From Cenococcum geophilum (taxonomy: Eukaryota): a DNA stretch of 64,000 bases. The notes under the pieces were generated by a model, which was given only the letters and a program-made list of their open reading frames with translations, was not told the origin of the DNA and made no database searches. This document shows positions 1 through 64,000 of the stretch, one piece after another. Numbering within the stretch: the first letter of the stretch is position 1; every line of letters starts with the position of its first letter. Location: contig CP158635.1 of assembly GCA_050273025.1 (NCBI GenBank), positions 17,732,001 through 17,796,000 on the forward strand, read 5' to 3'. The position numbers were made by a program, and so were the translations under genes.

Positions 1-277
1 CAATTTGCGGCAATCTAACGGCAATCTGCCATATTCTGCTATATTCCGCCAAGTTCCACCAAATCCTACCAAGTTTTGCCAGGACCACTACCTAAATCCT
101 ATTCTGCTTTGTGCATGTGTTGACTAAGCAACCAAGCTAACGATATATACCCTTTCTTCCCGTTTCCCTGCCTTCTCTCCTTATATAACGTCTTAACCTT
201 ATTACATAGTTTATATATATAGCTTAATAGTATCTACTTTGCTATATATTATTACCGCTTATACTTACTCCGTGACA
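1..277 (+). repeat. 5' LTR (partial) of Gypsy element 1
   Basis: Aligns without gaps to 5603-5879; differences are essentially C/T and G/A transitions. Confidence 0.95.
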
Positions 278-311
278 CTACGTTGCGTTAACTACCTATA
301 CTACCATTAAA

Positions 312-1520
312 ATGCAGACCGAACCTAAAGCCCCTATAATAACCACCGGTATTATATCCGTACTCTAAGAATAATTAATAGAAATATAGAAGTCTTTTAT
401 AGACGCCCTTATATAGAACTAAGCCACTTTAAATTAATAATAAGCCGAATAAGAAGCACGATACTAATAATTAATTGAGGACCTCTAAGAAGAAGTCCGC
501 ACCCTTAAGATGCCTACGCTAGGACCTTAAGACTAAATACCGTCTCTAAAAATGAACACGCGGAACGCGAGCCCTAAACCCACAGTAGTTACTTACCCTA
601 AACCGACTACTGCACTATAATAATCTAAACGACTACTAGACCCTTTGATATTTACTAGTAAATAATAAGAACTCCAATTATTTCTAAGCTAGCTTAAAAA
701 TAAGCTAACTGGTAATGCTAACCGCTACCTAACTAAAGCTAACCGACTCTGCTACGCCCTAAGTTGACTAGAAGGAGACGCAGCTAACCTTATTAAACCC
801 CTTTAACCGAACTTAATACTAAGTCTAGTTGTACTTCTTAAAGCTATATACAGTGACCTAAACCGCTAAGCTACTGCTTAGAGAAAGATAAACTATATAA
901 CTTAAGGAACGAAAAGCTTTCTAGTATACTTCTCCGAATTTAACCGTTATATAAAGGAAATAGGCTGGAACGACTCCGTACTAATTAATAGCCTTATTAA
1001 ATCCTTAAGCTTTAAACTAAAAACCTCCCTAATAGGCGTAGACCTACTAGGAGCCCTTAATGCCTACGTAAACATTATTAATAAACAGTACAACGATATA
1101 CTACGCCTAATACCAAAGCCTGCCCCCTAATATAATACGGTAACCCCATAAACGTCCACTAAGTTATTATCTTAGCCTAAGCACCCTAACGCCATAGATA
1201 TTAACACTGGAATCCTAGATTACGCCCCACTAGGGTCCTTTAAATAAGAATAACGCCTTAAGCTAGGCCTCTGCTTTAAATACGGAAGGAAGGATTATAT
1301 CTTAAAATACTACCTTATCCCCCTACCTACGCACTAAAATAATCTACAAACGGCTAATACTAATAGCCGTTCACCGTATTAATCTTCTGGTTACCGTCTC
1401 TAATCTTTATCTAGTTTTAGCCCCACGTCTAGTAAGCACCATTTATAAGGACAAAGCTCCAACCGACGCTCTATAAGAACCCCGCCCTAATTACCTCTAA
1501 AAGGAAGGTCCTGGAGCTAA
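312..1520 (+). pseudogene. gag: gag, RIP-degraded
   Basis: ATG at 312; retrotransposon-gag-like segment; zinc knuckle LCFK(C)GRKD(H)I..(C) at ~1270-1312; many TAA/TAG stops. Confidence 0.8.
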
Positions 1521-4500
1521 GTCGCTCTCCAGAACGGCTTTACCTTAGGATCTTATTAAACGCATTTAACGTTATAAACTCTAACTCTTAGGACCGTAGT
1601 ATAACTATTAACTACTGTCTTTAGCAGAATAGTTAATAGGCTAATACTTAAATTCTAATTAATATAGGAGCTAGCGGCATAGGATTTATTAATAAGATCT
1701 TTATATAAGATAATGGTTTTACCCTAACCCCCCTTAACCGGCATATTAATATATTTGGATTTAACGGCAAACGCACCGTCTTAGGCCGTATCACCCACGT
1801 GGCAGCCCTAAGACTCTAATACCTAAACCATAAAGAACTGATTAAGCTTTTTGTTACCACCTTAGGTTACCTAGTAATTCTTAAATAACCTTAGATAAAG
1901 CTATATAAGGTGACTATTAACTAGAATAACCTTAAGCTTCTATTTACCGCCTCTTGTTATAAGCAGAAGTGCCTTATAACTCGCTACCCTAACCCCAAAC
2001 TAAAACCTAGAAAATCCACTAAGATTTACTAGCCTAAGATTTCCATCGATATCTACCCTACGCCTAAGAAATCCACCAGATTCCACTAACCTAAGAATTC
2101 CACCAAATTCCACTGATATAAGATTTCCACTAATATCTACTAAAGATCTGGAAATCCCACCAAACCCTATAAACTAACCCTGACTACTACACTACCCCAA
2201 ACTAAGTAGAAGCTTAAGCTTAGTATATAGGAGTACTAAAAGAACTGGTACCCTATAATAAAAAGAATACTTAAAGAACCCGAACCTAAATCTAACACCA
2301 ACTCTATACCTAATACTAAACCTAAACCTAAACAAGAAACTATATAAGAGACTATAGACGATCTAAGAGAGCTCAATACCCTAGATATCCGCATAATTAG
2401 AGCTACTCCGCTAGCTTAGCTTGCTAAGAAGCCTAAATATACGATTTTCGCTGTTATGATAGCTAATATTAAGAAAGCCTTAGCACTAAAGAAGCATACC
2501 GACCCTATTATAAAGGTACCAGCAGAGTACTATTACCGCTTAGATGCATTCTTATAAAAGAAAGCCAATAAGCTACTAGAGCACTAACCATATAACCACA
2601 AGATTATACTTAAAGAAGGAAAGCAGCCCGGATTTAGACCCCTATATAAAATGTTCTAAAACAAACTCTAAGTGCTATAAAAGTATCTGGACAAGAACCT
2701 AAGTAAAGGATTTATTAGAGCAAGCTCTTTACCTATAGCCGTACCAGTAATCTTCGTTAAGAAACCTAGTAACGGTCTACGCTTCTGCGTAGATTACTAA
2801 GCCCTTAACGCCGTTACTATTAAGAACTGATATCCGATCCCGTTAATATAAAAGACGCTAAACTAACTAAGTAAGGCTCGCTACTATACAAAGCTTAATA
2901 TTATCTCTGCATTTAACCGCCTCTATATAGCAAAGGGAGATAAATGGCTTACCGCATTTCGTACTTAGTATGGATTATTTAAATACTTAGTAATGCCATT
3001 TAGCCTCGCAAATACTTCGAGCTCGTTTTAATATTATATAAATAATATCCTGCGCCCCTACCTGGACATCTTCTATACTGCTTATATTAACGACATCTTA
3101 ATATATAGTAATAACCTAACTAAATATTAGAAACACGTTAACCTTATCCTATAAGCCCTGCACGGAGCTGGTTTATAATTAGATATAAATAAATACGAGT
3201 TTTATAAGACGGAAGTCCTATACCTTGGGCTTCTTATTTTTATAAACGGCATATAAATAGACCTAAAGAAAATTAAAGTAATTATAAACTAGTAAGAACC
3301 CGAGAATATTAAGGACGTAAGAGCCTTTATAGGATTTGCCAATTTCTACTAATGGTTTATTAACAACTTCTCCGCCCTAGTTTTACCCCTTATAGCTCTA
3401 ACCTAAAAGGATAAAGCCTTTATCTTTAATAAGGAATATAAGAAGGCCTTTGCTTATCTAAAGGTTATATTTACTACCGCGCCCGTACTTTAATACTTTA
3501 ACCTAAACTAAATAAGTGTTATAGAAGCTAACTTATCCAACTACGTTACTGGAGGCATCCTGTCTTAATATAATAAAGAGGGAGTATTATACCCCGTAGC
3601 ATACTACTTAAAATAACTAAGCCTAGCTAAATATAATTACGAGATCTATAACAAGGAACTGCTGGCTATTATTAAATACTTTAAATAATAGCGACCCAAA
3701 CTAGAAGGCGCTGGATTCCTAATTAAGGTCCTTAGCGATTATAAGAACCTATAGTACTTTACAACCACGAAACAGCTAAGCCACCGTTAGGCCCGCTGGT
3801 TAGAATACCTGTCTTGTTTCCAATTCTCAATTATATACCGCTTAGGCGTTTAAGGCTAAAAGCCTAATGCCCTAACCTAACGCTTGTAAGACGCGCCAGC
3901 ACTAAAAGAGGCACGTTCTTACCGAAATTAAACCCTACTTCGCCCTAAACTATTTAACCCTCCTACTAAAGATCTTATGGTATAAGTCCTTAAAATAACT
4001 AATTAATTAATTAAACAGATTATAACTAACGAATACCTAAATAACAAGTTTATCTAAGAGATGTTTAAGCTAATTTAAGATAGCGTTAGACACTCTAAGA
4101 AGATCTCTCTAAGTAAATATAAAGCTTGCGGAAACCGCTTATATTACTAGAACTATCTAGTTATCCCTAATTATAATAAACTTAAGCTTAAGCTCCTTAA
4201 ACATATATATAACCTACCAGTAGCCGGCCACCTAGGCTAAAAAAAAACCCTAGAGCTACTCTAACGGGAGTACTACTGGCCAAATATATATAATATGATA
4301 TGAAGGTACGTCTCTAGCTATTATATCTGCTAATAAGCTAAAGCTTCGCACGAGATATATAACGGCCTTCTAAAGCCACTACCTATTCCGGACCGAAGAT
4401 AGAAGGACGTCTTAATCAACTTTATTATTAACCTCCCTATAAGTAAGGGCTGCACAAATATTATAGTAGTCGTAGACCAACTATTTAAGATAAGACACTT

Positions 4501-5502
4501 AATCGCCTGCCCTAATATATTAACATCTACTATCGCCTAACTATTTCTGGACCACGTATAGAAACTCTACAGACTCCCTAAAACAATTATCTCTAATAGA
4601 GGCAGCTAGTTTGTCTCTATATTTTAGAAAAAACTAACTACCTAACTCCGCATTAAAGCACTGTTGTCTATAGTATATTACCTAGAAATAGACGGTTAAA
4701 TGGAATGTGTAAACGCTATAATAGAATAGTATATTCGGATATACACGTTATACTTACAAGATAACTAGATTAACTAGCTTATATTCGCTGAGTTTACTGC
4801 AAATAATTCCGTTTCGGAAACTATAAAGGTCTCCCTATTCCTGGCTAACTACGGCCAGTATCCACAAATAGGTTTTAAACCCTTTAGTAATGTTCCTTAC
4901 CCTGCTTATTACGCCTTATAAGTTATAAAAGTAAATAAATTTGTAAAGAAGATGGAGGAACTATAATAGTTCCTTACTAACGAAATAATATAGGTTTAAT
5001 CTGTCTATAAAGCCGCAGCGAATAAGAAATAAACCCTAGCACTAGCCTACTAAATTAGTAACTTTGTCTAGCTAGACATAAGAAATCTAAACACGAAATA
5101 ACCTACTAAGAAGCTTAATTAGAAGAACGCTGGCCCTTATAAGGTTAAGAAGGTTATCTCCTCCCACGCCTACCAACTAAAGCTCCCTAATACGGTTAAA
5201 ATCCACCCCGTATTCCACACGTCAGTCCTCTACCCCGCTACTCCCGCATTAGACGCCCTACCCAAACAGATATAAGACCCTCCCCTACTAGTTAAAGTAG
5301 ATGGTAAGAACGAGTACTTTGTTAAAAGAATTAATAATATTAAGTATAATAAACGGAAACGTTAATATATATATCTTACGAAATGGAGAGGCTTTACTAA
5401 GCCCTTATAGGAACCTATTAACTCTATAGGACTTATATAAGCCGCAGAAGACTTTTATAAACTCTATCTAGAACTACTATAGCCCCATCTCGTAGAAGCT
5501 TA
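1520..5502 (+). pseudogene. pol: pol (protease, RT, RNase H, integrase, chromodomain), RIP-degraded
   Basis: LI(D)(T)GASG ~1655; LRFCVDY ~2777; YI(D)DILI ~3083; NYEIY(D)KELLAI ~3637; integrase HHCC ~4200-4330; IHPVFH ~5200; chromodomain EYFV..I...YLTKWRG ~5312-5392. Confidence 0.9.
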
Positions 5503-5520
5503 AGTTTAAAGGGGGGGTAC

Positions 5521-5879
5521 TATTATGGGATACCCCCGTAACACCTTATACACGTCCACCTATTTCCACCAACTTAGCAACTAAAGACTAACCATAAGAC
5601 GGCAATTTACGGCAATCTAACGGCAATCTACTATATTCTGCCATATTCCACTAAGTTCTACCAAATTCTGCTAAGTTCTGCTAGGACTACCACCTAAATC
5701 CTATTCTACTCCGTGCACGTGTTAACCAAGCAACTAAGCTAACGATATATACCCTTTCTTCCCGTTTCCCTACCTTCTCTCCTTACGCAACGTCTTGACC
5801 TTATTATATAGTTCATATATATAGCTTAATAGTATCTACTTTGCTACATATTATCACCGCTTATACTTACTCCGTGACA
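5521..5879 (+). repeat. 3' LTR (359 bp) of Gypsy element 1
   Basis: Follows the PPT; start RIP-altered to TATTAT; ends TGACA; matches 1-277. Confidence 0.95.
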
Positions 5880-5999
5880 CTATCTAGCCTATATTTTACT
5901 ACTTTATCTATTACCCTTTGCCCTATTAGTAACTTAGGGTAGTTATTAATAAAGATGCTTAATAAACTTTCTATAGAGGTACTCCTACTAATTATTAGT

Positions 6000-8900
6000 A
6001 AGGTACGGCTAATTCTTATATACTTTAAGCTTTGGCGCTAATTGGTATAGGTTATAAATAGGGCGGATTTAAAGAGGCTCTATAAGGTCTTAAAACGTCT
6101 TTATTAAGTTTTATTACCGCTCTTATACCTAAATATAGCCGCTATATGTTGCGGGTTTAACCGCTTACTACAATTTAAGGCAAGTTTATTCTTCTTCTTA
6201 AATCTTGCTTATATAGGCTACTTATTACGCAAACTCTAATTAATATAATAATTAGTATCCAGTTAAAAGAAAATCCCTTTACTAGCCTTAATAGCTTACT
6301 AGTAAGCTTTTAAAGGATAAATTAGGAAACAGTTCCGTATATACTAAAAGCATAGTTTTTATAAACTTTATACTTAATCCGTTTACCCTACTTAATATTA
6401 GAGAAATACTTCCGCCGAAAGTATTTTACAGTATTAGTTTAGATTAATTTTAGTACTATATAATATATTAACTGCCTAATATCTTAGGGTTAAACTATCC
6501 TAATTAAGCTTGGTCTCTACGCCAAAGGATTTATATAGTGGGACTATCTTAACATAGATAGTAAGGTAGGTGCTAGTATATACCTCTTTATTTTTTTTCT
6601 CTCATTCCTCTATCTCTACTTTACCTATTAGTAGGCAAGAATTAATTTTTAGAAGAATATTAGAGTCTATAAAAAACGCTAAAGTTTAGGTACTAGATAT
6701 TATTATATCTATTGCCGTATCTATTATTATATCTATTGCCATATCTATTATTATATCTATTATTACTTTCGCTAAGCTACCGCCGGCGCTAGCGCCGGTA
6801 TTATCCTTATCCCTCTTTTACTTCTTCTCGCTAAACGTTTTCTAAGTTCTATTATCTAAGGGCGAGCTAGGTAAATAGTATAGACTAGATAAACTAGACG
6901 GAAAATTAGACGCCTAGACCTTACTATATATTAATGCTACGTAACTAGGCTATATAGAGAGTCCGTTAATTTAAGTATCCTCTTTTCCCTAACGGCGGTA
7001 TTTAGGATATAGGAAGGGCTGCTTAAATATACCTTCTTTCTAGATATAAATTAGTCTAAAATGCCTTATAAAACCTTACCTAGAAAGAAAGGAGTTAGAA
7101 TAAATAAGATACCTAAATGGGTCCTTAGCTAAGGTTAAATAGGAAAGGAAATAAGGCACGTAAATCTTGTTATAAATCGTTTTAATATAGTTACTCTATA
7201 TAGACTCGCCCCCACTAATTTAAGAATTCTCTATCCCTAGGCGGCGGCATTTAGGGCACTAAAAGGGCTGCTTAAATATCCTATTCTTAATATAAATCTT
7301 TTTATAGTGCTTTATAAGTTCGCTATAGCGGTAATAAACGCTATAGCTAAAAAGGTACCTAGGCTATTTCTTACAACCCCTTATTCCCTTTATTTTAGTT
7401 AAGGATAAAAGTATACCCTATTCGCCCTCTACGTTACTTACTTTGTCCTTTTTATCCTCTTTATCCTCTTTATATATTACCTAACCTATATTATCTACCT
7501 TACGCTCTAAAGTTTCTGCATCTAAAAATAGGTCTGCTTTTAGCTAATAAGTTAAGTATCTAATAAGTAGGTTTATAAACCGTTTCAAACACTATTTAAA
7601 GGGCTAGTATTTATTAACGTCCTAGGTATAACTCTGTAGAAACTAAGCAACTATAGCCACTGCGTTGCGAGAGCGCTTTTTTAGAGCAACTTTACCTAAA
7701 GCGCCTTTACCTAGAGTGCCCTTACTAGGAGTGGATTTAGTAGTTTATATAGCGGGTATACCTATAGTTAGTAAACCTAGGGCTCTTAATCCATTAACGC
7801 GACTAAAGTATTTCGCCTTCTTTTCCTATACCTTTAAAGATAATAAAATCTTAATAATATAGCGGAGCTGCCTATTAAGCGCCGTTGCTGCCTTATAATC
7901 TTTTGCTTGCTTCGCCGCTTCTAGGCTTTTATAAGAATTGTATACGTCCTTATACTATTTAAACTTCTGTAAGTCCTCCTCGCTTAGGCTAATAGGAGTA
8001 TTCGCGTCCCTTTATAGGGATATATTATAAAGGCGCTAAAAAAGGGCATTTTTTTGTCTGGCTATAGATCTAAAGGCTAACCCTATAAAATCTTTACGGA
8101 CGCGTTTAGTTTAATAGCTACCTTAGAATACTTAGGTTATATTAAATAAAATATAGTTATATAGCGTATTAGAGAGAACGCCTAGCGGTTTAAAGAAGTT
8201 AGTAGCTATCCCTACTATTTACGAAGTTAAGAAGAAAGGTAGTAAGAAAACGCGCTGCTTAATATATGTATATAAATATATATATATTTACCTTAAATTC
8301 TCTTACTATTAAGTCTAGCTCCTACGCTAACCTATAGCGCGTAAATATATAAGTCCTCCTAGAAACCGGCTATAAGGCATATTTGGTACTATAGATAGTT
8401 AAAACTTAAGTAAGTAAGTGGAAAAATAGGCCGGTCTAGTATCTTTTTCTTTTACTTTAGCGGGAGGAAGTCTACTTCTTTAAGGGTAGGTTAACGGAGT
8501 AGCGCGTTAATAGACTTAAAGCTAGGTTTAAAGGCATTATCTATAATCGCGCGTATAGTAATAAGGCTAGTAAGGCATATATTTAAATACGAGATAAGGG
8601 TAATAGAAAAGGATATCCTATTAAAATAGAGGAGGTAAGTAAGGGAACGTAACTAGGGTGGGGTAAGGGTTTTTTAAAGATATAGAGTAAGGATAAGGTT
8701 AGGCTTACGCGTTAGCTCTAGAGCTACGGCTAGCCTACTTTTTCTTATTCTTCTTAACTATAATTATAGTAACAAGCCTTATCCTTATTTAGTTATTTAG
8801 GTTCTATATAACTGCTAAACTAACTTACTAGTATAGGAGGCGCATTATAGAGGCTAGTCTAAAGCCGCTAATACCTATTATTAGGAGGACGGTATAAAAC

Positions 8901-9950
8901 GTAAGCTAGGTATTAGGCTTGTAATTAATATCCCTAGCACGCTCCTATGGCGTATTAAGGATAATAATAATATCTTTAGCTGTCGCCTTAACCTTTTTAA
9001 AGGTTTAATTAACTATAAGACTAAGCTTATCTATAAGGCTATTACAGATTTACTAAAAGGGGGGGGGGGTTAGAATAAATATTTTAACCTTTTTATATAC
9101 CTATATAGAGGATCTATAGAGGGGAATAAGAGGAAAGGAATAGGGAAAGGGGATAGGGAGGAGGGGCGTATGGTTTATTAGTGTAACTAACCTTAGATAT
9201 CTTAAAGATCGGCCCTTATATACGCTGCTTAGCGTAGTTAATAAACTTTAGTCTCTAGAGAGCCTTATTCTTAGGATCTTACTGCCTTTTCTCTAGTAGA
9301 ACTATAGAGTTGGCTTAAGTAATAAGCCCCCTCTAGTACTACGTAACAGAAGAAGCCGTATTTACTATCCGCCTATATTTATACTCTTACAGTCTAAGGA
9401 CCGGATATCTTTACTCTAAGTTCTTAACGTACGCCTAAAGGAATACTTAGTAATAATCCTTAGCCATTTTAGACGCAAGGTATAGGTTAAGCTAGATACT
9501 ATCTAGGTCTACTTATAGGATATCCCTAATAAATCTATATAGAGAGGCGCGCGAGTTAGTAAGGAGAAGGCGGCTAAAAATAAAAGGAGAGGTAGAGGAG
9601 GGAAGGGTAGTAGGAGACGTTAGATAGATGGGTAAGGGCGTACTTACTTATAATCTCTAGACATACGATTATAATAGTGGCCCGTTACGTTTATAATTAC
9701 TAGGCGGTTATCTAGTGGCTAAAAGGCGTATAATTTTAAGGCTAATAAAGCCCTCTACCTTTATAACTCTAGGTTATTAAAAAAGCAGCGCTTAGCTTTA
9801 AAGGGCCCTATATTTACCTCCTCTAGCAGATATAAATTAATAAGGGATATAGGGATGGATATAGAGACTATTATAGAACGGCCGTTACCGTATTATACGG
9901 TGCCTATTACTACTAGAGGGAAGCTATTTTTAGGGTATAGAAGAATAGAA
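6000..9950 (-). pseudogene. Degenerate multi-intron DUF3435-like tyrosine recombinase (Starship captain-like); boundaries approximate
   Basis: De-RIPed minus-strand translation at ~8400-7950 reads AGF.EDL..YAL(R)V(GA)GARL(D) / intron GTAAGA..CTAAC..TAG / VLS(DA)L(R)NYIL(S)NTT(Q)VF(Q)GSY(Q)..RVR(E)D.(M)GLAF(G)...(M)SL(Q)RDAN(A)P. Two C-terminal F(E/K)QPF.(C)P(EC)RR zinc-finger-like repeats lie at ~7000-7035 and ~7242-7280. Confidence 0.65.
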
Positions 9951-10124
9951 GTAGTAAGGGATAGACGCGGACGGAGGGATTGGAAGGATAGTAGGTGGGC
10001 TAACTAGTTAGAAATTATAATAGCGAATAAGTAAAAGGAGTAGTTAGAATTTAAGGTTAGGGATAAAGAAAGAGATAAGACTGTTAGAGACTATAGGTAA
10101 AACAGTAGGTAAAGAATATATATA

Positions 10125-10360
10125 TGTAATTTTTGCAGTATAGAAGAATTAAATAAGCGACTTAATTGTAAATTTATAGAAATTAAGTAGTATATATATA
10201 TGAGAAAGGTGTAGATAATAAGGGGTAATTGACCGAGTTAGTAACCAAGTTAGTAACTAAGTCGGTAAGCGAGTTAAGAGGTAGGTAACTGGAATAGAGA
10301 CAGTTTAATATACAGTCGATTTAGTGTAATACTCTGGCGGTATACTAGTAGTTAGTTACA
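10125..10360 (-). repeat. 3' LTR of Copia A
   Basis: Matches 25921-26156; adjacent to the PPT. Confidence 0.95.
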
Positions 10361-12783
10361 CCCCCCCCTAGATTTAATAGTGTAGTTAAAGCTATAGAAA
10401 ACAAGAATAAAGGTAAAAACTATACCAAAATAGGAAATTTGGATACAATTTAGGAGTAGTAAAAGGATAGGGTAACTGTGACGGGTATTGCGGATATTGT
10501 GGATATTGCGAATATCGCGTATGGAGTTAATTGATCTAATGTCAAATATCCACTAAATTCAATTGCTTTATCCAAGCTTTATGCTTCTAACGAGGTAGGA
10601 TCTTAGTAAGGCCATTGGCAGGCATCTTATCTATAGGGACCCATTAAACGTTAATCTTTTTGTCTTAGACCTCCTGTCTAAGCCAGTGCTAATAGACGTC
10701 GATATGTCGAAGTTTAGTATTAAGTTTTAGTATATCCTGTCTTAATAGGCGTATAGTCTACATATTGTCGCAGAGTAGGGTAAAATCGCGTTCTAAATTA
10801 AAGCCGATTGCCTTAGAGAATCGTTGCCACTAGATGATTTTAACAGCAGCAGTAGATAGGGAGAGAAGCTCTACTTTAGTAGTTAAGCGTATAATAGATC
10901 GCTATAGGGTTGCTTTCCAATTAATTAGACCTCTAAATAGGATAAATAGATATCCTTAAGAGCTCCGTCTAGTCTCTTTATGGTCCGCAAATGCTGTATT
11001 AAATGCTCTATAGAAGGTAATATCTTCTCCTTTAAGGTTTCTAAAGTAGACGTATACTCCATAAGCTTTGCCATAGTATTTAATAGCTATAGATTTTGTT
11101 CTAAGGCAATAGGTAATTGCTTAGTTTGCTACATCAAGGTGCTTTTAATTTAGATTAGTAAGAAATTCGGCCAGTTTAGAATGCGTCTTAGTAATATTAG
11201 GCCTTCTAAATATAGCTAGGTGTGTAAGAGAACTAACTCGTTCCTAGTAGGCTAGTGTCCTTTAAGGGTTCGTCTGCTAGTTAGACGGAGTTAGTTCTTT
11301 AGTAGGAAGTAGTAACTTAGGAAATCTACCTAGTTAAATATTAAATCGATTAGCTATCTTTTTAATATAGAAATCTTAGTAAAGCCAGAGCTTTTAACTT
11401 AGTCGATTTTGTTTAATTCGAATTCCTAGAAACTACTGTAGGTCTCCTAGTGCACGGATCTCGTATTAGTATAGTAATTTAGCTTTAAATTCTTTAAGTC
11501 TTTAAAGGTCTTTTTTGGCAAATAGAACGGCAATATTATTTACGTAGAAGAAGATAATAAGTCGTCTGTTAGTAAATAGGTAGTTAGTACCTAGTACTAG
11601 TTTTAATCCAAATTTGGCTAGGGTACTAGTAAGCTCTTTATACTAAAGTAGTGGTGAGATTTTTAATTTATATAGCGCCATAAGTAGCTCTAGGATATGT
11701 CCTTTTTAATTAAATCCTTCTAGATAGTAGCAGTATACTAGTTTACTAAGCTTAGCGTTTATAAACGCGTTTACGGCGTTATACTGTCGAATTTCTAAAT
11801 TAAATGCGGCTGCTATAGCTATAAGGGCACGGAATATTTGAGCAGCTAGGGTTACTACATAGGTCTCTTCTTTGGTAATCTATAGGTCTCCGCGAACACA
11901 TAGTTAAGCTTTTAGCTTTTAAAGATAACTATCGCTGTTAAGCTTATATTTAAAGACCCATTTTAGTAATAGAATCTACTCATTACTTACCTCTTCCTTT
12001 AGTACGATTTTAAATGTCCCTCGGCGTTTTAGGTCATTATATTCTTTTTCTATAGCCTTTTAAAAGCCAGTAGTTAATAGATACTTTCTTAGATCTTTAA
12101 GGTTCTTTAGTTTAGGAGGAAGATTATCCTAATATAGAGATAAGGATCTAGTTTGGTTGATATCCTTTACTGGTCCTATAGCAAATCCAGCGTAGTAACT
12201 AAATAGGGTAGATAGATTGGCTAGTGCTATTATATACGCTTAATATTGAATTCTTTTTAATCCTTCTAGTAGGATAAGGTCGGCAAAAGGTTTAGCTAAG
12301 ACTTCATTAGCTTATGGAGCTATATTAAATAGTTTTAGCAAACTTAGCTAGAAAGGGGTTGTTTTAATTATATCTAGGATATCGTCTTAAAGTCCTCCTA
12401 GTATAGTGTTTATTTCTAGCAGATCTAAAAATACCATTCTGCTAGGAGTTAGTAACTACTTAGTATCCTTTATAGGAGGCTCTACCAAATCATTTAATTT
12501 AGGTATAGTCATTTAATCTACATTTAAGGTAAGTCTATATAGAATAGATTTATCCTTAGACTTATCCTCGTAAAGAGGTTCTAGTAGACTAATTGTCTAT
12601 AGGGTATCTTCTAATGCTTCCCTTAGTAGGTAGTTAATATCTTAACCCTTAGGGTTATAAAATAAGGTCTTATTAAATATAACATCTTTAGTTTAAATAA
12701 CCTTACAAAGACTCGAAATCTAGATTTAATAAATATTAGTTAAATTATAGCCGACTAGATGTCTAATTAATACATAAGGAGCT

Positions 12784-12869
12784 GGTCGTCGAAAACGGAC
12801 TCTGCACCTGTACGTGGTGACGGCTACGAACCTAAGTCTTTGAAGTTCAGACTCAGAGCCAACGCAGAG
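12784..12869 (+). ncRNA. HDV-like self-cleaving ribozyme (predicted)
   Basis: P1 GGTCGTC (12784-90) / GACGGCT (12819-25) with G1-U wobble; P2 CTCTGC (12800-05) / GCAGAG (12864-69); P3 ACC/GGT; L3 TGTACGT; P1.1 GT/AC; P4 CTAAGTCT/AGACTCAG; J4/2 GCCAAC. Confidence 0.8.
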
Positions 12870-13798
12870 ACGTCGCACAGCGTGCGATACGACGTGGTGG
12901 AGGTGGTTGCGAGTATTGTAGGCAGTGGTGAAAAGTTTTCACATAGGATGGTGAGATCTCGAAAACTACTACCGTTAGTACCCCTTATAATAACAGCTAC
13001 TACACTATCCTCCTATTAAGGCACCTGTACGATCCAATATGGATATATAGCATTCGATAGCATCCCCCGACCCCCAACAGAAAGCATTAATAACCTCTTA
13101 CATTAATATATGAGCGAACGCGAATAAACAAAAATAAGCAAATATACGGCCCCTCCTAACCCCTAGGGCGATTGCCCGCGGAGCATGCGGTTACTCACCA
13201 TTAACTATTAAATACTACCTAGCAGCCTAGACAACACCGTATGGTTTTCCTATCTCCTCTTAAGGAGTAGTAACCCTTGGTAAGGGCCTAGCAACTAAGG
13301 CCTAGGCATAAAAGATACCTAGGCATATATACACACGTCCCGCTCGCCTTTTAGTATAGTAGTAGTTTATAAATAAATCCCCCTTACGCCTTTAATAGGC
13401 CCTAGGGGGGGGAGGTATAGTGTATATAGTAATAGTTAGACAAGAGATAGCATATAGGGGATGGCTAAGATATGGGAAACAATAAGTATAGTAATTAATT
13501 GGCAAGGCCTAGCTGGGACGTAGTAAACCCCAGCTGGGATAAGCTAGAGAAGGAAGTAGTGGTTTCTAAGGAGTTTAAAACATCTAAGGAGGAGGACGTA
13601 GCTGTAGGCCTATAGGGCCGCACTACGTGCAAATATAGCAATTTGGGGTTTTTTATCCAACTAAGGTGGCTTATAGGGTTTTTCCTTCCCCTAACTGCAG
13701 GGTTTTCTTCATGTAAATTATAAGTTTTCCCCCTATAACGGAGTAGTCTGCGTGGGCCAGTAGGATCCGTATCAGACGTTAATTAAAGAGTTACTACT
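12784..13798 (+). mobile_element. ~1.0 kb non-autonomous non-LTR retroposon (SINE-like), family 1 copy a, with 5' HDV-like ribozyme and TAC tail
   Basis: 15-16 bp TSD (T)AATACATAAGGAGCT 12768-12783 and (T)AATATATAAGGAGCT 13798-13813; ends TTACTACT; Copia integrase reading resumes on both sides; homologous along its whole length to 16867-17889 (inverted). Confidence 0.85.
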
Positions 13799-13878
13799 AA
13801 TATATAAGGAGCTAGTTTATCTCCCCTTTTAATTCGTTTATCTAGTATATAGGTTTTACAGCCGTATATATGCATATA

Positions 13879-13963
13879 GCCCGCGAAGCCCTACTGCACG
13901 CGTCCACGTCGCCGCGGGTGGAAACATCATTAGGAATCAATTCCTTTTGATGGCCAAGTGCAG
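13879..13963 (+). ncRNA. HDV-like self-cleaving ribozyme (predicted, canonical)
   Basis: P1 GCCCGCG (13879-85) / CGCGGGT (13913-19) with G1-U; P2 CTGCAC (13894-99) / GTGCAG (13958-63); P3 GCG/CGC; L3 TCCACGT; P1.1 CC/GG (13920-21); P4 CATCA..AGGAAT/ATTCCT..TGATG; J4/2 GCCAA. Confidence 0.9.
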
Positions 13964-13968
13964 AGGCG

Positions 13969-14340
13969 ATGGTAGAGAGCCGCCGCAGCGCGTGCAGCGC
14001 GCTGTCGTCGCGGTTCTGTGGTGTTGAGCTCGCGACGCGTACGATGTATCGTATAAAGCTTCGCACAAAGCATCGCCCTCAACAACACCAGGAGCCTTAC
14101 TGCCTCCGCTTGAGGCTCCTGCTCTACCACCTAGGGAGGCCTATTAAGGGAAACTGGGATACGAAAACCACCCGATGTACGACTACCTGGCTCGTAGCCA
14201 GGCCCGAAACTGGCCTTATTAGCCAGTCGACGTGGACGCGTCCTAGGCGTACGACAGGACACCCTTGGGCTTGCACTAGCTCTGAGACCGTAGGGACACG
14301 GCGAGGGCGTAGGGAACCTCTTTTTATAAGAACTTGTTAA
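13969..14340 (+). CDS. Possible 123-aa ORF directly downstream of the ribozyme; unknown product
   Basis: Longest ORF in the supplied track, with its ATG 5 nt after the ribozyme. No recognisable domain; may be a chance ORF in GC-rich sequence. Confidence 0.2.
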   Translation: MVESRRSACSALSSRFCGVELATRTMYRIKLRTKHRPQQHQEPYCLRLRLLLYHLGRPIKGNWDTKTTRCTTTWLVARPETGLISQSTWTRPRRTTGHPWACTSSETVGTRRGRREPLFIRTC

Positions 14341-16866
14341 GGTTAACGCGTCGCAGATACCTCGTACGAAACTTGTTAAGGCCCCAAGGCCACCGCGAAG
14401 AACTTGTTAAGGCCCCTGCCTAGAGAACTCGTTAAGGCCCCTCTATGAGGGCCTATCTGGTATCTGGTACTCCCAGGTGACTCAGAAGAGGGTCTTAATA
14501 GGCGTGGTGCGCGCGACCTGGACGCGACAGTGACGCGATAGCGACGCGACGGCGACCAGACGGCTCGACGAGGTGGAAACACGGGCAAAGCTCTAGGCAG
14601 CGGAAACACAGGCCAGCTTCGACGGCCCCATGGCGACCAGGTGACTCACAGGAGGGTCTTAATAGGCGTGGTGCACGCAACCTGCGCATATACATATGGG
14701 GGAGGCTCTAAGGAAACACAGGCCAGTCGTACGAGGTCTCGACAGTTAGAGACACAGGCCAGCTTATAAAAAGGGGGGACACAAGCTTGGTTAGTAGGAG
14801 AGGGCAGAGCAGGTCGCCTGGCGCGGGACCGAGCATCTACGACCCCTCCTGCAAGACACGGTCGGCCTGTTATGAGGAGACTCTTACAGGCAACGCGAAA
14901 CGGAGACTAGTAGTATATAGGGTGTTGCGCCCCTATACTACTACTAGCCCCCGCGGGGCGTAGTGCGTAGTAGCCACTGCTGGCTCTAGGGACCTCACCC
15001 CTTAGCTGGGCTCTGACCCCTAGTGCACCTGGTAGGTAGGCAGGATTACGTCCTGGCCGGAGAGACTACTACGTGGCTCGAGAGAACGGATGCGCGTGTT
15101 GGTGTACTAATAGACAGGACTGCTCGCTAGGGCAGTACGCTAGTGAGGTACGCTTAAGGAGCAAACAGGAGTTACTTAGGCGGGAGAGGTTTGGCAGGCC
15201 TTAACTGTAGAAGGTGCACCCACTCCACACTGCAGGATGCAGCCACGACGCCCTTGTAGGATTACGCCAGTAGGCGCGTGAGACGGGAGTTGCGACCCCT
15301 GCAAATGGCAGCTTATGCCCGTGCCGGCGGAAACAATGAAGAGAGGCGTGAAACTAGAGGCTATGGAAGGCTCCTAAGCCGTGCGAAAGCGTACCAACTC
15401 TAGGAGGAAACTCTTATACAGACTGCTAGGGGGCAGACTGGTACTTGGGCTAACCCCATTATAAGATATCCGTAAGAACTGGTGAGAATCCCTGTGCGAT
15501 TGGTGGTGGCAGCTAACTGCTTGTGGCTGGGATAAAGCACTGGAAAACTGAGGTAGAGGCCTGGATAAGCAGGCATAGTAAACTCTACTGTATTATTAGT
15601 ACTACTAGTATATATAACTACCTGCCAGTCTACAGCCATTGTGCTGCAGACGACCTCTACTACAACCAGTCTACGGCTGTCGCGCTATAGGCAATCAAAC
15701 TATAGAGGACCGAAGGCGTACCGCAGGCGTACCGCAGGCGCACCGCAGACGATGCACTGCTAGGGTAGCTATAGTAGGGGATAGGGGAAGGGGGCTGGCC
15801 TGTGTTACTATTAGCACGTAAAATATAAGGTGTATAGGGGAATTGGTATTTATACCCTATACAGACAACCTTGTGAAAATTTTTCCTACTAGGGTGGGTT
15901 TATGTAGCAAGGTTCGCCCTTCTAAAATACTATTAGTAGCCTACTTTTGGGGAGAGTAGCTATTAATTACTAATTCCCTACCTATTCTTAAGCAAGGAGA
16001 AGAATAGGTTACATTACCGAAAAAAGTCGTATAGGAATAACTGGTAGTTGTCTCCAAGCTGGCAAACTATATAGAGCCCTTTGTTTTTATATGCAAATGT
16101 TACTAAATCTATCTTTTAGAGCGCTTTTTCTACTCTAGAAACGGCAGAATACAGCAGAAATAGATAAAAGAGCCAGGATTTCTTTATTTCCTTGGTGCAA
16201 ACTAAATATTAGAGAGCAAAATACCAGGACAAAACTCCCCTAGCATTTAAAACGGACCAGAGTGTCCACTTAGTTACTAGTACATGTTAAGCTGCCTAGG
16301 AAGGATTCATGTATATAGGACTATAGCGCCATAGCCTAGAGGCTGCATGCGCAGTATTGTACATAGTATAATACAATTGGATATAAAAAAAAAAAATATA
16401 AAAAAAAATATGCATATAGGTAAGTAAAGGCAGCTTATTATAGGCAACCTTATAGGGAGTTCTCTACCCTAGCTGTTTATTTAGTATTTAATTAAGGGCG
16501 TATCTAGCGGTAAGGAACGCCTCTAGTCCTAAAAACGGGGGTAAGGAAGCTTCTAGCTATATAGCCCTAGATTATTCTATAAGGGTTTCGTCTAAATTAT
16601 TTAGCTTTGCCATTTTATTCCCTTATATACAGGGCTTGGCATTTAAAAGTAATGCCTTTATCTGCGCACTATGTCTATAGGATATCTCCTATCTATCTAA
16701 AAGCTCGCTTATTATCGCTCTAAAAGAAGATAACATCTTAGTAGAATTATATTTTAATTAGCTAGTAAGTCTTACGAATAATAGGTAGGATAGTAGCTTT
16801 ATCCTTATTCTTAGAGGTATATATAAAATTAAATTTAGAATATATGCAATAGAAGTGTATTATATA

Positions 16867-17889
16867 GTAATAGTTCTTTAATTAACGTCTAATACGGATC
16901 CTATCTTGGCCTACGCAGACTACTCCGTTATAGGGGGGAAAGCTTATAATTTACATAAAGAAAACCCTGCAGTTAGGGGAGGAAAAACCCTATAAGCAGC
17001 CTTAGTAGGATAAAAAAACCCCGATTTGCCATATTTGTACGTAGCAGCGGCCCTACGGGCCTACTACACATCCTCCTCCTTAGATGTTTTAAACTCCTTA
17101 GGAACTACTACTTCCTTCTCTAGCTTATTAAAGCTAGGGTTCACTACGTCCCAGCTAGGCCTTACTAATCGATTGCTATATCTTATTGTCTCTTTATGTC
17201 CTATATCTTGCCTATCCCCTATATGCTATCTCTTATATAGACCACTACTATATACGCCTTGCCTCCCCCCCCCCTAGAGCTATTAAAGGCGTAAGGGGGA
17301 TTCATCTATTCTAACTACCGTAATACTAATAAGCGAGCGGGATATTATGTGTATTTGGGTATCTTTTATACCTAGGCCCCAGCTAGGCCCTCTCTAAGGG
17401 TTACCACTCTGTTAAAAGGAGATAGGGAAAACCGTAGGTCGCAATCCAAGCTACTAGGTAGTATTTAGTAGTTAAAAACGGTAAGTAACCGTATGCTCCG
17501 CGGGCAACTGCCCTAGGGGTTAGGAGGGGCCGTATATTTGCTCGTTTATTCGTTCGCTTATATACTTATTTATCCGTTAATATAAGGTTGTTAATGCTTT
17601 CTATTAGGGGCTAGGGGATGCTTTTAAAAGCTATTTATCTACGTTGGATTATATAGGTGCTTAGTAGGAGAACTAGTGGCTGTATTATAAAGGAGTACCG
17701 TTAGTAGTGGTTTTTGAGATCTCACCATCCCATATAAAAACTTTTTACTACGCCCCACAACGTATATAACCACTAGGTCCTACTTACACGCGCTATATAA
17801 CGTCTCTGCGTTGGCTCTAGGTCTGAACTTTAAAGACCTAGGTTTATAGCCGTCACCACATATAGGTATAGAATCCGTTTTTGACGGCT
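16867..17889 (-). mobile_element. ~1.0 kb non-autonomous retroposon, family 1 copy b, with 5' HDV-like ribozyme and TAC tail
   Basis: 14-bp TSD AAGTGTATTATATA at 16853-16866 and 17890-17903; minus strand ends GAACTATTAC; same 5' start as copy a. Confidence 0.85.
17804..17889 (-). ncRNA. HDV-like ribozyme, RIP-damaged copy
   Basis: Minus strand reads AGCCGTC-AAAAACGGA-TTCTAT-ACC-TATATGT-GGT-GACGGCT-AT..CTAGGTCT..AGACCTAG-AGCCAAC-GCAGAG; it differs from 12784-12869 only by transitions. Confidence 0.7.
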
Positions 17890-18977
17890 AAGTGTATTAT
17901 ATATCTATTATCGTTATACCCTGGTTTTCTAAGGGTAATAATATTAAATGCTACCCACTTAAATAGTCGAGTGGCTAAAAATTCATATTCTTGTCTTTAA
18001 GAGATCTGCTATATATACTTTGCTAATAAGCAAGTTTCGCATTTAATTTTAAGCGGTGCTTATTTAGTAGTTAATTCGGTTAGCTCTACGCCATTAACGT
18101 ACTTAGGAAGCTGCTTAATAGCGTTAGGTCCTATATAGCTAAGTATTTTATACCATTTAATAGCTGTGGCTCTAACTAGTTTATAGGCCATATAGCTAGG
18201 CTAAAATCTCTTAGAGGTTAAGAATGTTAATTAAGTCGAATCTAGGGTATTTATAGGCTCTCTATATATCAGCGCCTAGTGGCCCCCTACTTATTTCGTA
18301 TAGTAGACTATTTCGTTAGTTGCTAGACGGTATAGTATATTTCGTCCTAAGTCAAAATAGACATCGTTATTAGTAGCTCTTAATAGAGCTATAATATTTG
18401 TAAATATAGTTAGTACTAGTGCTATATGGGATAGCTTTATTTTTAACTTCCTAGTAGGTATATTAACAGTAATAGTTACTATTCTATAGGCTTGTATTTT
18501 TTCAAAATTTCCGCCAGTAATTAGGTAGTCGTCTTTTATAGCTAGGTAGGAGAAGGTAAAGTCTTCTTAGTTATTATAGACGTGGGTATCTACACTAGGG
18601 TTAAGTATTTAGGTATTCTAGAGTTTAAATAGAAATTAACTAGTACTAAACACGGCAGCATAGCTAGTTAGGGTCTTAGACGGTGGGGTTTTAGAATTAA
18701 AATTAATTGTAAATTCTATACTCTTTACTTCCTATTCTTTTTTTAAAATGTAGTTAACTATATATCTAACCTAGGGTATAGAAGACATCATTTCTTCTAT
18801 TTTTTTAAGGACGTCTGGCCTTGGTTTCCACCCTTAAGGGCACTTCTACTCGGCAATATAGTAGCAGTCGCTATATCGATGTTTGCGACTATAGATGCAT
18901 TTCTTATACCATTTTAAATTAGGATTTGAATTGGGGTTAAAATCTAAATTAGAATTGGAATTGCCTTATAGGGTTAT

Positions 18978-21900
18978 TGTTGGGAATAGGGCAAATTGCC
19001 GCCATGTGAGGCAAATTGCCGTCACATGGGGCAAGTTGCCGTCACGTGTCGCCGCGGCGCTAGCGTGGCGAGGAGCCTTAAGCTCTTTGCCCTTCCTAAT
19101 AGAAGAAATATATATAATAACAACCATTATACTACCTACAGTCTGTAGATACGTGATATTACCTTATAAGTCCAACACTAATTAGTGGTTAACTTTACAG
19201 TTATGCTATAGAATAGCTAGGTATTCACCAAGAAGAGATAAGCCACTGTACCAGTGCTACTCGTGCTAAGGGAAGCTGTTTTTTAAGGTTAGAACTGGTC
19301 CTAAACCTTAAATAGAATTCTTTTATAAATCTAAGGATCTAAAGGCCAGAACTGGTCCTAAGCCTTCCCCAGATTATAGATTCTTGCGTCTATTACGCAG
19401 AATAACACGCTTTACGAGTCTTTGTAATTTAAGGCTAGAACTAGTCCTAAGCCCTATAATCGCAAATATATGTCATAAACGCGTACTAAACAATAATCCC
19501 TATACCACTAATATTCCCTTCCTCTAAAGATATAACTATGGCCACTCTAAACGACTAGAGAGACTCCTTACTACTAGGGGTAGCTATATACGCGAAACTT
19601 ATTAATAAAGATTAGGACGCATTTACCTTTAATATAATAACCTATACTATAAAATAAGTTAACGGCTTTTTTTTACACTATATTCTATTCTACCAAGATA
19701 GCTATTACGCCTATTTACAGTTATGGGAATACTTTAGGGAGGGTTTTATAGGATGGACCGCCGATACCTAGGCACTTGGCAATATTAATATTATTTAGGA
19801 TTTTTAAGACTCCCTCTAAAGGAATAGGGTGTATATTACTAAGGACGGTAACCTAATTATTAGTAATATTTACGCCGTTCTTATTAGTATAGAAGAACTA
19901 GTATAGACGGAAGCTAAGATTATACGTTAACTACGGAAACCTAAAATTAACCTATATTCTTTAGAAGGCAACTTTAATTTGGAACGAAACTCCTAGAACG
20001 CTACTTTCCTACCTAGAGGTACTCTCCTACCTAGAGATGCTCTTCCTTTACCTCTACTACCTCTAACTCCTCTATCCTAGCTAACTAATAAGCCTTTATT
20101 TTAAGAAGTCACGAATCTAATAAAGGTATATTTAGATAAAGAGAAGAAGTTTAGAGGAGAATTATACGATATACTTGGAGTAAAACTATAGGTCTTTTAT
20201 AACTGCTGTAATAAGGTTAGAATTTAACGCTACTAGTTCTATTATGCTTTCTCTATTATATTAAAGGGACGGGCGGCAACGTTCTATTACGACTATATTA
20301 TAGGTAAAAACTATAGCTTTAATATAATGCTTTAGCTTACTAGAGCCTACTTTAAAACTAATAAAAACCGCTAACTCTATATATCTAAATAGCGGGAGAC
20401 TATATTCTAGAGAGTTATCGCTTCTAACCTAACAATGATTTACCTAGAGTGTCTTTAACTACTCTTTAATAAACTTTAGAAAATTTAATATGGTTTTACT
20501 AAAACCTACTAAAACAAGAATAGTCTAAGGGACTAGGTTATCTTAGCATACTATAGCGTTCTTAAGTGTAACTTAGCGCTATATAAACCTGTAGATATAT
20601 TTAAAGGAGTATATACCAAACTACGCTCTGCTATAGGCACTGTAATATAAATATAAAAACCCCAATAATTCTATACTAAAAACCCTATTTAAACCGGGAT
20701 TCTAGACTAATATAATTATAACTAGACTAATCGAATATATGGTGGCCGGAGTAGGGGATATAGTAAAGGGTATAATTAACGTTGACTATAAAGCAATTAT
20801 AGAGGTCCTTATAGAGGTTTATTTTAGAATAACTATTAGAAGAAGTGCTATATTTATAAGAAGCCAAATTGCTAGTTAAATAAATACTCTCTTAATAAGC
20901 AAAAGGAGGCATATAATAAGTTTTAATAAAGTGTAAGAAATATTGGAAATTATAAGGTTACTATAGCCTACTTCCAAAGCTTTTTAGTCTAATATAAAGG
21001 CATAGAAGACCTTAAGGATAAGGTTAATAAGGCCGAATAGCTCCTTATAGATATAGATATTAAGGACTACTCTCCCGACCAATACTTTACTAAGTATGGT
21101 AAGGTAAATGGCATATAAACTATCGCTATCCTTAATAACCAATCTACGTTCTATTCTATTATAAAGTTAGATATCTTTAACGAGCTAAAGGAAAGTTCCG
21201 CGTTTTCCTTTAACGACAGATACTTAGCGAATATCTTCTATAGTATTATACTAGATACTAGAGCCGTAGGAGTATCTATAGTAGGAGAACCTTAAGTTTA
21301 AGCTCTTTAGTAGCTTAATAGCTCTATTTAAATTAACTAATTAACGGCAGGCTAATATATAATTTACTTTAGTAAGGGTACTATAATCTCTTTCGGCACA
21401 ATTAAGGTCTAAACCCTATTAGGATATATTACCTTCTACATTATTCCCACAAATACCCTATTCCTATTCTGTATCTAAGATATAGATAAATTAGGCGTTA
21501 AGCTTAATAACCTTAAGAATATACTTATTTAGGGAGATAATTAGGTGCCCATTATACGCAAATAGGGTTACCCTTAGTTACTCCTCTAATAACCAGAAAG
21601 GAGCGTTACTTAAAGTCACTTAACCAAGTCAGAGCTATATTAACTACACCGTTGTTTTGGCCACCTATCTATTTACTAACTGCTTAGGGTTCTTTAACAA
21701 GTAGGTTATAAAGTTAAGGTTAAGGCAATTAAGCATCTTATAAAGTACTATTATTACTGCTAAATAAACCAGAAGTCCCCTGGCCAATTTAAGTTCACCC
21801 TTAAAGATAACTATAACTTTAACTTCTATATTATTATTAATGTTATATATCTTAACGGCAAGCTAGTCCTCTAAGCTATTAACTTATTAACCTCCTTCTA

Positions 21901-24859
21901 AGCCGCACGTTTCTTAAGGGATATATTAGCTAGAAACGTATAGGATACCCTTTAGTTATGCTAGATCGATGTCTACCTAGGACCCCCTAATTAAATTATT
22001 CACGATATAGGAAAGAACTTCTTATCTATAGAGTTTCGATAATAGGCAAAAGTAATAGCAATTAAGGTTAAGGAAGTCCCTATTAAGGCATATAATAGTA
22101 TTAAAAAAGTAAAGCGATACTATACGCCATTGCGCTAAGTATATAAGATTATTTCTTTAGAACTAGAGAACGCTAGTAAAGAAATTATCTTATAGATGGC
22201 TGTTAAGGCCATTAACGATTCCGCTGGCCTAGATGGGCTCATACCCACGTTACTAGTCTTTAGCGCTTACCCTTAAATAACTAATAATTCTCCACTATCT
22301 CCCTCTATTGTGTAATAAGCTAAGGCTATTCGTAAAGTAATAAAGGAGGTATAACGTCTATACGCTATGCGCTAGGTTAATAACGCACTAGGAATAAGAA
22401 ATGGCCTAAATACCTTAACTACGCTTAATCTGCCACTCTAATCTAAAGTACGGGTATAGCGTAAAAAGGGAGGATGGTTAGGCCCACATAAACTTATTAT
22501 AATTAATGGTTAAACTTATACTCTTTAGATACCCCATAGACCTACTTAATTCCGTTTAACCGTTATTAGGCTTTATTACAAAGATAATAGTTCTAAGCCT
22601 TTATAGGATGCCCTAGAAGATGCCTTAGAAGATACCCTAGAGGAGAACTACGATTAATGTGTCCTAGAAGGCGACTGTGATCCTAATATAATTATAGTAG
22701 ACGTGCCGTAACCACGACGCGGTAGAGGTCGCCTAAAGGGATTACGAAATCGCCAATATCTTATTAATTTTAAAGAGCAATTTGTTGCTACTATAGAGAG
22801 TAAAGTCAAGTTATTAATGGCCTTTATAACAGCTAAAGAGAAGGCTAACTTTAAGCTCGCAAAATAGCTCTAAAAGGAAGGTCGTATTATAACTTTAGGA
22901 GCTCCTTTCTAAGTATCTAATAAGTAGGAAATCGACAGTCTTATTGCAAGAGAAGTCTTTAAATTTGAGAAGTATGACCCTACCAAGTTTGATAGAATTC
23001 GCATCTTTAAGTTAAGAATGGTCAACGAGATTAAGGGTAAGGCTACTAACGCCCTATTTAAGAAATTAAGGCTTGTTATCTAAGGCTACAATAATAACGG
23101 TAAGGAGACGATCCTTACGTAATTCCCTACGATTTAATAAGCTAGTTAGCGAGTTATTATTGCACTAGCTCCCTCCTTAATAAAGAACAGAATGGCAGTT
23201 TATTTGCGAGATATTACTTAGGCCTACACCTAATTAAAAACGCGCCTTTAGCGCTTAATACTAGTATATCTTCTAGAGCAAATTCGCCACTAATATCCCA
23301 AAGATACGATTATGGTTGTGCTTAAGCCACTATATAGAATTATAGAGGTAGGAACTTATTAGTGGGCTACCTATAACAAGCACCATAAAGAGAAGCTTCT
23401 AATAACTACCTCTATATTCGATCCCTACTTCCTTATTATAACCACAGAAACTCCATTCGAAATTATCGGTATATAAACTAATAATATAATTATCTTAGGA
23501 GACAATTAATTCTTAGCTTTTAAGGAAGATGAGCTAGTAAAGGCAAATCTTATAGTAAAGCTAAAGGAAAGACTTAATATAATAACGCCATTACTCTTTA
23601 ATGGATGTATCCTTTCCCTAAACAAGAACTCTATTGCTTTACGCCAGAAGGGTTAAGGTAAGAAGATTAACGTTGTTAACGTTAATTCCCTAAAATAAGG
23701 ATACGTAAAGCAACGCGCTTGCGGAGCTTATATTGCTTCTATCTGTTAGCCTAAGGCTTTCTTTAATCTCTCTATTGCCGCTTAACACTAGGAACTAACT
23801 AAGGAGGATATTTTTGCCCTAAATAAGCGCCTTTCCTAGCAAATAACCTATCTTAATTGGGGACTACTCTATATATCTATTAATCTTCCCACCGCTAAGC
23901 TCTTTATATTTATTAATGGGTTATTTATAAATAATAAAGATTTTAGCTTCTAGCTAGGATATAAGATTATTATTGCAAATAAATCTACTAGAGAGAATAA
24001 CTTTATAATCTATAGTAATCTTATCTATTAGAGCTTAACTAAAAGTAAGCGCGTTACTTAAAGCGTTTTAGTATTAGAGATATATAGAATAGTTAGCGGA
24101 GTTAATATAGCAATTGCAATTGGAACTACCCTTAAGATAATTATAGATCGGCTTAAACTTCCCGCTATTTCTATAATCATATATACTAACTTATATTCCC
24201 TCTATAAGTGTTTAGTCAAGCTTAGTACTATAAAGGAGAAGCGTCTTATAATTAATATTATAGCCCTTCGGTAATCCTATAAGCGTTAAAAACTCTTTAA
24301 AATTTAATGGATTAATGGCTAAGATAACCTAGTAGATGCGATAATAAAGGCAAACCCAAATAAGATACTAGAGACGTTTGTTAACACAAATACTCTATAT
24401 ATATAAGTTAAAGGTTAGGTTAAAAGGGAGTAGAAGGATTCTATAGACCCTAATTCTAAATAGCTAATTAGGATTTTCCATCCCTAGGATAAAAAATTGC
24501 TATTAGCTCGCTTACGACTAGCGCCTTAGCGGCCCACTCGTCTTCGCGTTAACCCCTAACACCCTTCTTCTTCTTCTTCCTTCCCTTAGCTTTATACCTT
24601 TATATAGTAGCAATCTATAAGTGTCTATAGATGGTAACTATAAAAAGAAGAGTTGCTAGTGTTAGGAATAGGGTAAATTGCCGCCATGTGAGGCAAATTG
24701 CCGTCACATGGGGCAAGTTGCCGTCACGTGTCGCTGTGGCGCTAGCGTGGCGAGGAGCCTTAAGCTCTTCGCCCTTCCTGATAGAAGAAATATATATAAT
24801 AACAACCATCATACTACCTATAGTCTGTAGATACGTGATATCACCTTGTGAGTCCAACA
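18978..24859 (+). mobile_element. GalEa-clade Ty1/Copia LTR retrotransposon, full length, RIP-inactivated, inserted in Copia A gag
   Basis: 200-bp LTRs 18978-19177 and 24660-24859 (TGTT...AACA); TSD GTTAT (18973-77, 24860-64); CTAATTAGT (RIP form of CTGATCAGT) right after the 5' LTR; Cx2Cx4Cx4H knuckle ~20845-20888; K(S)RLVI(Q)G ~23063; G(MQ)T(DD) ~23468; N(PA)DA(MT)K ~24326. Confidence 0.9.
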
Positions 24860-25920
24860 GTTATAAAGGCAGAGCTATTAGCAGTAGTAGACGACGATGC
24901 TACTTACTACATACGGTAGTGCTCCTTAAATTCTTCAATTAGGTCAATAATAAATAGGGCTTCTTCGTTCTTACGTTCCTTATAAATAAGGTCTACTTCT
25001 AGAGCTCCTATAAAGCTAGAAGAGATGGGCTTAATTGCTTAAACGAAATCATAGTATAGCCTAAATTCTTATACGTCTGGTAGCTCCAATTGTTCCGCAA
25101 GCTTATAGACGTTCCGCTAGCTGTTTAGCCATTTATTAATGCTCTACTTTTTATTATAGGCTTTTAAAGCCGTGTATTAATTAAGGACGTCGTGCTTTTA
25201 ACCTAATGTGGTAGGAGCTAGAGCTTTCTTAAGTGCTTATAGCCGTCCGTATACTATATCTAGGCCGTTAATAAGAGGGAGGTAGGCTACTAACGTCGTT
25301 CGCACAATGTAGTTGCTAATGTCGTTAACAGCCTGTTTTTGCTTTTAGTATATTCGGAGATCGTCCTTATATTTAGAATAGAGCTAGTTATAGGTAATAA
25401 GTTAGTTTGGTTCTAGCTTCGCTATTAATATAGCCGTCAGTAGTACGTCTCTTAGTATAGGTCGACTTGGTGGTTCTAGCGTTAAAAGATTCTTTTTCTT
25501 CTTTAATAGGTTACGATATTGCCATACCTTATTTATTTTGGCTGTGTCTTAGATAATAAAGAACCACTATATCTAATTAGAGGGCTAGTTAAGGATAAGG
25601 TTAACTTTTAATTTATTTATAGTTGTTATTTTTAGGATTTTAACAGGTTAGGTAGGGTCCAATTGGCGGCTTAGCAAAAACCTTATTTGACGTTCCGAAC
25701 TTTCGATTTGATTAGACGGTTCGTTCGTCGGTTGGGTACGGTCGTTAGTCGAGGTCGATTGTCCGTTCGTTTAATAGGTAAAGAAGCTTAAGACACTATA
25801 AAGGTAGTAGAAGTAGTGACTTCTTAAATAAGGTAGTGGATTGATTGCTTTAACAGATAGTGCAACAGGTAGTGCGATTTAATTAATTGGTTAGTAGGTA
25901 GTGCGATCCGGGCTTATAAC

Positions 25921-26156
25921 TGTAAGCTTTATAGTGTAGAAGAATTAAATAAGCGACTTAATTGTAAATCTATGGAAATCAAGTGGTATATATACATGAG
26001 AAAGGTGCAGATAATAAGGGGTAATTGACCGAGTCAGTGACCGAGTTAGTGACTAAGTCGGTAAGCGAGTCAAGAGGTAGGTGACTGGAATAGAGACAGT
26101 TTAATATGCAGTCGAGTCAGTGTAGTACTCTGGCGGTGTGCTAGTAGTCGGTTACA
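25921..26156 (-). repeat. 5' LTR of Copia A
   Basis: Matches 10125-10360; adjacent to the PBS. Confidence 0.95.
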
Positions 26157-26570
26157 ATATATCTCTATCTATTTTAGGGGGGGCCTAAAATAGAACCCCT
26201 AGCAGTTAAACTAGGCGTTAAAGGTAGTGCAGTATAGGAAAAATAGGCCTATATTTTTATAGCGGGCTAAAAATATAGAGGAGCTGGAAGGAAGAAGGCG
26301 GTATAGCACGGGCGTATAATTAGGAGCGCTCACGCGGAGGTTAAGAGGGGGGAAAAGGAAAGGAAGGGAGAAGCGAGCAAGAAAGAGAGGCGGTGAGGTT
26401 AAAAAACTAGATAGCATTTTTAATAGAGGCGTGGAACTTTAAAAAGAATAAGAGGTAAAGTTAGGAAAAGAAAATAAATTACCAAATAAAACGGTTAGTT
26501 TTCCGCAAGGGCTACGGAAAAACGTAGATTCCGAGTGGTGGCTTAGCAGAATGTTTACGGCTCTAGAGAC

Positions 26571-26717
26571 GGATTTGCACGAAGCTCTACACGAAGCTTT
26601 GCACGAGGCTCTACACAAAGCTCTACACGAAGCTCTACGTACAGAGGCTCTGCACGAGGCTCTGCACAAGGCTCTGCGCGAAGCTCTGCGTACGGAGGCT
26701 CTAGACAAAGCTCTGCA
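26571..26717. repeat. Tandem 12-bp minisatellite, consensus GCACGAAGCTCT (~12 units)
   Basis: Visible periodicity; source of the HEAL/ASCR low-complexity ORFs. Confidence 0.9.
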
Positions 26718-27888
26718 TCGGGTCCCCGTTATATTCCCAATAGCCTCCTGTCGACCTAAATCAGGTTATCTTATCACCGACTTAGCTACCTCCCATTGAC
26801 TTAGTCATTGACTTAGTCATTAACTCGGTCATTGACTCGGTCACCTACTCCTTGTTTCCATTGCCACCCCCCTACACCCTTCTCGTTCTCATTTCCTATA
26901 CCTTTCCTATATATATATAGAGGCTATTAGAGCCACATTTAACAGATAGAGTTATCATTCTTTTTTTATAATTAGTGCATAGACTACTAATCAACAGTTA
27001 TAAGCCCGGGTTGCTTACCGTATTACCCCTATTTAACTAATTTATTTATTTAATTATACCCCTTATTAAATTACTACCTATTACTAAATCCTTCGACCTT
27101 TCTGTAAGCACCTTTTTAAAATAACTTATTAACCACCTACCTAAGCTATTACTATAATAGTAATATTATCGAGCCAAGCTCATTAGGACGAATGGATTAA
27201 CCTTATTAGGCTTCGCGCCCGAATAGGAGACGTATAGGAATATGTCAACCCCTTAACCAAATAGGATAAATTGCCCCAACTAATTAAACTAGTTTTTCCT
27301 AGGCCTTAAGATATAAAGCTAGAAATAACCTCCTATATAGCTCTTTCTAAGGATAAAAAGGACGAGCTTTAAATTCTCTATAAGAGGTATAAAATAATAA
27401 AGAAGGAGTATAAGAAGTAGAAGGCAGCTTTAACTTCTCTATAAAGCTATATTACTAGTATAGTAGCCAGATATCTAAACACCTATATACTAGGTATTAA
27501 CTTAGTATATAATGTACTAGTAACTCTTAAGAAGAGGGTTGCCCCTACTAATACTGCACATTAGCTCTACCTATCCACTTAATACGCAAAGGTTAAAAAG
27601 GGCCCAAAGAATTAGAACTTTGAGGCCTGGTTATAGCAGTAGGAGAAGACGTATAATAACTGTTAAAAGATTAAACTGTTAGATGTATAAGGCGACTAAG
27701 TAATTAGAGACTTTCTACTAGTAATAAAGCTAGTATTACTAAATTAGGCCTTAACGTAGAGGGTCGAATTTAATAAATATAACTGGGCCAGTAACTACGT
27801 AATATCTATATATTAACTGGTCGATATATATTAAAACTATTAATAATTAAAAACTGCCTAGTAGAAGAATAGAGCTTAGCTTAGTGCT

Positions 27889-28081
27889 TATAACGGCTCA
27901 AACTATCAAATAAATGTCTTAATAGAGACTTAAATAAATGCTTGCAAGATCAAGCGAACGAATGCTGTATTATAAAGATATTAAGCTAAGGAGCAAGAGA
28001 AGGTGGTGAGGCCACGTCTATATACACACGCCAAGTCTTAAGCGAACCCCTGACTAGGTGACGCGCTCTAGCGCCGTTACA
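27889..28081. mobile_element. Solo LTR (193 bp) inserted in Copia B gag
   Basis: Termini TATAACGGC (RIP of TGTAACGGC)...GCCGTTACA; TSD GTGCT at 27884-88 and 28082-86. Confidence 0.85.
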
Positions 28082-28838
28082 GTGCTAATATAGTAAGCTT
28101 TTAGGGCAAGCTAATTGATAAGGCTTTTAAGGATAAGGCTCCTAAGGATAAGGCCCTAATAACTACCTCTAGGATAGTATAAAAGAAAGATACCCTAACG
28201 TGCTACTATAGAGCTATTTACTAGTTCTAAGATTATCCTTATATTAATAAGTTGGTTTAATTAAAGGATTAAAAATTAGATAAAGCTACGGCTAAAAAAG
28301 GTAAAAAAAAAAGATTGCTAATGCCCTAGAATGGTATAAGCGGACACTTAAGAGGGTTAGGAAGTAGTTTTTAAAAAAGGAAGCTGTATAGAGCCCAGAC
28401 GGAAGTTAGAAGGAAGATAATAGTACCTTTTACGTATATTAAATAGGCGCCTATAAAGTAGGCACTAACTATAAGCTATATAATAGAGTAATTCTTAACA
28501 ATAGAACTACCATATACGTTATTAATGATTGATTAAGATTCGTTAATAAGCTTTAACTAAGTAAGGACTTTATATATGCTAGGATAGGTATAGATCCGAT
28601 TAAGGGTATAGGGACGGCGGCAATTACTATCTAAACGCCATTGGGTCCTAGAAAGATCTTTTTAGCTAATATAGCATTTATACCAGCCTTTTATACAAAT
28701 TTAGCCTACTTAAGAAAGTTTAATAAGAAGAATATATAGTAGGATTATAAAAGGAACCTGCTATACAAAAACGATTATCCCTTGGCCCGTCAGCGTCTAA
28801 TGAGTAAGTGGTCCGTGCGCGAACACTAGTTTTGAAAC

Positions 28839-31800
28839 CAGACTTGCGGAGGATAAATTATCCTATCTGGTTGGGCGGATAATAATCCTATTTAAGGATA
28901 GCCCGGATATTGGATAATATCCAGATAATATCTAAATATCCGTAAAATTTTAACTATAAAATAAAACCTTTACCCCCTATTATATGACGATATAAATATA
29001 GCTAGTACTAGTAAAACTCACCCCGAAAACTTTAATAATAATAATTCCTTTAAAGTTAATATACTTTCTACCCTTTTAAGCAGCGTTAAGACTAAAGCTA
29101 ATACTGATTTAATTCTAACTACTTATATAATATAGATCTTAAGACAAGTCTCCTTAATTTATAAATATACTTATACGGCAACAAAGGAAGAAAAGGCCCA
29201 TATAAAGAAACGCTACTTTTATAAATACTATCCTCCTTAAGACCTAAAAGGATACCATTCCTTAACCGTTGGATTATAAGGCTATTTTAAAAATATATAA
29301 TATTAAATAGAATCTAGTAAAGAATTAGGAGCGTATAACAGTAAAAGATTAGGGGGAGAGATATCTTTTAGAACTATATTAAAAGCTTTTAGTAAGAGGA
29401 GAAGTTTAAGGTCTTAAGGGTGAGGTTCTAAAGCGTATAGTATATTAAAATACTATAAAGCAAGCACTTCTAGATCTAATTATTGTATAATAGTTTCCCT
29501 TCTTATATATAAAATGGCTAGAGTTTTATACTTTCGTAAAAGTATTAAATTAAGAAGCACCCTTAATTATCCCTATATACTACTTAACGATTATAGCCTA
29601 GATTCTTAAATACTTTACTAAGAGTTAAGATATCGTATAAAAAGTACTTTAATTTATAAAAATAAATATTTACCTTACCGTGGATATCTGGACCTCTCTA
29701 AGTTATTCCCTTTTTTGGAATCTATGCTAGCTTTATTAATATCTAGGATAAATACCGGAGCTCCTTAATTGCCCTTTGTACGGTATCTAGTTAAAGCGGT
29801 ATAGATTAATAGGAGGCGCTTTATTCGGTTCTTATTAAGTATAGTATTAAAATAAAGATTAAAGCTCTTATTGGCAATAATGCTAAATTAAATAATGTTC
29901 TCTGTTATATAATTAGCTAATGGCTTAGCCTTAAGTATAAAATTAACTGAATCGCAACGTATTAAAGAATTTGCTATTAGGGGCACGTTATTAATCTTAT
30001 TATTTAAGCCTTTTTATTTAGTTTAAAAAAGGATAAAAAGCTTATAAACTTATATAATAAAGAGGATAAGAAATAGGATAAAGAAGAAGATAAAGAAGAG
30101 GAGGATATTGTATAATAAGTACTACCGCTAGTATTAGATAAAAAGCGTAAAAAAGGTAAAAAAAAGTATAAAATATTATGGGGCTAATAAAGAAGCTTTA
30201 TAACTATATTGTTTATATCCGCAGCTTAGTTAACCGTATAAAATGGTTTATTAAACATGCTAGTAAAATAGTTTCTCTTAATAATTGTATAAGATAAAAT
30301 AGCTAATTTTTTATATTATATATAGCTCTAGAGAATAAGGTAAAGGCTAGGCTTTAACTCTATATAGAGCACTATAAGGATAACTTAAAAGATAATAACC
30401 TTTTAATAAGCGAATGGGTACATCTTTATATAATTTATAATTTCCTTTAGTCTTTCTACGAAGCCACTCTATTTCTTTAAGGAGATTATATAATACTAGA
30501 AAGGGTTTTAAAATTAGTTAATATCCTTAAGGATATAATATAGACCGTATTAGTATATTATATAATACCCTTAATATTTCTTTAGCTAATTATTTCTTAT
30601 AGGTAATAGCTACTCAGGCTAAGGATAAGTTTATAAGTCCTTAACTCTAATATGCCGAGGAAAAGCTTATAAAGTATATTAAGAAGCTAGGTAATTCTCC
30701 CTACTATCTAGTGGTATAAGTTTTTAACCTAGAGTGTTATACGGCTTTCTTAAAAGATTAGAACGATTCTATTACTATTAAAGGAGAAAAAAAGCTCTTT
30801 AGCGTATAAAAGCTCTGGGAGAGATTCCGTAAGAAAGTAATACTTTTAAGTTTAACTATATTGTACGCAACTAAGAAAACTTAAAAGTCGCCTTTAGAGC
30901 CTAAAGAAAACCTCTCTACCTTTTATAAGGCTTGTCTTTAGCACTATTTAAAATATACTCGTCTATAAAGTTTAGATAAGTTTAATAACTATATTAACGA
31001 GAATCTAATTCCACTTAATAGTCGTATAATAGCTATTTAATAGTGGAATTAGCCTCTTTAGTATATAAGATTTCCACGACTCTTATAGCTTATAATTAAA
31101 GTTCTTTTAATACCTAGGATAAGCGATGGGCTAGAGAGAGTATTTTTAGGTTCTTAATGTCGTGTTCCATAGGATTGTACGAAAACTACTCTATAAATAC
31201 TTAAGGTATTAGAATGTGTAAAGGACTAGGCAGCTTATAAGATTTTAAGTATTCTCTTATAGTTGTATAAGGGAAGGTATATAAGAGATATATTATATAA
31301 TACTAAAGGGCATAAAATATATATAAAATAATTTTAGGTAAAAGGTAACCACTAAGACGTGTAGGTGGCGGATGTAAATATATGCTAACTTTAAATTTAA
31401 TAGATTATAAGTTTAAATACTACTAATGTTGTCCTTTATTAGGAATTAGGAAATATAATTATCTAGTATACTTTTTATCCTACTATATAAGAGATTCTCT
31501 AACAGTAATGCCATACTATAAGTATACTCTCCTTTTTATGTAATATACTTATATAACTAACTAGCCTTAGAATAAGTAGAAAAGGGTAAAAGCTTTACTG
31601 GCAATTAATATAGAGGCTTAGGTAGGGGGTGTATTAGAGAAGTAGGTGCGGATAGGGAGGCCTTTATATATAAATGCAATTCTAATTTAGAGCTGTAGAT
31701 CTCTAAATATAACTATAAGTAACCTATATTACTCGTACGAGGTAGAGAGCTAATTAATACTAGTTTTGTGAGGCCTATACGGCGACTTCGCGTTATCTAG

Positions 31801-32640
31801 TAGGCCCTCGCCCCTTTACTAAGTGTTGGAGTCTCCTAGGGTTCTATAGTGGGTGCTGTGGAAATTGCAAGTAGCGGGATTATGGGGCTTAATGTTTAGC
31901 GTACGATAAAAATTCTTAACCTATAGCGGCGGCAGCAGGAGGAGTATTGGAGGGTGAGGATTGGATTGTGGAATTGGAGGATAATAAGGAATAGATAAAA
32001 GTCACTAAATTTAAACTGCTAGGTCTCCTCTCTTTTACTATTTTAATTTTATTTTATGCGTATAAAAGCCTTATATAGGCTTTATACGAGGATCTATATA
32101 AATCTCTATATATGGAGGCTTTATACGAAGCTCTGTACTGAGCTCCGTATATAGAGGCTCTGCACGGCTCTGCGTACGATGGTTCTACGTACGACGGCTC
32201 TACTATGGAGGCTCTATATAAAAGCTTTATGCGAAGCTTCGTGTAGAGCTTCGTGTAGAGCCTCCGTATGCAGAGCTTTGTATAGAGCTTCGTGCAGAGC
32301 TTCGTGCAAAGCTTCGTGCAGAGCTTCGTGCAGAGCTTTGTATAGAGCTCCGTGCGCGGCTTATTCTATAAAGCTCTTATAAGCTTTATATCTATATAAT
32401 ATTACTTATCCTTAGGATATTTGAATAAAAGTAGTACCATTATAAAGCGCTTTATAAGCTCTATAAATCTATATTAATAGAAAATTTATTTATTTAATAT
32501 TAGGGGTTATATTATAAGTGTAAGTATATTAAGGGAATTTTGCTAAGACTATCTAGAGACTATCCGGATAGTCTCCGGATACTATTAGCTAATAGGTCTA
32601 TTATCTAAGAGGCCTATCCGGCCTATTCTCCGCAAGTCTG
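28839..32640 (+). mobile_element. hAT DNA transposon with RIP-degraded transposase (~29000-31250)
   Basis: TIR CAGACTTGCGGAG; 8-bp TSD TTTGAAAC/TTTAAAAT (RIP pair); subterminal GGATA/TATCC repeats; motifs DIWTS ~29683, (D)NA..N(D) ~29876, GHVINL ~29981, L(D)NC(T)R(W)..S ~30277, IP(GM)SD..ERVF ~31109. Confidence 0.92.
32077..32385. repeat. Head-to-head inverted array of the GCACGAAGCTCT 12-mer
   Basis: Left units read ACGAAGCTCT and right units read AGAGCTTCGTGC; orientation flips at the near-palindrome GCGAAGCTTCGT, ~32231-32242. Confidence 0.8.
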
Positions 32641-33741
32641 TTTAAAATAACGCGTGTACCTACCTACCACAATGCAAAATACAGTTCTGTAGGAAAGATA
32701 AATGCTAGTAACTTTATATCGAGCGACTTAACTCCTAAAACTAGGCGCGTATATTAAATTACTACAAAACTAAAGCCTTACACCCCCTAGTACAGGCGTT
32801 AAATCCAGTACGATTAATTGGCTAGTTTTTATCGATAACCGTTAGACGCGAATTGACGGGCTAAGGGATAAGATACTTATATATTGCGAGCGCTATTGTA
32901 ATTAATTAACCCTAAAGTATAACGAGCTATAATTAGGGACTTTAAGCAAGGCCTTATTTATAATATAATTATAAGACCCCCTTTCTAATTAGGAAGTAGT
33001 AGGTAGACTTTAGTATAAGAAACTAGGCTATATAGAACCTAATGCGATTAAGCATCTACCCTAGGAAGTAGGTGGTGCGAAACTTTAAGGTCTAGCAATA
33101 ATTAACTATAAGATCTATACTGTTAGCAAAGCTTATAAAATTATATTAAGAAGAATACCTACTAGTAAGGCGACTAGGCCCTTCTATTAAGTGCATATCG
33201 ACTTATTTTTAGAGATTGTAGTATATAACGGTTATATCTGGGCGATATATTTCTATAATAAATTTCTACGTTTAAACGAGGTTAAGACCTTTGCCTATAA
33301 GTTGTTAACAATATAAGTAATTATATAATACTTAAATAGAGTAAAATGTTAATACAACCCAAAGATCGTAATAATTTAAATTAATGGCGAAATGTCCCTA
33401 GGTGGTAAGTTTAATCCCTAGAGAATCTAAAAAGGAATATTACTAGAGCAGTTGGCCCTATATATAAATTTATAAAACGGTTCTACCAAACGTTCTAGGG
33501 GGGTAATTATTATTAAGTCTTAATATATATGGATTAAGGCTTAATTACCAAAAGAGCTTTAGCCAGAAATTATTGGGGTAGTAGTGTATTTAATTAATAG
33601 GACACTAAGCGCCTAGCTTAGCTAGATAACACCTTTTAAAAAGCTTTAGTTAGTACTAGGGCTCTCGCCATTAAAGCTAAATATAGCGTACCTATAAGTA
33701 TATGGCTGTAAAGCTTACCGGCTTAAATATAATATCCTATA

Positions 33742-35758
33742 TAGTAAAACCTCGTTATACCATTTAGCTTGGTAGTAGGGGGTTTAAACATTATACTATA
33801 TAGAAACGTTATATTGCGAGCTCACTTATTAATTACTATAAGAGGCTAAATTAACTCTTCCCTCTATCTATAACTACTTAAAGAAGCTTATAATAGTTGT
33901 TTGCCTTACCTACGTAGCTTAACGGCCTTAAATTACTCTCTCTACCTTTATAAGAGCTGTAATTAGAGTCTTATTACTATCCTCTTACTACCCTTTATAG
34001 AGCTTAAGGCGCTTAAGTGCATCTAAAGCCTTATTAAGCTTAATAACTTATAGCTTAACCTCCTTATTGCTTTCTTTATTATCTAGCGCGTTATATAAAG
34101 CAATAATTAAGGCCTTAATTGCTTTCTGTAATATAGAGGCCTTAGGCTTTATTAAAGCGTCCTCCCTATTTATATTAATGAAGTTACTAATAGAAATTAA
34201 TTGCTTAGTTTGCCCTGCTTAGCTAAGCTACTATAAATATACCTCTAATTCGGCCTTAAGCTAAGGCTCGCTATACCTACCTAGCGTACCCTAGGGGCTT
34301 TTATAGGGTTTAAAGATTGTTAAATATATAAAGCAATTTATTACGGTTTAAGGACTAATTTTATACTATGCTGCGATAGCCTACTAAATAGCCCTAAGTA
34401 CGTTTATTGTCTTAAAGGGGTTCCTATCTTATTCTACTTAATCTACTATATAGAATAGCTAGTAGCGGCGGTAATATACTTTAAAGGTTTAAATTATACC
34501 CTAATCTAGAGGCTAATAGAGAGAGATAACGTTTTTAGGTAAAAATTTAACCCTAGTATTAAGTAAGCTAGTGCGCTCTAATATTATAAGTATACCTTTA
34601 GTATAGCTAGGAGCGGAATTAATAAGTAAAAGAACCTTCCTACCGCCTATTAAGCTATTAAACCACTTAATATAATTAAGGAATATTAACGCCGTTATTT
34701 AGGCCTTTTTATTAAACCTTTATGCGAAGTTAAGACCCTTAAGGTTGCTATACTACGTGCTAAAACATTAAGGATTCTTTGCTCTTTTAATAATCTATAG
34801 GGGTATAATATAGCTGCCGTCTACGTTACTATAGTAAATGGTTATAATACGCTTTTTCTACTTTTTAGGACCTAATTACCCTATAGTTATAAGTCATATA
34901 TTTAGCGTAGCCTTATAAAAAAAGCCCTGCCTTATCTATATTATAGACATCTTAATTTAGGTACGCATCTATAATAACCCTAAGCTCCTATATACGCTTT
35001 TTAGCGCCCTCTATATCTGCTAACCTAGCCTCGCTATATAGTTTCTGTCTTAATATTTAATTCCTCTTCTTAAAATTATTAACCTAACCGCTTAAGAAGC
35101 TAGGCTGTTATTAACCCTAATAATACGCTATTATATTCTAAAGCCTTATTACTATAGCCTAAATAAGGTTGCTAGTAATGAGTATATTAGCAACCTATAT
35201 CCGCTATTACTATTTAAATAGCGCTTCTTTAAGCTTAGGATTATTAGGAGCTTTACGCCTCTTAAAGCCCTCTTAGCCGCGTTAAAGGACTAGCAAATTA
35301 AGGTACTTATATTTAGGCTTTAAGGAGTCTAATATAATAGACTATTAAATAGGGCGTTAAAATTAATTAGTAAAAAAGCGAGTAGTATCTCTTTAAGATT
35401 TTTTAGGGTTCTTATAGTAGTATATCCGGATCTACTACCTTTTGCGCTTTAAAACACTATAGTGGCGGAGGCGCTTAGGGTTATCCTTAGGCTTCGCCAT
35501 TGCATAGGGCAAGAGTGGTGTTAAATTAATAAATATTAATGGCTGCGGTGCTAGTTTATAGGCTTAAGAGTAAGGGGTTAATACTTCCATAAATAGGGTT
35601 TTCAACACTATAATAGCTCGCGCTATACCGTTCTTATATAAGAGAGCTTTAAACGTAAGCCTTATAAACCTTATAGTAAAACCAACTGTTTATGGCTATT
35701 GACCGTTATACCGTAGAGAAACGGTATACTAAGATAACGTTAAAACGCGGCTTTACTG
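33742..35758 (-). mobile_element. Tc1/mariner superfamily pogo/CENP-B(Tigger)-like DNA transposon, degraded transposase ~35500-33850
   Basis: Imperfect TIRs (C/T)AGTAAA(A/G)CC.CGTT; TA at 33740-41 and 35759-60; ATG at 35500; FS(N)GLA..(GW)V.NF, VLLLI(D)SA and (Q)PLD(Q)GII motifs on the minus strand. Confidence 0.88.
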
Positions 35759-37151
35759 TATATATAAAAGCTTAAACTAAGGCCTTATATTAGATACCTA
35801 GTAGGGTACTAGTTAATAAATATCTTTAGGGTCTATATACTTAGTAAAAAGAAGGTAATTTAAATAAGAGACGTGACGTTTAATAAGCAATTGCTCTATA
35901 ACGACAGTTAGCCAAATCTTGCGAATCTACTCCAAAAATATGCTAATTAAATTTTGGAGGTAATTAATATATTAAATATTAATAGGACGCTTTAGGAAGA
36001 GCTTAACAAGACGTTAGATAAGACGTTAGATAAGGAAGATAAGGTAGATATTAGTAGAAGTTAATAGGTAGATTCTAATAAAAATTAAGATTAAGTAACA
36101 GATTAATATAATAATATAATCAGCCTATAAGCCTCTAAGGATAACTCTATACTAGGCCTCCCTACCCTAGCTAAGACGCTAGAACTTTAGTTAAATACTA
36201 CTAATATAGAGCCATTAAGTTCTATAATTAATTAAAGACTTTAATTTGAACTTATTCTTAAAGAAGAAGCCTATTTAAGATAGGAGATCTATAGTATTAT
36301 AGGCGATGTTAATATTATAAAAGGTAGAAGAACTAAGAAGCCCTTAACGCGTTAAGCAGCTTACCTAATAAATATTAAGTAATTAGATACCCTTCCTGCC
36401 TTTTATAAAGCCTTTACTACTAATAGTAGATATTACTAAAAGTAATTACACTATAATAAGCTTCTATTACTACCTTATAGCTAGAAGGAGCTTTAAGCTT
36501 ACCTATATAAAAATAGCTTTACGGAAGCCGCAAATAAGGAATATAATAACCTCAAGTAGTAAGGGACATTTGAGGACGTTAAACGGACAGTATTGCTTAA
36601 CGTTTTACTCATTACCTAGGTGTTTACTTATAAGTTTAACACTAATAGATATCTAGTTAAATTTAAAGCCCGTCTTTGTATATAAGGTAACTTATAATAA
36701 CTTAGCAAAAAGGACACGTATATAGTAACTCTTGCGGCTAAAATATTTAGAGCTATAATAGTAATCGTCGCTATATGCAATCTAGAGACTTAGTAGTGTA
36801 ATATAGTTAACACCTTTACTAATAGCTTTATTAATAAGATAGTCTATATTAAGTTTCTAGATAGCTTTTAATAGAAGGGCAGGTGTCTACTCTTTTGAAA
36901 AGCTTTATACGGCTTCTAATAATTACTACTACTTTAGTTTAATAAGTTCTTAACTACCCTAAGAACCCTAGGTCTAACGGTAGTTAATAGAGAATTATGC
37001 CTATTTTATAATAACTAGCTAATTATATTCTTCTATATTAATAATATTATAGCAGCCTATTATATAGAAGATCTACTAAAGCTTTAACTCTTTAAGGAAG
37101 AGCTAATAAAGAAGTATAAAATAAAAAACCTAGGTAAACTAACCTAGTTCT

Positions 37152-40100
37152 TATAACGGAATCCCCCGAGAGGTACATATCCAATAAGACGGTAGGAGGT
37201 TTTATCTATATCCCATCTATGTTCTAGAAGACACAGTTAGACAGGTTAGGGGCGAAAGGTTTTACTAGTGTCTTGGAAGAAATATATAGGAAGCTAGTTC
37301 CCCTCTAGAGAAGAACTAGCGATTAGTCTCTAAATAGAAGTGGTTAAAAGCATTTGTCCTTTAATATATAAAACTTATTCTACCTTTAACTTACTTTTAA
37401 CTTATCTTTAACTTACCTTCTACTTACCGGTAATACTATTAATTAGATAATTATACGTTCCGGTTAGGCTAGTCTCTTATAATTCTAATCGCTTATAATC
37501 TATTAGGAACGTACGGCTATTAATTAATGATAATAGACTATACTCCTATACCCTATAAAGCAACGCCCTTACTATAAGAGGCTTAAAGAGTCTCCCTAGA
37601 GGAGCGCATTCCCTCTTTCTATAAAGAAGCCACGGCTAGTCCGTCTAACCTTGCGAGACCCTTAAGAACGATTACCGCTAGGGAGTTATTAGAGCGGTCG
37701 CTATACAAGACCCTATAAAAAACAAAGGAGTTAGAGATATAATTAAGATAAGTATATTAAGACTACTAAGAATAATTGCAAGGACAATTAGGAGAAGTAT
37801 AGATACCCCAGACACGAAGCGGACTTAAAGGGGTAACGCCACACTATACTATAACGTTAGAAAAACCTAAATTCCGCATAAAGGAACCTAATAAGTACTA
37901 TAGTGATAGTCTTCGGAACTATAATTATTTTATCCAATAATATAAAACTAAGTTTTAGCTAAATCCAAAACGTTACTCTAATGAGTATAATTAGACACTA
38001 ATTGCTTCTACCTTCCTGCGTAACACTATTAAGAGTTTATAGACACGCTATAAGAAGAAACTTACTATACCCCTTAAATTTAGCGAACTTAGGACCTAGT
38101 TAGTCGATTAGGTCTAAAACCCTACTAATTAAGGGATAGACTATAACTAGCGATACTACAACGCCAAACAGCAGAATAGTTAGACTGTGGTCTAGTTTAT
38201 AAACTACTTAGAAGAACTAGAAGATAATATACCCTACTTAGATCTGTGGGATAACGCTATATAACTTTACTAGCTACTCGCTAAGCTATAACCTAAGATT
38301 TAATAGGCTATATAAGAGAAGGGCGAAATTCCTACCTTTTAAGAAAAGCTTATCTCTAAAGCTACTTGGATTAAAAGTACTAAAAAAGACTATCTAGGCA
38401 AGCTAAAGGAATAAGACGCTAATAATAAAGAGCGTAGGACTAGACCTAGCTTTAATAATAGGGGTAGATTCTAACCTAACCGCTCTATAGAAGGATAACG
38501 CGAGCAGGCCTTATAGCCCTAGAGTAACGCTAGTTAACCCTAAAATAATAATAGGCAGAGACCTAATCTATAAAAGGGGAACCGGGAGACACGCACCTAT
38601 TATAACTACGGTAAGAAGGGCTATATAAGCCGCTTCTGCCGGTAGAAGAAGTAAGAGTCGGCTTAATTGGGAAAAGAGACAGCCTAGTGGATCTTTACTC
38701 TCTTACACTAGGCCAGTAAGAGAAGGAGGGAGTAAACTACTGTATAGTTATTCCTATCTCTATTTAAGTTAATAATAAATAGGTAACATAAGACTGCCTT
38801 ATAGACAGCGGCGCGAGTATAGGGTTTATTTCTTAATTACTAGTAAAAGAATTAGATTTGGACCTTAGCGGCTCGCAGGTGCGCACCATTTAAAGCATTA
38901 GAGGCTACTAGATTCTATACTACGGGGAATAGGCTTTTTCCATAGCCAGCTAGGACCGCAATAGTCTATAGGACACGCAGGAGATACGCTTCTGTGCCGT
39001 AGAAATTAAGGGGTATAACCTTATTTTGGGATACCTATAGCTTTACCAAGTTAATCCGGACATTAATTAGCCTTTAGCCTTATATTAATATCGGAAGTCT
39101 TAACCGCGCATTATAGTTAAAGATTAAGAGACTTTCTTAAACTATATATAAGAAGAAGGGTAGGCATATACTATATATGCCACTCTTAATACTAAGAACG
39201 GGGACATAGGATATTTATTTTCGGATATCCGGCTATGCGCAGTTAAGGAACTAGAGATTCTATAGGAATATATGGACTTAGAGGATATTTCTAGTAAAGA
39301 GGCTGTATAAACCTTATCTAACCCTATATTAGTTAAGTATAAAATAAACATAGGGGACAAACAACCTTCTTTTAGACTACTATATAATCTGTTAGAAAAT
39401 AAGCTAGCGGTACTACGTTAATATATAGTGGACAATCTTTAGAGAGGATAGATTTAGCCCTCTATAAGCCCGGCAGGGGCACTAATTATATTTATACCCA
39501 AGAAGGACGGGACCCTTCGCCTTTATATCGACTATTAGGCGCTAAATAAGATTACTATAAAGAATTGCTACCTATTACCCTTAATAGGGGAGCTTATTAA
39601 TAGGCTGTTAGGCGTAAAAATATTTATAAAATTAGATCTAAAAGATATATACTATTGAATCTAGATTAAAGCCAGTAATAAGTAGAAAACGGCGTTCTAA
39701 ATATAGTACGGCTACTTTAAGTACCTAGTAATGCTATTCGGGCTTACTAACGCACTAGCGATATTTCAGGCCTATATTAATAAGGTATTATTAGGCCTAT
39801 TAGATATAATATATATAGTCTACCTTAATAATATTATAGTCTACTCTAATAACTACGAAGTATATATATACTACGTATAAATAGTACTAAAAAGTACACG
39901 TTCTATACTACTAGCATTAATTTTTTAGGCTTTATTATTAGCGTTAACGGAGTGTTAATAGAGAAAAGTTAGGTGGACGCTATTAGGGAATAGCCCTACC
40001 CTATGACATTTAGAGAAGTATAGGTTTTCTTAGGCACGGCGAACTTCTACTAAACGTTTATTATTTACTACTTATAAGTAATACTCCCAATTACCAATCT

Positions 40101-43100
40101 ACTAAAAGGATCTAAGAATGGTAAGAAATTAGGACCCTTTATATTTAGGGAAGCTGCTAAGTAGGCTATAGACTAGTTAAAGGATTTGTTTACGTTGGCG
40201 CCTATCCTAATATACTTCTGCTAGGAGCTACGTATATACTTTAAAACGGATATATTTAGCTTTACCCTAGGGGCAATTATATCTTAATTAAAAGACGGAA
40301 AATAGCATCCTATGGCGTTTTAGTTAAGGAAAATAACCCTTATAAAGCAGCGTTATATAACGCACAACTAGGAGCTACTTGCGATAATTGCAGTAATAAA
40401 GTACTAGTGATATTATTATATAGGAAGCAATTATCCTATTAAAGTCCTTACAGACTATAATAACCTAGAATACTTTATAACTATAAAGGTGTTAAGCGGT
40501 TAATAAGTAAAATAGATAGAGGTACTATTGCAGTATAACTTTAAAATTATATACCGCCTAGGGAAGATAAATCCTGTTAATAGGTTGTTAAGACGTCTAG
40601 ATTATAAGATAGGGAGGATCCAGGACAGTATAGGGGAAATAATCCCTATATTGTAAAATTTGCTTAGGAAGAAAAAAGACTCTTTCCCTAAAACTATAGA
40701 ATTTTGTAGTAGGGCAGAGGTCCTAGCAATATAGCTGCGAAGTAACACAATTATAGAGCCGCAGGATATAGTTATAGACTAGGTTATAGACTAAGCAGAC
40801 GTCACAAAGTTAGCGTACCCTAGAATTAGCGAGAATTCTACGGGATATACTAGAGGTGTCGCGGTACCTTTAGCTTGACGGTATATTAGCTGCGAGTTTT
40901 TAGATCTAAGGGGGATAGGTAAGATACCTATTCGCAACATGGCATACTATATAACGGTAGAAGAATTTACTAGCACTAATAGTTTAAAATATCTCGTGTT
41001 ATGCCTTAAGTCTATAATAGCGGTAGGTAAAATGGAAGTAAGTAATCTGTATAAAACCTTTTTAGATCTTCTTCTTTAAGCTTAATAAAGGGACACCTTC
41101 GCCTTTAGGGAAAGGTAGAAAGATATAGTAGAGACCAACTTAGCCGGAGTTATTAAAAAGCTATAGTAGTAAGACTAAAAGGGTCTATTGCGCTTTAAGG
41201 GTGCTATATATATCCTAAAGGACCAAGCAATTTAAGACGAAATTTTAAAGGTCTTCTATAATAACCCTTTTAGGGGTTACTACGGTGCTAATAGAACCCT
41301 TAAGGCCGTTTAAAGGAAATACTTTTAGGACAGAATGTTTAAAGAGGTTAAGGACTATGTATTAAGGTATAATACGTGCTAAAGGATATAGATATCTAGG
41401 CATCGCCTATATGGCGAGTTATTAGTGCTTTCTATTCCGTAGGGACCTATATTAGAATTAATAATAGATTTTATTATAGGCTTACCCCCTACTAAGATAA
41501 GAACTGGAGAGGTTGCTAACGCTATTTTAGTAATCGTTAACAGGTATATAAAGTTTTTAAGATACTTTACTATTATAATAATGATTACGGCAGTAGAACT
41601 AGCAGACCTGTTTTTAAAATAGTGGCTTTTATTTAGCACGCTAAGGGGAATTATATCTAACAGAGGTACTGTATTTAATAGTATATTCTAGTTTTTATTC
41701 TGTTTCTTGCTAAAAATACGGTAAAGGATAAGTACTACCTTCTACCCGTAAACAGACGGGTAAATAAAGCGTCTAAATGCGTTATTAGAACACTACCTCC
41801 GCTGCTATATTAATTATTAATAGGATAATTAGACATTATAGTTAGCTCTAGCGTAGTACGTATATAACATAAGCATTTATAGTAGTATAAAAATAACCCC
41901 TTATAAAGCATTATTTAGGGTAAAAGTAAATAACCCCTAGAATATTAAGGATATTATTCCCGAAAGAGAGGCACTAGCGGCGTCCGAAAGAATTAAGCAA
42001 ATAAGAATTTGTAGAAAGGAACTTAAAAAGCACTTGCTAGACGCCTAGGTTATATAAAAAAGGTACTATAATAAAAAACATATACTAAAAGAATTTAAGA
42101 TAGGAGACGAAGTCTTATTATTTATAAAAAAATATCCAAATAAAACGCATTAAGAAGAAGCTGGATTACCGGTAGCTTGGACCCTTTAAGATAGTTAAGA
42201 AAACTAAAGGAAACTAAGCCTATAAATTAGAATTACCGAAATCTTATCTAATATATCCTATATTTTATATTTCCTTGCTAGAGCTATATTAGAGAAGAGA
42301 TAGTACGGAACCGCCCTACCTAGCAAAATTAATAGGGAACTGGAATAGAATATAGAAGATATTCTAGACTAAAGATGGCGCTAAAAAAAGCGCGAATTTT
42401 TAGTTTATTGGGAAGGATACTTTTAGGTGTATAACAGTTAGGAACCTAAGGAGTACCTTTAGCTAGGATATAATACCGTAATTAAAACCTTTTTAAGAAC
42501 TAAAGGTAAAGACTTAGAAATAGTTCTAGATATACTATAGGTAAAGTAATAGGGAAGACCCCGTAAATTAAAACTATAAAATTAAGTATAGGCATTAAAA
42601 ACAGAAACGTTTCGCTATTATAATAGGGATCCTAGAATCCTATAAGAGGAAGCCTATAGGGATCTATAGAAGAACTACTAGGGATACTGTTTAAAGAAGA
42701 CGCTGTTTAAGAAGGAGCAGTAGCACTATAAGAAGTGGCCTTGGGGATTTAGAAAGATCCCCTAGGGATAAAAGGAGAGTATCTAGCCTGGCACTAGAGA
42801 TACGCAGTAGAGTTAATAGTATAATGAGGAGCAAAAGGATAGCCTATAAAGAATTAGAAATTTTAAGGAATTATAAGGCACCTATAGGAATACTACCCGT
42901 TTATTATATATGGGGATTATAGTAGTACACTATATTTATATGGATTATTACTAAAGCTTAGAATAAAGGCATCCCTAAAGTATAAAGTTAATTCCTAATA
43001 ATAGGGCATCCTAGAGGCACCTAAGAGGCACTATATAAAGTTATTTTATAAGAAGAAGGAAAGAGCTAGGTAATAACTTAAATACTAGTAGTAGTAATAG

Positions 43101-44818
43101 GAGCCTCCTCTTTTATCTTAACGTTATTATTAACGGTATTATTAGCTCCTCTATTCCCAGAAGCATTAGTACTTCTACTAATATTCTTCTTAGAACGACG
43201 GGTACTAGAAGGACCAGTATAGGCGGGAGATTAGTAAGGAGAACGTTTATCTTAACCTTTATTACTATCTTTAGTATCCCTAGGTTCTAAATCGGCGTCT
43301 AAGCAGGGATTAGAGAGATATTGGCTAAAGGAGTTAGTATAGTTCCTAAGCGAGTTACTAGAGAAACTTACCTGGCTAAAGTAGCCCGCGTAAGAGTATA
43401 AATATTATTATTAATAAGGACAAGCTGTTTGTATATACGCTCCTAGATACTATATATCCGAGAACGTTATATCTCTATAGCAGTGGAAACCCTTATAGAA
43501 TTAAAGAGTTTGTAAGCAAGGAAAGATACCTTCTATCCCTGCCTATTACTATTAGGATATTAGCGGAAATCTTAGATGGCGCGTTGGAGCCTATAAGTCT
43601 TATATGTATAGATAGCGGGGATCTAGTATAATTAGCGAAATTTAAAATAGGATAGAATAGGAAATATTAGGACGCAGGTCTTTCTCCTACTGCGACAATA
43701 GGAGTACTTAGATTTATTTTCGCTAGAGCGAGGCATCTTATAGACGTAGGAAGGATCCTATATAAGAGCATAAACATAGCAATAATAGTATTTTAGGGAA
43801 ACTGCTGTAGGAGTAATAGACGCTGTCTAGGGCGTTACCGGGAGATTAATAATACTGCCGCCGGTCTAGGGACGCGTAAAAGGACTACAAGCTATTATAA
43901 GAGAATATTCTAAGAAGTTAGTATCGTTATAAGAAATAAGGTAGGGATTCTATTACTTATAAACGCGTTAAGAAAAGATAACGAGGTAGTAATAGAAGTA
44001 TGGCTAGAGATACAGAAGCTAAAAGGCAAGATATAATAAAAACAGCCTATTTAAGAACGAGACGAATGGTATTATTAATAGAAGGATAAGGGAGAGACAA
44101 TAACTTATAAATAGAAAGAAATTAAAATAAAAGACGTTATTATTAAGGCCTATTTAGGTAAATGGGAATAGTAGTTAGTTAACGCGTTACATTGGATAAC
44201 CTCTAGATCCATTTATAACAAATTCCTAAAATTAGAGAGGTAAATCCCACCAAATTTTTATTACTATTATTAAAATCCTATTATAAAAACACTATAAGGA
44301 GCTAGGGTAGGAGAAGAGTAGAGGAATAAAAGATAAAGTAAAGTTCCACGCTAGTAAAGAGCTGGCAATAAGTTATATTATAAAGTACCTTTCTACTAAG
44401 GGTTTCCCTAGTGGTTTTAGCCGGAACTCTATAAAAGCTTAGTAGAGGCGAAGTCTTAGAAAACTAAGACCTTAAAAGGGGAGGCAATTGTAATAGAATC
44501 CCCTAAGAGGTATATATCCAATAAGACGGTAAGAGGTTTTATCTATATCCCATTTATGTTCTAGAAGATATAGTTAGACAGGTTAGAGGTAAAAGGTTTT
44601 ACTAGCGCCTTGAAAGAAATATATAGGAAGCTAGTTCCCCTCTAAAGAAGAACTAGCGATTAGTCTCTAAATAGAAGTGGTTAGAAGCATTTGTCCTTTA
44701 ATACGTAAAACTTATTCTACCTTTAACTTACCTTTAACTTACCTTTAACTTACCTTCTACTTACCGGTAACACTATTAATTAAATAATTATACGTTCCGG
44801 TTAGGCTGGCCTCTTACA
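37152..44818 (+). mobile_element. Ty3/Gypsy chromovirus 2, full length, inserted in Copia B RT
   Basis: 330-bp LTRs 37152-37481 and 44489-44818; TSD GTTCT (37147-51, 44819-23); PPT AAAAGGGGAGG; gag knuckle ~38598-38640; LIDSGA ~38798; YL(DD)I ~39820; chromodomain ~42338-42460. Confidence 0.95.
43040..43900 (-). pseudogene. Antisense accessory gene relic with Zn2Cys6-like motif inside Gypsy 2; boundaries approximate
   Basis: Minus strand ~43795-43668: K(C)YYC..AL.(Q)DPS(H)V(C)KMPRSSENKSK(C)SYCRSRRKTCV(P), then a ~45-nt putative intron ending TACTAG, then IPAIY. Confidence 0.5.
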
Positions 44819-45829
44819 GTTCTTAGGAATTGGAATTTTCTATAATTGACCTTAATAGAAGCTTTAGCTCTATTAAGATTCCTATATTAATAAAATCGCC
44901 AGCACCTTTTATCTAAAAGATTTTTAACTAGTATATACGCTAATAAGTACTAACAATCTCTTGCCTAATCTAGAGTAGGCTTTTAAGTAGTAGGTTTATA
45001 TATATTAGATAAAGGTTAGGTTACTACTCTACGTTACCTATATTATATAACCTAACGTTACTTAAACCTTAAGCAAGCTCGCAGAATTCCTTCGCAATCC
45101 GTTGTCCCTATATAAAGTTATAGTTAATTAAGCGATTGTATACCTATATTAAATAAGAACCCTCGCAATTAAATATTTAAGAAATAATATTAGAAGTCAG
45201 ATCGTCGTCCGTGTAAGCGATGCTATATTTAGTAATAACCCTATTAGTTGGAAGAGTACTAAGGGCTTTATATTTTTACTATTTAGGAGAGTAATTAACT
45301 GGCGCTCTACTAAGTAGAAGATAGTTATAATATTAAGCACTAAAGCTAAGCTTAAGACTTTATCAAATATAGCTACCAAATTAATTTAGTGGTAGCGCTT
45401 CTTTAAAGATATATAACTCTACATAAATAAAGAGTATATAATTAGCTGCAACAACTAATAGATAATTTAACTGCTTATTAAGAATAGACCTTAGTTAAAC
45501 ACAAAGCTTTATTACGTAGATATCCACTAATATTAGCTTCGCTAAGAGGTTTAGAAAGGCTTAATTGTAATTAAGTGGGTTTCTACTACTAATATAATAG
45601 CTAACGGTCTTAAAAAGGCCCTACTAAGGTAGAAGTACGAGAGCTTTATCTAATAACTAAATCTGATTAATATTAAGACCCTATTATAGTTAGATTTAAC
45701 TACTATTTAACCTATTTACACGATTTCCTTATTAAGTTCTTGCTTTTAGATAGTTTCTATTTAGTTTAATACTATAAATATTTCCTATTTATTAGCATTT
45801 TGTTAGGGTGCTAAGATCCTGGAGGCCTC

Positions 45830-46050
45830 CTGGAAGGATTTTGATTTTCCTGATTGTCCTGACCGCCCTGACAGGCTCCTAGTAGGATTTTAATTTTCCT
45901 GATTGTCCTGATCGTCCTGATCGTCTTAATCGTCCTAGTCGTCCTGATCGTCCTGATTGTCCTGATCGCCCTGATCGCCTTAATAGGCTCCTAACAGGAA
46001 CCTAGTATTTCCTAATTATACCAATAGGCTCCCGGCAGGCTTCTGACAGG
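45830..46050. repeat. 9-bp tandem repeat (CCTGATCGT)n in the Copia B 3' UTR
   Basis: Direct periodicity, strongest at 45898-45980. Confidence 0.85.
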
Positions 46051-46879
46051 ATAATTAATTACGAATCGTGGTTAAAATAAGTGTCTTATTTTGATAGTTG
46101 TAGGAAAAAACCCCATAATTTGGATCTAATTTGGGTGGTTTTAGAGTCTCTTTCGGTAGCAAATAGATGTTCTTTCGGTAGCTAATACATATTATATTAA
46201 TTACAACTTTGGTGCATATTTAGGCTATAGAGCTTTAATATAGAGCTCTCTACTTATAATCTAGTGTAGAGATTAATTGCGATTTTACTTTAAGGCCTTA
46301 TATACCAAATAGTCTCGGTTACCTAATAACCAAATCGCCGCACAGTGTAGTGGAATTAAAGAAAGTGCCCTATCCCCTAATTTAATACCGTATAATACTC
46401 CTGTAAGAAGAGAATATATATAAATGTTAAGAGACCCCCTTAAGTAGTGGAACGTAGTGAAAGCAATAAGATAGTGAAAAGCAGTAGAAAGTTATAGAAA
46501 ACAGTAAACGGAATATAGAGTTGAAACTTATAGTAAAAATGGCCTTTTGGCGGTAGCTTGTTGATATACTAATATAACTTAAGACCCTTCTTCTAAGAAA
46601 TCTAGTGAATATATTGTATTATACTGGTCCCAGTTAATATAGTTATTAATATAGAATAGGTTAGGGTGACTATAACCAGCTAGAACTATATAAGCACTTC
46701 GTAGTATAGACTATATAGGGTAAAATCTACCATCGGCCAGGGAGCGTGGGTTTTTAGCAGTAGTTAGATGCTAGTGTTTAACCTTAGTTATACTATGGAC
46801 GGGGTAAGGCCTGCCATTGTTTTGGTACTGCATAAGGTTTACTATTACCCCAGTAAATTAAAGAGGGAGGCCGTTACTC

Positions 46880-49800
46880 CCTAAAGTAGAATAATCTAAT
46901 ATGGTAATAACAACCTAGAGCTGTCCCACTATTCTTCCACCTATGGGCCTAGTTTTCCCTCTCCTATCTCTATCGTTGGCCGTGTATTCCTGCACCTATA
47001 TATAGTCGCGTTTCCAATTACTCAACTTTCGCCAATTCGGTACGCAGTGTATGATTTCCTTAGCTACTTGGTTAAGGTTATTTAGATCCGCACTCGTCCG
47101 CTTCTAGCATTTTAAGGAGGGGTATATTTAAATAAAGTATGACCTAATCCAAGAAGGGTCTAGGTCATAACGGTCCATATTAGCTTGCATAGAATTCTAG
47201 CCGACGACCTTCCTTCTATATTTATAAAGAAATACTATAAGCGCGTCCTTAAAATCAGATATTTTAAGACTATTAGCTAATATCCCTACTATCTGCCATT
47301 TTATAAGACCGAGACCGTATTAGGATATATAGGCGTATTAATCCGTTTTTAGACCCTAAGGGGTTAATTGTATATTAATATGACGCGTTAGTCTAGTTAA
47401 TTGCAGTAATATACTACGTTCTGCGGTAGATATAGTCTTAGAATTACAATGTAATAACTAACTCTCCGTTGCTAGTATAGATACGCGCCGGGTGTTATAG
47501 AGGCAGATCTATAACTTAAAATTACTTTATTTATTTGTTCGATTCTAATACGCCTTTACAGCGTACTTGTAGGCAGCTTCTCCGTTTAATATATTATAAC
47601 CATTAGCAGCGCCAAACTGGCGGATATAATCTATAAAATAGGTTATAGTATAAAACTTTAGGAAGTTAAAATGCCCCTCGTCTAAATCCCTTGCCTTAGG
47701 TCAGAAACCTTAAAATATACCTTTTAGTTTATTAATCCAATATAGCGCATGCTCTATATACCGGAGTGTTTCTTTATTATAAGTTTAGTACTATACTATA
47801 GTAATAAAATCTAGTGTCGCCTAAGCAAAGTGTATTATATATAGTGCCTTACTAGTAAGAAGTGGAGCTAGGGTAGGAATTAGTTGCTTTAGGATTAACT
47901 TTTACTTATTACCAGTCTACTATAATATTTAACTAAATGGAGTATTATAAAATACTTTTAAGCTAGGATATTAAGGTATTTCTATAAAACGCTAATTAAT
48001 CTAACTCTCTGCTAAAATTCTTAAATAGTTCTCCTATGACATTTTTGTTTCTTACTAGCGGGGATAACTTTACTTATTATCTTTTATATCCATTTAATAA
48101 GACGCATAATAATGTTTTTTTAGCAGTTAATAGAGAATATCTGCCATTATCGCGTTGTGTATATTAATTAGGCCGTGTTTTTATACAAAGTATAGTACGG
48201 GGTACACCCAATCTGGATCCGTTTGAGGTGTGTTATTTACTTATTAGGCTGCAATCTGCTTTTTAGTTAACTTATACATCCTAAGCAGGTAACATTCTAA
48301 AAGGTTTTCGCGTCTATTGGGTAGTACTTAGCATATTATGCAGTGTTGCTAGCTTTTTATACTGGTGATAAGAACCTATTCCTTATAGTCTGCTATTATT
48401 CTATATATAATGGGGTAATATTAGCGGATTCTTCCATCTATATATTTTATATTAATGCCTTTATACTAAAGACTTTTAAGCGCTATAAGACTTGTTAGAT
48501 AGGGTTTCTACTTACTATATATTAAGCACTTACGTTTTAATATCTCCTTTATAGCTTTATAATAACAAGCACTCTATATATCGTAGTTTATGCTCTTTAT
48601 ATTAGGAATAAATCTAAGAAGTAGGTTAGCAGGTAAGTTCTATTTCCTACGCGTTTTTTAATCGAGATTACTAATAGTAATATATACTGGCCACGAGGAC
48701 TTATTGCCGTAATGCGTTATTAGCTGCGTTTTATTTATAGCAAGTAGCACTAGTATAACGGTCGCGCTATCTAGTAGCCGTGCCTGGGTTTCCTACTACT
48801 AATTAGCGGTATATAGTTTATTATAGACCCTCTAATTGCTAGTATTGTATACTCTTATTAAGGCATACGTAAGGGCATCTCTAAAGGGTCTATAACTAAT
48901 AAGAAACTTAATTACCTTTATAATATCTTAGTATACGCAGTAATATAAAGGCCGGTGGATGCCTTATATACGTATAATAGGTTTATAGTAAGTTTTTGTC
49001 TATTCTTTGTTAACTATACCTAGTAGTAGTCTGTGCAACTTCTCCTCCTAATTATCTACTAATTTAAAACTGAGGCAGGATGTTAGTTAGTTAAGCTAGG
49101 TGTTATTTAATAACCGCTTAATATCGCCTTTTATACTTTATATACTGTATAGCTATACTATAAAGGTATAGTTGAATTTACTGGTAAAGGGGTGGAATGA
49201 AAATAGCGGTCTGCGGCTTAGATTAGTAGGATTACCTAGGATAGCGTTGCTACTTATTACTTATCTACCTAATCCTTATTGCTTGCAATTGGGATACTAG
49301 CTTGTTTATTTATCCGCTCCTTAAAAGTTTTAACACATAGCGACAATAATATAGACAGTAGTCCGTTTTGATTGCTGTCTCTACCGCGTAGTATGTTATT
49401 CCCGTTATCTAAAGTGCACTCCTCTTGGTATCTAGACGCGCTAAAACCCTCAAACTCGCCACCTCTACTAGCTAAATATTGGTGTATCCCTGCATTAGGC
49501 TCCGCTTGTGGGTTAAGGTAGACATACGGAGGCGTATCTGCGTTAGTGTCGTTGCGTGGAATCTGGGCTTTGGCTTCGGGTTGTAGTTTATAGCGGCGTA
49601 AATGGAGCAATAGGCCTTGGTTATTCTTAGAAATAAAGCTGCACTACCTATATCCGCGGTTTATATTGACAAGATGGTGTTTTAGTAAGGAAAATTAGTC
49701 TTAGTAAAGCAGTTTTCTAGCTAGGTGTTTGGGCTATCTTATATACGGATAGTCTATAGCAGGAGCTATATGCGGCTGGTCTTAAATATGATTATATACT

Positions 49801-50030
49801 ACACCCTTCTTTATAGGGTGTAGATGCGATATTTAGGATTTCTAGTGTTAATCTGATGCCGAGCCAGAGTTAAACTTTATTAATTAACTCCCTGTTTAAT
49901 GCTGCTATATCTACCGCTACTACTAGTCAAGCTATATTAGTTGCTACCGTATCTGATGTATAACCGCGACTCTCTTTAAGCCTACCCCCGCGCCAGCCTC
50001 CTCTGCGCAATACTTAGGTGTTATTGCCTA
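46880..50030 (-). pseudogene. Plavaka-type transposase relic; element termini not identified
   Basis: HFNF(P)KF(HAM)T(H)FIDYIRQFGAANGY(D)...EAA(H)KY at ~47675-47563; DIL(HQ)L.K.. ~48140-48110; N-terminal C2H2-like CSFISKNNQGLLLHLRR(H) ~49640-49590. Confidence 0.8.
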
Positions 50031-50120
50031 TAAGATATAGCCTATTAAGCTTGCGAAGCCTAAATATATAATATATCTAAAATACACTAGATATAAGGAA
50101 GAGAAAGAGGTTTTAGTTAT

Positions 50121-50283
50121 TGTCACGGTTATAAAGGGAAGGTAAGCTGTTGCTATTCTAATAATATTTTTGCACTCTATATATATTCTGCTAAGCCCCC
50201 TTATTAATAAGCTGTTTAATATATATATAGTGTTATATAGGGAGCTTTGGCTTTATAACCGGATTAATATTACTGCCGTTATA
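50121..50283. repeat. Probable solo or orphan LTR (163 bp)
   Basis: Termini TGTCACGG...CCGTTATA with an internal TATA-like run; no matching TSD (GTTAT vs GGCAG). Confidence 0.45.
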
Positions 50284-50288
50284 GGCAG

Positions 50289-53200
50289 TATGGAAGGGTA
50301 AAGCTGGACACTAAAATATAATACTTAATTAAGCATTGTAAATAAAAGAATGGAATGACTTAAGTCATACTAGAGAAGTCGTTGATTAATGGAGGGTAGA
50401 GGAGAAATTGTATTAAGTTAAGGTAAGGTAAGGTTAAAACCTAAGCTCCTTTTGTAATATATATAACCCCAAGACTTATATATATAATAGGAAAACGAAC
50501 TAAAATAACCGAGGGGCATTTAACACTACTATATTACCTCCCTTACCTAAAAGGTTGTCCCCTAATAGTCTCCCAACTTCTCTAAAGCTGCCTATACTCC
50601 CTCCTTAATTATCGCCTCCGCTTCTTCCGTGTTATCCTTATCCGCAATACCTTCTGCTTTAAGTTCAGCACTTATATCCTCTTGTATATTAACAGCATTA
50701 GCTTAGAGGCTTAAGACACTCTTTCCCGAGTAGTAGCTATTTCCGCTTAGACTGTCTTTTATACAGGAGATTATAGAACGCTAGAATTAATTACCTGCTC
50801 TTTTAAGGTAGTACCCTTTCCCGAAATTAGTAAAGGCGTTAGGCGGTATAATACTACTGGTTTATTAGTACTTTCTAGAGTATTAATAAATGCCGGTGAA
50901 TGTTTAGAAGTAATATCCCGGTAACTACCTTCTTTAAGCTTCCCCGGATCCTTTAATTCCCGGTTAATTTCCATAGGTATTACTTTGTTAAAGATATTAG
51001 GGCTAGGGTTTAGAGTGGCAGTTTTAGTGTTTTAAGGTGTAGTAGCTCTATTTCTGTCTTTAGAGCAACTTTTAGAACCATGATTAGTTAATAGGGGAGC
51101 GCTAGAGGCTTTATTAACCGGATTGTTTTTACATTCTAGTTCTAAAACTAAGCCTTTAGGGTATTCTAGATTATCTATAGGACGCCCATAACCTTATTCT
51201 TTCGCTAAAAAGTAAGACTTGGCTCTAAATACTTCTCGCTTAAATTCTTCTAGCTCTATAAAGCTGTTACAAACAGCCTTAGCAATACGTGCCCTATGTC
51301 TTTCCCAAAATGCTTTATATTTATTATTTAAGGTAGGATCTAGGATTATCTGCTGTTCTGCCCTTACTTAAGGATTATCCTATAAAAGTCTTCTAACCAA
51401 AGCATTTAAAAGGGCACTCTTTGCCTGCAGTTATATATAGGCTGGGAATTTATATAGAGGAATACCAGTAATAGGTTCGCTAGTAGGAGTTAATGCTAGG
51501 GGAAGACTAGCTAGGTTTATCTATATAATCTCCTGCTAGCTCTTAAGCCTAGGGATTTCTAATTTCCTAGTATTTAGTAGGATTGTGATTAAGTCTAAAG
51601 TAACAATTAAGCGGCTTAATGTTACTTGAGATGCTCTTTGTGTAATAGTAGCTTTTGTAAACCGTACTTCTTTAGTTTTTAACAGAATGGGCATCTAGTT
51701 AAGCTTGAACTTCTTAGCATTAGCCTTAGTCTAGGCCGTCTCTATATTCTTAATACGCCCCCTATTATTAAGTTCTCCGCGCGCTTAAAGTAAATCTACC
51801 TATTCTGGTATGTACTAATGTATTTTAGGGAGGAGTTCTATATAAGACTGACTCCCCTCCTTAATTAAGGAAACATAAGAATAAAGCTAGCTGTCTCTAG
51901 AATTTGGCCCTCCTTTGCGTACCTAGAGAAGATTAATTTTTAAGTTCCGTTTTTTAAGAAGATAGCCATTAAGAAACCGGAGCGTATAGCTTAGATATGT
52001 AATAAAATGAGTAGCATTATTAGTGCGTAAAGCTATGGTATATCTATAGTGCTCTAGATCTATATAAACCACCTATTATAGTAAGGAATAACATATAGTC
52101 CGGAGGATACTATCTTTTTCTTCCCTAGCAGTCTTTCGTAAATAGTGCGTATATATATTAAACTCTTCCTTAAAAATACCTAGAATTCTAACGTTTTCCC
52201 ACTATTTAAATAAATCGGCATAGTGGATTTCGAGTAGGTCCTATTTAAGTTCCCCTTTTAAGCCCAATATAAGCTTTCTTAATCCCACGCGGTTTACTAG
52301 ATAATTACTAGGCTATATAGCAGAATAAGCGTAAATTCCGAGGTTATCGTTTGCATGCTCTAGGCGACTATTTTTTTTAAACTAGAAATAGGAGCTTTTA
52401 GCCGTCTGGAGAATGTCAATAGTATTATAGTTCTTAGAGACTAAGTGGATTTATAAATATAAATTAGTAGAAAAAACGCTGGCATCCAATCCTAATAACC
52501 CTGCCATTTTTTAAAGATGTATCCGGTATAACGCGCGGACTTCTATTCTATTTCCCTGCCAGGCTATAATAAATTAGTATAAGATAAAAAAGATACTATC
52601 TTTTGGCTCTTTAGAATCGAGGGCTTTAATTAATTTAGCTAGCGTTTTAGAATAACACGAGCATTTTATTTTCTGCTCCAGCCGTGCTTTCCTAACAATT
52701 ACCTCTCTATTAGCTTCAGCAATCACTACTACTTTTCCCTTTTGCCTATTAGCTCTACTAGAAGCTTAAGGTTCCGTAGGTTCTATCTTTAGCTTCTTTC
52801 TTAGGGATTTCTTAGAAGCTTTTTTAGCCCTACGTTTCTATGGGGAGTGGGCGACGAGGTTATCCTCTAAAGATGTAGATTTATCAAATTTAGAGTCTTC
52901 TCCTTACGCGTTAGGTACCTTGCCTTTAAATAGAAACAAGCTACGCAGTATCTTTGCGTTTAAAGCTTTAACCTCCTTAAAAGGTAACAGTAGAGGTACT
53001 AGAGTAACCGGCTCCGGTGCAGATTCCTCTTTAGTTTTAATAGTTAAGGCTAGTACTAAAAGCTTATAGCCCTAGCTTAGATAACAAACGAGCTTCCATT
53101 TCTTAATTAACTCCTTATTAACTACTAATCCGAATTTATAGGCGGTAAGAAAGTCTAAGGGTGTTAGGTATAGGGTCCTTAAGATCCTAGCCTTTAAGAG

Positions 53201-54205
53201 TTCTAGGTAGCTTAGTATTATATTGTTAATTATTTCTAACGCATTCTTTCTGGAGATCTAACTTTTTTTTACCTAATTAATAAAGATATAAATGCTTTTT
53301 AGTGCGTAATACATGTAGAAGAGCTTATAGGGACCTTCTAAAAGTTCCTCTCCCTACTCCTTTTTAATTATATTTTGTACTACCTTAATCTTATTAATCT
53401 TATAGGTAATCTTAGAGAGCTTTTTAATGTCCGTAAAGGCGTTTTCCCAATCTTTGTTTCCCAAATTTCCCTTAAGCTTATTATCCTTCTTAATCTTAAC
53501 CATCGCATTTTTTGCAGCCTTAACTATATTATGCTCCTGGTTTATAATAGCCTATATTAAACTATAATAGATATTCACGCGCTAATTGACCGGGTGGCTT
53601 TAGGCGGCCCTAAGGATAACCTCCATTGTCTGCGCCTTTCCTTAGTATGCGAGGGCTATTGACCGGATAGTAGGAGGCAGAGGAGGCAGAGGAGGTAGAG
53701 GTGGCGCCTTTACTTTTAAGCGGAGTTTTATAGTTCTAGACATTTTTATAGTGATATTTTCGTGTGCGCAATAGGCGTATAGGTGGTATTTTAGGACAAG
53801 AGTCATAATAGTGTCTTCTTAACGAAAGAGAAAAGTAAACAGGCGCGTATAGCTAAATAAGACGAGATAATAAGATATTGAAATAAAGGCCTTATGGTAT
53901 TTTTTAGAAAAAGGTAAATTAAAAAGGGCTATTACGTGAATTGTTAACATGTTAAGGAACTTTAACCGCCGGTTAAAGTTGTCTAATTAGTTAGATTTTC
54001 CTTACCAAGACTTTTATATAACAATAGCATTAGTACTATAAATTTTATAATAGTAAATAAGAATTAAACAATGCTTAACTTTAACCTCTAATATACTTAA
54101 CTAAGGTTTCTTAAAGTAAAGTAGCTCTTCTCTTAACTTAAAAGGAAATGAAAATGCTAAATTAAAAATTGTAGAGCGTGAAAATATAAAATACTTGTAA
54201 AAGAT
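50289..54205 (-). mobile_element. Repeated ~3.9 kb unit, copy 1: LTR-like end plus large PhyH/2OG-dioxygenase-fold-like pseudogene (~53743-50560)
   Basis: Colinear with 56969-60920. ATG at 53743 (MSRTIKLRLKVKAPPLPP). Segment ILRT(M)C(H)SLL(QQ)VV..D(P)EHY...ALRT(D)..THFI.Y(P)SY...YVSLI.E...ELLP.(M)H...W. Terminal 50289-50525 bounded by T(G)..CA. Confidence 0.6.
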
Positions 54206-54879
54206 AGTTACTGGTAATAAGGATAAAAGGAAGAAGACTACGCATAAAGTTATTCTTTATAAGAGCAGTTATTAAGACTAAGGATTTAGAACTAGCTTTA
54301 AAGAAGTAAACTCTTTTCCTAATTGCTTATGGCAGTGAGGTAACGTGGGAGTGCAGTAGAAGACTCTTAGCCTCTATGAGTGCTAGCTATTATAGTGCTA
54401 AGTATTCCTTAGATAAGCCTTACTTGTAGTTACTTTGCGCGTTCGTTATAGAGATAAAGAAAAGAAAGAGAAAGAGTTGCTGCTTATAGTAATAGGTGTT
54501 CTAAATAACGACTTACCTATAGAAGGATCTTTATAGAAGACCGTCTCTTAGTAAAGCTATAATTTTTAAGATATAATAAGATTATAATGTAATTAGAAGG
54601 GAGGAACGCATATAAAGGATAGGCAAAATTAACTATAACTATAAAGTGATCTCGGTTAATTACCGTTTGTAAAGGCTTCTACTCTTGCTTCTTTCCTTCT
54701 ACTTTCTTTCCTTAGAAGGATTTAATTAGGTTTAGCTTGCATAATCCTTATGCTAATGGAGCAGTACGGCGCTATATTAGTGTGGCAGGAAACTGGCTAT
54801 TTGTCTTTTAGGAAGCTTAAATATCGTACTAATACCTTTATGTACGTTCCTTCCTTCCTATAGTGTCTATTCTCGTTAT

Positions 54880-55960
54880 GCATCTATTATACTACTTCCT
54901 TCTAGTATTTCTCGCTATCTACTACTCTTCGCTATATCTTATATAAGCTCTTTACGCTAGATATATAACACCTATCTTAACGCTATAGTACTCGCGCGGT
55001 ATTATAGCTCCCTTAACTATTTTATTACCTTTACATATAACCTACACTAGTAGGAAATCTAGGCGGAGCTAAAAGTAGGCTAGAGTATAAGGGACTACCT
55101 AGATCTAGTAGATTATATCTTCTAGATTAAGCTAAAGTAACTATAGTATAAGATTTTAAAGTCCCGCATTCTAGGTAATACTACTATAATTTACTAAACT
55201 ATTAAGTTTTAGAAGCGTAGGCTCCCTTATACATATATACTAGTAATTATAGAGCCTAGCTTTTGGCTAGTAACTATAAAAGATATTAATCTAGTTATAT
55301 ATATAGTATTTTAGGTAAGACGCCCCTCTAAGGCCTAATTAGGCTAGATTATAATAAACTACTAGCTTTCTAGATAGATTATAAGCTGCTATATAGGAAT
55401 AGAGCGGCTATATATATAGTACTTATAAATCCTCTATAGAGCCTTATATGCGGTAATATATAGGGCGTCTTTATACTCCTTAATTTTATCTATAAGGTAC
55501 TATAGCCTAGCCCCAGCCGCCTAGGCTTTTAGGGTTATAGTAACGTAATTAGGGCCTTTATATATATACTTAAACGCGTACTTTATAGCGTAATATCCTA
55601 TATAAGGCTCTACGTTAATATACGCGTTATAAGGCGCTATATCTCTACTACTATATATATAGCTCTAGCTAGGCTATATAAAGGTAGGGCTATCCTATAG
55701 GCGCTTATATAGCGGCTTATTATTATTTCTAACTATAATTTCCTCTTAAAAGGTATAAGTAATCTAGAACCTATACTTTCTATTATATATATAGGGCGCG
55801 GAGGTATTATAGGTACTATAAGGGCTATATAGTATATTATAGGTAACGACGTTATATAGGAGTGGCTCCGCTATTAGGTCTAGAATATCTATCTAAATAA
55901 CTATACTTATAGAGTTCTTTATAGAGAATATAAACTATTATATTACTATATTATACAAAA
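54880..55960. pseudogene. Helitron Rep (HUH) domain relic with internal inversion
   Basis: Plus strand: YFITFT(C)N(P).(W)(Q)EI...(P)DLV and I(E)F(Q)KR(G)LP(HAH)ILV at ~55015-55250. Minus strand: (M)L(HG)P(CG) ~55840-55815 and A(H)INVE...KYAFKYI..KG ~55626-55550. Confidence 0.8.
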
Positions 55961-56968
55961 ACATTAGAGTAGGTAGTAGGTGGGTATAGCTCTAAATTTA
56001 AGATATCTATACGGAAGCAGTAATAACACTAAAGGCTCTACCCCTTCTACTGCTTCTACCCTTCTTCCTGCCCACCTTACTACCTGCTGCTCTACCTACC
56101 CTACCTTTTCCACGGCTAGTACGACTTGGGTAAGGCTTAGGAGCCCGCGCGGGCAAGGTATATACTTAGTTAGCTAAGCGGCACTTACTACGCGTGTGCT
56201 TAAGACTTCTATTAGTATAAAAGGCCGAATGATATATTCTACATACTAACCCCCACGCAGTATACTGGGCATAAGCCGCTAGGGCTGGCTCGCTATATAG
56301 ACTATTTATTATACGGGCGTGAGCCCCTTAAGATGGCAAGACTCTAGGCTATTTTATAAAGCCTGGCTCTGGTAACTAAACTATCCAGTAGTGGCATTAA
56401 TGGCAGTAGCATTTGCTAAGTTAAGTTAATGCTACGCGGGGGATAGGAGGCTAGTAGTAGTAGCAGTGGGAGTTGGCGCAGGGCCAGAGAGAGGAGTAGT
56501 AGTGGTAGTAATGGTAGTAGTAGTAGCTCTAGAAGCATGATTAACAGTAAAACGCTAGTGTTAATATAATATAATATACCTAAGCCCGCCGGCAGGCCCG
56601 CCGCGTTTAAGATTCTCCTAATCTAAGAAGGAATATCCCACACGTCTTAAGAGCTGGCTACTTAGTAAGAGCGTAAGGGGCGAGACAAGCGGCCAGATAA
56701 CGCCGGTATAGAGGATAATAGTTACGGAGGCTGTTGCGGAGGCCGCTGTAGAGGTAGTAGAGGAAGCGGCGGAAGCTGTAGTGGAAGCTAAGGAAGAGGA
56801 ATAAATTTAAGAATCTTATTAAGAATATTATTAAAGTTAAACTAAGTATCTAATATTTTAATAAGCTTATAGGTAAAGCTGTAGGTTAATTAGATCTAGC
56901 CGCTTTTTAAAAGGGAAGGTAATATATAAATACTAATCTAATTATAGCAGTGAATAATAGGGAGCTAG

Positions 56969-59900
56969 TGTGGAAGGGCAAAGCCTAACACTAAAAGATA
57001 ATACTTAATTAAGCATTATAAGGAGAATGGAACTAGATAAATTATACTAGAAAGGTAGAAGAATAACTAGAGGGTAAGTTGGATTGTTTTTAGGATGAGG
57101 TTAAAGCCTAGGTTTCTTCTATAATATATATAACCTAGCCCCCTATATATAATAAGAAATAAACCAAAATAACTAAGGAGTATTTAACACCACCCCTACC
57201 TAAAATGTTATTCCCTAACGTTTCTTTACAGACCCTATTTGGTAGGTAAGGAACGCTTAAGGATAGAAAAAAAACAACTGAACACCTAGCACTCCTTTAA
57301 CTCCTTTAAAGCTGCCTATACCCCTTCCTTAATTATCGCCTCTGTTTTTATCTATATTATCTACGCCTTCCGCCTTAAGCTCTGCATTTACATTATTTTA
57401 TATATTAACGACACTAACCTAGAGTTTTAAAGACACCTTTTTACGGGCAGTATCCATTTCCGCTTATATTGTCTTCTATATAAGAGGTTAGAGAACACTG
57501 GAATTAATTATCTGTTCTTTTAAAGTAGTACCCTTTTTTAAAATTAGTGAAGGCGTTAGGCGGTGTAATACTACTAGCTTATTAGTATTCTCTAAAGTAT
57601 TAATAAATGCTAGCGAATGTTTAGAAGTAGTATTTCGGAAACCATCTTCTTTAAGCTTGCTTATATCCTTTAGCTCCTAGTTGATTTCCATAGGTGCTAC
57701 CTTATTATTAAAGATATTAGGACTAAGGTTTAGCGCAGCAGTCCTAGCGCCCTAAGGCGTAACAGCCCTAGCCTTGCCTTTAGAATAGCCTTTAGAACTA
57801 TAATTAGTTAGTGGGGGAGTACTAGAAGTTATACCGGTCGGATTATTTTTGTATTTTAGATCCGAAACTAAGTCTTTAGGATATTCTAGGTTATCTACAG
57901 GACGCTTACGCCCTTATTCTTTTACTAAAAAGTAAGACTTTACCCTAAATACCTTTTGCTTAAATTCCTCTAGCTCTCTAAAGCTCTTATAAATAGCCTT
58001 AGTAACACGCGTCTGGTGTCTTTCCTAAAATACTTTATATTTATTATTTAATAAAGGATCTAGGATTAACTATTGCTCTTTTTTTACTTAAGGGTCGTCC
58101 TATAAAAGTCTCCCAACTAAAGCATTTAAAAGAGCACTCTTTGCCTGTAGCTGTATATAGGCCGGAAACTTATATAGAGGAGTATTAGAAATAGGTTCGC
58201 TAGTAGGAGTTAATACCGGGGGAAAAGCGTTTAGATTTATCTATATAACGGCCTACTGGCTCTTAAGCCTAGGAATCTCCAATCTCTTAATATTTAGTAG
58301 GATTGTAATTAAGTCTAGTATAATAATTAAGCGACTTAATATTGCTTAAGAGGCTCCTTATATAATAGTAGCTTTTGTAAACTATACTTTACTAGTCCTT
58401 AATGCAATGGGCATCTAATTAAGCTTAAACTTTTTAGCATTAGCTTTAGTCCAGGCAGTTTCCATATTCTTAATATGTCCTCTACTATTAAGTTCCCTAT
58501 GTTTTTAAAGCAAGCCTACCTATTCCGGTATATACTAATGCATATTAGGTAGGAACTCTATATAAGACTAACTCCCCTTATTAATTAGGGAGATATAAGA
58601 ACGAAGCTAGCTTTTTCTAGAATTTAGCCCTCCTTTACGCACTTAGAGAAGGTCAATTTCCAAATTCCGCTTTTTAGGGAGATGGCTACTAAGGAACTGG
58701 AGCGCGTAGCTTAGATATGCAATAAAACGAGTAGCCCTATCGGCGTGTAAAGCCACTATATACTGGTAGTACTCCAGATCTATCTAAACTACCTACTATA
58801 GTAGAGAATGGTATATAGTCTAAAGGATACCGCTATTTTCCTCTCTAGTGGTCTTATGTAAATAATACGCGTATATATTAAACTCCTCCTTAAAAATATC
58901 TAGAATCCCGGCATCTTTTTACTATTTAAATAAATTGGCCTGGTGGATTCTAAGTAAGTCCTATTCTATTTCCCCTTTTAAGCCTAATATAAGCTTCCTT
59001 AACCCTATACAATCTACTTAATAATTACTAGGCCGTATAGTAGAATAAGCGTAAATCCTAAGACCATTATTTGCATGCTTAGGACGACTATCCCTTTTAA
59101 ACTAAAAATAAGAGCTTTTAGCTGTCTAGAGAATATTAATAGCATTATAGTTCTTAGAGACTGAGTGAATTCGCAAATATAAATTTATAAAAGAAGCACT
59201 GGCATCTAGTCTTAGCAATCCTACTATTTTCTAAAGATATATCCGGTATAACGCGCGGACTTCTATCCTATTTCCTTGCTAGGCTATAATAAACTATTAT
59301 AAGATAGAAGAGACACCGCCTTTTAGTTCTTTCTTTAAATTAAGAGCCTTTATTAATTTAACTGGCGTTTTAGAATAGTATAAGCTTTTTATTTTTTATT
59401 TTAGCCGTAGTTTCCTAATAATTACCTTTCTATTAGCTTTAGCAATTATAGCTACCTTTTCCTTTTATTTGTTAGCTTTACTAGAAGCTAAAGGTTCTAT
59501 AGGTCCTATTTTTAGCTTCTTTTTAGGAGATTTCTTAAAAGCTTTTCTAGCCTTACGTTTTTGCGAGGAGCTAGTAATAAAGACATCCTTTAAAGACGTA
59601 GATTTATCAGATTTAGAGTCCTCTCTATTAGCTTTAGGAACCTTACCTTTAAACAGAAATAAATTACGTAGAATCTTTGCGTTTAAGCCTTTAACCTCCT
59701 TAAAAGGTACCAATAAAGGTCCTAGAGTAACTGGCTCTGGTATAGATCCCTCTCCTTTAGCTTTAATGGTTAAGGCTAGTACTAAAAGCTTATAGCCCTA
59801 GCTTAGATAATAGGCGAGCCTCTATTTCTTAACTAGCTCCTTATTAACTTCTAGTCCGAATTTATAAGCATTAAGGAAATCTAAGGGTGTCGGGTATAAA

Positions 59901-60920
59901 GTCCTTAAGATCCCGGCCTTTAAGAGTTCTAGGCAGTTTAGCATTGCATTATTAACTATCTTTAACGCATCCTCTCTGGCGGTCTCGCTCTTCTTAGCTT
60001 AATTAATAAGGATACGAATGCTTTTTAGTGCGTAATATATATAGAAGAGCTTGCAGGGATCTTCTAAAAGCTCCTCTCCTTACTCCTTTTTAACTGTATC
60101 CCGCACCATTTTAATCTCATTAATCTTATAAGTAATCTTAGAAAGCTTCCTAATATCTATAAAGGCATTTTCCTACTTTTTACTTTCTAAGTTTTTTTTA
60201 AGCTCTCCATCCTTTTTAATCTTAATTATAGCATTTTTTGCAGCCTTAACCATATTATGCTCCTGGTTTAAAATAACCTACATTAAACCATAATAGATAT
60301 TCACGCGCTAATTAACTGGGTGGCTTTAAGCAGCTTTAAGAATAACCTCTATTGTCTGCGCCTTTCCTTAGTATACGAGGGCCATTAACCGGATAGTGGG
60401 AGGCAGAGGTGTAGGAGGTAGAGGTAGCGCCTTTCCTTTTAAGCGGAGTTCTATGGTTCTAGACTTTTTTATAGTAAAATTCCGCGTACGTAACAGGCAA
60501 TTTAAGAGAAGAGTAATAATAATGCCTTCTTAACGCAAAGAAAGGTAAATGGGCGTATATAATTAAACGAGATAGGATAATAGGATAATAGGAAGTTAAA
60601 ATTAGGATCTTATGGATTTACTAAAAAGGTAAATTAAAATAGTTGTTATGTGAAATCTTAAGATGTTAAGGAACTTTAACCGCCGGTTAAAGTTATCTAA
60701 TTGGTTAGATTCTCCTTGCTAAGACTTTTATATAATAATATTATTAATATTAACAATTTTTTAAAAGAATAAATAAGACCTAGATAATGCTTAACTTTAA
60801 CCTCCGGTATGCTTAACCAAGACTTCTTAAAGTAAAGTAGCTCTTCTCTTAACTTAAAAGGAAATAAAAATATTAATTTAAAAATTATAGAACGTAAAAA
60901 TATAAAATACTTATAAGAGT
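56969..60920 (-). mobile_element. Repeated ~3.9 kb unit, copy 2
   Basis: Colinear with 50289-54205 but with many non-RIP substitutions and indels; LTR-like 56969-57189 (TGTGG...TTAACA) preceded on the minus strand by PPT-like AGGTAGGGGTGG. Confidence 0.6.
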
Positions 60921-60989
60921 GGTTTAGCATTGCTCCCTATTTAGTACCGCTTAAGTCTACTATTAATATAATTTCTCCTGCCTAGGCGA

Positions 60990-62430
60990 ATAGTCAATTT
61001 AGATTAGCGCTGGCGCTATAGTAATGGCTATCTTTAAAGTCATTATTGCTTGTAACTGCTCTAGTCCTTAGTAAAATACTATGCCTTCCCTAAGCAACCG
61101 AAATAGAGGCTCCGCCGTAATGGAAAAGCTAAATAGTTATATATTAATTAGTGTTATACCTTATAAGCAGATAGTTAACTTACTAATTAAATAGAACACT
61201 AGAACTAGATAGGAAGTCTATAAGATTAGGTATTAAGTGCAGCTCTATTAAGTAAGGTATTAATTAGTGTTATCTTAGGCTTATCTACGTTAATATCGTC
61301 AAGGCCTTCTACTACAGTAATACGCCCTTGCAGCTTTGCATTAAAGCTATTAATAAGCGAGTCGTAGTAAGCTGGTTGCTTTGGGATTCTTTACTTTCTA
61401 GCTCTAGAAGGTTCTAATTGTAATAAGGTTAATTTAGAAGGTGGCTTTATAGGCTGTCCTTCCTTTAACCCCCTAGAGAGCCTCCGAGTTCCAATATTAA
61501 CAATATCCTTGCAGCTAAAGTGACTCTTTCGTCCGCTAGGCCGCCTTATAATAGTAGTTAATAGCTTAAGTGCAAGATAATATACATCAGTAGTTGCGTC
61601 AGCTAGCGTATAATGTGTGCTATTAAACTGGCCAAACGCGTCCTTTATAGTATACCGTAGCTCTAGGCAGTAACTAGCGGTAAGTAATACTTAAGTAAAT
61701 AACTCAGTTATATCTGAACTAGTTCGCCGTTGGCCTTAAAGAAGAAGCTTAAGAATAAGATTGTGATGCTTATTAAGTCGATCTATCTTAAACCAACTAT
61801 TTTGCTGGCCTCTATAATTAACTAATATACTAGTAAGCAATGATTTTTGGAGGACTTAATCCGCGGCTTTAGTTGCGAGCAATCTAGTAAGGTATAAAGC
61901 CAACTGTGTATATTAACTCTTTGCACTGCTAGCAAAGAGAAGATAGTAGCGAATAATTACCCGTTTAATAAGCCTAATATTAGCGTGCTTAATAGCAAAC
62001 TTTAATATAAGGTAGACCTCTATATCTTGTATAAATTAAACATGGTTTTAGAACACCTTATTAACTAGTTTATCACTATAGGACCGTTAACTGGGCGAGA
62101 AGAACTCCTCTTAAATGCGCCGTAAGGTAGTAAGGAATCTTACTCTTACTAGTGCTATTTTATTACCTCTTCTAATATCTTGTCCGGTAATCTAATTATT
62201 AACCCCTTTATTACCCTGGTCCTTAATATTTTAAGGAAGAAGACTAATAAAGGTCTTGCTAAAAGCGGCTAGCGGCTTAGTAAGGTAAGCCTTGGCAAGA
62301 AGGTCTGGGAACGAGATAACACCCCTTGCGTATACGGCCTACTGTCGCGACTTAATGCATTGGAGCTGGCGCCTATTTTTAAGAACTACGGAACAGCCCA
62401 TATGAGACTGTAATTATTAATATTAGAAAA
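60990..62430 (-). pseudogene. DUF6589 / Academ-like transposase relic; boundaries approximate
   Basis: (DE)VF(Q)NHV.F(M)QD(M)EVYL.LKFAIKHA(D)I(G)LI...LLFA(G)SAKS(Q)Y(A)QLALYL...LVN..G....WF(EM)DRLN(E)HHNLILK at ~62065-61750. Confidence 0.55.
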
Positions 62431-64000
62431 TAGGATTGCCAACTGAACTGTAATAAGCACGACGTATCGCCGATATAGAAGTCTATACCGTTGTCAGTTC
62501 TATATTAGACTCTAATAGCTTATCCTAGCGGCCTCATTAAGGACGCAACGCGAGAAATAGGTCTTGGTCGGTTTGACGGATTAAGAACGAGATAGGCATT
62601 ACTAATATGTAATATAAAACAATATACAATGCAGTTAAGGATACAATATAAGCGTCTAGTCTACTAGAGAAGCCCTTAAATACTAAGCAAAAGAGGAACG
62701 AACTTTATAACGCCACAACCTACTTATATACGCTATTCTATTCTATTTTTATAGATCTTATAGACGCGGACAAGGAGCGGTATATTTAAGCAGTTGCTTA
62801 GCGCTGTAACTATAATAAGAAGCGACGAATAGAATATAAATATGCTGAACCCTTACCTTCGAAGCACTCTTAAAAGAGCCTTAAAGACCCTATTACTGGG
62901 TTAACCGCAAATAGGATAACAGAAAAATGGCAGCGGGTGGTTAAGACGTTTAGGGCGATAATAATATACGTTAAACGATTCCTAGACACTAGAGTATTAA
63001 TATATATGCGGCTAAGAGATCTACTTCCTAAAGGAAAGAATATGGATAATATTTCCGTAGATAAGCTTATCTTCTTAATATTTAAGGATACTCTAAAGCA
63101 GGATATAGGCTTTAATAAGGACTATGATATATTAATATACGTTTTCCGGAGTGGAGACCGGTAAAAGGTTACTAGTAAATGGATATAGAAGACTATTATA
63201 GATTATGCGTTTATGCTTAGTTTAAATTTTATTAATTAAATAATTAAATAAAACCACCTAAGTACGCTATAAATTCTAGATTAGAGTTAATCCTATATAC
63301 TAACTTATATAGCAACAACTATATTAAAGAATCTACTACTAATATCAGAGCAATAAAGCTGCTATATACCACCACCGTTAAAAGCATATATGCCAACTTA
63401 ACCTTACTAGGATATTTTAATACTACTAACTGCTAATATGCTAGCGGACACACCGCGTTTATCTCCTCTAAATTAATATAAAACTGTTAAGACGCCGGCA
63501 AAAAGAAAAGGTGTTAAATTGGGAGTTTGCCCCCCCTTAAAGCGCTAAAGAGCCTTAGGCGGATAAAGTCGTAAGTAGAGACAGACCTATAACCTATAGC
63601 CTTTAGGCTAGTAGCAAAGGGGGCGGGATTAAAGTATTTACTATTAGAAATATGGTTTTCCTTTCCCTCCCCTTTAGGGGGAATAAAAGCCGGTATAGAG
63701 TGCGTAACGCTTGGGTCCCTACTACTATTAAAACGCTTTTTTAACTGGCCCTTAGTTTCTAGTAATAATAAAAGTAACGGAACCGGGCTTATATGCGACT
63801 GTAATAACGCTTAAAGTTGTATCTTAGGGCAATATAATTACGGACTTAAAGTCTTGCCCAAATCCACTATTATAGAATCTTTTATCTGTGGCTGTATTAT
63901 AAATTAATATAACGCAGAGCCTAGGTCTATAATTTCTTACGTAAATAGGATACTATCTAACTCGCTTTTAGTATTAGATACCTATAGTGCAGTAGTCCCG

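Follow-up and report, generated by a model that had tools for sequence, protein, structure and literature searches.

The question raised by this locus is what kind of mobile element occupies some 1 kb of it, and whether the first nucleotides of that element form a self-cleaving ribozyme of the hepatitis delta virus (HDV) class. An earlier, sequence-only reading had described a TAC-tailed, SINE-like element with a variant HDV-like head. We delimited the following features in the window, i.e. the whole 64-kb stretch of DNA that was analysed:

12784..13799, + strand: retroposon copy A, about 1016 bp, non-coding and RIP-decayed (family blast; depth of DNA and RNA runs jumps at both ends)
12768..12783, no strand: 5' copy of the target-site duplication of copy A, TAATACATAAGGAGCT (sequence read and repeat search)
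13798..13813, no strand: 3' copy of the same duplication, TAATATATAAGGAGCT (sequence read and repeat search)
13791..13799, + strand: microsatellite tail of copy A, TTACTACTA (sequence read)
16865..17889, - strand: retroposon copy B, heavily RIP-mutated (blastn, 78.6% identity to copy A)

The element, its family and its transcripts

The duplication flanking copy A measures 16 bp with one mismatch, a single C/T difference between 12768-12783 and 13798-13813, in agreement with the 15-16 bp given earlier, and the repeat search recovers it as family D2 (12768-12786 vs 13798-13816, 89%). Between the duplications the 3' end reads GTTACTACTA, and the TAC-type tail that had been described is indeed present at 13791-13799 as TACTACTA, its final TA being ambiguous with the opening TA of the duplication. 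Copy A is RIP-mutated and decayed, with a T at position 3 where the family has a C and one A.C mismatch in P4. When the element was compared with the 64-kb window by blastn, copies A and B were found and no others; copy B is flanked by a 14-bp duplication, TATATAATACACTT, at 17903-17890 and 16866-16853. The earlier statement that no clear tRNA A and B boxes are present also holds, as ARAGORN detected no tRNA gene or tRNA-like head (0 genes) in 12000-18500, and Rfam returned no tRNA-like or other RNA head on the element, only matches at chance level. Strictly defined, a SINE carries a pol III promoter in a head that descends from tRNA, 7SL or 5S RNA. The element is SINE-like solely in being short, non-coding and tailed, and lies outside the strict definition.

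A scan of metagenomes yielded 120 further heads, the majority of the loci coming from two assemblies and all of them probably representing one species. It should be kept in mind that the scan pattern fixed P3', P1', J4/2 and P2', so that these parts could not vary in the sample. All 119 heads with at least 60 nt of upstream sequence open with the same G and GGCCGTC motif, this G (G1) being the first base after the duplication in 119/119, and mean pairwise identity rises from 0.355 over the 20 nt upstream to 0.934 over the element's first 20 nt. Contigs from the DNA runs X1 and X8 likewise have unlike flanks until just before the ...GGC at 12787. A flanking repeat of 8-19 bp (mode 15-16, one mismatch allowed) was found in 41 of 43 complete copies. 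Their tails are (TAC)n in most cases, (TCTC)n in L014 and L035, of (TAA)n type in L022 and L078, and TAT repeats in L040 and L042, the last being either RIP-changed TAC or another repeat. We took 53 stretches of 1010 nt beginning at the element start, in loci extending 1000 nt or more downstream; a small number of them are interrupted or belong to a second family (see below). The longest ATG-initiated reading frame in these stretches has a median length of 57 aa. In run X1 the depth is about 59,600 over the head and 33,000-41,000 over the tail, so that the head is not lower than the tail, unlike what is seen for 5'-truncated LINEs. With duplications, a 3' repeat tail, no reading frame and many copies in unlike flanks, the family is a high-copy, non-autonomous, tailed non-LTR retroposon with one fixed 5' end.

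The family is also transcribed, giving abundant sense RNA: in the stranded run X21 about 98% of the reads are sense, and depth is 0 across 12741-12781, 998 in the first bin of the element and up to 4872 further on. The pile-up of RNA ends sits at base 10 rather than base 1, 318 of 1173 molecules ending at 12793. An internal promoter would yield the same 5' boundary of the RNA, and reads originating from other loci cannot reveal read-through precursors on the unique flank of copy A.

The HDV-like head and its canonical neighbour

Ribozymes of the HDV class have a 7-bp P1, usually closed by a G.U pair, and cleave immediately before its first base, leaving a 2',3'-cyclic phosphate and a 5' hydroxyl. 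P3 has 3 bp and L3 7-8 nt, bases 2-3 of L3 pairing with the two bases after P1' to form P1.1, and the catalytic C in J4/2 is followed by N-A-A and then directly by P2'. The head of copy A can be drawn in this form as follows, all on the + strand:

12784..12869: HDV-like head (descriptor match starting at 12784)
12784-12790 with 12819-12825: P1, GGCCGUC/GACGGCU, with a G1.U42 wobble
12791-12799: J1/2
12800-12805 with 12864-12869: P2
12806-12808 with 12816-12818: P3, 3 bp
12809-12815: L3, UGUACGU, 7 nt
G12810-C12827 and U12811-A12826: P1.1
12828-12831: J1.1/4
12832-12856: P4
12857-12863: J4/2, AGCCAAC
12859: candidate catalytic cytosine, first C of GCCAA in J4/2, the putative counterpart of HDV C75 by position

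The complete fold claimed to begin at base 1 was thus recovered, with helices and L3 as drawn and in the order P1, J1/2, P2, P3, L3, P3', P1', P1.1', P4, J4/2, P2' of a nested double pseudoknot. GCCAA is present in J4/2 and invariant, as is the column of the candidate catalytic C in 121/121 heads (the search pattern fixed this stretch), but an extra C (12863), also invariant, separates the AA of J4/2 from P2'. Across the 121 heads, 96.6% of 2400 pairing cells are standard, compared with 26.7-45.4% when the partners are slid, and the head of L035 has 18/18 standard core pairs. The row of copy B lacks three bases in this alignment and is slightly off in the pairing count.

The descriptor was written after the candidate had been seen, and it allows any pair in P1.1 and one extra base in J4/2. 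A strict version missed copy A owing to one RIP mismatch in P4, and the relaxed form admits one such mismatch. Thirty random windows of the same first-order composition averaged 0.57 matches per 128 kb, whereas the real window contains three; one AT-rich match, at 44280(-), looks like chance, as do three more in 460 kb of loci searched on both strands. The relaxed descriptor is passed by 47 of 119 family heads; the others fail through RIP changes or through a bulge in P4 that the commonest subfamily has.

The nested minimum-energy fold favours P2, P4 and a competing hairpin CGUGGU/GCUACG over P1 and P3, and the stability of four heads is unremarkable (z = -2.15, 0.17, -1.58 and 0.47). Neither the window copy nor any of four un-mutated loci matched the Rfam models of HDV type, with E values up to 10 considered. 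However, these models also pass over the canonical head of the adjacent element, so their silence on the family head says little. Standard descriptors requiring C-G in P1.1 had been expected to miss such a head, and the Rfam models miss both heads in the window.

This adjacent element follows copy A closely:

13879..16408, + strand: unrelated retroposon, about 2.5 kb, G+C-rich, no reading frame over 130 aa
13879-13963, + strand: canonical HDV-like head of this retroposon, P1.1 CC/GG (descriptor)
13869-13878 and 16409-16418: its duplication, TATGCATATA

Its tail is A-rich. The two heads were compared helix by helix at explicit positions, MAFFT having placed the 13879 head one column out of register. 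They have the same architecture, the L3 pattern U..ACGU and the GCCAA junction in common, and 10 of the 18 core pairs differ on both sides, while 18/18 are standard in both. In the neighbour P2' follows GCCAA directly, without the extra base, and its nested minimum-energy fold contains P1, P3 and P4. The proposal that this genome has a second, sequence-unrelated retroposon headed by a ribozyme is therefore borne out within the window itself, at the level of a predicted head. On this evidence we consider the head of the family a predicted ribozyme, modelled as an HDV-like architecture with a non-G-C P1.1.

Variation and modular build

Within the family, the subfamilies vary in position 12 of J1/2, in the last base of L3 and in P4. 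P4 occurs in 62 distinct forms of 14-29 nt, and 42 of them (87/120 copies) make a single hairpin closed by the first and last base. Its outer pair (alignment columns 52/71) is A-U in 23, G-C in 20, G-U in 19 and other in 4, and the fourth pair from the base is G-C, C-G or A-U depending on the subfamily, among the forms listed. That the hairpin is kept through deletions and G-C, C-G and A-U changes points to selection on RNA structure. Its TTCGAA tip is absent from some subfamilies, which still have many independent insertions. In P1, P2 and P3 no pair is changed on both sides within the family, all variation being of RIP type.

P1.1 is changed on both sides in 1 of 95 distinct rows; its G27-C44 pair is broken through RIP in 25 of the 95 distinct heads, which is expected of dead copies and gives no support. 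For the compensatory GU/AC put forward earlier in place of CC/GG, the geometry of a G-C and a U-A pair is present, whereas the family offers no informative covariation; the one observation that speaks for this putative P1.1 is the contrast it makes with CC/GG in the canonical 13879 head.

A second family, represented by L022 and L075, has only two stretches in common with the main family, nt 1-88 (88%) and, at the 3' end, ~43 nt (84%), and the 3' limit of the conserved 5' block coincides with the end of the fold. The shared 3' cassette contains one further feature:

13746..13777, + strand: conserved 3' stem-loop GUCUG...CAGAC, in the cassette common to the second family (RNAalifold, 12 copies)

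All 11 of its base pairs persist in the 12 copies, covarying little, and the stem-loop is presumed to be the recognition site for the reverse transcriptase of a partner element. The element would probably consist of three modules, namely a 5' cassette of 86-88 nt, a replaceable body and a 3' cassette of ~43-45 nt plus a short microsatellite; this view is part of the overall explanation given below and shares its probability.

As regards the partner, a search of the window and 230 kb of loci detected the 3' cassette solely in members of the two families, nor was it seen ahead of the 13 (TAY)n runs listed. Neither the window nor the fetched loci yielded a LINE partner; Pfam, run on the longest 150 of the 186 stop-to-stop frames that reach 50 aa or more, identified one DDE_1 fragment and two weak, chance-like matches, and a single RVT_1 fragment at 39707-39877 fell below the cut-off. 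(TAC)n tails are reportedly carried by MGR583 and Mg-SINE of Magnaporthe, and it is on this ground that a Tad1-clade LINE had been presumed to mobilise the family. The whole word 'TAC' does not occur in PMC3978060.

Explanations and known systems

The explanation that we regard as probable is that copy A is a decayed copy of a high-copy, ~1-kb, non-coding non-LTR retroposon of a RIP-active ascomycete, equipped with an HDV-like 5' cassette. Transcription would begin, at least partly, by read-through from upstream, and the head would cut the transcript immediately before G1. The general acid would be the first C of GCCAA, and P1.1 would comprise one G-C and one U-A pair in place of two G-C pairs. 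Cleavage at G1 would make every RNA begin at the same base. The reverse transcriptase of some LINE may then recognise the 3' cassette and tail and, by target-primed reverse transcription, copy the RNA into A/T-rich sites. Insertions made in this way would be full-length and flanked by duplications of 14-16 bp; both the duplications and the uniformity of the ends are observed.

The main competitor of this ribozyme-based explanation, which we judge unlikely, though worth taking seriously, regards the 88-nt head as a pol II or pol III cassette, either an internal promoter or a site of protein binding, that fixes the start at G1, with a fold that is non-catalytic. A +1 start site would fit both the uniform 5' end and the RNA boundary at the element start, the catalysis of the head rests on a predicted fold, and the core helices are invariant, so that conservation could act on DNA. 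A 77-nt region described in PMC3185411 is both promoter and ribozyme, and the two functions could coexist here too, as in Pr77 of L1Tc. Against it speak a P4 hairpin that survives deletions and pair exchanges, a conserved block that stops exactly at the 3' end of the fold and a canonical neighbour with the same architecture and 10 compensated pairs; moreover, the B-box-like TTCGAA is dispensable in amplified subfamilies and Rfam reports no tRNA-like or other RNA head.

That a structured 5' region merely happens to resemble the HDV fold appears very improbable, even though the descriptor was post hoc and lenient on P1.1 and J4/2 and there are chance-like matches at 44280(-) and at three places in the 460 kb of loci. 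At 0.57 expected matches per 128 kb, a match at one given base has a probability of about 4 in a million, yet two unrelated retroposons, separated by 1.1 kb, each have a match beginning at their first base, and 47/119 family heads pass despite RIP. The possibility of an ordinary LINE fragment whose 5' end varies through truncation, the outcome named earlier as fatal to the ribozyme proposal, can practically be dismissed: 119/119 heads have one start in common, a head lies ~1 kb upstream of 44/44 tails in the DNA examined (a sample picked by head), no reading frame is conserved, and the X1 depth of the head is not below that of the tail.

If the head cleaves, ribozyme-processed retroposons extend to filamentous fungi, fungal HDV-class folds of open context gain a concrete genomic role, and a natural P1.1 variant (G-C plus U-A) together with a J4/2 insertion can be used to probe the real requirements of the descriptor. 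The two-cassette build, with the same 88-nt head and ~43-nt tail on unrelated bodies, suggests a route to new non-autonomous families. More tentatively, and as a reading less likely than not, the HDV-like ribozymes of filamentous fungi (hundreds known, with 'variable gene associations') might largely be 5' cassettes of non-autonomous retroposons, new families being founded when 88-nt and 45-nt cassettes are recombined onto unrelated bodies; if so, an active G-C plus U-A P1.1 would mean that descriptor searches undercount the class, and the abundant sense RNA would represent processed, cap-less transcripts. The general picture of HDV-like ribozymes in mobile elements of animals and trypanosomatids is unchanged.

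To our knowledge, heads of HDV type are unreported for fungal elements of this kind. In animals, a 5' ribozyme frees the RNA of retroposons such as R2, RTE and Baggins from a co-transcript and sets a precise 5' end, and some metazoan non-autonomous SINEs also use one, according to the passages of PMC6765202 on this subject. R2, RTE and Baggins are mostly protein-coding, whereas the fungal family encodes nothing, and R2 is site-specific in rDNA, whereas the family occupies dispersed A/T-rich sites. Mg-SINE and the LINE MgL/MGR583 of Magnaporthe form a fungal pair in which Mg-SINE is listed as tRNA-derived (PMC3747384). Our family resembles Mg-SINE in being a fungal non-autonomous retroposon, and differs in having no tRNA-like head by ARAGORN, a length of about 1 kb and an HDV-like fold at its start.

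Li and Breaker (2017; PMC5640933) described ascomycete HDV variants in which an inserted nucleotide breaks the classical descriptor, two of which cleave in vitro; their setting is given as 'widely variable gene associations', and no word beginning with 'retrotranspos' occurs in the text available under that accession. Fold class, host group and the broken descriptor are common to those variants and ours. As far as the descriptions go, however, they have a C-G at the cleavage site, an E-loop in P4 and an extra base between P2 and P3, whereas in the family head that site has a G.U, P4 is a plain hairpin and the additional base lies between J4/2 and P2'.

Another close parallel is Pr77 of L1Tc, NARTc and SIDER in trypanosomatids, where the portions of PMC3185411 and PMC4035085 concerned place an HDV-like ribozyme in the first ~77-90 nt, cleaving at +1. 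The active L1Tc ribozyme has a one-pair P1.1 (PMC3185411), and the classical descriptor was judged too restrictive (PMC4035085); beside these precedents a variant P1.1 is less unusual than had been implied. Differences lie in the fungal host, the G.U-opened P1, the (TAC)n-type tail and a head known here from its sequence, and no autonomous LINE with the same head was found in the window and fetched loci. In both systems, nevertheless, the fold stands at the very start of the element, non-coding, non-autonomous elements carry the same head, and P1.1, a predicted one in the fungal head, is something other than two G-C pairs.

Copies, ends and family of the retroposon

The window consists of A/T-rich repeat DNA, with a G+C content of 0.27–0.44 across most kilobases and a few richer islands, and it holds a single stop-to-stop frame of at least 130 aa. 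Copy A of the element (1016 bp, 3' terminus GTTACTACTA) lies between direct repeats, and copy B was the sole further blastn match in the window:

12768-12783 and 13798-13813: 16-bp direct repeat flanking copy A, one C/T difference
12784-13799 (+): copy A
17889-16865 (-): copy B, with its own 14-bp duplication

Nearly all differences between the two copies are G/A and C/T. The reads of X21, a stranded raw-read RNA run, vary from the window copy mostly by A>G (65) and T>C (71), the other variant places being 24 C>T, 25 G>A and 40 in total over the eight transversion kinds. This excess reflects loss of G and C from the window copy, which is a mark of repeat-induced point mutation (RIP).

Among the matches listed in a run search, the stretch was present in at least 20 runs from 13 studies, among them runs under two coded organism labels, metagenomes from soil and fungal metatranscriptomes. 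Four runs were aligned to 12700-13900 at 80% likeness. In the DNA run X1, the flank is covered about 3,000–4,000 deep and the first element bin about 59,600; past the last element bin, depth fell from about 33,000 to about 8,000. The same boundaries were seen in X8 (soil) and X15 (RNA contigs). The deepest bin by far in X1 (about 187,700 vs about 8,800–50,600 on either side) and X15 (about 103,300) was 13151-13191, which may be a segment common to other repeats or the best conserved part. Contigs breaking at 12787 (13 in X1, 16 in X8) carry unlike, A/T-rich preceding letters that end in GGC, indicating that the family starts with GGC-CGTC and that copy A was changed by RIP at base 3.

A scan of metagenome contigs with a pattern fixing GGTGACGGCT and AGCCAAMGCAGAG, 15–45 nt apart, gave at least 121 loci, and flanks of 1.5 kb were taken for 80 of these; one, L065, was discarded as an unrelated G+C-rich chance match, and L040 is interrupted by the contig end. 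Two assemblies account for 71 of the 80 named loci, and the sample probably represents one species. Among the matches listed, the GGCCGTC motif (up to two changes) opens every one of the 119 heads that have 60 nt or more upstream, and mean pairwise identity in these heads is 0.355 over the 20 nt before the motif vs 0.934 over the 20 nt after it. Positions -12 to -10 from G1 are nearly all A or T (119/119 at -12 in the listed metagenome loci), which points to an A/T-rich target and suggests a nicking-site preference of a putative endonuclease. With one mismatch permitted, flanking repeats of 8–19 bp, most commonly 15–16, were found in 41 of 43 complete copies. The 15–16 bp duplication proposed in the sequence-only reading holds for copy A. 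The TAC-type tail was likewise confirmed: tails are as a rule (TAC)2-6 or its RIP form, with (TCTC)n in L014 and L035, (TAA)n-type repeats in L022 and L078, and TAT, which may be RIP-changed TAC, in L040 and L042.

Over 53 stretches covering the first 1010 nt of the element, taken from loci with 1000 nt or more downstream and including a few that are interrupted or belong to the second family, the longest ATG frame had a median of 57 aa and frames were not conserved in place. The head stands about 1 kb upstream of 44/44 tails in the examined DNA, a sample picked by head. Fixed ends, flanking repeats, tails and the lack of a conserved ORF show that the element is a non-autonomous non-LTR retroposon. 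A 5'-truncated LINE with variable 5' ends, the counter-explanation named beforehand, was checked and rejected on the one start shared by all these heads, the missing conserved ORF and the head accompanying every tail.

Two loci, L022 (498-1328, +) and L075 (match strand), 92% alike, represent a second family whose members are about 830 bp long and have a (TAA)n-like tail. Similarity between the two families is confined to nt 1-88 (at 88% identity) and the 3'-terminal ~43 nt (84%), the ~690 nt between being unrelated; the conserved 5' block thus stops where the fold stops. The 3' block contains a stem-loop, GUCUG...CAGAC, in 12/12 copies examined, with little covariation. This 3' cassette occurred only in these two families across the DNA examined, and a LINE partner was not found there. 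A Tad1-clade partner is a hypothesis drawn from (TAC)n tails, which are known from the Magnaporthe Tad1-clade LINE MGR583 and from Mg-SINE. One RVT_1 remnant in the window, RIP-degraded, scored 24.6 bits, under the 29.6 cut-off (39707-39877, +), and a RIP-degraded DDE_1 transposase remnant was also present (34516-34698, -, E 3.2e-6).

Predicted fold of the head

The fold assigned to the head has the following parts, in element coordinates with 12784 as G1:

1-7 with 36-42: P1, GGCCGUC/GACGGCU, closed by G1.U42
8-16: J1/2
17-22 with 81-86: P2, CUCUGC/GCAGAG
23-25 with 33-35: P3, ACC/GGU
26-32: L3, UGUACGU
27-28 with 43-44: P1.1, G27-C44 and U28-A43
45-48: J1.1/4, GAAC
49-73: P4, hairpin
74-80: J4/2, AGCCAAC

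The descriptor called for a P1 of 7 bp, a P3 of 3 bp and an L3 of 7–8 nt; P1.1 could consist of any two pairs, P2 had to reach 5 bp, C-N-A-A had to stand 0–1 base before P2', and P4 had to form a hairpin. It matched the window three times, at 12784, 13879 and 44280 (-), against a mean of 0.57 in 30 random windows matched to its first-order composition. The last match (about 44170-44280) is A/T-rich with a weak P1 and most likely due to chance, in line with that expectation. In 230 kb of loci the descriptor found 47 family heads and three other matches, the latter explained by the chance rate. A match starting on the retroposon's first base is a roughly 4-in-a-million event, odds that are somewhat flattering since the descriptor was shaped after the candidate was seen. 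The complete HDV-like fold claimed from base 1, starting exactly at 12784, is nevertheless a real observation, far beyond chance.

Several features weigh against the fold or say little for it. J4/2 carries an invariant extra C between its adenines and P2'. The nested minimum-energy fold of the family head has P2 and P4, with a competing hairpin, CGUGGU/GCUACG, in the place of P1 and P3, and its stability is not unusual (z = -2.15, 0.17, -1.58 and 0.47 for four heads). This hairpin (element 30-45, window 12813-12828) appears in 3/4 folded heads, not in L022; being incompatible with P1, P3 and P1.1, it may represent an inactive alternative. An Rfam search reported no HDV-type family on the element, and it missed the canonical head at 13879 too.

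In an alignment of 121 heads (95 distinct), standard pairs fill 96.6% of 2,400 pair cells vs 26.7–45.4% with partners slid by 1–3 columns, which says little for P1, P2 and P3, because the search pattern fixes their 3' strands and all variation in their 5' strands is of the RIP transition type; none of their pairs is altered on both sides. Among the distinct rows, G27-C44 is preserved in 66 and broken in 25, with a wobble in 3 and A-U in 1, a pattern that decay of dead copies gives and that brings no gain for P1.1. Differences between subfamilies are the informative ones: position 12 in J1/2 is A, U or C and the last L3 base U, A or C. P4 has 62 distinct forms (14, 15, 17, 19, 23, 24, 25 or 29 nt), of which 42 (87/120 copies) make a single hairpin with the terminal bases as its closing pair; those failing mostly carry G-to-A at the third base. 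Columns 52/71 pair as A-U 23, G-C 20, G-U 19 and other 4, and in the P4 forms listed the fourth pair from the base is G-C, C-G or A-U by subfamily, a G-C to C-G switch that cannot come from RIP.

A neighbouring retroposon starts 80 nt downstream of copy A:

13879-16408 (+): about 2.5 kb, G+C-rich, no ORF of at least 130 aa, A-rich tail
13869-13878 and 16409-16418: its 10-bp duplication
13879-13963: its head (first 85 nt); P1 GCCCGCG/CGCGGGU, P2 CUGCAC/GUGCAG, P3 GCG/CGC, L3 UCCACGU, P1.1 CC/GG, GCCAA directly before P2'

This head passes the strict descriptor, and P1, P3 and P4 appear in its nested minimum-energy fold, which bears out the proposed pair of unrelated retroposons with ribozyme-type heads. 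All 18 core pairs are standard in both heads and 10 are changed on both sides (3 in P1, 3 in P2, 2 in P3, 2 in P1.1), while the unpaired L3 U..ACGU and GCCAA are identical. This contrast with CC/GG in the neighbour is the sole evidence in favour of the GU/AC reading of P1.1, which shows no informative covariation within the family. Part of the neighbour's body is found again in L011 (about 80% identity), and the neighbour has an internal direct repeat of 48 bp (14473-14520 and 14637-14684, 91.7%).

Transcripts and a possible internal promoter

From the roughly 12% of X21 that was read, 15,861 reads were aligned. The RNA is sense, as reads with the first mate on the minus strand are about 50 times as common as the others. 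Its depth is 0 in 12741-12781, 998 in 12782-12822 and 4,872 by 12946-12986. Molecules pile up at 12793 (318/1,173), which is base 10 and not base 1; library loss of the last few bases would explain this. Sense depth also falls about 7-fold at 13069-13109 (4,407 to 672), with 448/2,169 molecules beginning at 13075. Either a divergent stretch that interrupts the alignments or a genuine RNA 3' end, leaving a 5' fragment of about 290 nt, could account for this.

An internal promoter starting at G1 would give the same element ends and the same RNA boundary as a ribozyme. A tRNA-type B box at the P4 tip is not needed, as subfamilies lacking the TTCGAA tip retain many independent insertions. Promoter and ribozyme may also coexist in the head, as described for L1Tc. 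We regard catalysis by the head as likely.

Relation to known ribozyme-headed retroposons

According to a review, R2, L1Tc, Baggins and RTE elements begin with HDV-like ribozymes, which also serve some non-autonomous metazoan SINEs (PMC6765202). In L1Tc and its non-coding relative NARTc, the first 77 nt contain an active ribozyme whose P1.1 is a single pair (PMC3185411); SIDER elements were later included, and the classical descriptor was judged too restrictive (PMC4035085). For fungi, PMC5640933 describes 230 HDV variants in 26 species, with 'widely variable gene associations', and cleavage was shown for two of the variants; words beginning with 'retrotranspos' are absent from that paper. The literature searched showed no link between these ribozymes and fungal retroposons, although subscription papers or the alignments of PMC5640933 may contain one. 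The family resembles L1Tc in that its predicted P1.1 departs from two G-C pairs, being one pair in L1Tc and G-C plus U-A here. In the fungal variants of PMC5640933 a base is inserted between P2 and P3, whereas the family head has its extra C between the J4/2 adenines and P2'. We place the element, whose head is a predicted ribozyme, in the known class of ribozyme-headed non-LTR retroposons as a new member from a fungus; it has a P1.1 of G-C and U-A and one extra junction base.

What the first reader, a model, noticed from the sequence alone, without database searches (positions are those of the whole stretch)
12768..17903. Three independent retroposon insertions within ~0.5 kb of one Copia integrase gene
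Seen: removing the three inserts restores a continuous integrase (..(M)HFYC..(Q)SD..E(Q)NG.A(E)..RTPY..HMH(V)YGCK..KLAP(RA)..). The sites are about 60 and 440 bp apart, and I saw no such elements elsewhere in the 64 kb. Both copies of each TSD share most RIP changes, which suggests insertion after the host Copia was largely RIPed. Inference: a target preference for this Copia family or for TA-rich RIPed DNA, or local re-insertion.
Basis: partly seen in the sequence, partly recalled or inferred. Interest (0 to 1): 0.7.

Follow-up and report, generated by a model that had tools for sequence, protein, structure and literature searches.

The report
Three retroposon insertions in one Copia
Three separate jumping-gene copies really did land within about 530 bases of one dead fungal retrotransposon, but they show no liking for that host family; they go for TA steps, which the fungus's own anti-repeat mutation system makes plentiful in old repeats, so the cluster is most likely a chance pile-up.

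Summary
The three inserts are real and independent. Each has its own target-site duplication, and sibling Copia copies are empty at all three sites. A and C are different subfamilies of a ~1-kb retroposon with a TAC tail. B is a young poly(A) chimera. Each family shares its 3' end with a LINE of this genome.

Local re-insertion is refuted. Preference for this Copia family is not supported: 0 of 55 other A/B copies lie in it, and 39 siblings (133 kb) hold 2 such inserts against 1.2-2.2 expected.

The TA-rich target idea is supported. Poly(A) elements insert at T|A (28 of 31); TAC-tailed ones at TA (29 of 29), mostly TAWWW (26 of 29). TAWWW is 2-8 times denser in RIP-mutated repeats than in little-mutated elements, but no denser here than in the rest of the window.

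Uniform insertion predicts about 0.02-0.45 such triples per genome; a similarly tight triple occurs outside Copia. Evidence for local clustering is mixed. Both families begin with an HDV-like ribozyme fold, which this scan had already noted on other DNA of this genome. Verdict: mostly chance plus an ordinary TpA nicking bias.

The parts
10125..26156 (-). Host Copia LTR retrotransposon, RIP-decayed; about 5.5 kb once the four nested inserts are subtracted; LTRs near 10125-10361 and 25920-26156, 5-bp TSD ATATA
   Evidence: direct repeat D10; ends and TSD; RVT_2 hit E 9e-21; full-length siblings; 148 candidates in the genome
12768..12783 (+). Left TSD of A (16 bp; right copy 13798-13813)
12784..13797 (+). 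Insert A: non-coding ~1-kb retroposon with a (TAC)n tail; RIP load 0.15; nearest copy 94% on contig C5
   Evidence: no Pfam hit in 3 forward frames
12784..12869 (+). HDV-like double-pseudoknot fold at the exact 5' end of A (P1 with G-U first pair, P2, P3 ACC/GGT, P1.1 G-C plus U-A, P4, C in J4/2)
   Evidence: descriptor hit; 96.9% of cells paired in 13 copies against 28-42% for slid controls; no Rfam ribozyme hit; cleavage not tested
13868..13878 (+). Left TSD of B (right copy 16408-16418); with the T at 13867 it forms the perfect palindrome TATATGCATATA
13879..15625 (+). Insert B, 5' part: 1747-nt non-coding head, 99% identical to copies elsewhere, joined in other loci to different 3' partners at the same last base
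13879..13963 (+). HDV-like fold at the exact 5' end of B (L3 TCCACGT, P1.1 CC/GG, J4/2 CCAA)
   Evidence: 98.5% of cells paired in 12 copies against 32-57% slid; core helices invariant, so no covariation; all 26 other B heads start at this G
15626..16407 (+). Insert B, 3' part: 5'-truncated piece of a VNTR-bearing poly(A) retroposon; its last ~140 nt are 92-93% identical to the 3' end of an intact LINE
   Evidence: 97-99% to L058-L060; LINE match
16420..16852 (-). Host integrase stretch between B and C
16867..17889 (-). Insert C: same family as A, different subfamily; 39 listed relatives at 91-93%; ribozyme-like head damaged by C-to-T/G-to-A changes
   Evidence: descriptor did not find it
17890..17903 (-). 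TSD of C at its 5' end (other copy 16853-16866), 14 bp, identical
18975..24864 (+). A fourth insert in the same Copia: an LTR element of a very large family (1355 candidates), RIP load 0.16
   Evidence: no Pfam hit in six frames

Best explanation
Three separate target-primed reverse-transcription events at two or more times. (1) Shown: two LINE families with APE endonuclease and RT exist; A/C share a tail with one, B with the other. Inferred: these LINEs copy them in trans. (2) Shown: insertions of both kinds fall at TpA steps (T|A for poly(A) elements, TAWWW for TAC/ATT-tailed ones). Inferred: the endonuclease nicks the TpA step and the RNA tail anneals to the nicked end. (3) Shown: TAWWW is much denser in RIP-mutated repeats than in little-mutated elements, and about half of the nick-site TAs read CA/TG/CG in some sibling. 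Inferred: RIP makes many of the targets, so dead repeats of any family act as landing pads. (4) With about 2000-2500 such insertions in 178 Mb (an estimate) and some regional unevenness, a triple in ~0.5 kb is a tail event that needs no special host. Order: Copia, most of its RIP, then A and C, then B.
For: T|A at 28 of 31 poly(A) sites, background P(T before A) 0.47, P 6e-8; TA at 29 of 29 TAC-tail sites, null 0.51, P 4e-9; TAWWW 26 of 29, null 0.37; ATT-tail 7 of 7 (13 of 82 rows dropped as wrong or ambiguous TSD calls, and 2 window sites left out). TAWWW per kb: 15 in a little-mutated LINE, 29 in B, 35 in an intact LINE, 68-127 in RIPed stretches, 139-167 in the two pieces under 100 bp. Nick-site TA reads CA/TG/CG in a sibling at 21 of 44 sites, including young inserts L032, L058, L059. 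RIP loads: host 0.30-0.35, A 0.15, B 0.013-0.016, C at most 0.27. No Copia enrichment. A second triple within about 720 bp outside Copia sequence in L149, and tight groups in L133 and L124. 8 of 29 A copies have another LINE-type element within 1.5 kb or sit in one, against 1.7-3.4 expected.
Against: Uniform expectation of such a triple is only 0.02-0.45 per genome. The B-C stretch is not richer in the motif than the rest of the window (TAWWW 119 against 102-109 per kb), so the motif does not explain this spot. Tail spacing on C1 0-13.7 Mb shows no kb-scale clustering (5 gaps under 5 kb against 4.67 expected); the excess over 0-14.05 Mb comes from one dense block. RIP-type TAs are not used significantly more than their share (21 of 44 against 482 of 1234, P 0.27). 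The nick TA itself is invariant among siblings at sites B and C. One of the 8 neighbours (L011) is a tandem array, not independent. The total insertion number is an estimate; the ATT-tailed LINE was not counted.
Confidence: 0.72

Rival explanations
1. A local hot spot: this locus or its neighbourhood was unusually accessible for a long time, or an earlier insert made it so (A and C form a 1-kb inverted pair around ~0.5 kb of host, and B later landed between them).
For: Triple improbable under uniform insertion; 8 of 29 A copies have close LINE-type neighbours; other tight groups (L149, L133, L124, L004, L094); ribozyme-head gaps under 15 kb on C1 are 11 against 5.9 expected even without the window (P 0.03); the same Copia also took a fourth, LTR insert.
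Against: No excess of gaps under 6 kb without the window (3 against 2.4) or under 5 kb outside one block; two other inward-facing A pairs (L091, L092) have no B or A between them; no chromatin data in hand.
Confidence: 0.18
2. The LINE machinery prefers this Copia family or its integrase region.
For: Both inserts found inside siblings lie within about 350 bp of the window's cluster (L086, L083); counting the window, 5 in 139 kb has P 0.01-0.09, though the window was chosen for its cluster.
Against: 0 of 55 other A/B sites in the family; 2 in 133.4 kb against 1.2-2.2 expected; upper bound 3.4-5.1-fold; two different LINE machineries would need the same taste; sibling coverage is centred on that region by design.
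Confidence: 0.07
3. Local re-insertion, or one complex event, produced the three inserts.
For: A and C are one family in opposite orientation; tandem and chimeric copies exist elsewhere (L094, L098).
Against: A and C are only 78.5% alike and differ by about 30 transversions; each has closer relatives elsewhere; three distinct TSDs with intact host between; RIP loads differ tenfold between A and B.
Confidence: 0.02

Closest known systems
Human L1/Alu target choice, 5'-TT|AAAA with cleavage of the TpA bond (PMC6007223 and PMC8565326; passages read)
   Same: APE-type endonuclease, dispersed insertion, nick at a TpA step, 10-20-bp TSD, poly(A) priming for B.
   Different: No T-tract/A-tract here: the poly(A) motif is about AT|AR and the TAC-tail motif TAWWW; in this fungus TpA is the product of RIP.
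RTE-related SINE insertion signature (PMC6007223; passages read)
   Same: The first base of the TSD tracks the microsatellite tail of the element, as with TAC/ATT tails and TA-starting TSDs here.
   Different: The upstream T-stretch described there was not looked for beyond 6 bases; LINE clade not determined here.
Nested TE clusters in RIP fungi, e.g. 78 clusters in Mycosphaerella graminicola with a Tad1-clade LINE in 30 primary insertions and no obvious preference (PMC4522978; passages read)
   Same: Multiple independent primary insertions into an LTR base element, LINE-type inserts with 12-bp TSDs.
   Different: The passages read report no nick motif; the inserts here are non-autonomous and ribozyme-headed.
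MINE (WEIRD-MGL) chimeric retrotranscripts and Mg-SINE of Magnaporthe (PMC2104539; passages read)
   Same: B is a full-length non-coding head fused to a 5'-truncated retroposon inside one TSD; the same head is fused elsewhere to two LINEs and to an A-type copy.
   Different: No ribozyme is mentioned in the passages read; sequence relation to WEIRD not tested; the head here is 1.75 kb (WEIRD 1113 nt).
R2 SIDEs and R2/R1 hybrid SIDEs of Drosophila (PMC3414825; abstract and outline read)
   Same: 5' HDV-like ribozyme plus a LINE 3' end, non-autonomous, 14-bp TSDs.
   Different: SIDEs are rDNA site-specific and rare; these are dispersed in hundreds of copies, and the descriptor found no ribozyme at the heads of the partner LINE loci examined.

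Membership tests
Non-autonomous non-LTR retroposon (TPRT) | 10-20-bp variable TSD at each copy | tested here: met
   TAC-tail 12-17 bp, poly(A) 11-15 bp, mode 13; window 16, 11-12, 14
Non-autonomous non-LTR retroposon (TPRT) | 3' end shared with an autonomous LINE | tested here: met
   B ~140 nt at 92-93% with LINE L119 (1362-aa APE-RT-RNase H ORF); A/C ~65 nt at 80-84% with L127/L133/L134, which end in ATT rather than TAC repeats, so the exact partner of A/C may be a sister family
Non-autonomous non-LTR retroposon (TPRT) | No coding capacity | tested here: met
   no Pfam hit in 3 forward frames of A or B; no open frame of 130 aa or more in window B
Sequence-specific non-LTR elements (R1/R2/Tx1 type; definition recalled) | Copies insert at one defined target sequence or repeat family | tested here: not met
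   flanks are unrelated, spread over many repeat families; 0 of 55 in this Copia
HDV-like ribozyme (features recalled, not from a call) | Nested double pseudoknot P1-P2-P3-P1.1-P4 with G-U first pair and C in J4/2 | tested here: met
   A shows 3 pairs with two-sided change, mostly in P4 (6-7 of 500 shuffles reach the score, weak because copies are related); B core invariant
HDV-like ribozyme (features recalled, not from a call) | Element 5' end coincides with the predicted cleavage site | tested here: met
   heads start at G+1 straight after the TSD in the aligned copies
HDV-like ribozyme (features recalled, not from a call) | Match to a curated Rfam model | tested here: not met
   only a chance ribosomal-leader hit at E 0.46 in 12700-18000
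HDV-like ribozyme (features recalled, not from a call) | Self-cleavage in vitro | not testable with these tools
   RNA reads showed no listed pile-up of ends at 12784 or 13879; random-primed library, mostly other copies
MINE-type chimeric retrotranscript | Full-length cellular or retroposon RNA fused to a 5'-truncated LINE or SINE within one TSD | tested here: met
   head ends at the same base in the window, L032 and L037; partners include both LINEs, a VNTR element and an A-type copy
Tad1-clade LINE (partners) | RT phylogeny | not tested
   only domain content was checked
Ty1/Copia LTR retrotransposon (host) | RVT_2-type RT, integrase before RT, LTRs TG..CA, 5-bp TSD | tested here: met
   integrase by motif only, no rve hit

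The most novel reading that the evidence does not exclude
RIP feeds its own targets: by turning CpA/TpG into TpA it converts dead repeats into preferred nick sites for APE-type LINEs and their ribozyme-headed passengers, which steers new insertions away from genes and expands the repeat compartment; on top of that, one retroposon insertion raises the chance of the next nearby, giving real kb-scale hot spots such as this triple.
Probability: 0.2. Interest if true: 0.6.

Novelty: new member of a known kind. Interest (0 to 1): 0.3.

Why it matters
The cluster itself is a nested insertion of a known sort. The reusable result is the nick motif of two fungal LINE machineries, a TpA step. Because TpA is what RIP produces, it offers a simple, testable route by which genome defence could channel LINEs into already dead repeats and help RIP-positive genomes grow without hitting genes. 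Two literature searches and one on Tad1 target sites showed no title or abstract start stating this; most of those papers were seen only as listings, and subscription journals are not in the library.

Tried and rejected
Rfam scan of the region: no ribozyme family. tRNA scan of the window: none, so no tRNA-derived SINE head. Pair counts for the B head each had one helix out of register by my error; one search is the correct count. The idea that +/- A pairs about 5 kb apart elsewhere are duplications of this whole locus was rejected: L091-L093 have no B or host Copia between them. The idea that B is a single SVA-like element was replaced by head-plus-truncated-partner. A second LTR family as control gave 0 inserts in 79.6 kb of 24 copies against 0.7-1.3 expected, uninformative, and its copies are younger. 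The 433-bp query used to collect siblings under-samples copies with an insert inside that stretch, and only 39 of about 148 candidates were read, 20 at 8 kb and 19 at 3.4 kb. Strain comparison: contigs are too short to bridge inserts; a contig of run X5 crosses B's 3' junction, so B is in a second sample; one contig of X7 starts at B's right TSD with 10 unlaid letters, a hint of an empty site only; the X1 joint skipping A has other letters in the TSD and is best read as a sibling Copia; X1 may be the window's own sample. RNA run X21: 1424 reads laid, 61 at 99% or more, so family copies are transcribed but nothing is shown for this locus. Search for ribozyme-headed SINEs in ascomycetes listed no such paper. 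Search of earlier findings for a target-preference note found none. Coordinates beyond the first 100 matches per pattern were not listed, so spacing tests cover contig C1 only.
Full report
Observation. The window is an AT-rich repeat region of a 178-Mb, 7-contig genome whose repeats differ almost only by C-to-T and G-to-A changes, mostly giving TpA; I read this as fungal RIP. Between 12768 and 17903 lie three inserts with their own target-site duplications: A 12784-13797 (+), B 13879-16407 (+), C 16867-17889 (-). The three nicks span 528 bp of host. In 29 sibling copies of the host the sites are empty: A 27 of 27 covered, B 26 of 29 (3 with a 2-base alignment offset), C 28 of 28 covered. The host is a Copia element from about 10125 to 26156 with a 5-bp TSD and an RVT_2 hit; it also carries a fourth, LTR-type insert at 18975-24864. 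In an uninterrupted sibling read with X at stops, C falls at the HFYC motif and B and A in the SH3-like part that follows the integrase core. Only these three tails occur in the 64 kb.

What the inserts are. A and C belong to one non-coding family of about 1 kb with a TAC-repeat tail. A degenerate head motif matches 456 times and a tail motif 473 times, with 0 control matches; pairing them on contig C1 gives about 142 copies there, roughly 750 genome-wide by scaling, in line with 863-894 search candidates. Their last ~65 nt match a LINE family at 80-84%. B is a chimera: a 1747-nt head, 99% identical to other copies, joined to the 3' piece of a VNTR-bearing poly(A) element, 97-99% identical to a different set of copies. 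The same head is joined at the same last base to other partners elsewhere, as described for WEIRD-MGL chimeras in Magnaporthe (PMC2104539, passages read). B's last ~140 nt match an intact LINE at 92-93%. The head motif of B matches 273 times; the shared B/LINE tail motif 1182 times. Both families begin with an HDV-like fold at their first base (defining features recalled). I saw this before looking at earlier notes, but the scan had already recorded it on other DNA of this genome, so it is not a new result of this report.

Independence and order. A and C are 78.5% alike; A's nearest copy is 94% on C5 and C has 39 listed relatives at 91-93%. Local re-insertion is therefore out. The share of C/G columns that read T/A in the window is 0.30-0.35 for the host, 0.15 for A, 0.013-0.016 for B and at most 0.27 for C, inflated because C's own subfamily was not in hand. 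The two copies of each TSD disagree at 1 of 18 polymorphic columns against 7.2 expected under independent later mutation. So most host RIP came first, then A and probably C, then B.

Is there a preference for this Copia? No sign. Of 29 other A copies and 26 other B copies, none lies in the family; one sits about 270-295 bp outside an LTR. That test is weak alone, since only 0.25-0.5 are expected. In 39 of about 148 candidate siblings, 133.4 kb of host sequence holds 2 LINE-type inserts (L083, L086) against 1.2-2.2 expected, which bounds enrichment at about 3-5-fold. The window's own density is some 35 times the siblings'. Both sibling inserts are within about 350 bp of the window's sites, but coverage is centred there.

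Is there a target motif? Yes. Of 82 TSD calls I dropped 13 as wrong, duplicate or ambiguous and left out 2 window sites. Poly(A) elements insert at T|A in 28 of 31 cases, none at C|A; counting the two dropped ambiguous poly(A) rows L060 and L125 as misses gives 28 of 33. TAC-tailed elements have TA within the first three TSD positions in 29 of 29 and TAWWW in 26 of 29; ATT-tailed 7 of 7. All three window sites fit. This resembles L1, whose endonuclease cuts the TpA bond (PMC6007223, PMC8565326; passages read). TAWWW occurs 15-35 times per kb in little-mutated elements and 68-127 times in RIPed stretches of 190 bp or more. At 21 of 44 sites with siblings the nick TA reads CA, TG or CG in some sibling, also for young inserts, so RIP-made TAs are used, though not more than their share (P 0.27). 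At site A the TA is of this kind; at C the nick TA is invariant and the next two bases are RIP-type; at B the nick TA is invariant. The motif explains why these elements collect in RIPed DNA. It does not explain this spot, since the B-C stretch is no richer than the rest of the window.

How unusual is the triple? With 1650-3000 insertions and 50-100% of the genome open to them, 0.02-0.45 triples within 520 bp are expected, 0.07-0.12 at 2500 insertions. Evidence on clustering is mixed. For: 8 of 29 A copies have a LINE-type neighbour or host against 1.7-3.4 expected, and L149 holds three insertions within about 720 bp outside Copia sequence. Against: tail spacing on C1 0-13.7 Mb is Poisson-like, with an excess only from a dense block at 13.7-14.05 Mb, and head spacing under 6 kb shows no excess without the window. 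A two- to threefold regional enrichment would bring the expectation near one per genome (my inference: triples scale with the square of local density).

Verdict. Real, independent insertions; TA-step targeting supported; Copia-family targeting unsupported; local re-insertion refuted. The cluster is most likely a chance pile-up in RIPed DNA, of the nested kind reported in other RIP fungi (PMC4522978, passages read), with a local hot spot as the main rival. PMC6911290 (abstract and outline) reports a weak palindrome preference for nested plant LTR elements; B's site is a 12-bp palindrome, but I did not test palindromes across sites. PMC6765202 (passages) was used for background on ribozyme-headed retroelements. 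No supplementary files were read.

Noticed in passing
window 12810-12811 with 12826-12827: P1.1 of the A-family fold is G-C plus U-A in all 13 aligned copies for the U-A pair, instead of the usual CC/GG (recalled); both letters of the U-A pair could be RIP-type changes fixed in the master copy.
   Followed up: partly
L094 1159-7084 (G000:C3): Tandem array of two A copies, a B head and a poly(A) tail, with the same TSD-like spacer between units; looks like repeated insertion at one site or co-copying.
   Followed up: no
L098 3020-5494 (G000:C4): B head fused directly to a nearly full A-type copy inside one TSD.
   Followed up: partly
G000:C1 13.7-14.05 Mb: Dense block of LINE-type tails (18 of 133 listed tails in 0.35 of 14.05 Mb); possibly centromeric.
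   Followed up: no
L119, L120 (G000:C7): LINE copies with intact 1300-1362-aa ORF2 and 99% identity among some copies despite heavy RIP elsewhere; recent activity.
   Followed up: partly
L003, L007, L059, L133: Several A and B copies sit inside copies of the ATT-tailed LINE.
   Followed up: no
L129 934-1053: A LINE inserted into the 3' tail of a B-type element, its TSD being part of that tail.
   Followed up: no
L032, L035, L044, L047-L049, L054: The poly(A) partner element carries a 35-41-bp VNTR of up to 30 units plus a 26-bp repeat.
   Followed up: partly
window 50575-54203 and 57299-60919; 26560-26718 and 32223-32355; 45839-45993: A 3.6-kb direct duplication at 79.5%, an inverted pair of 12-bp tandem arrays, and a 9-bp tandem array.
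   Followed up: no
L152 3326-3650; L158 4255-6359: Other inserts in sibling Copias: a 324-bp element with terminal inverted repeats, and a 2.1-kb internally repetitive insert next to the position equivalent to site C.
   Followed up: no
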